DNA from: Lytechinus pictus
Lineage: Eukaryota
Assembly (NCBI RefSeq): GCF_037042905.1
Contig: NC_087245.1
Coordinates: 3,908,001-3,972,000 of the forward strand
Direction: 5' to 3'
DNA length: 64,000 bases
Shown here: in pieces, positions 1-64,000 of the stretch
How the letters are laid out: the number at the start of each line of letters is the position of its first letter
How positions within the stretch are numbered: position 1 is the first letter of the stretch
The notes under the pieces: generated by a model
The model's database searches: none
What the model was told of the DNA's origin: nothing
The model's input: only the letters and a program-made list of their open reading frames with translations
Program-made: the position numbers and the translations under genes

Positions 1-457
1 CTATTGATAAACTATGATCTTCTGGTGTTTGTCAATGCTTCATCAATAGTATCAAGTATATGTATTCCCTATCCTGGTTTATCTCCAGTGTCTGGCCAAT
101 ACTTGACCTTGGAATGCATCCTATAGATAGAGTTCATATCTTAACATGCAGAAGGACATTAATCTTGCATCATGTTCATATTCCAAGGTCCTTTTGCTTT
201 TAACATGCACATTTCATCTGAGATATCAAGTTCTAGAGCAAAAGGGTGCAAGGAGTCTGTGGGAGGAGGCCGCTAATTTAAGTATTGCCCCTCGGAAGGG
301 TAATATAATTTCCAAGTGAAGAGGATGTTTGCAATGGGAGGTAGTCCATATGCCAAGAAGGGGTGCGCTATTACCCCCCAGGGATGGTGGTATAGAGGTG
401 TCTTCAGGGTCATAGACCTGCAAGATAGAGATGATCTGGAAGGATGAACCCTCTTTA

Positions 458-1335
458 GGCGGTGCTGCACCATCCCGAGTTTGCTCAATCTCGAGATTTT
501 AGCCCGATCGGCCCTCTTCGCGATTAATCTCGAGATTCAAGAAACCCCGTCTCCACCATCGCAAGAAGAGCGATTCCTGCTCGAGCAAGGCAACAGGCCC
601 GATATTCCGAGCATGCACACTTTCGGATCTTGGAGTTTCAGTGGCCCGCGCTTTTGATTAAACTTCCCGCGATATGCAATCAATGTACTCCTTTCACTAG
701 CACTTTCGCCGAATTCGACCGGTGTAATGCAACAATCCTATCAGCTCAGCCGCTCTCAGCGAGTGAAGAAGTGATGTATATATGATGGCGGAGAAGCCGC
801 GGAGGAGGCAACGACAGAGAGAGAGAGAGAGAGAGAAGGAGGAAAGAAATGCTATTTGCTCACATTTTGCGAAGGAATAAGACGACACTGCTGTCAGTGT
901 TGTTATTGACTATGACCATCTAATAATGAGCGCCTCCCCCATCGGTTTGGTCTCTCCCAAAATCCATTCACTGGTGGGACACCATCGTTGCTGATTGGGG
1001 AATTGATGAACGCTATGTGTCTATGTGTTTATGTTCTGACCAAGGCGGAAGTGGAACGCGAATTGCATTATGGACTGACGTCATGAATAAATTACCCCGA
1101 GTCCAATCTCGAGTGCGTCTGCACCTACGAATTAGCGGGATAATTCGTAAAATAGCGCGCTATTTTGCAAATAAACCCGAGTTGACTTGGGATTGCAATC
1201 TCGAGATTAATCCTGCGAACTAGCGCGATAATTGCGTCTCCATTGCCAACAATCTCGAGGTTTTTCAGATCGGGATAATTTGCCGGATCAGAAATAGCGT
1301 GCTAATTTGAAAACTCGGGATGGTGCAGACGGCCC
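458..1335. mobile_element. Non-autonomous DNA transposon (MITE), PIF/Harbinger-like
   Basis: Terminal inverted repeats: left GGCGGTGCTGCACCATCCCGAGTTT, right end reverse-complemented GGGCCGTCTGCACCATCCCGAGTTT. The palindromic motif AATCTCGAG(AT) recurs subterminally (~487, 526, 1106, 1197, 1251). The element is CpG-rich relative to its flanks and has no transposase ORF. The superfamily call rests on the GG termini only. Confidence 0.75.
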
Positions 1336-4095
1336 TTTTGACTCTAAACAATTTTAAGTCAGACTCTACTATTAAAATTGAATGTCAAAGAAGACTTTTT
1401 TGTGATCTAGCAAATAGGGTGTGTTCTAAATATTTTGGTTTTGATTAGACTTGGAGTGAGACTACAGGGTCACCCTGAAAAAGTGTAGATTTCACTCTCT
1501 TACACCAGAAAAAAAATGCCAGTATATATATATATATACTGGTAATCAAATTATATGAATGAGTACATTTATAAATTTCAACAATTTACTTTCAAATATA
1601 AAATGAGTACTCACTAATAAAGGAATAAAGGAAAATACAATTTTTGAATGCAGATGTTCAAATATTTTCTTGATAATTTGTATTTCCCTTCCTGTTGACT
1701 TTGGTGTAAGAGTGTTTCAAATGAATCAGAGAGATTAGAATGAACCTGATGAGTGGGTTAAAGTTTAATATTCATGGAGGTGATATCTAAAGTAAGTGAA
1801 TTATAATTATGGAATATTATCATTAAATTTTAAGGCATACCAGCCCATTCCCATAATACTCTGCTTTAGATCTGCTTGATAAAAGACATTTTTCAATATT
1901 TTGCTAGATTGTCATATTAATAGTAAACATGAATTCCTTTGGAAGAAGTATATTGAATCCTCAAACCTGACTGTTTTTCATAATGAAGTGTGTTTCAGTG
2001 AGAAGACATTGTATCTCTCAAAGTCGATCCATTCTGAATGTTTACTCTATTCAACAAGCACGTCACCATGATGAACTGGCTGAGAAGCGCTAATGTGGGG
2101 CCAAATGAAGTGAAATTGGACGTGTTAGAGTCGGATGCACTCTATGCATAAAGACAGGGGATGAAAAGGGGGGCAGCTAGGTAGGAAGATACACATAAGA
2201 TGTGCTGAAATGGAGCTTGGATGCAAATGTGTAATGGATGCAGGGGAGTGGGATGGAGAGGAGGAGAGGAGGGCATGATGAGGAGGATGAGAGCACAGGG
2301 AAATGAACAGGTGGTGTTTTAAGACTGGTCTTGATTTATGTGATCTTAAAATTGGTTTTGACCTTCAGATACCTGATAAAAGATGAGGGGAGGCTTGTAC
2401 AATGTACTTGGGTATTGGAGTGTGGAATGTAGAAATGGTAAGAACAGGGCTAGATGATTAGTGAAGAGATACCTTGTAAGAGATAACTGGTAAGAGGTTC
2501 AGGAAGAGAGAGAGAGAGAGGGAAAGAAAGAAAAGAGAAGAGGGAAAAGTGGTAAATAGAGAGAAAATATGTTAATGTTTGACATATTAAGTGAGGGGAG
2601 ACATTTTGAATAATATTTATAATTGAAACATAATATTAGGCATAGTGTAAGAGTTAAGACTTATTGATGACAAATTACATGTACTCCCTCGGGATGCAGA
2701 ATATAGAAGATAAATTGCTTCCAATTAGCCAATTATTTAACGTAATTATAGAATGTCACATAGACAGACTTACCTCTGTAACTGTAAATATTTTGTGGTG
2801 AATCTTGTGATATGTTAATATTTAGGATAGATCTTTATCAATAATAATCACAATTATTTAATTTCTGTATTAAGAGTTTAATAATATAGGCCTATTTAGT
2901 AACACTGCTCCATATTTTTAGTTATTGCTTCAGAAGTTTTTAGGTCATTGGCACTGAGCATGTTAAGGATGAGGGCCTTTTATTACCGTTTCTATTATTA
3001 CATGGCCGACTACTAAATCTAATGCTGAAACTGCTGTAACATATGGTTGAAATATTGCTAGCATACTACTTGCAGTGGTATCCCGTCTCTAATCGCATTA
3101 ATACATAATGACATCACAAACTGCTATAAAAGTGACCACTGGGAATATATTGCAATGTAACTTTAATCAATATGTCATTTACTGCTCACACTGTTTAGTG
3201 GTCATTGGGGTGTATTTCCAGAAATCAATAATTCACAAAGAGGATACTTGTAGTATTTTGTGTGCAAGCTGAATGAGACTTTGTATGAAATATTCATTGT
3301 ACCAGGCCTACATTTTATTCTGCAAATGAAAATATATTTAAGCACATGACCCACACATGCATATATTGATCTTTCTCAATAATGAAATAACAAGCATTAT
3401 CGGTATATTTAGGAGTCATGGTAAACAATTAACACAGTCAAATCATGCCCACATCCCTCATTGTTTGTAGTCTACCTTTTTTTATTTTTTATTTTTTCAG
3501 TTTTCCATCTACTTGTTCAACAAAACGGTATGACACATTCAAATTTTATGTTGATGATAAAGATAATTGCATTTATTCACACTATTTCCACCTACATGTA
3601 AAGTAATGAAGTGCCCTTGAATAAAGGTATTTTGCATTCGATTTGTCCTCAATATAAGTAACACAAAGTCTATAAATCATTTTCTATCTTCCCCATTTAA
3701 CTGAAGTATCTTTACGAACAAACAGAATGAAGTGTATGCATAGCGCAACTCCTGAAGGAGAACTAAGATTTCTTTTGATATTTGCTGTAACTATTAACAT
3801 TGGTGTATGGTTGACACAGCAGCTGATAATGGTTTTGAGCATTGGATTAAAGTCTATCTGTCTCAATGGAAGAGCATGATGTCTAAGGAGTGTGATCATA
3901 GTGTTACATTCCATTGTCCTCTTCACATTGGAAAGTAATACTGAATTTTCTTTGAAGTTTGATTTTTTTTTACTTTTCAAACTGTTAAAAAGGGAAATAT
4001 ATATTCTTGCATTAACCCATTGATATTTATTATTTCATTCATGATGTGTATATATTCCTTTGTTTTAAAAATAGCAAGAAGATGATAATAAGATG

Positions 4096-4362
4096 CAGTA
4101 GACAGTATACGCAGGGGGGGGGGGTGGTTACAGAGGTTCAAACCCCCCTTAAATTTTTCAGAGACCCACCCCCCTAAATTTGTTTGAAGACCTTTTTATT
4201 GCTTGTCAAATTTTTTTGAGGTGCAAAACAATGTAAAATTTGTGTTGAAGACCTTTATTTTTGGGGGGTAGGAAACGACCTACGATTTGTGGTAAAGACC
4301 TTTTTTGTCAACATTTCATTCAGCTTGAAACCACCCTTTAAAAAATCATGTGTACCCTACTG
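4096..4362. mobile_element. Short non-autonomous hAT-like element
   Basis: CAGTAG...CTACTG termini, a near-identical 8-bp target-site duplication (ATAAGATG / ATAAAATG), a poly-G run near the left end and repeated AAGACCTTT motifs inside. Confidence 0.6.
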
Positions 4363-4375
4363 ATAAAATGATGTA

Positions 4376-4655
4376 GAGGTGTTGTGGCTCAATGGATAAG
4401 TCTCAGAACTTTGAACCACAAGGTCCGGGGTTCAAATCCCACCGCAGCACTCGTGTCCTTTGGCAAGGCATTTATTTACATTTGCCACTCTCCACTCAGG
4501 TGTAGTGAATGGGTACCCAGTAGGAAGAAATTCCTTGAATGCTTGAGCGTCTGATCAGGGTAGCAGTGCTAAAGTCGGGGTAATAGTATGCAGCGCTTAG
4601 AAACATTTGTTTTAAGCGCTATGTATATTGCATATCCTTACTATTATTATTATTA
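4376..4655 (+). mobile_element. tRNA-derived SINE (CORE-like central domain, LINE-like tail)
   Basis: Pol III A box TGGCTCAATGG (4385-4395) and B box GGTTCAAATCC (4429-4439). The central block GTCCTTTGGCAAGGCATTTAT...CAGGTGTAGTGAATGGGTACC is shared with other copies in the window. It ends in a (TAT)n tail. Confidence 0.85.
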
Positions 4656-4891
4656 AGATGACAGATAAGAAATATCTATTTGTTTTTCTGTTATTTTTTG
4701 TTTGTTTAATTCACCCATTTATTCCTATGAAGTTTATATATTTCTTTACTTTGTCTAGTTAAAATGATTTATTATGCAGGTTTTGAGATTTATTTTCCCT
4801 TTGGCCAACAAACCATTTAAAAGACCATTGAGTTTTGGGTTCCTTTCGACATGAATTATTAAGTCTTCATTTTATTTTCTCTTGATTACAG

Positions 4892-5006
4892 GAAAGATGA
4901 CAAAAAAGAGGATAAGAAAGATGACAAGAAGGATGATAAGAACAAGGATAAAGATAAAGAGAAGAAGAACAAGAAGGAGAAGAAAAAGTACAAGACTAAA
5001 TTAGAG
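4892..5006 (+). CDS. Internal coding exon, Lys/Asp-rich (KDDKKEDKKDDKKDDKNKDKDKEKKNKKEKKKYKTKLE); parent gene uncertain
   Basis: Strong acceptor TTTTATTTTCTCTTGATTACAG and donor GAG|GTAAGA. The 115 nt form 1 nt plus 38 open codons with synonymous variation, so this is not a simple microsatellite. It ends in phase 0. Its upstream exon is not seen in the window. Confidence 0.8.
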
Positions 5007-5435
5007 GTAAGATTAAAATGACGAGTGCTCCATTTCTTTTCTGAATTAAACCTTATTTGTCTGTTGGTCCTGCTGGGTCAAAATATGAAAAAGGTAATGA
5101 ATCATAGTTAAAGTTTTGGTAAAACAATGATTGAAGCAGTATCTGCTTGATGAGATTCTGTCTAGTATGCATTCCTATGCAGGCTCATCAATGAAGCAGT
5201 GGTGTAATAAGTGATATAGCTCCCTCTACAGGACATACATGTATATGACTATTCAATCACGTCTTTTCGTACTATCTGTTGGAGCAGCAGATAAGTTGTT
5301 TTTCATCATATCTCTATAAAGAATGGGGAAATATTACCGCATTTTGTGCGAATGTAAAAAAAAACACACAAAAAAACTAATCTACTAGTTAACATGTATG
5401 TTTTGATTAGAGTTATCAAAACATTGCAACCTTCC

Positions 5436-5550
5436 CTCCAGTTGGAGTCATTAAATGACTCCAGCTGGAGTCAAACAAGCTGCATTTGTTATAAATCTAC
5501 AATTAATCTGTCAACAGATTAATTGTAGATTAAAAAAAAAAATGCAGTTT
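5436..5550. repeat. Two adjacent short hairpins/palindromes
   Basis: CTCCAGTTGGAGTCATT-A-AATGACTCCAGCTGGAG (5436-5470) and the perfect AATCTACAATTAATCTGT-CA-ACAGATTAATTGTAGATT (5494-5531), the latter extended by CTGCATTT/AAATGCAG. Confidence 0.8.
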
Positions 5551-6118
5551 GAGATAGATACAATGCATAAATGCATATATATATACCTCTAATGTACATA
5601 TGTGTTCTGAATTTAGGTGTTAAAAAGGACATGTGCAGGCGGTTGTGTTAAATGTGTGTATCTATGGTTTTAGAGGCATGCAGTTTACCTATCTGTGTTC
5701 TGATGAATCATGATAAATACATAATGGATAAGAGTAGACTATCTAAATCAACGCAGAACCATTATGAGTAATGAGGTGATGCGAGAGGGATTCAGAGCAA
5801 TTGTTTCAGGTTTTTTGCAGATTTACGGTATCACAAGAAATGGCAGCTCTATAAATCTAATGCGGCTCATTAAAAAAAACATGAAAGGAAAATTTTATGA
5901 TATTGGCTCCATACACAGAAAGAGAGAGAAAGAGAGAAGGGAGGGGGGCAGGCACAACACATGAAGAGAGTCACATAGACATACTGTACATTCAGAAATA
6001 TTCGTGGTACATAAATTTTCACGGATTTTGCAGCAAGATCAGCCAGAGTAAATTTAGAAATACTCAAATTTATGAGCATCTTTTGAACCGGGGTTCAATT
6101 GCCAGTATCCTTTTTTAA

Positions 6119-6715
6119 AGGACAAGTCCACCCCAACAAAATATTGATTCAAATAAAAAGAGAAAAATCCAACAAGCATAACACTGAAAATTTCATCAAA
6201 ATTGGATGTAAAATAAGAAAGTTATGACATTTTAAAGTTTCGCTTAATTTCACAAAACAGTTATATCCACATCCTTGTCGGTATGCAAATGAGAAGACTG
6301 ATGACATCACTCACTATTTCTTTTGTATTTTCTTATATGAAATATGAAATATTCAAATTTTCTCCATGTTGTCGTGTGAAACAACGTTTAATTCCTCCCT
6401 GAACATGTGCAATTTGCATTGTTTAATACTATATGGTTCAATCAAGTTGGTCCTTATTGTCAAATCTGTAAAAAATGAAATATTGTAAATTCAAACAATA
6501 AAGAACAAAAGAAATAGTGAGTGATGGACATCATCGACTGTCTCATTTGCATGTCACTGATTTGTGCACACACTGTTTTGTGAAAAATAAGCGAAACTTT
6601 AAAATGTCATAACTTTCTTATTTTACATCCGATTTTGATGAAATTTTCAGCATAATGCTTGTTTGAATTTTCTCTATTTATTCAAATAAACATTTTTCCG
6701 GGGTGGACTTTACCT
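6119..6715. mobile_element. MITE with TTAA TSD, Kolobok-like (copy 1)
   Basis: TTAA|AGGACAAGTCCACCCC ... GGGGTGGACTTTACCT|TTAA with long imperfect inverted arms (~140 bp). A second copy in opposite orientation lies at 49542-50130. Confidence 0.9.
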
Positions 6716-6812
6716 TTAAGGAGACTATAATTTGACCTACAGAGGGCGACATTTAAACAAGCTAGCTTCAATGCTGCATCATGCAGGTTCCACGGGCCTA
6801 ATTACATCAGGA

Positions 6813-7437
6813 GGGCTAAAGATATTCGTTCGACCCAACCCATTCGAATTTTTGTCAATTTGATATTGCTGATTGACAAAAATGTATAAATATGATTCAA
6901 AATCTAACACTGATTCTAAAAATGGTAACTACTGAACTTCCTTCGCCCAAATTGGGAAGATAAATAAGTGACTTGGAACTATTTTTTGACTGGCGGAATA
7001 ATTAGGGCTATTTTACTGTTTCAGTTGATGAATTCGATCCATTCATAGTTATCTTCATAAATGGCGATTTATTTTTAAAATGAGCTGGCTACGGTACCCT
7101 ATCCTGGTCAGATTTGGAATGTCAGATATATAACCTATCCATTGGTAGTAAACATTCCACCCTCTAATTTCACATTTATTTTTTATGAATTTTTCAAAAG
7201 TGCCATTTTAACACACAAGTCTATGGGGAATGTTTTACGCGCGTGACACCTGCACATGCGTTGCAAAATTTTTTTTCTTAAATACAACATTTTTTTTACA
7301 GTCACAGATTGGTATTTGAATAGTGATGTTGCTTAAAATATAAATTGCTTTTGGTGTTTGATCTGTAAGTGTTTAGGTCTGTTTGACATGTCTGATGCTT
7401 TCTTGAGAGATACTGATGTTGGTATAATATCTAGCCT
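6813..7437. mobile_element. Possible degraded DNA-transposon remnant
   Basis: Weak inverted termini (GGCTAAAGATATT versus reverse-complement GGCTAGATATT), ends at TTAA, elevated CpG. Boundaries are uncertain. Confidence 0.3.
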
Positions 7438-8536
7438 TAATTTTTAAGAAGATGTGTGGCCTTAGTTTTCAAGAAGACGTCTTGTTGATCGCCCAGGTGG
7501 GTCGATTGATCCCTTGCACTTTGGATGGCCGTAATCCCCCCAGGTCTCTACCCGGCGCTCGGCCCCATACCCTACCCGGCAAGCAGTGGCTCCATTTTGC
7601 CTTCCTGTTGTCCACCCAAAGAAAAGTCGCGCTGAATGTCACAAAAGCTCATGAATTGATCAAAGCAATGCTGAATTACGCGGCTGTAGAGCTAGAATAT
7701 GAGCAGAAAATACAATTTTGTTGCCTGAAATGTTAATTAAAACCAGCAACAAATGGGGAATGAAGTGACTCTGTGATTGTGGAGTGTGCAGCGCGAAGGC
7801 AAGAACCCACGAATATGTTTTGAAGCCACCCAGCGCAAAAAATTAATCCTGTGAAAATAACAACGTTTACAGTAGATAGGGACAGACAGAAGAGATTGAT
7901 CAGATTATTATCTCTGATGAGAGGAGTGATGAGCTAGAAGATAATCACAATATCACCAACATGACTCCATGGCAGCCAGTTAAGCAGACATTGTGATCAC
8001 CTCATCACCACCATCATGAAATTTGGATTAAATTAGGAAGATTCTTTGTCGCCAAATGGGAAAGTACATAGGCTCCAGAAGTATGCCTACTTTTTGTATG
8101 GTTTGTCAAGCAATTCTGCTTTGCTTCATGAACGTACATGTGCTTTATATGAAATTATACATGGGGACTGTGCATAGTCAAAATTGGTTTCAGGAAATTG
8201 AAAAAATAATGAGTTTGTACAACAAAGAAGGGAATTCAAATGTGTGAGCTTTTCAGAGGTCAGTTTCTGTTGATACAGTGAAATGTTAAGTTTCAAGTGT
8301 TTCTCTTTATTCAAATGGAATCAGTTTTTTTTTATGGGATTTGAAAGAAAGATATACAAGAAAAAATTAAACAGCATCTATGTGAGAGCTATATATGTAT
8401 GCTTGTTCATGCAACCATGAGGATGTCTCATAAACTGAAAGCCCAGTTCTTTTAACTTACATGTATATCTATGAACTTTCTATAGATGTTAGGAACACTG
8501 CATAACACAATCACCATTGCAATCAGTATTATCTTG

Positions 8537-8650
8537 TCATCATCAACTTCATCAACATCACCATCATCATCATCATCATCATTGTCATATCACTTTCATC
8601 ATCACCATCAATATTTTCTACCACCATTGATATAATCATGGTCATTCATT
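8537..8650. repeat. Degenerate (CAT)n microsatellite
   Basis: CATCATCAACTTCATCAACATCACCATCATCATCATCATCATC... Confidence 0.8.
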
Positions 8651-10295
8651 ACCATTATATTCATATTTGTAATAAGTATGATTTATGGGTTATTTTGATG
8701 TAATTGTCCTCTTTTTGTAAACTGTCAGTCTTCCACAACCCATCTTGAAGACCTGATTATAACTATCTAGGTTGGTATCCTTCTCCATCTCTCAATGATA
8801 GATCTTTGAATCTTCTCCATTGCTATATGGCCAACAACATCCCAACACCTCACTCAATCTCATGGCCAATTGTCTCCATATCACTTCCCTGCGTAACGGG
8901 AGTAAAGCACACAGAGTGATGCATTGTGACAGGGTTGTGCATCACTCTTGCATGATGATGCGGTCCGAGTGGATGGGTAGTGGGAACGACAGTGTCACTC
9001 CATCTACAAATCTCCCTGTTGACTCTTGGCTGACAATATACTTGGGGAATACTAATGCTTTGCCAAATAACTCTTGGATACATCTTGTTTTGAGTACAAT
9101 CACCTCCCAAGCCCCAAGCTCAATGTAAAGTCATGAAGGGTATATAATCATTTGCATTTGTGTGGATTAAGGAGGGCCCTTCATGTCCAGTTTATAAGCT
9201 ATTTTGGTCAAAGATGGTAATTGAGGAAGGAACTTTAAAAATAACAGCTCCTCTCCTTGCCACAAACTTGACTCTGATTTGTGTAAACATCTTGATAATA
9301 TTATGCATCACTATCAATTGCAAAATATTCTAATTTTAGAAGAGCAAAATTTTACTATGTAGGGCTTTGCCGGAATGATTTGCATTTTCTACAGATATTG
9401 TAATTTGAAAAGTGATGCAAATGCAAAGAACGTCTGTTTAATAATTATTAATTGCATTTCTATAAAACTAAAGGGTAAAACATAATGATTAGGAAAAAAC
9501 ATTGATTTGTAAGACAATGTTGTAATGAGTGAAGATTTTTATGAAGCATGAGCTGTAACCAAACACATAACTGGCACAAACAAACATCTTGAGTTAGCGA
9601 GCTGAGAAGCAATTATAAGAGATGGAGGGTACCCTATCGCTCATATCCACACACACTCATTGCAGGGCGTTGACATCTCTTTGGAGAGATAAATCCTTAC
9701 CTACATGCATGCATCTTAATGTGGGACTGAAAAAAAAAGAAAAGGCAGTAAAAGGATGGTGTCATTAAAGAGATAATTAAATGTGACTAGAAGAAATAAA
9801 CTAGTAAACTTATGTAATTTTGATTGATAATAATCTGATGCTATGAAACAGGGAAAAATCAAGAATTTGATGAAGGCAAGCAGTAGGCAAAAATACATGT
9901 ACATGTGAATTAATTTCAGATATGACAAATTAGTTTGTAAAATATGACAAAATTAGGAAATGCATTTGATTTTTCTAAATGAAATAATTTGTGGAATATT
10001 GATTTGAGTATGTTTAAAATCATAAAACACCTCAAATACAGATATTTCACTGTATGGAAAACACAACCGAGTATTCTTTTCCAGTCATATTTGATAAAGG
10101 AGGGATTATAATGAAAGCATTTTTACATGTACTTTGAATAGAACAATGTCAATTAAATATGGGAACTAACAGAGGTATTTCAGTATTAAATTAAAGCTCA
10201 ATTATACAAGAAACTTAGCTGACTTTACATCACACATGGAGCAGAAACCTTTGAATACCCTTTGCTACCCTCTTTCTCTATGTCATGCTCTTCAG

Positions 10296-10376
10296 CGTAA
10301 CGAATCGCTTGATGTTTACGCCGTACAGTTACACGCGACAAGGAACCTGCAGGACGCGGCAGCGTGGCGCCACTGA
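10296..10376 (+). CDS. Candidate terminal coding exon (RNESLDVYAVQLHATRNLQDAAAWRH*) in frame with exon 4892-5006
   Basis: Good acceptor CCCTCTTTCTCTATGTCATGCTCTTCAG. The phase-0 frame is open for 26 codons to TGA. The segment is CpG-rich, and AATAAA occurs downstream near 11078. It could instead be a regulatory island. Confidence 0.35.
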   Translation, partial: RNESLDVYAVQLHATRNLQDAAAWRH

Positions 10377-11472
10377 CTGACGACTCCTCTGACAGCTTGC
10401 GGAAAGTTTAAGGCCTGCAAATTGAGAAGAATTCAGCCCAGAAAGGAAGGGAAGTGGAAAAAGAGAAGAGACACAGATTTGCATTTTTTGTAGTGGTTGC
10501 GTGAGATCGGAGACTACTGGGAAAACTTGATAGTGCAAGAGGTTATCTGTACGTCTCTTCTCTGATAGTGATGCATTTTGCAATACCCTAACGGTATACC
10601 AATGCACTTTTAACTGCTGTATTTTGTAGTAGAAAATTTGGTTTGCTTTGCAAAGTCTGTTTCTTTTTAACTTACTACTGAAATATTTATGAGTATCATT
10701 TTGGGGAAAAATTATAACATTTTGGTTCTCCAAATTATTTTCAATTTAATTATGCTTGGATAGAACGTTTGATGCTTAAATTTGCATCATAAAAAGTATC
10801 TTGTTATTGACATTTAATTGGACTCTGATTTTCAGAATTTCAAAATTTATTTAATGAAAAGTACATATTTGGATGCAATATCAGGATTGAGGAAACTTTC
10901 TTTCATGTCAGACTTGTACAAATCTGATCATGAAATTAAAAGATTGATTTGTAATTTGATATTAAGACTTTTTCTCTTCTGTCTAATGTTATGATCTCTG
11001 TATGACAGCATTCCTTTGTTTTGAAGTCCTTTTAGATTAACTATTCATATTGGGATGCTACATTATGAAGTTATTGTAATAAAACATTTAATATGTATAA
11101 TCAGGTTCTATCCATCTTTCAAAGTCATTTACAAAAATGGTTTGTTATTTGTAAATAAGAACATTTTAAATGCAAACAAATATTTACCTGGTTGTTTCAT
11201 GAATTTAATCTGTATACTTGTCCATTGCACTTTTGTGAATCTGAGAATAACTAACTTTTTGACTGTCTTGAATCAGGTCAGGAAGAACAGGAATGAAGCA
11301 AGAAGTGAATGGATGTAAACTCATGAATAGATGGTGGGATAGAGAATGAAGATGTGGGGATGAAGTTAAAAATTCTGTTGCCATGGAAACATGAAACAAG
11401 CATGATGAGAGGGACATCTGCATCAAGTGCTAAAGTGGAGAGTAGAGGAGTGGGGGACAGAGTAGGAGAGGG

Positions 11473-11476
<4 letters not shown>

Positions 11477-11503
<27 letters not shown>
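11477..11503. repeat. (GA)n microsatellite
   Basis: Direct reading of the sequence. Confidence 0.9.
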
Positions 11504-11509
<6 letters not shown>

Positions 11510-13098
11510 AGGGAAGAGGGTCCGGTGAGGAAAATGAGGGGTAAAAAAGAAGAAGTGGTTTTAGAGTTGGCATCACTGTGTGGTTAAAAGATTTTTCTAG
11601 TGTTACTTTCAGATGATTATTAAGGCCATGTGGAAAGATCTTTAGGAGAGGCAGTGATAGATTTGGTTGATTTAGAAATAACTTTCTTCACTGTCAAGGA
11701 AGCTTATTGAAATGAATTTCATTAAAAGCATGTACCACTAAACAATATAGGTTTTTAATAGACAAAATGATGATAGACACAATATTGGGTATTACACAAC
11801 CTGGTTATGAAAAAAAGTGACAAGTAGACTAAACAGCTATTATACAGGATGGGATTAGACTGACCATGTGGGATGAGACCGAATGGATATAAGACAAATT
11901 GGGTGTAGACCAAAATGACAATCCACTATCCGGCCATTCACCTCCCTAAACCTGGTTGTACTTTTTCCAAGTGATAACAACAATCTTGTTATCTGATTTG
12001 ATTAAAACCAGGCACCAAATTATCTATCCACGCTATCCTTCTTCCTCCCTTCCTAACATAATATAATCCTATCCCCATTTCCCATCTTCTGCAATCGTCA
12101 AAATTAATTTGGCTTAGGTGGGACTACAAGTAAAAATTGCCCTGAATCGGAATTCTGTGCTTAGTAAAAAAAAAAAATGGGAGATGGGCTTCTATTGTCT
12201 TCTGTCATTCAGTGTTTTGGATTGGATATATAATGGTGAGTTTGTATGGTTGTTAATTAATTGAAAGGAAATAAACCGGGAGTGTAACAGGTTGTTCATC
12301 ATAGGTTACCCACAGTATGAAATCTAACAATAAATTTGCATTTACACAGCGCCTGTGAAAGAACACAATAATTGAAATGGATTTCAATGGCCTTCCATGC
12401 TTTGGAGCAGATAATAAGCACTTGATCTAGAGTTTATTGACTCTATCCAATATCTATAGATGGCTATGGCATTCAATCAAATTTTGATAAATCTATCTCA
12501 ACAGAGAAAGAAATGTAAAGTATTTTTGACATTTTCATGATTATTCAAAGTTCAATTATTATCTTTAATTTCCAGATATCTTGTTATATTTTGAATTTTT
12601 AAGTCTTGGTTTTTACATATCCTTATTGAGGGTTCTACAATATTTGATAAAAAAGCTATTCATTGCTTTAGATATCAGGAACAGACACTAAATATCAAAA
12701 TGGACTGACGAAAGGAACCATACTCAATGTGAGTCAAACTGAATGAACATTTGTTTGCAGTTTTTGCACATTATGTTTCTTCTCCATTTTAGAGATGCTA
12801 GATTGTGAAGCCAAAGCAAATCAAATCAAATTTTTTTTCCTATAGATACATTTTAACACATCTTCCCATTTCAATTGCAATACTTCCCAAAGATCTACAT
12901 TTTATGACAAACTTTTACAAAAATATGTTACATTAGCATCAACCATAATAATTCAATTCTCCCAGGGCCCTAGTTTCAAACTGCATTTGTGACTTGTGAG
13001 TTTCACCATACACTGTAGTTCCCTCACATTGCCATTCATCAGCTTTTCGCAACCTGGGTCTTCTGGTGTAATATATAATATTGAACATGTAGTTTCAT

Positions 13099-13427
13099 AA
13101 TAATAATAATAGTGATGATGATGATGATGATAATAATAACGTCATATTTTACCCAGGGTAGCCACTTCCGTTCTGCAAACTGTTCTACCAGCGGGCCCTG
13201 CTTAACATGATAATGTTTTTACCCCGGCTTTAGCACGGCTACCTTGATCAGGCACTTGAGCATTCGAGGAATATCTTCCTACTGGGTACCCATTCGCCTC
13301 ACCTTGGTCGAGTGCAGCACAGTGTGGATAAATTTCTTGCTGAAGGAAAACATGCCATGGCTAGGATTCGAACCCACGACCCTCTGTTGAAAGGCGAGAG
13401 CCAGAACCACTAGACCATTATGCACCC
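13099..13427 (-). mobile_element. tRNA-derived SINE
   Basis: The minus strand reads GGGTGCATAATGGTCTAGTGG (A box) ... GGTTCGAATCC (B box), then the shared core GAATGGGTACCCAGTAGGAAGA, the tail CAGGGCCCGCTGGTAGAACAG...TACCCTGGGTAAAATA, and (TTA)/(TCA) repeats. Confidence 0.85.
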
Positions 13428-13530
13428 ACCAGTGCTCTAGGAAACCATTTATTGGATAAATTACATGGCTTTTGAGAGCCAGAAGGGCTTTAGGAGGTTG
13501 TGTATATTGCTATCTCATGAAGATGTGAAT

Positions 13531-13593
13531 ACATGATAATATATAGAAGTACATGATAATATATAGAAGTACATGATAATATATAGAAGTACA
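13531..13593. repeat. Perfect 20-bp tandem repeat x3 (ACATGATAATATATAGAAGT)
   Basis: Units start at 13531, 13551 and 13571. Confidence 0.95.
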
Positions 13594-15540
13594 AGTATAC
13601 AGGGAGAATACAGTGCCTAGAGGGGTGTGTTTGGTATTAGTTGGGGAGGGGGAGTATCCAGGATCTTATGTTTTAATTTCTTCTCATCAATGTAAACAAA
13701 AGGGGGTGCAACAGGTGTTTGGTCATTATTGATGTTCCCCATCCACGACGTTTGATCAATTTTTTTCCTTATATTGATATATAATACATAGATAGAGAAT
13801 GGGTTGTAAGTTTTTATTGATTTATTCTTGGTTTGTCTACATGGGAATAAAGGAAATTTGAATTTGGATTGGGAGGGGGTATAAATCAGTTTTGAATCCT
13901 ATAGAATGAGCTGTGATATATCCAAGAAAATGATTCTAGGAGACATGAGAGTGAGGGGGAGAGAGAAAAACCTTTGACAACAGGCAGTGTAGGAAGAAAT
14001 GAAAATTGAAACAAGAAAGACGGAAGCCCGTCCAGTTTTGTTACCTTGGCTTGAATAGTATGAGTCTATATTATCCCAGGGATATGGTGGCCTATTTGTC
14101 AACGGTCCGGGTAATTCTCTGCTTTTCTTTGATTAAGTCTTGTTAATTCTACACCATGACGTCAAGGGAGTGAACCCGCTGGCCAAGAAAGTTGGTAATA
14201 TTGTCACAGCAAGGCAGGGCAGACAGAAGAATTGATTAAAAAAAGGAAAAGGGAAGGAAGGGAAATAGAGTGAGTATAGTAAAGAGAAGGCAATGCATAC
14301 TTTTCAATATATTATCTTCTACCATATATGGCAAAAGAAATAGCATCGTCGTACAATACCCAAACAGCCTTTACTAACCAGAAGGAAATTTTTTTTTTTG
14401 ACAGGATAAAGTTTCATTTCATCTCTTGTTTAGATTCTTTCATATCAATCATGTAAGTTTGGATCTCTGAATTAAAAGAAAGAAGGGACTGACACATCTC
14501 GCCTCAGTCATCCCTCAAAGCCAGAGAGAAAAGGAAAAGAAATGTCAGGAAAGTTCACATCCTATATTTTCTTCATCATCCTCAATGTCAATTTGAGTGT
14601 TTCTACCTCTGGCATTGTTCATTTCCAGGTACCCATCAATGTGTCAAGAGCAATCTTGCTGCAGATATGAAATCCAAAACCAACAATGATTTGAGAAAGG
14701 CTTCTAAGAGTACAAAAATATCAAAGTGAAAATGATGACTAATGATGTTTATACTGTTAACAAAATATTTCTAAATTTTCACTATTTGCTTCAAGAGTAA
14801 TTTCAAAATAACTTTTGTTTACTTAATGAAGCAGTTCTATAAATAAGAACCCCTCCCCCAGAAATCCCACTTTGTTGAGGTAATAGAAGTAGTCCTGCTA
14901 TTATCCATTATTGATTTTTGATTTACTGTTTAATTGTGCAATTTTTAAAGTTGTGGAGGTAGTTGGCAATGATTTGCTTACTTATTGGCTACCTTTATTT
15001 ATTTTTTTTCTTTGGGACATTAAAATGAGTGTTATTACTCATATATTTCTCTCAACCTGTACCAAAGTAAAAGTTTTAAGAAAAGTAAATGCTTATGTAT
15101 TGATTTGACCCTTATAGGTCCTTTACAATTAAGATGAAATACACTGATTGTTTGGTTGGGAGCAAATCCATAGGTAGATTTTTAAGATTAAAATTTTAAA
15201 TTTTCTACATTTAGATTGGGTTGTAATCACAGTCCTTTGAAAATATAATTCATCTAAACATTTTTCATACTCCAATCACAATATGATATTAAAGACAAAA
15301 CAGTAATTTCCTGCTTGATGGTAAAATGTGCATCCTGTGAACATTGATATCAGTGCATTATCAAAACGTAACCTGACATATCAGGAGGATACGTGATTAT
15401 GTATGATTTTCTACTTTGGCCAAGAAGATCAAACAAGGTTTAGTATCAAAATTATAAGTCAAAATATCCGTAAAGAGAATCCTCTGATTGGTAGGAGTCA
15501 ATTCCAACAAATTTTCATCTTTCCACAATCAATTTGATTT

Positions 15541-15808
15541 TTACCTTGTGAGCTTTCGCCTACTTGTTTCTGCAGGCTTCTTCAGACTAACGCTGACTTG
15601 ACGTAGATGGGGTAGTATTAGCAGCGCGGAAGATTGTGAGAATGGGAATGAACGTAGTATAAAGTTTGTATTGTCCAGCGTCTCTGTTCATAGAATGTGC
15701 CTGGTTCTTCTGGATGTGAATGGCCTTCCTAATCCATCTTGTGTATTTATTGTCATCTCTAACTAGGATCCAGCTCTTGTTTCAATTTATCGAGTGGTTC
15801 CTTTGGGG
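15541..15808 (-). mobile_element. Penelope-like retroelement 3' fragment (C-terminal part of GIY-YIG endonuclease), pseudogenised
   Basis: Minus frame 15799->15587 translates NHSIN*NKSWILVRDDNKYTRWIRKAIHIQKNQAHSMNRDAGQYKLYTTFIPIL...*. This matches the Penelope endonuclease C-terminal pattern H.I.W...IL...R.I.EAI.I...MNRD.G.Y.L. One in-frame TGA replaces the conserved Trp. Confidence 0.8.
15548..15587 (-). ncRNA. Minimal type I hammerhead ribozyme motif (Penelope-associated)
   Basis: Minus strand GT-CTGAAGA-A-GCCTGC-AGAAACAA-GTAGGC-GAAA-GC-TC-AC: CUGANGA box, 6-bp stem II, GAAA box, palindromic minimal stem III and a UC cleavage site. Stem I is very short. Confidence 0.65.
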
Positions 15809-16744
15809 CTTAGTAAAAATATTTTGCTTTTAACTAATCACTTCTTCCTTGTTTGAAATAGAGGTCTAAAGGAGGTGAAGGATATCTTTGAGAGATAATG
15901 GAAGCATTTTTAACTAGGTCAAGTTCATTGCCATGGTTTCCTGGGATTTAAGTCTGATGTGATTCTTCTCGTTTGGAGGCTATACACCTGTACAGGTTTA
16001 GTTTAAGATGTTTCCTTAGGAATGAAGATCAAGAGAAAGGATGTAATTGAGATGGAGAAAGAGAGCAACAAGGCAAAAAGAAAATTTCCTTGGCTGTAGA
16101 AGATATAGTTTATCTTTGATTGGGAGTGAAGGGTTTTGCTTTGAGATGATAGGAACATTCTAGGTCAAGATCATTGTCTGGGACAGGAAGATCCATGGGC
16201 TGGGGTCTTTTTCTGTTGGTCTTGAGGCCATATCACCAGTGCAGTTTTATCTTATTGACTCTGCAGGAAGGGTGTAAGTTTGGTGGAAAACATGAATTGA
16301 TGGTATGAAATGAAGTAGTAAAGGAGAAAGGTAAAAAGACAAGTCAAATAAATGTTTTTAAACAAGGGATAAAAGAGATCAGGCTAAAATAAGAAAGTTG
16401 AGCAGAGTAATATAAGAAGTTCACAAAGTTATGTGATGTATGTATTCAAAAATACAACAGAATAATGAGAAATGAAATTTGAAGGGGAGTGATAGAGTTA
16501 TAGATTTAAGGATCTGATGGCCAGGTAATAATATAGCTTTAAAAGGCTTAAAAATGTCGTTCTGATGAATTAAGTGCCATATAAATGTGAAATATTATTA
16601 TTATCAGGTCAATGACTAATAAATATGTATCAGAGAAGAGATTTGAGAGAGTGAGAACGGGCAGGTAGAGATAAATGATGAATATGAATAAAGCTTTTTC
16701 TTTACCCTATTGTGCTAGTCCTATTTATTTGTTTTATACACTAG

Positions 16745-16963
16745 ATACATGTATATTATTTGCCGAAGAGCATGATTTGTAAACTTACTATTTAAACGTT
16801 TTTTTCATGCTATCAATTATGATTATGTATATTGTAGGATAAGAGCTCCACGTCCCACTAGCAATACTTGCTATTTACCTATGACGTATATATGACAATT
16901 TACCCTGTATCAATGTATTTTGACATTATTTGGTAATAAATTCAGTTTAGTTCAGTTCAGTTT
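16745..16963 (+). mobile_element. Possible LINE 3'-UTR remnant
   Basis: The segment ends in AATAAA followed by a (TTCAG)n-like tail, typical of CR1/L2-type 3' ends. No coding remnant is seen. Confidence 0.3.
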
Positions 16964-18735
16964 AAATATTATTGTATCTGTTTGGCATCTTGGTGAGATA
17001 TGAACTCATTATTCCATTAAGGCAAAAATAGAGCTTGAGATTTCTATTTATTCATTTCAATATAAAAGAGTGGTAGAAAGTATAATCAGTGAGTTTGTAC
17101 TGATGTTTATATTGTATTTTTTATTTTTTTTCTTATATGTATTGTAAAGTGACCTTGATAAGCTTCACCCTTGCAGACAGCTAACCCTTTAAAATGGATG
17201 TAGAAATCAATTTCACCTTGCACGATGCCTCATAATGCCTCCGATGGGATCTCTGCCCTCTGTCCCACCTGGCGCCTGATGAAAGCAGATCTGCCGAAAT
17301 GTCAACCGGCCTTGTCCATGGCCTCTCTAAGACACCTCTTAACGAGGCGTCTAGAGTCTGCGGCCAAACACCAAGGTCTTTCATTTCTGTACGTCCGCCA
17401 GCCCACTTAAGACAGCCCCTGTCCTCGACCACAGCGTCTAGCTTTACACGTGTGAGGGCGAGACACAATGTCGCCATCGTGTGCCAAGGCCTATTGACGG
17501 GACTGCCTGTAGAAGAAGTGTTAAGAGAGGAGAAGTAATTGTAAACACATTGTAAACAAGCATCTGTGTGTTTAACTTTTCAGCTGATGCTTGAGTGAAA
17601 GTGAGAGAGATTGCGATAGAGAAACAAACATAGAGATGTAATGATGTAGAAAGAGAGACGGACATAGATGGAAAGACAGGGAGAGAAAGAGAGAGAGGGG
17701 GTAGAGGGAAAACTGAAGATTGAATACCATGCAGATATGATTGTGACTTGGATGGATTTATTCAAAGTGACTAGATGATGGAAAAGGAGGAGAAGGGAAA
17801 TTCCCTTTCTTCTCGATGGGGTAGAGAGTACGCAAGCCTGATAAAAGTATTTTGAACTCTTTTTAAGATACACTACATAATACAATATAAGCAAACTGGA
17901 TTAATAAACGTTTGTGTATAAAACCAAGCATTCGGACAAAGGGTTGTATGGATAAAGAAAACTGAATTGAATATATTCATTAAAACTACTTAGCTACCTC
18001 TATTACTCTAATGAGAGCAAATCTTTTTGTTTTAGCTCACTTTTACATTTCTCCCTTTTGAGTCTGTTGTTTTCATAACTCAAAATTTAAAAGTAGGTTT
18101 TGATTGAACAAACATTTTTTATTTGTATTTTTGAATTGTTTAGGAAAGTGACCAAAAGGAACTCAAAATTTCAAGCAGTAATTGTGCATGTGCAATTATC
18201 TCAACTTTGTAAAGGATGAAACTATTTTATCCTGTTACTTGTACATGTATATATTTCCCTTCATAAAAAAAAAAAGAGTGAGTATTTATCATCTGGTATG
18301 TTTGTTTGAATGGAGTTGATGAGAGAAGACTGGGTAGAAATGTTAATAAAGACTGTTTAGGATAGATTGTAGAATGTTTGGATTATGTGAATTGAAATGT
18401 CATGACAGAATGGGATTAAGAGGATTGGTATTATTTACCATGCAAGACTATGATACTCTTGGGTATGGGATGGAAAGTTAAGTATGGGTGATAAGAATGA
18501 GAGAAGAAGAGAGAGATAGAGACAATTTGGTACTGCATTCGCTCTTTTGAGCATTTACAATTAAAAATGCCGGGCCTAGCCCGGGCTCATCCTGGCTTAC
18601 TTTCAGTGTAAACAGGGTTGAAAAGACTGATTCGACAAGGAATCAAGGGGGGGGGGATGGAGGGTCAGGGGAGAGAAGAAAGGAGAAAAATGCCTACAAG
18701 GAAAGGAAATGAATGAAATACAGTATATATTGGGA

Positions 18736-18878
<143 letters not shown>

Positions 18879-19404
18879 ATCAATAGGTAATATTCTCTCG
18901 CCTTCAATAGTCTATCTTACCTGTCCAATATCAAGAAAACATGTTATATAGAATCCAGAAAAAATGAAGTATTTAAATATGGCTAGAGATATTGTTTGTT
19001 AGCAGTAATTAATAAATGAATTATGATGTATGTCTCTGTATGAATTTCCAACTTGCAGAAACTTGGTACAAAAGTATTTCTGGTACAAAAAATAGTATTA
19101 CCTGTGAGGAAAATTTCTTCTTACATTTACAGGAAACAAAAAACAACCAAGATATTTGCAGTATGTGTGAACTCACTTTGAAAAGTGACTTCATTAGAAT
19201 ATTAGATAATTAGGAATAAATCAAATGGGGGGGGGGGTTATATGTGCATGTATTTCGTGCTCCATGTTTATTTGTGCATTGTATAATTGAAGAGTACTCT
19301 TTTATTGCATATTCTGTGCCTGTATCTTTAAAATTCATTGTGCGAAGCGATGTTTCTTTGATATCAAATGACGATTCTTGGTTTCACGTTTCTGATCCTT
19401 GTAG

Positions 19405-19569
19405 ACTTGGAGAGCCATGAGAAACAAAATCGTGCAGCGGCGACGGCTGCAGCCTGCATTGACCCTTGAAGGCAGTCTGTGGTCATGTTCATACCAGGAA
19501 TATAATCATGTCCAAAATTGTATTCTCGGTCGTGTTTTGTCAGAAGCAGTTGAATATGTCTTGCAGGAG
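19405..19569 (+). CDS. Candidate alternative (cassette or first coding) exon TWRAMRNKIVQRRRLQPALTL...EYVLQE
   Basis: Acceptor TTTCACGTTTCTGATCCTTGTAG, 165 nt fully open in phase 0-0, an internal GCCATGA start at 19417, and a moderate donor GAG|GTATTT. No homology recognised. Confidence 0.35.
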
Positions 19570-19946
19570 GTATTTAGAATAATTTTTTGTCATTATTATA
19601 GAACTGGTAAAGGATTGTAAACTGGTATACTTAAGCTAATGGCAAATTTTATTGAATTAGTTTTAAAATTGAAAATCACCATGTGATATGTATGTGTTAC
19701 AGGGTTTACATGTGCATTAAATTGTATTTGGAGATGTATTGAATGCACCTTTATGAGGTTTGTTGGATCCCATGAGGTTATCCTGAGGTAAGGTATCTGG
19801 ATGAAGGGGTTTTTAATTAGATTGGAAAGTCTTCAAGGATATGTTCACATGACCATTCTATCTGGTTTACTCTGTTCTTATCAACTAGAGACAAGTTAAA
19901 ACAATTCTCACATTTTTTTCATTACACCCATTTCTCTTTTTCTATG

Positions 19947-20229
19947 ATAATAATATGTATTTATATTGCACCATTTATTTAGAAATAAACTATTCTGAGG
20001 CGCGTTGTTATTGTTATTATTACCCCATCTATAAGCTAGAGCTGCCTTCCAGCGCTCAGTGCATTTCAAAGAATTAATCCCACTGGATACTCATTCATCT
20101 CACCTGGGTTGAGTGCAGCACAATATGGGTAAATTTCTTGCTGAAGGAAAGCACGCCATGGCTGGGATTTGAATGCATGTTCCTCTGATTGAGAGATGAG
20201 AGTTGTAACCACCTGACCATGATGCCCCC
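19947..20229 (-). mobile_element. tRNA-derived SINE, older copy
   Basis: Head and core align by eye with the 13099-13427 copy (AAATTTCTTGCTGAAGGAAA, GAGTGCAGCACA, CCATGGCT.GGATT.GAA). The 3' tail differs. Confidence 0.8.
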
Positions 20230-21329
20230 ATCTATCTACTCTACATGATAGTGTAGTCTTTATTTCCCTCTGAATAATTTCTTTGTTTACATGTTAGGAC
20301 TGTCTTGTATCTATTTGCCTGTCAAAATCAATCTTTCTTTAGTGTCATTATCAACTTTTGTTTTTCTATTTATACTTCTTTCTTTTCTCCTATATCTTGC
20401 CTCATCTCCCTATCATATACGCCCCCCTTTCCTGTCTCTGTAATTCATCTTGTCATCTGACCATAATAGTGTTTTTCAACTAGATATAAGGCCCTTGCAC
20501 TTTTGAATGTTCCTTTTACCTGTCCAAACGAATTTCTCATTGTCACTTTTCACTCAGGGTTTTGAGTAGTGTGACAAGAATTCATGTTGTAATCCCATAC
20601 ATCAGATATAATTCTATCATATGCTTCTTATATTCTTGTATATGTCTCAGTATCAGATCAATGCTTTAGTCCCAAATGTAACTTTTCTTGTCAGGAGAGT
20701 GACAGTATACTTCCTGCCAAGCATTCTGGTCCCCCCTCCCTCTCTCTCTCTCTCTCTCTTATTTCCTTTTCTCTCCATAAAAACTCTACATTTCTTTCCT
20801 CTCACATATTTTTCCCTGGATATTTTTTCTTGGATATTTTTTTTGCTTCTGGAGCTATACCTATTCAGTAATATTACTTTCAGTGTTTAATTGATTTTTT
20901 TTTTAAATGATGGTGTGTATATTTTATATGTGCACTTAGTATAGATTTAATTGCTGTACATGTAGGTTAAGTTTATCATAAAATAGACAGGTGATATTTT
21001 AACTGAACAAAATTTTCAGCTTATTTACTGCAGGATATCAGATGTTTGTTACTTGAGAGTAGAATATACAAGCATAACCTCTATCTATTTTTATATCACT
21101 TTATATTTCAACACAGTTCTCAACAGCTTAATTTCCCAGGTAAAAGTTGTGATGTACCTGTATTGATTTACTATATATTTTTTCCTCTTCAGCTCCTCCT
21201 TTTTCTTTCTCTGTCTCTCCATGTCTGTCTCTCCCTCTCCTTTCCTCTCTTTTTAATGAGTTTTTCATCACATCTACAATGTACCAACACGAAGCTCCAT
21301 TGATTCTTCTTGTCACAACGCACAAACAC

Positions 21330-21839
21330 ACGGTGATGATATAAATAGGACTCCTTTCTCAATGAATCTCACTCTCTCTCTGCAATCCGGTCGAGCTAGA
21401 GCACGGCTCACATCCTCCGTGCCTGGCTACATCCGTTTAACTTCCCTCCTCTCTCTCTTTCCTCTTCTCTTTATTCTTCCTCCAAATGTATATGCTCTCG
21501 ACTGACAGAGGATGCCCAGTGTTAAACGCCATGTTATCGTGGGCCTGGAAAAGTAAATATTGTACACATGGAGTCTGATATTGTCAAAACTTTGAATGGA
21601 GGGATTGCCTTGGTATACCTGTGGAATACTATAGCTATCAAATATTTGTTATTGGATGTTTGATCGATACTATTCATGAATCGGGTCTCACTTTAATCAC
21701 CAAGTACTTTAAATGAATGAATTGTGTACCATATCATTGACCTTGAATGGAAAACCATATATGTGGATAATCTACAAGGATTGTTATATTGGAATCTTAC
21801 TTTCTATTGTGATCGGTTCAGAAATAAAGTTGGCCTACT
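21330..21839 (+). promoter_or_regulatory. Candidate promoter and 5' leader of the MALRRTFK exon
   Basis: TATAAATA at 21340-21347, CT-rich tracts and local CpG enrichment (21385-21540) directly upstream of an ATG exon with a perfect donor. The TSS cannot be determined from sequence. Confidence 0.45.
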
Positions 21840-21863
21840 ATGGCACTGAGGCGTACCTTTAAG
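21840..21863 (+). CDS. Candidate first coding exon (MALRRTFK) of the NCKAP5-like gene
   Basis: ACTATGG start context, 8 codons, perfect donor AAG|GTAAGT, and phase 0 compatible with exon 61869. Confidence 0.6.
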
Positions 21864-23521
21864 GTAAGTACATTTCTAACTTGATCATATATATGGTCCT
21901 GAATTTCTACTTTTTGGTTTTAATTCAATGGACAACAGTAAAAGATTTCCTTGTCGTCATTTTCATGAAAACAGCAAAATTGATAGGTCAACAATTTGTT
22001 GTTCATCAGTTGCCAACGATACTAGTTACTTTTTACAGGTCATTGTAAGGACCAGGAGGAGGACAGAAGAAATGTTTCTTGTATACTCCCTTCTTTGAAG
22101 TACATACCCTATGGTTGTAGATTATTTGCTTCAAACTGCAAGTATTTTACAAAAATGTCTTGGTGAGATATGAAGTAAGTACTTCTTCAGTACTGAAAAG
22201 AAAATAGTGAGGCTTATTGAAATAGAGAAAAAAATAAGAGAAAGCAAGAAAGAGAAAGAGAGACAGTGGCAGAGTGAGAGAGAGAGAGGGAGATTTTGGA
22301 TTTTGCATAATGATGGTCAATTCACAATTACTGTAAATTGGAATTCAAGAAAGGTTTTATTGGGAATTACTTTTGTGAATGGCTAGTTGATTCTAATACT
22401 AGTTATGGACAATTAATATACAACAGAATGTATGCATTTACAGGTAGATTCTTAGTTTGAAGTCCATTGACACTTATCCTCCTCTCCATCACCTCCTGTC
22501 GTAAAGCATATAAATATTGTATTGGACAACCTCTTTAATAGCTGATCAAAGAGGTCAAATGCATCCTTTAATCCATCAATAATTGATGTCTTACCTTTTG
22601 AGCTTGACTAATGGCATGTTTGCATACCTGACATCAAAGATGCTTACTGCCAAGCGAGCGTTTAGAGAGTTAGACACCGGTGGCATTAGGGATCAATTGA
22701 AGGAAAATGTTTCTCCTTGCAGTAGATCAGCTGGCAGGTTTTCAAGGTCATTACATTCAGATTTCTCAAGAGTGAAGGAGACAGGATTTAATGGAAGAGC
22801 ACAAGGGGGTGGTAAGTTGGGTAAAGATTGGAGTAAATGGTTAAAGGGGAGAGAAATTGAAGGAATATAGGAGGGGAAAGTGGTTGAATAGAGGGAAAGA
22901 ATTAGAGAAGGAGAGAGATAAAGAAGGGAGGGGCAGTATTCTTAATAGGTTGAGGGGAGAAGACCAAGTTCTGTTTATCCAGGATTAAGAAACCTATTCT
23001 ATATCCCAGTGTGAGAATATTAGTATTTTTTCAGAAAAAACTTAGCTCAGTACTATATCTGGGGATGAAAGTCCCTTGTTTGATATAAAGGTGAATAGTT
23101 TTGACAACATTTTTGATGCAATTGACATTCCATTTTTGTTATAAATGTTTGTCTTTGAAATAAAATACCTGTTCTCCACAAAGTGATAAGACAAAGTGTA
23201 TTTCATGCTCATGTTGCCTGAATGAAGAGGTTCCTATAATAAAAAAAAGAAAATGTTTTTGTCATCAACTTTACTGGTATTTGAGTGATGCCATGGTTCA
23301 GATTAGCTTGAATGTTTCAGACTGTCAGGCCGTGTTGTACATAAGAAAGCTTGAATCCTAAAACTGTTCCTAAGTTCTTTAATCTAGCTCACATAATTAT
23401 CTCCCCTAACTTCTAATTATGAGTAAAGAGTGAAGACACATATTTCAAGAAATTTATGATATCTATATAAGATATGAAGTCACTGAAATTAGATATTAAG
23501 AAATAAATGATTTTCCAAGTA

Positions 23522-23571
23522 AGAGAGAGAGAGAGGGTGGAGAGCAAGTGGGGGAGAAGGGGGAGAGAAAG

Positions 23572-23602
<31 letters not shown>

Positions 23603-23616
23603 AAAAAAAAAGAGAA
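23522..23616. repeat. Purine-rich (GA)n/(GAAA)n tract
   Basis: Direct reading of the sequence. Confidence 0.85.
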
Positions 23617-24456
23617 AGGGGGGGTCAGAAAATAAAGAACAGTAAAGTCCTTTAAAGGAGGCTGTGCAGAACCTGTTAAAAATAATTTGTTTTTTAGATG
23701 CAACTGTTAATGAGAATCTTAAATGGAGGTATTGTAATCGCTCACAACTTTGTGTACGTACTTCACACACCATAATGAGATAGTGGAATGCAGTAATAAA
23801 TAATTTCCCCTTCCATAATTTGGTTCCAAAATCAAATCTGCAACTCTTCATGCCAAGCGATTGTTACGGAATCCACAGCAGCATTCTATAGTGTAAGCGC
23901 ATTGCGATGTAGGAGACAGAAGTCTTGCTGGATGTTTACAGATTGAATTAGTGGTCAATTTGAGGGGGATTGCTGCCCCCTTCAGCGTGTTGCAAAGTTT
24001 GATACCGTAGCTTGCAGGCTCTTTCCTTTGTTTCTCTTTTAAACACTGCAGAACTAATTTCTTGCGTAAGTAGGCACATCAATCAGCGTTGTTGTATAGT
24101 TCGTATTCAGGCTGATAATCCTCTTTTCTGAGATGTTCTGCTATTTTTTTAAACAATTTCATCTTTTCTGTTCTGTCTAAACTCTGTTTTTCATCTTTTA
24201 TCCTTTGGAAGCAATTCATTTGTCATTGTATATAAAACAATTCAAATAATTGCAAAGAGCAACTGAAAAAGGAAATACAAAAGGATTTTATGCTAAATAT
24301 TTGTCTTAGCTCTGTCACTTATATTTTGTTAGTATAGAGACATACCTACTTGATTGTAAATCCAAGTATTAAAAAAAGGGGAAAATCATCCTTTGATTTT
24401 CAAAAATTATATATATATATATATTTGGTAGATATTCCACGTGTTGAAGTAATATT

Positions 24457-24638
24457 AAGAGAAACAAGGTTGAAACTTTCATGCTTTAATCCAACAAAAT
24501 TTATTGAAGTCCACAAATTTTCGATGAGTACATACCGTCTTTATCACTTGATAAAGACGGTATGTACTCATCAAAAATGTGTAGACTTCAATAAATTTTG
24601 TTGGATTAAAGCATGAAAGTTTCAACCTTGTTTCTCTT
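24457..24638. repeat. 182-bp near-perfect palindrome flanked by (TA)n
   Basis: 90-bp arms, a 2-nt spacer (CT, 24547-24548) and 3 mismatches. (TA)n runs lie at ~24408-24424 and ~24640-24670. Confidence 0.95.
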
Positions 24639-24639
24639 T

Positions 24640-24671
<32 letters not shown>

Positions 24672-25382
24672 CATATTTCAAAGAAAAAAAAGATGGAGAA
24701 AAAAGTCAATATGACTTGTTGAAAGATAAAAGAAGAACCCCCTTTCTATTTCTGACAAAACTCAAGTTGTATTGATTTTTGCAACAATTTCGAAATTATT
24801 AAGATGTCCTTGCTTGAACTCAACTAAGGTTAAAACTAATACAGCATCCTGTTGAAATGCTTATCCCATTTATTACTCACTCATGTGTAGAAATCCAATT
24901 CTTTTGTGTCACTGGGCAGTGAAATTCTTATTGATTTTTGACTAGTGTAAAAATTAAAACTCAGAGAGGAATGACCTCTTTCCAACCAAAAGGATGGATG
25001 CACCTATCCTCTTTAAAATCCTTCACAATTTCTACGTAATGAGCTAAATTTGACCCGATTCTGAAGCGGAAGAAACAACGCGGCTTATCCCCTTTATACA
25101 TCAATGATGTTAAACTTTAATTAAAGAATTAGAATTGTATTGCACTTTTATTGGTTGGGGATGATGCTGTACTGTAGCAAACTTGCTTATAGTGTGTTTT
25201 TATTGAGTTGAATTGAAGGTCATGGATTCATTATTTCATGGGTTCAGGATGAATGTGTGCTTAGTTTTGGTGAATGAAATTATGTTTAAAGTTTCATGTT
25301 TATGGCATTGATATTGTTGTGATATAGGTGATGACGACTACAATGGTGATGATGATGGAGAGGGTAATGATGATATTAACCA

Positions 25383-25915
25383 ATTATTTACCCAGTGTAG
25401 CTACTTTGGGTTTATCTGCTCTACCAGCGGGCCCTGCATAACATAATATGTTTACCCTTCTCCAATCTAAATGCTGAGCGCCTAACAAGAAGGCAGAAGG
25501 TCCCTTTTTTAAGTTACATATATATAGCACTTCATAACGTTGGTTTCTAAGTGCTTTACATTGTAATTATTATTACCCTGGTCATATAGAATCCATCTCT
25601 ATTCCACACATAAAGTGCACCATCTCCGCTCTCGAAGGAGTATCCTGGCCAGGCAACCGTTTACGGTGCACATGTGCCAATCTAATCACATCCTACCTGG
25701 TACCCATTTAACACCTGGGTAGAGAGTGACAAATGTGGATAAGTGCTTTGCCAAAGGACGTCAGCGCTGGGTGGGATTCGAACCTTGACCCTTGGTTTAA
25801 GAGTCAAGTGACTGAACCACTACACCACAACACCTCCACACAAAGTCTCACCTCCACATAAGTCTTTGATGTGACTCGACCATTCATGAGGCAGGCTCTA
25901 TACCACTGAGCCACC
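25383..25915 (-). mobile_element. SINE of a second family (host), interrupted by a nested SINE
   Basis: Segments 25383-25514 and ~25860-25915 join across AAGT. The minus-strand head is GGTGGCTCAGTGGTATAGAGC (A box). The tail CTACCAGCGGGCCCTGC (plus-strand reading) is shared with the 13099 copy. Confidence 0.65.
25515..25836 (-). mobile_element. tRNA-derived SINE nested in another SINE
   Basis: Minus-strand head GAGGTGTTGTGGTGTAGTGG...GGTTCGAATCCCACC and core GTCCTTTGGCAAAGCACTTATCCACATTTGTCACTCTC...CAGGTGTTAAATGGGTACC, as in the 4376 copy. Confidence 0.8.
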
Positions 25916-26043
25916 ATGGTAATAATGAAGAAAAAGATGATGGTGGTGGTGAAACTGGCGATGGTGAAGCTGATGATGATAATGATGATGATGAAGATGG
26001 TGATGGTGATGGTGAAAATGATAGAAAAGATGATGATGATGAT
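25916..26043. repeat. Degenerate (GAT/GGT)n microsatellite
   Basis: Direct reading. It explains the Met-rich spurious ORF. Confidence 0.85.
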
Positions 26044-28518
26044 TGTTTTTTTAAGATATGAACAATATTTCTTTTTAGTTAGGGTTACAAGGATTTTTAT
26101 CTTGTAGGATGAAATAATGGGTACCAGCTGAAAGATGATAATTTTCTTTTACAATGTTCAACTGAATTGATGATTAAATTCGAAATGTGATAATTGAGCT
26201 TTAAGTCATTGATCACTAACTGTGATGTGATAGAAGTGCATTCTATACAGCATGGCTTTTGAATAGATTAAAATGATCAACTAACGATTGCATGAGATTA
26301 TAATGGTTCCAGGTGCGTTCTTTAGAATGAATTGATAAGTATCGACGATGGTTGTTTGTAAACTGGCCAGGTACGCTCAGCTCAACAAGGCCATCCAGCA
26401 ATTAATCTAACGGTCGTGGAAAAGAGCTGACATTTACCGTTGTGGAGATAAAGGATTTATTGGGTGGAAGGAAATTGAATAAAAATCCAAAATGATAACG
26501 GCCATCGCTCAATTTAGGAGAGCTTTTTCGTTTGTTTGAGTATTAGGAAGAACTATGGGAGTTTATGAGGAGGGGGGGGGGGAGATAGGGAATGAAAGGT
26601 GACAAATGGTGCTATCAATAAATGGTTTGTATCTAGATAATGCATAAGAACATAGATTTTAAGCTGTTGAAAGACAGGACACAGATGAATGCAAAATAGA
26701 ATTGAAACATTTTGATGAAGGAAATCACAATAATGGACAATATTTGGCCTAATTGTAGTTGGAAGAGATAAGGTGATCTACTTACCTGGACAGTTTTCAT
26801 ACCTGTTTGAGTGTATTGTACTAGAAATATTTTACAAAGGCTAATGTCTAATCATTTTTATATTTACAGATTGTTTATACTGGTTTGCCTTCAACATTGT
26901 TGCAAAAGAAAGGAGGCCTCAAAGTGAATCTGGAACTATTAGCTCCTCCTGAGGATTTCAAGCAAATTTGCCCTTCGTGGTGATGCTAGATTTCACAGTA
27001 ACCCCCCCTTTTTCCCTTATATACCCATTTGGCAAATACACCTGCCAGTTGCTAGCCTACCCTTCAGATAGAAAGCTAGGTTTTTTTGAGAATCATGTAT
27101 TAGTCTAATATATGTGTTTTACAGATATTCACTTGAGGCTGTAAAACCAGGGTTTAGGTTGCACTTAATTAAATGTAGATTAAGAGGTTTCAAAGAAGAT
27201 AGAAAAAAAGCCATTGTGCTTGTGGAAAGCCTAATAGAAAAAAGAACATAATTCATTTCAATTGCTTTTCATACTGATGCTTTAAATGAAGATGCTATCT
27301 TGTTTTATAATGTGTCTGTCATAATTTTTTATATTTACATTGAGCAACCGATACCACATTCCCAAAGGAATACTTAGGAGTTAAATTTCTAAATATGATA
27401 AAATTCTCATTTTCCCTGCTGAGTGATGTTGGCCATTAGCTGGATGTGATTGAACGAGATTGATTTTACTCTGTTTGATGATAAAAAGAAGATGACTAAA
27501 AACTAGCCATAGATTCAGAAGTATGCATTTTCAAGAATGAAATAGTGAACTATATTATCTGACTTGTCTAGATTTTTAATGTACGATTATTGAAAACCTA
27601 GATATTTTGTAATTATTCAACAGCTATTATTATAGTTTTCAAGACCTATATGAAAGGATAATATCTTAGAGATTCCTGGACAAATTAATACTAGTGAAGC
27701 AAAATTTGTCTGATTGATTGATTGATCTGAAAGTCTTAAACTAATATTAGCCATCTTGTTTCTTCATAAACCCTTCTGCTTTATGAAAATGAATGCCATC
27801 AGCAATTTTAATTTTGCAAGAAGCTCCACCCCTATCCTTACACCATACTGTAGGCATACCTTATAGTGTAGCTCTATTTAGTATTTTAGGAATGCAACCT
27901 AATATCAAAGTTTTGTGACCTGTGGATCTTCCTAGAAGCTAAGCTGCAATTGATATCCTCTCTTCTTGTGGTTCCTTTTCGTGTAAGATTTATTAAATTC
28001 TGAAGTTTAACTCTATCCATTTTATCTTCATAGCTCATCTAAAACTGAAGGGGGAATACATCGCCCCCTCCAGCTATAGCCCTGCAATAGAGCGGGGGTC
28101 TTGCCTATCAATTATAAAGCCTGGCGGGCTCGAAATTACATCGAATCAAAATTTGTTGTGGTTATCGATGAAAGGAACACTGCAAATCAATTGATGCCTC
28201 AAGGGAAGAACCTGCTATTATTACTAAGATATATTGGTTTCTTTCTCTAGATCACATTTCAGGTTGTAATCACAGTTATGGATGTGGTGTACTTGTATTG
28301 AATTTGATAAATTGCGATGGAAAAGGATGTTTTGAAAATGAGAGAAAAAATTAGTGAAGATATATTATAAGTTTTTATTGTTCCGATTGTAAATTATCAT
28401 ATTTATAACAGAATACAAGACTGGATTTAGCATAGATTTTTTCATGCTTTTTATTCGTAAAACTCAATGCTTTCAAAAAATTTATAAGCCACAGTATATT
28501 GAATTTTTTTATTTTGTT

Positions 28519-28764
28519 AATAATAATAATATTCTGCTTGAATATAGCTCTGAATACATGAGCTTTGCAGATATATTATTGCCCTAGACATCGGATCCTG
28601 GCTTGCCTGCATACCATGTATGTACTTTCTCCACTCCCTGGGGAGCATTCCAACAAGAGTTCTGAAACTCAATTACTAGGCATACTACATAGGCTTTTGC
28701 ATTTACCGGGTACCCATTTAACACCTGGGTGGAGAGTGGCAATGTGTGGATTGATGCCTTTGCC
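28519..28764 (-). mobile_element. 5'-truncated SINE
   Basis: Core GGTACCCATTTAACACCTGGGTGGAGAGTGGCAA is nearly identical to the 25515 copy. It has a (TAA)n tail and lacks the tRNA head. Confidence 0.75.
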
Positions 28765-30746
28765 TTTGTATCTGATATAATAATCTTCAAAACACTTGCT
28801 GAGAAAATTCACACATATGAGAGTGTACATTGTATCAAAGATGTGAATGAGTACGTGTATTGAATATTGGAACAAGTGTGTCCGAGGAAAGGTAATGAAA
28901 TGTCAAAATAAATTACTTTGCTAATGAACAGAATCACTGAACGAAATATGACAAGTGCTTAGAGACTGGTATAAATGCAATCATGAAGAATTTATTTGAT
29001 ATCAGATTTTATTGTCATGCTGACGCAACAATATTTCCTCATACTTTCCGCTCGCAGCTCCAATAAACACAACCTTATAAAAGTGATAAAGAGGACGGTT
29101 TCCTTGTTGCTACGGGGTTACCATAAAGAGGATGCTCTCTCCGCTTGGATAAGGTCCTCTGATCTTGTTAGAGAATCATCTGATTAGTAAATTTTGCTCC
29201 TTTTCTTTGAGATCTTCCGCTACCAATATCCAATCTGTTAAATTCATCCCTGACCAAGGTGTAATGCCTCCTCGCTGTTGTCAAATTGAATTTACATCCC
29301 ATCCCAGGATTCCCAGCTATTTATGAGATTACATGTATCTCAAAGGTTTGTGTTTGGAAAAATGATGCAGAGATTTGAAGATAGTTTCTTATATCTTTGT
29401 AACAAACTACTGTCATAGGCTATTTAGAGAGTTTTTAAGGTTTTCAAAAGTTCATTTAGTTTAATTCAGAGAAAATGTTTTAATTAGTTGATGGAACCTT
29501 CATGGTATTATTCAATTTTCATAGGCATAATTACCATGATTTATATGTGTATGCATTTAAACATCCTCTTTAAAACTCACTGGAGAATGATGCAAATAAA
29601 TGTGATCACACAAGGGCAGATAATGTTCATTTGAGTATTGAAAATAAATTGTGAATGCTGAAAGCTGTCATTATACATGTATGACATTTATTAGGTCAAT
29701 GACTTTGATAATTTCCTTTCACCTTATATGGGTAGCAGGTATTCTTTTGGTTTAAATTATGTAAAATTCATAACCAACTCTTTAAATAATGAAAATGTCC
29801 AATCTGAAAGGAAAAAACCCTATTTGATCAGTTATATTGAAAGGAAAACACTATTGTATTGATAAATAGCAAAAGGTATTAAATTCTAAAATAGAACCAT
29901 TCAGAGAATGCTTATATTTTCTAAATGTAGAATCTTGCAGATATTTCCTTTGATTAAATATGAAGCAATGACCTCATGACCTTTATGATATTTGATCTTG
30001 GTGGACTCTCTTTCCCCAATGTCTTAAGTGTTTAAATTGATAGGCATTCAACATATTTGTTTCATTTTTTAAATATTTATTTGCAATGAGCCCATACGTC
30101 TTATATTAGAACAAAGACCAGTTTCTGATATAACCTAAAGACTTCAAATATCTGTTGAGATAAATACATCTGGAAAAATCTCAAAATAATGGCAGATGAT
30201 CTGTTATCACTTTGGGTTTCCTTTGATATGATGTTTTAATATACATTTAGGTGAAGGTTAATCTATTGAAGATTAATTAACTGTGAAATGAAATTATACA
30301 TTAATATCGCTGACATTTGAGTGATTATATAGATAAACAGGAAGGTACTCCAGGCTTCAGGCAATATTTCATGAGAGGAAATAACCTGGCAGTGAATATT
30401 TCAACATGCATATTGTCATTACAACATATAGACATACATGTATACTGTGAGTAGCCTGTAAAATTCTTACCCAAAGGCTTTAGGATTTTTTAAAACATGT
30501 ACATGCCTTACATTTACTGTATTCTAGACTAGTATTTAAAGAATTCATTTTTTAGTGTAAAAATTGATTTTATACCTTTTATATAATATTTTAAACCTAT
30601 ATTTTTCCATACAAGAGTGTAAATATGTTGAGAAGACAATTGAGGTGCAAAATAGCACAATATTAGGCTTGCACAATATATTCCACATCCTTAGGTGTTA
30701 ATAATCCTCTCTGCATGGGAGATGTTTTTGCCATTTGTTGGTTTAA

Positions 30747-31227
30747 AGAAGAAGGTCACCCTGAAGAAAAGTTTGTTGCAAAAATAGCAGATAAATAATG
30801 AAAAATATTGGTGAAGGTTTGAGGAAAGTCCATTAAAGAATTAGAAAATTATCAGAATTTTAAATTTTGGATTTGTGACGTCATAAACGAGCAGCTGCCC
30901 CATATGTTATGTAGTATAAAATGCATAAATTTTAATTTTGTAATGGTTCGTGATTTTCTTTAGGAAATGGTGTGAAATGATTTGTCTATTGATATTATGA
31001 AGGTACAGTAAACAACATTTCCAATTTTCAGAGAAAATGACATTTGATTGATTAATTACCATACGATATGTAGGAAAGCTGCGTTCATATGACGTCACAA
31101 ATCAAATAATCAAAATTCTAATAACTTTTTCATTCTTTGATGGATTTTTCTCAAACCTTTGGCAATATTCTTTATTATTTTTTCTGCTATTTTTACAATA
31201 AACTATTTGTCAGGATGAACTTCTCCT
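30747..31227. mobile_element. MITE, Kolobok-like (second family)
   Basis: TTAA|AGAAGAAGGTCACCCTGA ... TCAGGATGAACTTCTCCT|ATAA. Imperfect inverted arms of ~150 bp include TTTGTGACGTCATA / TATGACGTCACAAA. Confidence 0.8.
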
Positions 31228-31699
31228 ATAAACTTAAGATCTAATATTTCATTATATGGTTTCTTTAGAATAGTGGTTTGTGAAATTTCATTAGTGACCT
31301 AAGGTAGTTTTCTGGAAGCAAAATGCCATCTTCGGTGCTTGTAATGTTAGCCATTTGCAGTCAGTTAATGTCATGATGAATTGGAATTGGGACAATTTTA
31401 TATGGTTACCGTGCCTTTCCAAAGCCTTCTGGCAATGCTTGTAGTGATGAAATATATCAGTGTCATGCATGTTTTAAGGGTCATTATTTATGTTCTTGCC
31501 AATTAACATAGTTTTTTATTTTACTAATATATGAAAAAAATGCCCACAGTGTTATAGTGATAATAAAAAGTAAATTGTTCTATAATTGACTGTTTTGCTC
31601 ATTTGCTCTTTGAGAAATTGTGTATCTAGAGTAAACTAATTTGAAGAAACTTCTCATTTTTTTTCCTGTTACCATCAGAGCAATTGGTCAGAATCTTAA

Positions 31700-32565
31700 A
31701 GATCCAGACCGGACCCGAAAATGAAATTGATAAATTATATACCAATCGAAAGCTTATAAGCTACTAAATACACCAAGGTATGCTTTATGCATTTTCACCG
31801 CTTCCCAGCTGAGTATTTTGCTTAAGAATATTCCAATTATCGGGTTTCGAACCCCGCTTAGAAAATAGGCTTTATTGTGCTTTTCACCTGCCTCGAGACC
31901 GTGACGTCACGTTGTGTAAGAAGCGTTGTGATTCCATAGGTTTGTACACAAAAAAACTGGGTGATTTTTTTGCTTTCCAGATAACGCATTTCATTCTCTT
32001 CACTTCTATCACAGAGGGATATCACATATATTTTTACCCACAAGCTGGAATTTATGAAATCTGCAGTTTTGAACTAGTTTTTGCCATATTTTATTTTCTG
32101 CTTATTTGGCGCAGATTTCAATTCTATCTGCATTTAGATTATGTATAACAACTTTTCCTGACATAGCAATTTAGGCCCAATAAGAGCCAAACAAAGAAAT
32201 CACAAAAAAGGTAGTGAATAGTTGTAGGTTTACAACAATTTGAACAGTGAATAATTTTGAGTGCCATTTTCATCTGAAAACGAAAAAAAAAATGGATTCA
32301 TAACATGGAAATGGAAGAAAATACCCAATGCTTTTGTACACAAACCTATGGAATCACAACCCTCCTGACACAACGTGACGTCATCATTTCCAGGCGACGT
32401 GGGGGTGCTCAATCGAAGCGTACTTTGGAGGAGCAGTTTCTTTGATTTTTATTTAATATTTTTAACTATTGGAAGGAGATATATATAATATTTTTGGTAT
32501 ATTCGTATTGTATGAATCATTACCTTTATTTTGATATATGATTGTTTTTACACCGGTCAGGGTCT
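31700..32565. mobile_element. Non-autonomous DNA transposon with TTAA TSD, Kolobok-like (third family)
   Basis: TTAA|AGATCCAGACCGG ... CCGGTCAGGGTCT|TTAA, plus an internal ~65-bp inverted repeat (31901-31970 versus 32318-32383). Confidence 0.75.
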
Positions 32566-35500
32566 TTAACAGAATATCATGTGACTTCATCAGATGCTAT
32601 TCTTGCTATAGGCAACATATCTTGTCAAACAGCATAGACCTGTCATAATATGTGGGATAGTATGCTAAATGCGACTGAAGGATCTAGTCATTCTAAATAA
32701 ATGGGGTTGATTTACAAATCAAGACGGGTAAATTGGCAACTTTGAATCGGAAGGAGGATAAATAAATGCTTGATCATGTAACCTAGCGTCGTCGGTTTGT
32801 TTGATCTTCAGGTCCTCGGCAATAGATGGCTTGTGACTCAAGACTGATTCGTAAATTCATCTTGTTTACAACATTTTGTGTGTGACTAAAGTGCGGGAGT
32901 TATTGCATAGGTGGTATTGGACAGACTGAAGTTGAGCAGTCTTCCTGGAAGGTGTTTGGAAAGGGGTGGTAACATCCAAGAATATCTATAACAAGTTTTT
33001 TTTAATGAAAAATATAACTTGCAGTAAAAATTTTCTGTTGCAATCTTAAATTTTTCAATTGGTGCATTTAGGTAGCCAGTTTAATTAGCCCTTATTGAAT
33101 ACAATCTTTTATGGGTATATTCTTATCTAGAATACTAGTGATTTCAAGAGGGTAAGATTAGAATCCCCAATGGCAATGTAAGCTCACTGCATCAGTTTCA
33201 AATTGTGTATAAGATCTCAAGATTCCTTTGGTCGACCCCTCCATGAAACAGATGGAAGGAAGAAACCAATGGAAGGTTTTTCCGAACCACAAAGGTACTA
33301 GGGAACATTTTGTCAGGTTTTAAGCTTAAGAAAATGTGATACATTTGCAGCCAATCTGTGAAATAACATCAATTCTGTTGATAACTTCTGAGTCTCACAG
33401 AGAAATTTACTATTGTGGAAAAATTTGTTATTTTGTTATAGAAATATTAAGGAAACCAAGAAACAGTGACATGGAAAAGGAACAGTTGGCTTTGCCGGGG
33501 GGGGGGGGGGGGTGATATAATGGAGGTATTAAAAAGCAATGCCAACATAACAAATAGTTGTCAAAAGTTGCTCAATTAATATATGACTATCTATATCATC
33601 TATAAAAAAATACAAGTAAAACATAAAAGATGAAGCTAAAAAAGGAGGAAGGAACTTGACCCTAATAAAAGATGAATATAAACAAGGTCGGTGATATTCT
33701 ACTTTTTTATTAAAACATGTCTTGAGTTATGGCTGTAATCACAAACTAATAACCATAAACCTTCTTTTGTCAATCATGAATAAGATGAGCATGTGTAATT
33801 TTCTGCCATATATGTTAAATGACCTACTATCAGGGTTAGATGTGAAATTATTATTGTGTGCAGGTAGGCCTATAAAACAATCTTATCAATTTGTCTGTGG
33901 TATTGGATAATAGTTATTATTTAAAATGTGTAGTTTTTTACATGTACATAGTTAGTATAATTGTTTGCTTACAAGAAGTGCAGGGATATTGGTAGGAAAC
34001 ATTGATGAAAGTCCTCAAAATATATTCACTGTAAGGATTCCTAGATACTTGATGCATAATTCCTTTGCCTACATACAATAATGTCCATGTTGAGTGTACT
34101 TGGATCATAAAGACCTGGAATTATTTTTCCCCTTGTGAATTATGAAGTCAATTTCATTGTACATCCAGATGATAGACAGCTATAGCCATGGAGATTATGA
34201 GGTACAAATTACAACATTTGAGAAATATTGATGCAAATGAGTAGAATTGACAAAGTGTTATTGCAAATCTTTGAGTAGCATTTTAGACATCCTGTATATT
34301 TATTCTTCACCTTATATGCCATTCCTTGTTCATTACACCTCCTTAATTCCTGCTGTTTACATCGATTCCCCATCAAACTTCCAATATAATTAAATTGTCA
34401 ACCCTCCCAGGCCAGCCTTCGACTCCTCACGCACGATTTGCGACTTTGTTGCAAAATCCAGCGTAAACTTATTTTCATTATCGCTTTAGTGTTTGGTTTG
34501 CTTGTGTATCTCAAAACGTTATTACTCCTGATATTTCCTGCCTGGAGATATTATGCTTCTGTCACTCAAGAAGACACATCACAGCTTTTAAGCACAGAAC
34601 TAGCTTTCTGTCATTTAGTTTCAGAAATAGATTTTAGTTGCAAACATTTTAATCAATGATATTACCCGAAGATGTGTATTCAAGTTATCCATTACCATGG
34701 GAATGATCCTCCTGTTTCTAAGGTTCACCCATTTACAAACAGTTCTCTCATTGGAGGGTTTTATTGAAAGCATTCTATTCAAGTGGATACAAAATTAGAA
34801 TCTTAATTGCCTCTTATATTAAGGTATTTGTTTCTATAATAGTAAAGAAAAACACCAGTTACTGCATGACTTTCCAACTATAATGGGTATATTTAGTTTT
34901 ACTGTATTTTTTATGATGCAGTTCTTACCATAATTTAAACAGGTTTAATGTCACTTCAAAGCACAGTATGTTTATGACCAGAAGGTTACGTTGACATATT
35001 CTTCTGCACATTTAGAAAATTCCCACAGCTGAATGTGAACAGATTGGATTTTGTACATACCCTCCAGTATTTTCTATCATGACACATCACTTTATTTTTG
35101 TTGTTGCTTTTTTTTTATTGAATTTGGGTCAGCCTCTTTTTAAGGTTTCATCAAATGTGGAATGCAAGGTGTGGGACTGCTCTGGATGCCGGTCAGATTT
35201 ATGAAGAGAATTTGTCAGTCAGCAAGCTTTTCACACCTGCATTTTATCTCACACGAAGTGATAAGAGCCAAGAAGAAATTAAAGGAAAAATTTAAACTTG
35301 TCTCTAGATATATGAATTTATTTTAATTGAAGGTGTAAGAAATAAAGAAGTAAATTAATATTTTTTACATTAGACACAGATGGAGATTCATTTTCTTTGT
35401 GGTACATCTTATTATGTTGTTCTTATCTCAATCCATTCATCTTGATCCTATTTCAATCCTAAGTTACCTAACTTGTGAGCTTTTGAAGCTTCCTTTAAGA

Positions 35501-38500
35501 ACTGAAGACACTTTCCTATTATCCTGTGTATTGTTACATTCTAGTTCCATTAAGGGAGCTAAATATACTCATTAAATTTTCATCAAAATGCAAGTACCTA
35601 TTTGATAGAGACGCACTTAAAATTTGTAGTAAGGAAAAGAGGTAGATCAAAAACTCAATTGTTGGAAAGCACTTTACGTTTGAAAGCTGCATAATTCCAG
35701 GTGCTCGTTTTATGCTATAGTATAGACTTCTCTGTTCTTGTTTGATGTTTGGATGATAAAGAAAAACAGAAAAAGTATGAGAGTAAATTGAAGGGATTCA
35801 TAGTCAATTGGTTTGAATTGCAGAATACAGAGAGTAAATTTCAGCAAATTATCATTTGATATATAGGCTTTATTGAACTCCTTCATGATAATATATGCAA
35901 GATTAATTTCAGCTGGTGTACCATGAAACCCACTTCACTCTTCTCCTTTGCCATGGAAACCTTCAGAAGGTGCTTCTACATGTATATGCTTTTATATGTC
36001 TGCTTTAATCCTTTATTGTTCTTGGTGTAACATTGCTTCCATGCAGAAATGATTGAACATTGATGTTTTCATCACGCTATTTTGTAATTGGTATACTACT
36101 GCTTTCAAGTGTTATTTCAATTTTCAAACAATATGGATAAAGAATCACAGTGTGTATGTAAAACATCCACAGTCTATTATTAAAATAACCTGGGATTACA
36201 ATGATACTTATTTCAATCAGGAATATTAAAAAAAAAACATTACTGAACAATAATCAGTAGGATATGAGGGGCTCATAAGACAGGTTGGGCTTCTAATGGC
36301 CTAGCAAAGGAAAATCAATCACCCTGGGATTCCCATCTTGTTCATAGTGAGTAATAGTGAAAGATAAAAGTCTGCGACTGAACCAAGGAGAGGGGGGGGG
36401 GGCAAATGAAACCATTTGTAATCAACAGAGATGCTTTCACAGTTTACATGTAAGATGCCTGCTAAAAGACCAGGTCACAGGTGTTCTTCAAATCTTTATG
36501 TCCTTTTTCAGGAGTTCATTAATTGCTGCAACCTCAGTGTGCGAAGATAGTATGCCTGGTGTTAGCGAAGCCAGCTTATATCGGTCAAAGTATGAAAAAC
36601 AATAATATGAAGAGAGAGAGAGACAAAAACGTAGTTTGATACAGGCAGACATAGCTTGACAGACTAAACAGTAGAAAAAATATTGTAAGGAAAGTATACG
36701 AGACACAGGTAAAGACAGGTACCAGTAAAGCCTTAAAATTAAGTGGTCCCTTTCCGAAACTTGATTTGTTTTTTTTTCATTTTTGTTCTTAAAGCCTACT
36801 TTTTCCTGTTGTGACCCCCACCCAGTGCATGTCACTATTCTAATTTATTTCTTGATTATATGAATGCTTGTGCCTTAAAACATGAATTATGTGATGAATA
36901 CAAAGGAAATGTCTTTTATTTGAGAAATTTTCTGATTTAACATCAAAATTTATTTCAATTGGGTGCCCTATCAAAATAAAATATCTGCATATTTTGTCTT
37001 GTTTATATAAACCCTACTAAGCATGGGCTAAAGATTGTATGATATACTCTCTGTTAGTAGCTTTCTGATAGTCTGTATAGTAAGTACTCATGGGGCTCTT
37101 AAAATAAAAATGAGAAAACACAGAGAAACAAATTTAAACTGTAATGGCTGAAAAATGCCAAATGTATATTTCTATTTGTTGAAAAACACATTCACTTCAA
37201 TGTCTATTACATTTTTGTAATATTGGAATGTCAGATAATTGATACTCGAGTATAATTTGCATTACTGATCCATTTCCAAAGCTTTAGAAGGGTTTTAAGC
37301 CTTCCTGATGCAAGACATGGCACAGTGTATTTTAATTAATCCCCAAAGAGCTCAAAAATTATCATAAATGTAAGATATATTTAAGACATCTTTGAAGATT
37401 GTGTCTATCAGGGGTTTGATATCTCCTGTTGGTTTAAGTTGAATTGATAAGTTATTTCACTCAAGTGATAAGCACTTAAAGGAACTCTATGCAGTGTCAA
37501 CAAGAGAAGAAAAAAAAGCAGGAAACTTCTCTACATAGTGCTGTGTCAACAATATAAAATATCAATGGCACATTGCTAAAGGAAATGGTGCAAGCCATAC
37601 AAGCACAACAAATGCTCCCAGAAATTGAGACATTTTATTGAAGCTGGAAGCCATGCCTCCTTTTTCACAAGCAAATCTTACTACCAGTGTGTACTCATCG
37701 TGCAGTGTAGTTGGTTATGAGGAATCTGATATGACAAATCGAAGGCCGATATTGATTGCTATGGTGCATATATTCTCACATTCCATGGTTGTCATACTTG
37801 TAAGAGCAGGATAACTTTCACACTTTCGTCACTTGCCTTCTTTGGATTTTATAACCTGGAAACAAGGTTTCAAGTTCAAACCATCCTTGTGCTCAACCGA
37901 TTCCATGGTTGCTGTAAAAAAAATAGTGCCTTTCAAACGTAAACAATTCATGTGTGTAATCAATGGAAATAAATGAATTTGGATATTTGCTAATATAAAG
38001 TTTAAAATGTTATGAAAGAATACAAACTACATTGGAATGATAAAGTCTTTTGTTTGTTGAGGTGACAACTTGTGAGTTGTTGGAATATTTTTGTGAATTT
38101 TTTAGGGGATACTCCAAAATAAAAGAATCAACTGCTTGGTGGAAATATCTTTTCTTTTCTTTTCCTGTTATTTATCTCTTTAAGTTTTCACTTTCTATAA
38201 CTATTCATGTTAGAAAAAAAACGATTGCATGGTGATTAAAAAAAAAATCACTATTTCACATTATTTCACATTATTTTGTTCCCCAATCTCAGTAAGTAAT
38301 TTTAAGGGTCAGAATTATCATTTTTGAAACTATATCGATACAGAGATAAAGCTTGTCAGATTATTTTTTCCTATATAGTGACTATAGAAAAATAATTTTT
38401 TTAAACTGTTGATCTTCTTCTCTCTTAGCTGTATTATGGACATCACATGCTCTTGTTAATGTATGGTGATGAAATTAAACCATTTAAGACTATTTAAAAT

Positions 38501-39857
38501 TTCAACATTTTGCATTCCTCACCATCAAACTGCCATACCTCTAATCCCTCATTGAGCTGAAATGACATTCAGTGCTTTATTACATGTCATATATAGCTCA
38601 AATTGATGGTATTAAAAAGTAAATTGGGATTGTAATTAGATTGTATTTGACGTAAATTTGCCACACTACTTGTGGCAAATCTCTGTGCAAATGTCAGCTT
38701 AGAATTATTGTGCAGTCTACAGTGTTTAGTTGCTGGGGGATTTTAGAGAGCATTGAGGGGGAAACCAGGATGACGATGAAAAGCGCGCTCTTGTGATGCT
38801 GGAAAATAGGTTGTTCATACTTGAAGGCTGATTAATTCCCATCCTTGTAAATTAATCAGTGCAATTTTGTATCAGTGGCAAGGGAGGATCCAAAGTTCAT
38901 TCTCTCTCATCACAGGAGATAACACTTGTGTAATTCCCTATAAAGATCATGAAATATCATTTTCATGGTAATATGAAGTTTGAATTTGATATAAGCCTGA
39001 CAAATCTTTCAACAAGTTAAGCTGTTTATTATCATGTAATCTAAATCAGGTGATCTCTTAAATTTATTTTTAAAATTAATTATTGATGAATATATAATTG
39101 TCACTGGTAAACCTTCAGAAGTTTTTATTTTCATAATTGTTAATTTTAACGAGCATAGTTTTAATGGAATTCTCCCTGTTTGTGTGTTATAGATCTTTCT
39201 TTAAAATCCCTAATTCAATCACCTTGTTTCTTTTTTTTACTGTCATTGATTATTATTTTGATTTGTTTAAGTACATTCAACTTTTGAATTGAGAGTCATA
39301 CTGACTACTAGTAATGGAAAAAATCTTGCATCATTGAATCTTGTGTTCTTACAGACGTAATTCCCTTTTAATTTTCAACAAATGAAATGCATTGCTGTGC
39401 AGAACATCATTCATAATCATATATCTTTTTATTACCTCCAGAAAAAATAGTCTCTGAATAAAGTAAATTTCAAGATTAAATGTAATATTTCATTTTTTCA
39501 ACCAAGACTGTAAAATCAAAAGAATTAATCATTTACGACATGTAAAGGCTGCTTTATAAATTTTTGGATTATAAAAGGAACAAACTATTTTCTCTGGCCT
39601 GAAACTGAATGAGACTTGGAAATTATTTCTCTTTTTTAAATAGCTCCCTCTTGTTTCCAAGTTTGTAAGTCTTTAAAGTTGTCATCAGGACTTGGCTTAA
39701 GCTGTAATTCAGAGTATTACAATAGCTGTAATTACATTTGAAAGGAGAAATTAATAATATCAAATTGATATCATAATTAAAGTGTTTATTTTTATTTGCT
39801 GATTGGTCAATCCATAATGATGATTGTGTGCTTATATTTCTGCAAGTAAAAGTTGAA

Positions 39858-40008
39858 CTCTTTTGTTTATTTTCCTTTCTCTTTCTCTTGTGTAGGTAAG
39901 TTCTGATGTAGGCCTAATATGAAACCACTTTGCTGCATTGAGCCTCTTAAATGTTAAGAAAGGTAATCAGGTGACAGCTTTTACTTATTATATCCAAATA
40001 AGGTAAGT
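39858..40008 (+). other. Candidate recursive splice site (ratchet point) with cryptic RS-exon
   Basis: Pyrimidine tract CTCTTTTGTTTATTTTCCTTTCTCTTTCTCTTGTG, then TAG (39893-39895) directly abutting GTAAGT (39896-39901). Downstream donors are AAG|GTAATC (39963) and AAG|GTAAGT (40003). Confidence 0.65.
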
Positions 40009-40858
40009 GGGAATATTAATTTAGAGAATGGTGACAACAAGGTATTAGAATCACATGTAAATGTATGATACTTTGTTCTTGACGGGCAATCACCAGTTTA
40101 CTATATACCCCCTTCAAATTATTGCCCCTTGCCTAGATAGTCTCAGAGTTAAGTTAATATTGATGTTGCTGACACTATCTATTCATGCTCTGTTGAAAAT
40201 CATATACTCCCTAAGGATAGAATAACCAGGCCATGTCAAGGGGTTGTGTCTGATAGGTCTAAGGTTTGAGGCCACCACACCTGCACCTCATTTGTACAGC
40301 TTTGTCACAATTCCTGGCTATTCTCATCTCTTGTCTCACTCCCTCTTTATTTTTTTAGAAAACTTTTTATGCTGAACCCTTGCTACTTGGAAATATGAAA
40401 TCAATTAGAATATATCATTGCTCGTTGCACAGTTAGTCATGTCACAGAGAAAAGAATTAGTTTTGTTAAAACAAGCTTGATCAGTCATCTGCAAGTGATT
40501 TCAAATTCTAGATCAAACATTTTGCCCCTTTTCATCAAAAACTTCTCATTAACATATAGTGTATGATATTGTCCCAATGTTAAATCTTTCAAAAATGATG
40601 GAAAGTACTTCATGTTTTGTCAACTATATTATGAAGTCTTATGCTGTAAATTGCATAGATTCAAATAAATCCAGATCAACTCTAGCATGTGATAAATAAA
40701 ATTCTGGATTTGATTTAATCTGAAAGATTGTTTTTTTTTTCAATCTTGAAGGATTCACAATCAAATCTGTTTGGTTTTAAATAAATCTTTAAGATTCAAA
40801 TCAAAATCTCATATCTGATTTAGGCCTATCCCTTACTACAGTCATTGTGTATAATTTA

Positions 40859-42589
40859 CATACCTGCCAACCATTCCGATTTTGGCGGAATTATACCGAT
40901 TTTTCGACCTCCATTCCGAATTCCGAATTTTAAAACCAAAATTCCGATATTTGGGTTAATCAATATAGTGTTGAAATTATTGAAACGGCTGTATAATGTG
41001 ACTAACGCATGCACGGCTGTAAGATGCGACTAACACATACACGACTGGTGCGCACGGCTACGCAAATGCGCTAGCTACACGATATACACAGAGAGCGACT
41101 TTAAACGGCGCGCGAACACTGCTAAGTGCGCAGTTCCATTGTAAATACATGTGAAAATTAACGAGCGTACACGCAACGGCCGCACTTAGGGCGCTACATT
41201 TTGAGGTGTTGTCGTTAGCGTTTACTTCCGGAAAAAAAAATGGCGGCTGACATCGGCTAGCGAAAGAGCTAGTTTTTAGTGAGGACATGTTTTCATAATC
41301 CACGAACATCGGAAAAACCGTGAAAAAGTCACCTTTTTAGACCCCTTGTTTCCTAACTACGATGTTAAGAATCACCGATGGTGATATTTTTTACGGGAAA
41401 CATGGTGATTTAGGTAAGGAAATCTCACTTTTTATTTGAGGTTTTTGCCCATGTCGCCTGATGATTTTGTAGTGTGGGAGTGAGTTAGTGATGTAGCGTA
41501 CATGTCTAGAGTGTGTTGGTGATTACAGTGGTATATTGCTGAGTCTGCTGATGATGATGAACGGCTGAAGGTCGCATGAACACCGGCCCCCGCCCGGCCG
41601 CATACCGACGCAATTTTAACATTGATCTGTACTTTATTTTTTGAATAATTGTCAATTTTTTGAGGAAGAAAGATTATTAACTTTCGATCTCGGGTTGAGC
41701 CTTCGGAGCGGAACGCCAAATCTACTTTACTTGCTTCGCTTGCCTAAACTCCCGGCGCCCGCCCAGTGGCTGCGCCTCAGCCTCCCCGTCTTACCGGGGC
41801 ACCGCAAGTGCAGTGGTGGGTGCGGGTCGGGCGCATGCAGCCGTTAGTTTCGGCTCCGTTTTTGTCATGGTTGAATATCTGCTTTCTTCTACCAACAAGC
41901 ACTTATCCAATGTAGGTTATGATATAACCTTGTCCTCAGTCAGTAACCCCTGTGTGGTGAAATAACATGAATAAGACAATGTCAATGTTTGGCTTATTTT
42001 CTCTTGATGCATGAAATGATAGATAGGCTGGATAATAAATGTTTGATTTTTTGGCTTGTCAGTTTTTAATACAGTAGGGATAACTTAAATCTAAATTCAT
42101 CATAAAAAATATGCCTTGGCCCAAAACTCAATTGAAATCTTGAAATTATTTTTTGTCTAATTAAAAAGAGAATCTATGGAGAGGAAGATCTGCATCAATC
42201 TCACTTTCCAGCAATAGAGGGCCTCACAAAAAAATGCTCAAAATCAAAGTTTTTAGAGAGCTCTGATGAACAAGAAAAATTATCCCTAAGTCTATATAGA
42301 TTTAAATGAAAACAAATCACACCTGCATGAAACTGGGTGTTTTTTGTCACAGAAGTGATATTTTAAAGACCCTTTTTTTTATTTTTAATTGATAAATGAA
42401 GGTAGACTTTACATGTCGGTCATCCTCTGGTGTGGTAAAGAGGGTAAATTTGCTTTGAAAAGTGTAGGGAAATGCTACTTTTACATGCTGAAAATGCAAA
42501 GAGTCCCTACCGTTGGAGCGGCCGGACACCCGCTCGGCGCCCTCGGAACTTTGATACTGATTTTTTATTATCAAAGGTTGGCAGGTATG
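40859..42589. mobile_element. Non-autonomous DNA transposon (hAT-like TIRs), CpG-rich
   Basis: Perfect 14-bp TIR CATACCTGCCAACC / GGTTGGCAGGTATG and subterminal TTCCGA repeats at the left end. No transposase ORF. The TSD is not clean (AATTTA / GATTTA). Confidence 0.8.
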
Positions 42590-43440
42590 GATTTAAATCC
42601 ATACAATTTTGAGTGGTATACATTTTATTCCTGAAGCAGATGCCCGATCTTCATTTCTCAGAAGACAGAGTTAGTTTTGTGATAGGTTTGTATTTGGAAT
42701 AAAGTGAATATTTGGATTAAGGTCAGGGTTAGGTCGGAGGTTACATTTAAATATTTACTTTATGTGCACATTTTACATTAGGACATAATTGTTGGAACAG
42801 ATCTCATGGAACCATTCTAGTAATCCACAATGTTGTTAAGGCAAAATGTCCAAAACATGATTTGTTAGTTACAAATTATAATCCTATGATACTTTATTCT
42901 TAAGTGAGCTTATACATGTGCAGATTTTGTTGTAGTAATTTGAAATTTGATAATTTATCTTAGTCAGTATAAACTAACTAGGACAATGTTTCTAATTTGG
43001 ATTGAGGGATATTGAAGTGTTAGCAAAGAGGAAGAAGAAGATCAAATGATTCTGAATTAAGTAGCAATGGGAGGATTTGAAGGATCAGTTGTTTCCTTAA
43101 TGTTCTGGTCATACTGTCTCCATCATTTCCACATTCTCATTGGGCACTTATAGATATTCCTTCTATGGATCTTCTAGTGTGATTTTTTTGCCATATTGAT
43201 GTCAGTTTTACAATCGTTTTTTGTATCATTAATTCATGATTTTTTTTGATAAATTATTTTAAAGATATATAAAACAAAATCATATATCAATGAGTTAAAC
43301 AACTTAAAAACATTTGAATATGTTGGACAACTGTAAATTTCTGCTTGATCATGCATCATAACTACCGGGTTATGGTTGTACCTGTATGCATGTATCTCAA
43401 TTACAGATTTATTGGTTACTCGTTTGGAGAATTACTATAC

Positions 43441-43526
43441 ATGAATGGGAATAATGTAACACAAGCAACAGATATTCATGAATTCATGAATGGGGAATAA
43501 TATAACAAGAGCAACAGATATTCATA
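43441..43526. repeat. Short tandem duplication (~40-45 bp)
   Basis: ATGAATGGGAATAATGTAACACAAGCAACAGATATTCAT is repeated with a few changes. Confidence 0.8.
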
Positions 43527-44740
43527 AACTAATGCAGTACAGTATCTCAATTCTTCTCAGTTAAATGTATAAAACTTAAATATTCTAGTTCATGTATTAA
43601 TGACTTCAAAACCTTTTCAATATCAGATTGCATGTGGACATGTCATGTTAAAAATGGTGCAATTTCTATTTCTAATAACCTTGTCTTATTTTTTATCAAT
43701 TATTAAGTTCCTCTTCCTGCATGCCCCAGAAACCTCTTTTCATTTCCTTTCACAACCTAATAGGTGTAAGTAAACCCACTGAAGATACATTTTATTAAAG
43801 ATAGAAATCAGGGTGGGGTATAAAGCTGCTTGGGAATTAAGGTAAGGTCGTATAATGAGAAAAATTTGCTTTCAAAATTCTAAAATACTGTTTTCCTTAT
43901 ATACTAATGATGAGTGATATTTTTGTAAGATGTATGAGACTAGCTGGTACATCATTTTCATTTTTAGAAGACTGTTTTTAGTGGGCCTTTTCTGTTACCT
44001 ATGGATACATTCTAGCAATCTTGGGTTGATCAAGTTTATTTGCAGATTTCCAAATGGTTCAAATTCGTCTCAACTAGATGTCAATTTGGCAAAATAGTAG
44101 AAACAATTAATCTCAAGTTGAGATCGATTTTTTGTTCACATTTTTTATTATTGATTTCATCTATTACAATTTCTCAAAATACGGACCCTAATTTTCAATC
44201 TAAGTTTTAAAGAGAGTTTAGATATGAATTATGGCACCTGTATTGTTATGGGTGATATTTTCTTTGTGAAGTTGAGTTTAAGATCTAATGTCAAACTGGT
44301 GTATGATGTCATAGTAAGGGACAATCAAATTAAAGTAATATGTTTTAATAATAGAAGAAAGATGATGGCTAAAATCATGGCAAGCTGTGACTCTGCTGGA
44401 TAAGTTTTGTCATTCTTAGACTCAAGATGTTACACATGAATAAAACTGAGTATTAAAAATAGATATTAAGGATTTGGGAGGGAAGGAGAACGACCCATAC
44501 AGGAACAAAAATCTAGGGGCAAGGAAACCTAGGATGTCAAGCTGTGGTTGGATGAGTAAGGTGATTTGATAAATATTTGTTGGGAATTAGTAAATCTCCT
44601 GTTGATCTTGTATCATTATTACTTGATTGTCTAGTTCTGGATTCACACTTTTAACCAAGGTGAGGATGTAGACAGTCTTTGTAGATCTTATAATCAGGCC
44701 GTTCATACCTAAGAGAACCCCTTCACCCCTTTGACTATAG

Positions 44741-45152
44741 GACACCGCACGACACTGGCACCGGTCCAACGGTCCCAGACCAGTAAAATTTCCTGTCAGG
44801 CCAGTAACATTTCAGAAATAGCCAGATTTACTGGTCATGGCAGACCAGTAAAACATATATCAAACTGATACAATTGATAATTTTTTCTCTTTTCCAAATT
44901 ACAAAAATGGCTGTAGCATCCAAAATAAATGGCTCTCATTAATTATGTTGTGTTTTTTTTTTTTTGGGGGGGGGGTAACAATAAGCAATACAAGACAGCA
45001 AAGTAAATTCAAGTCTTTTTTTATGTTTTTCTCTACTTTTTAGGAGTAGTAAATTTTATGTTTGGACCAGTAAAAAATGGAAAAACTGGGTACGTACTGG
45101 TCCGAGATGATCAGGTCGGACCAGAAGAAAAAAAGGGTTAGTTTGGAGCTTT
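44741..45152. mobile_element. Degraded hAT-like non-autonomous element
   Basis: Multiple (G)ACCAGTAA / TACTGGTC motifs in both orientations. The right end AAAAAAGGGTTAGTTTGGAGCTTTG resembles a CAGGGCTCC...CTAAC-type terminus. The left terminus is unclear. Confidence 0.5.
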
Positions 45153-48100
45153 GTTAATAATAGGAGACTATGTTACTTTGGTAATATTGAGAATCCTGCT
45201 CAATGTTCCATAGATGGATGTTTGATTCAGTGGAAGTTGCTCATTGGTGTCAGACCTGCAACGTCCGCTAATAATTTGAATTGTTAACACAACCAGAAAT
45301 ATTGAATGAAATGTGGACTGAGATTGCATGAATATTCTCAATGTTTAAAATGCCCCAAAACCTAATTAACAACAGCAAAAAGTCTGGTGTGTCGTTATAG
45401 ATGTTGTATTACAAATTTTATGCATCTCCCTGAAAAAAGTACGTTTCCAGATATTACCGATTTAACAGATCTTGAAGTTCTTTTCACTGAATGGATGAAG
45501 ATGTAATACTATCTTGAAAATTAATCACTGTTGAAAGGAAAGCTTGACCGACTGGCCGATATTTACAGGTTTATATGACTCAAGTGAGAGCGAGGATGGA
45601 AGGAAAGTCAAACTCTTGATTCTCGTTTGTGAGTTGGTTTCCTGAGAGAGCTTGGGGCTGGTGCCTCCGGGCGTCTCTGTCATGATGCATGATGGGACAT
45701 GAAGATTGAGAAAAGGACCGACAGATATGAAGGGGAAAATATGATATAAAATATAGAAGTCAAGGTCACAAGATGTTCAAATATTGGTAAATTGTCAGTT
45801 TAGCACCAGAAGGGCCATAGTCAAAGGGTGAAACAGTACAGTAACTCCCTTATGTACAATGGGACTTGAAGATGAACAATAACTTTGTGAAACAGAGAAT
45901 TCTGTTGCAGAGAGACAGACAAACAAACAAACAGACGGATCTGTCTCTGGTGACCAGACAATGACATTTTGAATGGATTAAGTTGTCAAGGATATCTGAT
46001 GTTATATGATACAATATAGTGGATATATGGCTTACTTTCTATTATGATTGGTGCTAGTTTAAAATGGATGACATACTCTGAATTACTTCAACTTGAAATA
46101 AATCTAGATTGGCCTTAGATAATGACCAATCAAACTAGATTAATTTTGAATCCTAAATATTGATTTCAAAATCTCAAAGGATTTGAATTCAAGGTTCAAT
46201 CTAAAACATTTTCACAGCTGAGCTGGATTTATTTTAAATCCGTGAAATTTAGTGTGTAGCCACTGAATTAGATCGGGTATCAGCTTTCCTAGCTTGATTT
46301 TAAGAAAAATCCTTATTGGGTTTTTTTTTCATGTAATTCCCACATCATTATTTACAAAACAAAAAGAGATGATTTTCAGGGTAAAAAAAAAGCAAAAAGT
46401 TAATAGCCAAGCTTCATCCTTCATTGGAGAACACTGTTTGGAAGGGGGAGGGGAGGGGGGCTACAATCCCCCACTCAACCATGTGAAATGCAATAAGATG
46501 AAATAGAATGTTAGTTTTCACTGTTTTATAGTTGATTACCGATTTAAAAAGTGATTTAGAATAATCCTATGAATTTTAGGACATACTCTTGTTTTGAGAA
46601 AACTGAGCACATTAGTCTTTTTTTCGCATTAACTGTCACATTCCCAGGGTCCTTGATTTCCCTGTGTAATATCCTACCAGGGACTTCCCCTTAACTAGAC
46701 TCTCATGAAAGGTGAACGTCCACCCTGGCTAATCACATCGGAATTAAAATGTTTCGGTTGCTATGGAAACAATTAGTGTATCTCACCTCCACAGAAGTTT
46801 TATCCATCCCCAAAGAGTCTACATGAAAATCATCTTCATGTGGCATGTGATAAGTCATCTACTTAAAGCATTTAAAGGTGTTAAATTGGGTGTGAACTTG
46901 CAGACTTGTCATTGCTCAAGACAATATGGTTTCTGATTTAACCTGGACATATCATGATGATTGATTGTTGATAGATAAAGGTTTAAGTCCAACCAAACAT
47001 GGTCCAACATAATCTATTTTGATGTAAATTTGATATTTTCAGAAGTACTCACTTTTAAAATACATTTATTAAGGGCGAAATGATAAGTGAGTATGACATG
47101 AATAAAAGGGATCTAACTTTTAATTAGATTGAGAGACTTGACCATGAACATGTATTTGTTTCTGTAATAAAATAGGATTTATTTTCAATTATCATTGTTT
47201 CTCCTCAAATCATTGGCCTACATTTCCAGAACCAGAACCTAAGTGCACATACACAAAATTATAATTTGATGTAACTAATTGCATATTTTTATTGAACATA
47301 AAGTTTCAAAAGAACATGTATCTTAAAAATAGAGATGACATCGCATATTCCAATAATATTGTAGTAAGGAGATCAGATGTCTGTCTGTCTCAAAGCTTGT
47401 CAGGTAATGATGGCTGACAGGTACTTGTCGTAGCGCTAAGTGTTTAACACATCCTGAACTAATTAACCAGGTTATAATTATATTGGACTCTGAACATATA
47501 GTGATTCATAAGTGTGAAGTATGCCAACCCTTCACCCATATCTGCTCTGAAATCTTTGTAGCTTTTTATACAGATTATAAAGAAAAATTCACTGAGAGAC
47601 TAACTTTTGTCATCTCATAAATACCTCAACTCTAAGGCCCCTATAGCTTAGGTTGTGCATCGTTTTGATATGCACAAATTGACTTTATCTGATTTTATGA
47701 GATGATAGATCTATTAGTCACTGATTTGAAATGGGATAGTTTGGAAGATTTCTGTCACTTCTCAGAGATGTCCTTGCTCTAACTTGCAAATTAATTTGCT
47801 TTCTTAAAATGTGGGTTTGTTTTTTGGCTGCGTTTAAGTATGTATGATGAAGGTGAGATAATGATCAGATTGTATGATTTACAGTAACTTTTCATGAAAG
47901 GAACATATTAAGCAAATTATTGTATTACAAATGAGATGGGGAAAAAGACTTGAAAGTACATTATTTTTAATGATCTTATTCCTTGATATGAACTTGTTGA
48001 AATTGCACACTGTTTACTTAATCATCATGATAGACTGTCATGTAAGTCTGGACAAGAAAACACCCTTTTAAAGGTTATATGTCATCTCTGACATCATAAC

Positions 48101-49541
48101 GACTCCAACCTTCTTTTTGATGTTATAGAGCTGCTCCTGTCCATTTCTGGTTCCATTGACAAGACCCTTCACACAGGTGACCAACCAGCTGAGAATCAGT
48201 CCATGACGTCTGGACATTGATGAGTAACAAATCACTGTCCATCATCATCATTCATTCTAATGTGAGAAGGTCAAGCATGGGAGATGGTTGACTGTCCAGT
48301 TATCTTAATAACCTGAGCTTAAACTTGAGACAGGTCATCAATGTCTTTAGTTGAGGATATCACTTCTGTCATTCTCTCTGTGTCAGGTTTTTGTTCACCT
48401 AGAGCTTAAAAACATGAATAGCATGACTCCTTGAAGATTGTACAGACTATTATTTCATGTATCATATTGAGACCAAGAAGTCATGAATTTTTGTTACCAA
48501 CAATTTTTCCCCTTCATATGCGGTATATACTCCAAAACGATAACGTTTATGAACAAGTATGAATGAACAAACATTCCTGCAAGCCATTAAAATATGGATT
48601 GGTATTCAAGATTTCTTATATTTAAAACTGTCATGTTCATTTTCCCCCATTCACATACAAACCTGAACTTCGGATGATCACCACCTCACAGTCCCTAGTC
48701 ATGGTTTGGTACTAAGTGGTGACTGATGTATGACATGCAGGTCTCCTGCCGTTGTTCAATTGAGCCATTGTCAAGGATTGTCCTGGATGTACTAATTTAG
48801 CTTCCCAGGGAAACTGTGCAAACAATGGAACATCACTAATTCCGTAATCGGATTTAATAATTCCTTTCTGAGTCAAGGTTGAAGTTTTAATGTGACATGG
48901 TGTAAGAGCAAGATTTGGATCTATCTAGATGAAAAAAAAAATTCTTTTTATCTGATTCAATGGTACACTCTTGTTTATTTTTGGTTTGTTTCTTTATGAC
49001 AATTTCTTGGCAGAACAATGAATGCTATGATTCATGAATCAAGTAAGGTTTGTGGTTGAATTAGAAGATGACCTTTGACTAGAGTTAATGTCAGGATCAG
49101 GATCTAGTCTGGTCTTTGGATCATTGATCATTGATTTTGCTTGTGTGACCTGATTTTATTTAATGAATTGATCATTCTTCGGCTTACTATACCCCCCCCC
49201 CCCCGGAGATATTGAATCCTGTAGTTTTGCAGTTATCAACTAGGAATTGGAAGGAAAGAAAAGAGGAATTAAATTCTTCCTTTGTTTTAAAATTATAAAC
49301 AGGTCCATAGGTTCGCTGATAATTCACACTAAACACACTGAAAATGATATGTGATAATGGTTTTAACCGAGATTCCTACATAATTTTGCATTAAGGTACA
49401 AATAAAATTTGTGTTTAAGTGTGTGGACCTCAGAGTAAAAAAAAGATCAGCTTAATTAAAGAAATTGAAGGTGGGAAAATTGTTTCAAGCATATCCCAGC
49501 TATTCAAATGAAAAACAGTTTTCAGGGTGGATCTTCCTTAA

Positions 49542-50130
49542 AGGTCAAGTCCATCCCAGGAAAATGCTGACTTGAATAAAAAGAGAAAAATCAAACTAGC
49601 ATAGTGCTGAAAATTTCATCAAAATCGGATGTAAAATAAGAAAGTTATGACATTTTAAAGTTTCGCATATTTTTCACAAAAAAAGTGATATGCACAACTA
49701 GGTGAGTCAGTCGATGTCCATCACTCACTATTTCTTTTGTTTTTTATTGTTTGAATTATACAATATTTCATTTTTTTTAGATTTGACAACAAGGACCAAC
49801 TTGACTGAACCATATAGTATTAAACAATGCTAATTCCACATGTTCAGGGAGGAATTAATCGTTGTATCACTTGACAATGAGGAGAAAATTAGAATATTTC
49901 ATATTTCATATAATAAAATACAAAAGAAATAGTGAGTGGATGACGTCATAGTCTCCTCATTTGCATACCAGCCAGGATGTGCTAATAACTGTTTTGTGAA
50001 ATTAAGCAAAACTTTAAAATGTCACAACTTTCTTATTTTACATCCAATTTTGATGAAATTTTCAGTGTTATGCTTGTTGGATTTTTCTCTTTTTATTCAA
50101 ATCAACTTTTTGTTGGGGTGGACTTGTCCT
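49542..50130. mobile_element. MITE with TTAA TSD, Kolobok-like (copy 2, inverted relative to 6119-6715)
   Basis: TTAA|AGGTCAAGTCCATCCC ... GGGGTGGACTTGTCCT|TTAA. The interior matches the reverse complement of copy 1. Confidence 0.9.
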
Positions 50131-53100
50131 TTAAAATAAAACCACCAGTTTTATGGTATATGTCAGAATCAATGCATTGTGACAAACCCTCGGCTCTGTG
50201 AGCTAGGAGGAGTAGTGAACAAGTGGTTGGAGTCACATGATCATATCAACCAAACAGCTGGGAATGAGGACATCCACACTGCGGCTATGGTTATGGTGCG
50301 TTGTGACTTGAGAACTAAATGAAGGAGTGGAAAAGAGGGAAGTGTGGTCTTGATTCTGTTTCTGCTGAGGGAAAGTAGTTCAGGGGATGTCGGTGCTACA
50401 GGGGGTCACAGTTTGGACTAAGATTTTGTTTGAAGTTTTGAGGATAGGCAAGATGGATTACTTGGTTATCACCTTTGGAAGTAAAAGCTTTTGTACACAA
50501 CCATTTGTTTTATGAATTATTTATGGATGGTATTGAATCGAGTGCAAATCAGTGTAGGTTTGACCATTGGTGAGGTACACAAGAAATCTACATGTTTACG
50601 TTATATCTGATGGGATGGATAATGTTATACTTTAGCTGAAGATGCGCTGAGTCAGTCTTGTGTTGCCATGGATTCAACTCATGCTTTTGCCAAAAACATG
50701 GGGATTTGAGATGATTACCACATTCGAATGCAAATTTCATACCGGCAAGGAAATCACTTAAAGCATTTCATGGATGAGGAGTGTAATAAACTATACTACA
50801 ATCAGTGTTTGACAAGAGTAATTTGTGAGTAATTATCATACATCATGAGACAAGTTGGCAACATAGTGCATAAGATTAGATTCAGGTATAACCCTCACAT
50901 GAGCGTGATGATGATTACATATTAGAGACCGTGTCATCATTCTGTTGTGCGAAACAGAGTTCAGTGCCAAACTGCAAAAAACTTTCAGCTTTAATTACAT
51001 GGAGTTTAAATTTTAGAAACCAGTATGGTTCAGGGAATATGTGTTCTTTGTAGTATCCAGTTGGGTTGTCTATACTAATCCATCATTTTTAGGGTTCAAG
51101 TTGTTGAACTTCTGTCAACATAATTCGCCAGTGGCAATGAGTGAAGGTTTACTGGAGACTGCAATAATAAAGTTGCATGATGCTAATTCTACTACATTAT
51201 GGAAATGTATTGGTTACAACTACAAGTCTCTGCATTGGATAAATTGGAAAATTTCAAAACCATAGACTTAAGTATATTGTCTGTAAGACCCTATATATGT
51301 AGAAGTTACTGAAATAGCATGAGCAGCTCAGAAAATCTAGTGGAAGACAACTAATAGATGGACAAGATAATTTCATCCAGAAAAAGGAGATTCATTTGGA
51401 TGTGATGAACAGATTGTGTATGTGGATTCAAATCATGCATTGGTGATCTCGTTAAGATATATAGATGTTCTATTGCTCTTTGAAGACAAAACAATTGCCA
51501 TATAACATATGAATGATTAGCTTGAAGAAATCCAGTTAGTGAAAATAATGCTTTGTCAGTGATGTAAGAAGGTGGAAATGATCTTACTTTTGACTTGAAG
51601 TTGTTCCTACTTGTTTATCTTTGTCCTTAGAACTTGGAAATCATGTAGTTTTGGAGAAGGAACTTTCAGAAGAAATATTAAGAATTCATATCAATGATAC
51701 TCTTTCTTTAGGAGCTGGATAGTAATGAAATAAATATAATTAAAATGTAGAAATTTCTACGGACTGATTTTAGAGACTACCCTATGGTATCTTTGATGGA
51801 ACAGTAGACAAAACAATCGTCAAATTCATACTTCAGCTCTTACTTAGGATGGCTTCAAGCAACATTGGCATCATGAACCTTGCTACAGGGAATAAGATGA
51901 AAACAGGATGGGTTTGGGTGAGTGTATCTGCTTTATGTTCCCCCCATCATGTATTCTATGATTATGTAATAGTGAGGTTGTTGGCCAGTACATGCCCATG
52001 ACAGTATTATGATCAGGTTTCGGAAGATGTACCTATGTTATTGTATTGAGTCATGATAAGCTAATTATTGCCCAATTTAGTGTTAAAGTAATTGGACTCC
52101 ATGGAGACTGAAGCTATTAGCCAAACAGTATTTTTCCATTCATGTGTATTCATTTCTATGTCATTATTTTTTTCTTTGCTACATACTTCCAAATTTATCT
52201 TCATGTATCATATCCATCCTTAATTTGTATCTATCATTTTAGTTTCCTTTTAACTCTCTGCATCTTTCCTCTTCCAATTATCCAATCGGCTGTGTTCATC
52301 TTTGCTTTGCTCTTCATATAGAACAGCGATTAAGACTTCTTTTTTTTCAATTCAATATACTTTCTTCAATACTTTGCCCTTTTAAATGATCTTTCATGTT
52401 TTCTTTCATTCCTTGAATCTTGTGATTCACCAACATGTCAAATGAACCAATTAAACCTATTAAAGTAGCCTCTCTCCCGTCATCGTACAACAAATTAAGC
52501 AGCAATTTGATTAGACGGGTGTAATGTTTGGTAGGTACCTTGAACGGTGAGCTTAATATAGTATGTTTAATCAGATGGTCTTATGCTAAATCATGGCTTA
52601 AACTAGGAGGGCAGGAAGCCTAAGGAGTTGAAAATAGCTTCAACTGTGTAAAGGCGTTGGTGTTGTCCACTGATTGCATGGAGATGGCGATGGTCGCTTT
52701 ATGATTTTCAGGTGTGGTAAGGCTAGTGGTCACCCAGAATGACGTATCGGGAAATTATGCATAGCAGGTTTTTTGTTTTTCCAAGATAAATACATGTATA
52801 GACCCGAAACTTTGTTCATAAAAGATGGGCATACATGTTAGTACCATGAGAACATTCTCCTGGGGACAGCAAGAAAATGACTGCCACATTGTCAAGTTTT
52901 GGTGATCCTTTTCAGAAGTTCAGAACTTCACTTTAATACATGAAACATGAAGGTAGTATAGAGAAAGGTTTCCTTTGCCAAGTTATTAAGGGAACACCTG
53001 GAATCCATGACATGAATCAAATTAAATCAGTTAATGTTTCTTGTCTTATCATGGAGAGCTGAAAAACTTCGTCATGATTATAATCATGTTGCACTTTAGT

Positions 53101-53350
53101 CACATCCCAATCCAATCTGAATGGTTAAATCTTGAAAGTTTTCAAAAGATGTTGATTTGTTCATGTATCTTTGTGACTTTTCTTTGATGTGCCTCTCAAG
53201 CTCAAAGAAAAAATTAAAAACGAAAAGAGAAAAGAAACAGAAAGAAATTAATAAATAATAAAGAAAGAAAACATCAATTAATCATTGTTATAGGGAACAA
53301 ATGTGGAAGACATTCTTGTATTTTTTTCCCTGAAAAATTAAAATGACAGA

Positions 53351-53810
53351 GACCCTTTTCTCATTTCAGTCATAAAACTAGTTTAATGGAAACCAGTTTA
53401 GTGGAAACAAGTTTAACATGTAATGGGAACATTCAAAGTGGTCTTGGAAGTAATCTTAAGTGGTCTTCTCATCCAGTTTGGAAAACCACCACGCATTGCA
53501 ATGTGGTTTTCAAGACTGCTTTGCCTTTTCATACTGGTTTAAGTATAGGTGAGAACACACCCATTCTTTGGGAAGCGATCTTCGCACTGTCATGTTGGGC
53601 GTGCTATTCCACACGCTGTGTGTAGAATGTCTACATGTGACCCAACTGAGAGCGTTCCCGTAGCAACAAGATCGCTTTACGTGAAATGATTCTGAAAACC
53701 AGTTGAGGAGATGATGATGAGCATGCAATATAACAAAGCAATCTTTTAAACTGTTTCCCTAATAAGGTTTATTGGAAACCAGTTCAAGAAGTATACTGAG
53801 AATGGGGGTC
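53351..53810. mobile_element. MITE with 3-bp TSD (PIF/Harbinger-like)
   Basis: AGA|GACCCTTTTCTCA ... TGAGAATGGGGGTC|AGA with subterminal GGAAAC(C)AGTTT repeats. Confidence 0.65.
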
Positions 53811-53921
53811 AGACTCTCAAAGTTAGCATGGATAGAGGACTGGTGAATCTTTGTTTCTAACTATACAATTAGAATCAATCTCATTGCCAGCATAGTAACT
53901 AGTCACACTCTAATCACTATA

Positions 53922-54732
53922 CAGTGCGTCCCAGAAAAAACAAAACCGAGATTTAGCGATGATTTATCATAACTTAATCACAAATACAATAGACAAATGA
54001 CCTACCAATGTAAAGCTTAGAATCTCCTCTTTCATCTGACATGACTTAGATTATTTCTCATTCACGCATGAGTGAGCAAAAACAATTAGAAGAAAGGATA
54101 CCAAAAACTCATTTGGCGGGGGGTATCTGAATTTTAAAAAGAAAATCACATGCCTAAAAAGTTCAATATCTGCTCTTTAATTTGATACCTTAATCACAAA
54201 AAATGGTCAAGAAGTAAAAAAGTTACGTTCCCTCGAAACAATGCTTGTATGTCCATAATTTCATTAAATAAATGTGTTTTCACCGGTTTCCCACAGAAGC
54301 TATCGCATGAATAACAAAAGACTTCATGCATGGCTGATCGTCAACAAAACGGAGTGTCGAGTGAGTTTGAACGCTAGCCTGTAAAACCTCTTAATTTTAT
54401 GAAATTCAAGCCTTATTTCAAATAACCAGAACTTTCTTATTTCTTGACCGTTTTCTGTAATTGAGGTATCAAATCAAAGAGCAGATATTGAACTTTTTAG
54501 AAATGTGGTTTTCTTTTTGAAACCCAGATACAGCCCGCCAAATGAGTTTTTGGTATCCCCTCTTCAAATTGTTTTTGCTCACTCATGCGTGAATGAGAAA
54601 TAATCTAAGTAATTTCAGATGAAAGAGGAGATTCTAAACTTTACAATGGTAGGTCATTTGTCTATTGTATTTGTGATTAAATTATGATAAATCATCGATA
54701 AATCTCGGTTTCGTTTTTTGTGGGACGCACTG
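53922..54732. mobile_element. Tc1/mariner-type MITE with ~300-bp TIRs
   Basis: TA|CAGTGCGTCCCA ... TGGGACGCACTG|TA. Arms ~53922-54224 and ~54430-54732 are highly similar reverse complements. Confidence 0.92.
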
Positions 54733-54888
54733 TATAATTGAATGAGACATGGTGAAGACACACCTGTTGTATGCTTGCTGAGACAGAGGGTTAGTGAACT
54801 TTCAGACTTTAACTATTGAAGTTACAGTAATGTGATATGTACAGATCCACATCCACTCATCTTATGGGTGATCATTTTCTGGTTTTTT

Positions 54889-55437
54889 TTTATAACCCCG
54901 CAAATCGAAGTTTGAAGGGGAATATAGGAATCAGTGTACGGTCAGTCCATTGCAAATCTTGCGCATCAAACTACTTCCTCAGTTTTTAACCAATTCTTAT
55001 GAAACTTGGAACACATGTTGGTGTTGGGGTGAAGATGTGCAAGACACATTTTTTTGCATGTGTCGGAAATTGTGTTGCTATGGTAACAGTATATTTTTGC
55101 AAAAATAAGGGAAAAATCTTGCACATCAAACTACTCACTCAGTTTTTAACCAATTGTCATCAAATTTGACTCTCACATCGGTCGTGAGGTAAAGATGTGC
55201 AGGACATATGTGTCGGAAATCATGTTGCCATGGTAACAACATATCATATGTCAAAAATTAGGCAAAAATCTTGTGGTTGGAACTACTTCATTAGTTTTTA
55301 CCCAATTCTCATGATATTTTGCTCATGCATATGTCTTGAGGTAAAGATGGGCAAGACCTATTTTGTCTCCATGTGTTGGAAACTGTTGCCATGGTAACAG
55401 TGTAGGCTGGGGTATTAATCACCTTCAGTGATATAGT
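54889..55437 (+). mobile_element. Helentron-associated (HINE/DINE-1-like) non-autonomous rolling-circle element with internal tandem repeats
   Basis: 5' TTTTATAACCCCG sub-TIR, 3' GGGGTAT sub-TIR followed by hairpin ATCAC-CTTCA-GTGAT, T-run flanks, and three ~155-bp internal units (AAATCTTG...AACTACT at 54954, 55114, 55266). Confidence 0.7.
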
Positions 55438-57419
55438 TTTTTTTTTCATTTTGAATGAAAATAAAAATATATGTATCAGCATTAAAATGATTAAATAATA
55501 TTAAAATGTCTTTTTTAGACCTTGAATTGTTTGTTTGATTGATCTTGAGGTTAAAACATGATTCAATAATGCCAAGCAAATCCTTTTAAAAGCTAAGCCA
55601 GAGAGTTTATGACTTAAGGAATTTACACCAGTCATTCAGATGATAGTGCACTATTTAGCTTGAATGAATCTAAGCAATTTCAAAGACCATTCATGCACTT
55701 GGTTGTCTTACTAAATGAAAGAATTTGTATGAAGCCTTTTGATAAAGCTCCATGCATGATTTATGTCTTTGAATCTCCAAGTCTACTAATCCTAAGAAAA
55801 AAGAAAATATAAATATATTTTGTACTCATCCCATGTAAAGGAACATTAAATGAATCACATTTCCTCCTGGTGCACAATATTTTGTCTTTTTGCCAAAGTG
55901 GTACCAACATGCTTCCTTTAATGAGACACAAGAACATGACAAAAAAATGAGTAGTGAAATGATAAAAATAAGCTTAAAGTGGTCATGTAACATTTAGTTT
56001 GGAACGGGTTTCTATGGACATGAATCTTCAAATTTGTGTAAATTTGGTTTGTACAGTTTATTATACAGTTTATTTCACTAAAAGGGTACATATAAAACAA
56101 CTTGTACAGTGAATTTCTATAAATACAGATACAAAATTGTATATATCAGTCAATTCCTTACCTAAATGCAAGAAATTTATTAATTATTGTTGAGAAAGAA
56201 CTCTTTATTGATCTAATTTTATAAATATTTTGTTCTGCAACCCTTCCAGAATTTTTTTTTTGATAATGAACAAATCAAATAACATTTCTTGGAAAAACAT
56301 ACAGTCAACTTAAAATTTCAAGCCTTTGTTTTAATTCAGATTTACTTGAAAGGTCCTTGCCACCCTTTTTTCTGCTTACATAGTATACTAGTACTAGTAG
56401 TGCATATCCTGGGTGAATTGCAGATTTGGGTTGAGTTTTAGGGTTGAGCATAATGTTTTGACTGGAAGTAATTCATTCATTAAAGTGAAGGAACATTAGC
56501 AGCAGTTAGACAAGAACACATGGTTGGAAATTGACAAGTAAATTAAATAAAACATATAGCTTGTGACAGCAAGACAACCCTGTTTAACATTAGGAAATGA
56601 CACTAATCCCCTTTGGATTAAGAGGGACCATCTGAATGGATAAGATACTCATAAATAATGTCTGAGTGTCTTAATCTCCATATGACATGAGGTAATTGTT
56701 CTAAGATGATTATGATTTACTTACATTTCTTTTAAGACATTGAGCTTTTTATCATTTTCAAAACAGCAGTATCAGATTTATTAATATCTTCTAAAAGTGG
56801 CAATTTTCTTTATGTCTCCTCTTTATGCAGCTGTATGGAATATTTAATCACAGTTATACAAAATAATTATATATTAAAAAAATAGATTACAATATTTTGA
56901 TTTTCTGAAAAAAATATTGCTCAGACTTTATCAGCAATATGTTCTGTACAGCTACAGTATACACAGAGGATAATGTTTCCCACACGATGGATGCGCTGTG
57001 CCATTTGACTTCATCTTGCATTGATCAATGATTATTATGTAAATTTAAATTGCATCATATTTGACTGATCCTCAAACTGACACCTGCACTAGTATTTTCA
57101 AAGGAATTATATGACCTGATTACATGTAACAAAGTCTGTAAGCTGAAGACCAACACAATTAAACAAAAAATCAATTAAAGTTTTGATACAAAAGGATGAA
57201 ACAATATTTGGAAAGGACTATTTGTTGAGGGTTTATGCAGATCTGAAGCTCAATATCAATCTCGTTAATCAAATTGTCCCTTGTAGATCTGTATACAGGG
57301 CAGTCTGGTTAGATTGTATGGCCTAAGGGTAACCTAGATTGCTTTATTGAATGCCAGTGTACTGTGTCATGATGAACATGAATAGTTAAAGTGGCTGTTA
57401 CATCTATCACAGGACTCTC

Positions 57420-57470
57420 AGAATGAATGAATGAATGAATGAATGACAGATAGAAATAGAGAGAGAGAGT
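57420..57470. repeat. (GAAT)n and (GA)n microsatellite
   Basis: Direct reading of the sequence. Confidence 0.85.
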
Positions 57471-58395
57471 GAGTGATGAAAGGAAAAAAAGAAAAAGAAG
57501 ATGGTAAGAAGTAACAGAAAGATCAAAAACAAGTTTGATTCGAGATAAATTACAAAGTGATTTAAAGGAGCAATAAAGTTATATTTGGAGAACTTTAAAC
57601 AAGCATTTGGATTTTAGATTTACTTTACTCTTACAAAAAAATGTTTCTTATTTGGATGTTTTCTTGTAATACATTATAGAACTTATTATTATTTTTTTTT
57701 TTGGGGGGGGGCTTCTAAAAAAGGGATCCCTTTCTTGAAACATGTTTTCTTCATGGACAGTTTGAACTCAGGAACACTAACAGAAATATATGTTTCCAAA
57801 CACAGACTTGAAAGAGGTTTGTATCGACCTCCATAAAAAATGCATTCATGACAAAGAATGTTATGTGCTGTTTGATAACATCAACAGAAACCTTATAATT
57901 TGGTATGCATACCTGACATATCAACACATACAATCCTGAAATTCTTGTTTCAACTGAAGGACCTTCCCATATACACCCTCATAATGTTATTGATTGGAGA
58001 CATTGAGGTTTCCCAGACGGTTATTCTTTTCATGAGATATTAAATGTAGTTAGGGTAAATCCCTAGGTATTGTATCTACTACCCAACCCTAGACATACAT
58101 GCTGCTGAGTGACACATTACTCCACGTTCCTCCAAGGCAGAATTCTTTTCAAACCTCGGCCATTTCACACTAAAATTTCAAACATTACTCCTGATTTGAA
58201 CAAGTTGAATTTTATTAATTTAGAGGAAAAATGAATTGTATTTTTCACCATTCTAGTGATATAGCATTATAGGCATTCTTGAATTTATGAATTTATATTT
58301 TTTTCAATAGAAAAAATCTTCATCATAGTTCATGTCAGACCATGAATTCTCTTACAGTCCTTTTTTTCACCTCCATGGTCTCTTATAGCATGTAA

Positions 58396-58775
58396 TACTG
58401 CTTTCATAAACCCAATTATGCGGCTAATAGCAGCATAATTGGGACGTAAAATCGGAGGAGGACCAGAGTTATCCGCATTATTTTGATGCTGCAATTATCC
58501 GCATAATAGCGGCATCGGGACCAGATTTTGACTTTATGAACGCATTTTCAAATAATGCGGATAATTGCCATGGTGCGGTCACAAGGTCACCCTTTTCCAA
58601 CACAATCGCATCGAAGGGGGCGTGTGCAGTTGTCATGACGATTATCCGCCTTTTTTAGGACGGGCGCTGGTAAAAATAGTGCGGATTATTTTCGGAGTTT
58701 GTGAACGCAATTTTTATTGAATTATCCGCATTACTCTAAGGCGGCTAATTGGAGGATGGGTTTATGAAAGGGGTA
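58396..58775. mobile_element. MITE, PIF/Harbinger-like
   Basis: TAA|TACTGCTTTCATAAACCCA ... TGGGTTTATGAAAGGGGTA|TTA with TWA flanks and many TTATCCGC / GCGGATAA motifs inside. Confidence 0.8.
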
Positions 58776-61700
58776 TTATAGGTCCGTGTTTATAGTGTCT
58801 TCTAGAAAGGGCGGTGGTGGGAGGGGGGGTGCGGAGCTTCTGATGGAAAGTTACTCTTTTTTTTTAATTTGTCATAATAATGAAAAATGGCAATGACCTT
58901 TCTCATCAAACTTTTTTAACATGGAGTTTTGGTATTCATTTGTATTTAGAATTTTATTCATATTTGAAATTTAAATGCAGTGAATTTCAGACCATTGATT
59001 CTTTTAAGATTTTTATATGAAAAGAGGGAATTTTGTTGAGCTACTATTTGAAATTTGCCATTCTAGCTTAACACATAAACATTATATCATAAAGCAAATC
59101 ATATTTTACAGTAATTTCTCGATTCAGTTAGCCTACATCAATGTCTTATCAGTGTCTATTCGAATAATAATGAGAGTACTGTTGACTTTTGTAAACCCCT
59201 TAAATACTGATGTTTAAGATCCTTTTTTTTCTTAGAAACATTTCTTTGAAACATATCCATCAAAGTGAATTTCAGATTATGATTTTTTTCCATTGTTTCA
59301 ATTTTTGTATTAATTGGGTTGTAATGGTACTCAGGCCTATACAGTGGATGATCTTTCAGATTTGAACAGGTCATGCACTTGTCAGAAGTGTATTAGATTC
59401 TATTGTGAATATCTGTAAAGGCCAATGCCATGTAACAGCTCATATTGCCAAGGGGCAAAGTTTCTATCAAATTGCTTTCAATGTAAACTTAAGCTGCTAT
59501 TTCTACTATTTACTTTTGCATACCTGCTTGTAAGGCGAGTTGAGTAAATTCGGCTTCTTTTCCAGCTCAAGTTCCATCACAAACTTTCTTCTTGGTCCAG
59601 GCCTCAAAGCACTTGTGATAAACAACTTCAGTTGAGGACTGTGCACAGTTTAGTTTGGTGTATGGATTTTGTTAGAATATTTCAATTAATAAAATTGTGT
59701 TATCCCAAGCACTACTGTACTATATTGGAAGTGTTATCATCAGTTGACAATAAACCATCCATGCAAACTTTTCTCTGAGATCAGAATTGAAGACTTTGTG
59801 GTGTGAATTGTGCGACATGCTTTTTCAACATCTGAAATACATATAATCTCGCTTGTTATTCACAGTGAGTATGGGATATGAACGAAGCAGTCCGAGAACC
59901 GATGTCATTCTGAAGATGTAACTTTCAAGTTTTTGTTCAATGTTTTCATCAAACTCCAACCATGGAGTATTGGCCTCGATTATTAAAGCTGTGTAATTGT
60001 GGTAATGGAAACACTTGTGGGGAATATGATAATCATTTGTGAAATACTTAAAAACTTAAGATTTGGAGCTTATACAATGATTACCCTTATCTGATGTTTT
60101 GGTTAAGACTTCAATGCCATATTTCTTAAACTTTGTTCAGAGGATTTGAAAAGAAAAAAGCAGAATTAAGGATATGTGAGCAGACTTCAGAATAGATGAG
60201 CAAGAATGAAACTTGAACGTATTTTCAACTACTTAGTTGAAATATGGGAAGTTTGAAATTTGATTTGCTTGCATGGAAGGATGTCAAATTTTTAGTTTGG
60301 ATGGCATTCTTGATTATTTGACCACATGTCTACGAATCAGGTAAAGTATTATCTCACTTCAGAAATAAGTGGGGGAAATAATCATTGACAGGGTAACTTC
60401 TCTTCAACTATATGCACTTTCCTCAAGAATTTTTTTTAGCTTTTACACTTTTTTTGCAATGTTTCCACAGGTTATGTGTTCTTTTATATAGTTTGCATAT
60501 AAGAACTTGGTGAAATACATATATATATATATTTTTTTTTTCAAGTCAGTATGGTATACCCAATAATACAAAACAAAATTATCCACTCCTTTTGGAAAAA
60601 TCTCAACAAACTACTAAGACACAATCAGTGCACAATCACATGATGATTATCACAGATATATTCAGTGGATATGGAAAGCTTCATATTTTTCCTGGGCTAA
60701 CTATAGCTATAGCCTGAATATTTATAGAGATGATGGAGATGCTTTTGGTTAAAAGTTCATCCTTTGTAAGAAAATTATAATCCACTTGTTTGATGGGTTA
60801 TATTGGCAGGATATTAGTAATCCAGAGGGATGGAAAAGAGGGGGGGGGGAGGGAAATAGTAAGGACAAAGAGAGGGATGTCTTACATAGTATCAATGAAT
60901 TTTTGCTTACAAAAATATTGTACATTAATAGATTATAGGATAATTAAAAACAAACGATTCCATGTCTTACTCTTTACTAAGTTCGAAGACTATTATTGGC
61001 GATAGGCAAAGTAAACTATTTCTTGCCATCGCAAAAAAGGCCACGAATCAAACAAGGTTTAAATAAAACCATGAATCGTTATATTGCATGTTAAAAAATA
61101 TTTACATCCATTACTGCTTGCATATTTTTGTTCATTTTTACTGCAGGATGTATCATATATCCTTGAATGTTCCGTAAGGTCAGATTAATAATTGAATTAT
61201 GAAATGGAAGGTAACGTGTGATGCTATCTGAAGGAACTTGGATATGTTAACACATAATCAATTAATGAGAGGAAGAATGGTCAATATTTCTTATTCAGCA
61301 TTTGTAGCTACGAGGGTAGCTGTGACATTGAGCTTATGAATTATTTCCTGTTACTGTATATTGAGTGCGTGAGATGAGGGTTGCGATGGGGGGGGGGGGG
61401 TGGAGGAGAAGACATAATATTGATAGTTTGCTTTTGCTGCAATAGGCTCAACATGTAGGCCTATGTGCCCAGTGTTATCTTGCATGGTGATATTCTTCAA
61501 GAGAACAAAAACTTGTTTTCTGAAAGGATAATTAAATGATTGCAATCTGATTATTGACTAGCCTGTAATAAGTATTTGTGATGTTTAGTGCATATATTAT
61601 CATTGGAACATTATGTTATTTTATGTATAATAGTCACATTATAGTCATAATAATTTTAGTAATAATAATTACATTTTAGTATTTTTGCTGGTGGAAGTAT

Positions 61701-61868
61701 TCAACTAGAATGCTCTCTGCAGCCATGCTGCAATCTAATTATTCAAAAATATTTGCATGAATGCGCAGTCAAGGTCTTTCATCATATTTATATGAATGTG
61801 TATTTTCCCTAATTCCTGTGTGGAAATGGCATTTGATAATAAACTATTTTGCTATTTATTATTTGCAG

Positions 61869-61936
61869 GAGCAAATGGCTCACCAGATAGAGGAGCTGAA
61901 CAGACAGATCATAGAGGAGAGACAAAATACAAGAAG
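61869..61936 (+). CDS. NCKAP5: Internal coding exon, coiled-coil (EQMAHQIEELNRQIIEERQNTR+AG), NCKAP5-like N-terminus
   Basis: Acceptor TATTTATTATTTGCAG and donor AAG|GTAAGA, 68 nt, phase 0 to phase 2. The peptide resembles, from memory and not from a search, the vertebrate NCKAP5 segment EYMDSNKYIEHLLTQLEEQHRSLWR. The exon is well supported and the gene name is tentative. Confidence 0.6.
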
Positions 61937-64000
61937 GTAAGAAAAGAGAAAATTAGAGAGATAATAGAAAAAACAAACAGGAAGGGAAATATACAGAGAA
62001 GAGAGAGGACACACACTTATAAAGTGAAAAAGAAAGAAAAATTATATGAAACTGTAAAGGAAAGAGAAGACCAGATAAGAAGAAAGAATAGAGGATCTGG
62101 GAAAGGAGAGAAGGGAGGAAATATGAATAAAAAAGTAATAGAAAAGGGACAAAAAGAGAGCAAAAAACAAAAGAGTACATAATTCATCAACAATATTGCG
62201 TGAACTATAGATGGGAAATTTAATAACCAGAATTAAGTGAGATTTAGGTGAAAAAGTTCATTATTATATCATTTAGAAATTAGAGAAAAAAGGCTGGATG
62301 TGACTGGTCCACCCTATGAGATAGGTGTAGTAGAGGTCTTGGTCTGCTGTGTGATCAAGACTTGGTCCTTATCTCCCAGTTTGTTGGTAACTGTACACAC
62401 CTTCACTATCAAGTTACACATGGATTAGTCTGAAAACTGCATGAAAACGTTTTCAGAAATCAGAGGGATGACATCAATTGATCAATGGGGGAGGGGTTGA
62501 TATGCAAAAAAAATCTGAGAGCTAAAACCATGTTGCAATTTTTTTTTTGTATTAAAAGTTGAAATTAGGAATATTCAATTTTTCCATATATGACAGAGTA
62601 GAAAAATGACTTATCCATGTGTTCCTTGATTATCTACACGCAATGACATGTTACAAGTAAAAGGACTTGCCTATAAATCCCTAAAAGAGCACACCTTGAG
62701 GTTCTGTGATATCCTGTATCCTTTCCGTGGTTCTTGATATCCTTGTTGCCTTTGAAGTGTTCAGATTCTTGTTCTACTTGAGTTGCTACATTCACCACCA
62801 GACCATGATGAGTCTCAACCAACCATGACATCCCCCTCCCTGAATTGCTGAGAGATACTAGATGCAGGATTTATCCATTAAGAGCTAGAAGGTCTTAGAT
62901 TATGTCTCAAACCATAGGAATCAGTGTCCTTCTGGCATTGAACGGATGTTGATAGGTCAGGATGTCTTTCCTTCATATCTCCTGTATCCTTCCCTCATCA
63001 CTCATACCTTCATCATACATAATTTGAAGCAAGGTGACATTGACAGCTCAAGGAATGAATAAGGTTGTTGAATACCAGCTTTGTGAGATTCAATATCGAT
63101 GCTAATTAATATGAATAACACCAAAAATAAAAAAGTATTACTTGACATCATAAGATGCATTTATTCATTTATACATCTTCTGATCTGTATTTGGTATCTA
63201 ATATTGTTTATGGAATTTAGAAGGTTATTCAGATTAACCCACAGAAGGGAAGTCTGCCCATTTTGTATAATTTATTTGTTGAATGTTTTATAATCTGTAA
63301 AAAAATGGATTCATAATTTCAGGGATCCCGCATGCTTTGTGATACATATAGATGCTAAACATCTTGTGACTTATTTGTGTTTCATTGTAGATCTTAACCA
63401 ATGTTATTTTACTATTTTATGGTAGACTTGAACATCTAGGTCTGTAACATTCTAAAATTGTGGCATTTGATGATGTTGTTATTGATTGATGATTGGCAGA
63501 AAGCATTACCCCAATGTCAAAGAGCATGAGTCAAAATATTTTCAGCTTACTATCTGCTTGGAAAGTTTGCGTGTGTTGTGATATCCCCTAAAGAGGGCAG
63601 CATGTTATTTAGTTGCCAGGGGATTTCCCCTTCTAGCTTCAATAGAGCCTGACCCTCTAAATATTTGGATGCAATTATCAACGTCCTTCCCATCATGCAT
63701 AGGGCATGAGTTTCTTGATCCAATCAGTCAGGGGGGTCTTTCCTTTCATTTCACTTCTCCCAAGAGTGTTCCAAACTGTTTTCTTAACCTAAATCAGAAG
63801 ATGTAAGAAAACAGTGACTGTTATTTCTTTTAGTGATGAACATGCTTTTTAAGTGATATTCAGTCAAAATGTTTCTTTATGGCTGATTTGAAGCAGTCCA
63901 CACTTGATTGCTTTGCTGTTGGTAACAAAGTGCATGCGTTTCCTGGGTTGAATCACAGTATCCTATCACACATGTCATTTTCTTATTTTCTCTGTATGAA

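Follow-up and report, generated by a model that had tools for sequence, protein, structure and literature searches.

A predicted intronic recursive splice site (ratchet point) with a cryptic RS-exon in a ~40-kb intron of a sea urchin gene

The stretch of DNA that was analysed (from here on: the window; 64,000 nucleotides of the Lytechinus pictus genome, read on the forward strand) carries on its plus strand a short coding exon with its start codon and, some 40 kb further downstream, a predicted second exon. The features that delimit the intron between them are the following (a slash marks a splice junction throughout):

21458-21863, plus strand: upstream exon 1, comprising the 5' UTR and the start codon (ATG at 21840), encoding MALRRTFK and ending in AAG (from a contig of run X1, the sequence and its translation)
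21864-21869, plus strand: donor GTAAGT of the host intron, read from the sequence; the exon end reads ACC TTT AAG/GTAAGT at 21863/21864
61869-61936, plus strand: predicted exon 2 of 68 nt (EQMAHQIEELNRQIIEERQNTR followed by AG), with acceptor tttgcag/ and donor AAG/GTAAGA (from splice signals and phase)

The 3' end of the host intron, i.e. the exon at 61869, is a prediction from the splice signals, the phase fit and an indirect argument on contig breaks that is given below. One small correction concerns this downstream exon: it is predicted to span 61869-61936, with the donor GTAAGA starting at 61937. The two spare bases (AG) at the end of exon 2 are completed by the single spare base with which the next conserved exon, L007:2463-2527 (EKLSVARLQRELAKAKSEGNM), begins, and the reading frame is continuous from the one to the other. 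A protein search with the 61869 exon and its flanking codons gave no match. The initial annotation had divided the intron 21864-61868 into two parts of about 18 and 22 kb. Under the present exon model the two parts would measure 18.0 and 22.0 kb. The exon-1 donor matches the end of a contig; the exon at 61869 (EQMAHQ), as well as the peptide MALRRTFK, occurs in no annotated isoform that was retrieved.

Large open exons are located around 100 kb downstream (L011:4883-7525 and L012:8239 onward). With 97% identity they match a protein of Lytechinus variegatus that carries the NCBI name 'microtubule-associated protein futsch-like' and that shares a cluster with an L. pictus entry. For the homologues from urchin and starfish, local tblastn placed the N-terminal coiled-coil exons in L007, L008, L010 and L011. 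The best explanation is that the host is the sea-urchin 'futsch-like' coiled-coil gene, and that the 40-kb intron is the first intron of a transcript that starts at a distal promoter. The NCKAP5-like label that had been given to the gene obtained no support from Pfam: the family PF15246 found no match in the large exons, in the full-length orthologue P0008, or in the genome, the last of these being a weak result as a control search was matchless too. The exon model also bears on the public annotation, because the public protein models retrieved for the gene contain neither exon 1 nor the coiled-coil exon at 61869. More generally, the N-terminal coiled-coil exons (61869-61936, L007:2463-2527 and L008:736-936) are absent or truncated in those models; the exon in L007 matches the starfish N-terminus, and the L. 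variegatus protein model X1 begins one exon later. Upstream of exon 1, at 4881-5005, there is an open exon rich in Lys, Asp and Glu (ttacag/...TTAGAG/gtaaga), which may belong to a neighbouring gene or may be a further upstream exon.

Near the middle of the 40-kb intron we found an acceptor that is fused directly to a donor, with further donors shortly downstream:

39853-39893, plus strand: AG-free pyrimidine tract of 41 nt (88% pyrimidine in positions -20 to -4; the last AG before the tract is at 39851-39852)
5' edge of the pyrimidine tract at ~39853, plus strand: possible branch region TTGAAC
39893-39901, plus strand: ratchet point TAG/GTAAGT, the acceptor (TAG, 39893-39895) being fused to the donor (GTAAGT, 39896-39901)
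39896-40002, plus strand: cryptic RS-exon of 107 nt, which shifts the frame and contains an in-frame TGA (39920-39922)
39963-39968, plus strand: weaker internal donor AAG/GTAATC, read from the sequence
40003-40008, plus strand: donor AAG/GTAAGT that would define the RS-exon, read from the sequence

The tract, the TAG/GTAAGT motif, the donors at 39963 and 40003 and the TGA at 39920 had all been pointed out in the initial annotation; they were re-read base for base and their positions agree. The sequence likewise agrees with the earlier claim that AAG/GTAAGT is regenerated when the MALRRTFK exon (ending in AAG at 21863) is joined to 39896, and this rebuilt 9-mer is the same as the exon's own donor. 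The rebuilt donor and the donor at 40003 are both AAG/GTAAGT over positions -3 to +6, and thus are identical 9-mers. Translated in the phase of exon 1, the RS-exon reads VSSDVGLI followed by a stop, the TGA being codon 9. The site thereby has the make-up of a ratchet point, a pyrimidine tract and a YAG fused to the consensus GTAAGT, and that of an RS-exon, a downstream 5' splice site that bounds a short, frame-breaking and stop-containing cryptic exon.

The segment 39600-40300 is single copy, with one match (itself) in the 811-Mb genome, and the nearest transposon to the ratchet point begins only at ~40859, which argues that the site is not derived from a repeat. That transposon is a young interspersed repeat that covers 40859-41500 and beyond; at least 40 genomic copies were found, 89-99% identical to each other and with a common start point, which lies ~960 nt downstream of the ratchet point. 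Two other origins of the motif were considered and rejected. A junction duplication ('mirage') is out: the sequences around 39896 and 40003 resemble the exon-1 donor over no more than the consensus of 8-9 nt, and the genome contains no other match to 39600-40300. An exon on the minus strand is out as well, the bases around 39894 giving neither a donor nor an acceptor on that strand. Look-alike stretches were not found in the other indexed genomes, among which there is no other echinoderm, and a comparison of 38500-42000 with Rfam yielded nothing relevant, apart from one sub-threshold snoRNA-like match at 41515. The motif GTAAGT occurs 16 times on the plus (sense) strand of the window and 6 times on the minus strand, and within the 40-kb intron 11 and 2 times, respectively; strong U1 sites may be in surplus on the sense strand.

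The next long intron of the gene, between predicted exon 2 and L007:2463 (54,526 nt under the exon model), seems to be built in the same way, judged by its sequence. It contains:

L004:8083 (G000:C1:4000083; outside the window), sense strand: twin ratchet-like site ctcttttcttttctctgttgcag/GTAAGA (ctctgttgcag/GTAAGA; CAG/GTAAGA), at 55.3% of the length of the 54,526-nt intron

Within the surrounding stretch (L004:8055-8129, G000:C1:4000055-4000129) a GTAAGT is found 41 nt downstream, at L004:8124, and a stop follows straight after the junction. As exon 2 ends in AAG and has GTAAGA as its own donor, the twin site would rebuild the very donor 9-mer of intron 2, AAG/GTAAGA. Together the two sites cut the two introns into four segments of 18.0, 22.0, 30.1 and 24.4 kb. 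When a mild filter that asked for YAG, no more than one donor mismatch and a pyrimidine share of 65% or higher was applied to both strands of the 64-kb window, only 39893-39901 passed. Over the 155-kb gene span the same filter returned two sense sites (39893 and L004:8083) and one weaker antisense site that has no downstream donor; the antisense strands of the two long introns contain no such site. Both introns were also simulated jointly 1500 times, with a filter of at most one donor mismatch and at least 80% pyrimidine: at least one site was present in 141 simulations, at least two sites in 8, and one site with a GTAAGT 20-260 nt downstream in 5.

A search of sequencing runs with 39600-40300 found no holder of the segment that is recorded as RNA; twelve runs of the class 'RNA?', from three studies, contained a fraction of 0.13-0.17 of the sampled words of this segment. 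Two sets of raw RNA reads (X14 and X15) and the runs X1 and X13 were aligned on 21000-40600 at 90% likeness. X1 is a contig set of RNA-like character and is guessed to be RNA; its depth drops about threefold at the exon-1 donor (calculated from bins), which argues for RNA as its source. One X1 contig (408 nt, depth 17.4) covers 21458-21864 and ends at the exon-1 donor plus one shared G. Past this donor the depth is ~5.6x on 21865-22307 (calculated from bin means), a 4.6x contig lies on 22379-22655, and from 22962 to 39311 the unique bins are empty or nearly so. Coverage is absent from 39312-39893, 580 nt, and is then resumed at the ratchet point by a single contig:

39894-40355, plus strand: X1 contig of 484 nt, depth 6.46, with 22 unplaced letters at its upstream end, reading through the donors at 39896, 39963 and 40003

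The places where the X1 contigs end hint at a junction between exon 1 and 39896. The exon-1 contig stops after a G, which would be the point where the possible continuations diverge: GT... for the unspliced or the 39896-joined transcript, and GA... for the transcript joined to the 61869 exon, which begins with GAGCAA. For a true junction the alignment of the downstream contig is expected to start at 39894, because an AG is common to the end of exon 1 and the end of the intron. The number of unplaced letters would fit as well: 22 equals 30-6-2, the k-1 overlap of a unitig with k=31 less the GTAAGT (6) and less the AG (2), and a branch at k=31 could have arisen where exon 1 plus GTAAGT is continued by A (unspliced) or by T (spliced to 39896). 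In this manner the contigs fit a part-spliced recursive intermediate that still carries all three donors, with the junction deduced from the contig ends. The 22 overhanging letters themselves are not displayed, and a 21863/39896 joint is absent among the 15 of 176 joint rows that were listed. Frequent use of the 40003 donor in X1 is argued against by the continuity of the contig through 40003. Likewise, a 107-nt poison exon that is spliced at both ends, as would be included in mature transcripts if it were an NMD-coupled cassette exon, was not seen in these thin data: the sole contig over the RS-exon is unspliced at 40003 and the RS-exon is present in no annotated isoform that was retrieved. 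A linear saw-tooth was not seen in X1 either; the coverage, from contigs of a presumed-RNA library, is about 0 before 39894 and 6.46 after it, and ends at 40355.

The other runs cover the region in different ways. In X14 and X15 the depth on exon 1 is 0-0.04, i.e. exon 1 is not expressed, and for that reason these runs are uninformative on the 21863/39896 junction. In X14 a depth of ~1.8x was found on 39966-40600, all in one mate direction, though exon 1 is silent in this run. X13 (organism B, ~0.8% diverged where aligned) covers 21000-23551 and 40106-40600, with no piece over the motif among those listed. Within the intron, 28194-28847 and 30156-32771 are covered very deeply on both strands, by both raw RNA runs as well as by the contig runs, and the alignments there show many loose ends and inverted joints; these two stretches look like expressed high-copy repeats.

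The X1 contig can also be read in a way that does without re-splicing: 39896 would then be the 3' splice site of an ordinary alternative exon, for instance a long unproductive or terminal exon that runs from 39896 to at least 40355 and yields a short transcript with an open frame of 16 codons. We consider this rather unlikely, although the contig does pass straight through the donors at 39896, 39963 and 40003 up to 40355, X1 is empty on 40356-40600, and the depth of the contig is about one third of that of exon 1 (6.46 versus 17.4), which is high for a transient species. Against it, the 60 nt that precede 40355 lack both AATAAA and ATTAAA, and the contig ends there in a T-run, where assemblies break. 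Moreover, an ordinary or terminal exon leaves unexplained why its first six bases should be a perfect GTAAGT, why a second perfect donor follows 107 nt on, and why the same layout has a twin in the next intron.

It is very unlikely that the motif arose by chance and has no function, in which case the X1 contig would be unspliced pre-mRNA or contaminating DNA that was broken in the pyrimidine tract. The bare 9-mer YAGGTAAGT is near chance level, with 2 matches in the 64-kb window (both strands) versus 0.64 expected and at least 2 matches in 14 of 100 shuffles, and rare motifs will turn up when many windows are scanned. Genome-wide, the strict motif Y10-N-YAG-GTAAGT has no excess (32 matches versus 48 for the reversed control), and YAGGTAAGT-N20-50-GGTAAGT has 84 matches versus 524 for the reversed control, tandem minisatellites dominating both counts. 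At both of its ends the 39894-40355 contig meets a low-complexity tract rich in pyrimidines, a kind of sequence at which assemblies and alignments often break, and the X1 reads apparently were cut at skipped repeats, the inspected examples being purine-rich or TA tracts. On the other side, the site with its pyrimidine tract is more than chance: an equally good one was found in 7 of 2000 (order-1 Markov) and in 6 of 2000 (order-3) simulated copies of the 40,005-nt intron, and a site with a second AGGTAAGT 20-260 nt downstream in none of 4000. The architecture is thus statistically non-random; in addition, a second copy of the layout is found about halfway along the following long intron, and there only on the sense strand, and the X1 alignment begins exactly at the AG after 580 nt that X1 leaves uncovered. 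An internal promoter in the CT-rich tract near 39872, with an alternative first exon that ends at the 40003 donor, is more improbable still: if the 22 letters were colinear, X1 would start 22 nt before 39894 in the CT tract, like the exon-1 contig does at 21458, and the few X14 reads in 39966-40600 would be accounted for in spite of the silent exon 1, but colinear letters should have aligned, the contig is unbroken at 40002/40003, unlike a spliced first exon, and both the TAG/GTAAGT and the twin site of intron 2 would be left unexplained.

We thus favour the reading of 39893-40008 as an intronic recursive splice site (ratchet point) with a cryptic RS-exon in the ~40-kb intron, and predict it as such with a probability of roughly 0.65. 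It is preferred mainly because of the architecture, its repetition in the next long intron and the specificity for the sense strand, to which the hint of a junction in X1 adds some weight. The initial annotation had proposed that recursive splicing operates here: what stood is that the architecture is non-random, single copy and repeated in the next intron, and that the X1 contigs are consistent with a joint of exon 1 to 39896, a joint that comes from the contig ends. Several observations were counted against the recursive reading. No read or contig with the 21863/39896 junction was displayed; the donor of the RS-exon equals the rebuilt donor, whereas in flies and mammals the donor of the ratchet point is reported to be usually the stronger one (PMC8605326); the motif Y10-N-YAG-GTAAGT has no genome-wide excess; and the 61869 exon is a prediction that the retrieved annotated isoforms do not contain.

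If recursive splicing does take place, the following order of events may be envisaged. The pyrimidine tract with its TAG (39895) and the strong donor at 40003 would be recognised jointly as a 107-nt exon, after which exon 1 (AAG, 21863) would be spliced to 39896, a step at which the X1 contigs hint, so that the first 18.0 kb are removed and AAG/GTAAGT is rebuilt. The rebuilt donor, rather than the one at 40003, would then be spliced to the predicted exon at 61869, and the RS-exon would be lost together with the remaining 22.0 kb, leaving no trace in the mRNA. Should the 40003 donor win instead, a frame-shifting and stop-containing exon would be included, an outcome that was not observed.

This order follows the model for vertebrate RS-exons, in which definition of the RS-exon is followed by its splicing to the exon before it, and the rebuilt 5' splice site then competes with the 5' splice site of the RS-exon (Sibley et al. 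2015, as described by Blazquez et al. 2018, PMC6224609). The urchin site would share with it exon definition and the stop-containing isoform that inclusion would give; it differs in that only about ten intronic sites are cited for human in that account, in much longer introns of neuronal genes (PMC6224609). The ratchet points of Drosophila (Ubx, kuz, Bx, luna; 10.1101/006163, PMC8605326) resemble the urchin site in several respects: a pyrimidine tract-YAG/GTAAGT in a long intron, a short frame-breaking cryptic exon that is bounded by a downstream donor, a rebuilt donor of strong consensus, and segments of ~18-30 kb, the four urchin segments, under the exon model, being similar to the mean of 17,953 bp that is given for the recursive segments of Drosophila (Duff et al., preprint 10.1101/006163). 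The fly cryptic RS-exons are described as ~50 nt long, out of frame, constitutively recognised and then skipped, with a donor of the ratchet point that is usually stronger (Joseph et al. 2021, PMC8605326), versus 107 nt in the urchin (41 nt at the twin site). Further differences with the fly are that the urchin RS-exon donor is as strong as the rebuilt donor, that the host is a deuterostome, and that the urchin site is known mainly from sequence.

For sea urchins a prediction from computation exists: in introns >50 kb the density of ratchet-point motifs was 0.540 per 100 kb on the sense strand versus 0.066 on the antisense strand, an 8.2-fold difference (Shepard et al. 2009, PMC2773006, Table 2; computation only). 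The present site has a motif of that kind, also comes from a sea urchin and likewise lies on the sense strand. The 2009 work gives motif counts for introns >50 kb, without a named site or RNA evidence, whereas the present case is one site, accompanied by an RS-exon donor and a transcript hint, in an intron of 40 kb. The sea-urchin statistic in Blazquez et al. 2018 (PMC6224609) covers annotated exons only, as far as the text consulted goes. Searching the literature on recursive splicing with sea urchin, echinoderm, Strongylocentrotus, Lytechinus or NCKAP5 returned no characterised echinoderm site. The earlier statement that no site had been characterised in echinoderms or in an NCKAP5-like gene therefore holds for that search, and has to be qualified by the enrichment of ratchet-point motifs that was computed for the sea urchin in 2009 (PMC2773006).

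A bolder version, which we put forward as speculation and hold to be unlikely as a whole, is that each of the two long introns is removed via a single RS-exon near its middle, through which the donor 9-mer of that intron is rebuilt, that the intermediate accumulates to about one third of the level of exon 1, and that the second step is a slow, regulated checkpoint on the output of the distal promoter. If this were true, the checkpoint could serve, for example, as a timer in fast embryonic cell cycles, or as a switch between productive mRNA and a dead-end transcript. In that case echinoderms would gain their first recursive site with transcript support, and cryptic ratchet points of the fly type would be indicated for the base of the deuterostomes.

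Recursive splicing has been documented experimentally in Drosophila and in a handful of vertebrate genes, and the sea-urchin literature that was found consists of the motif count of 2009 (PMC2773006) and the annotated-exon statistic (PMC6224609), both taken from the portions of these papers that were consulted. The locus described here offers a defined site within reach of PCR tests, in an animal whose embryos are easily cultured and for which morpholinos and CRISPR are available, and such tests would reveal whether the ancestor of the deuterostomes already had fly-type cryptic ratchet points with RS-exons. With two introns that have one site each, it would also be a simple system for studying the competition between two donors. 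Elsewhere in the genome, four near-identical motifs made up of a pyrimidine tract and CAG/GTAAGT are spaced 3.5-6 kb apart on one strand (G000:C5:31528316-31541588, minus strand); these represent either another recursive chain or a tandemly duplicated unit.
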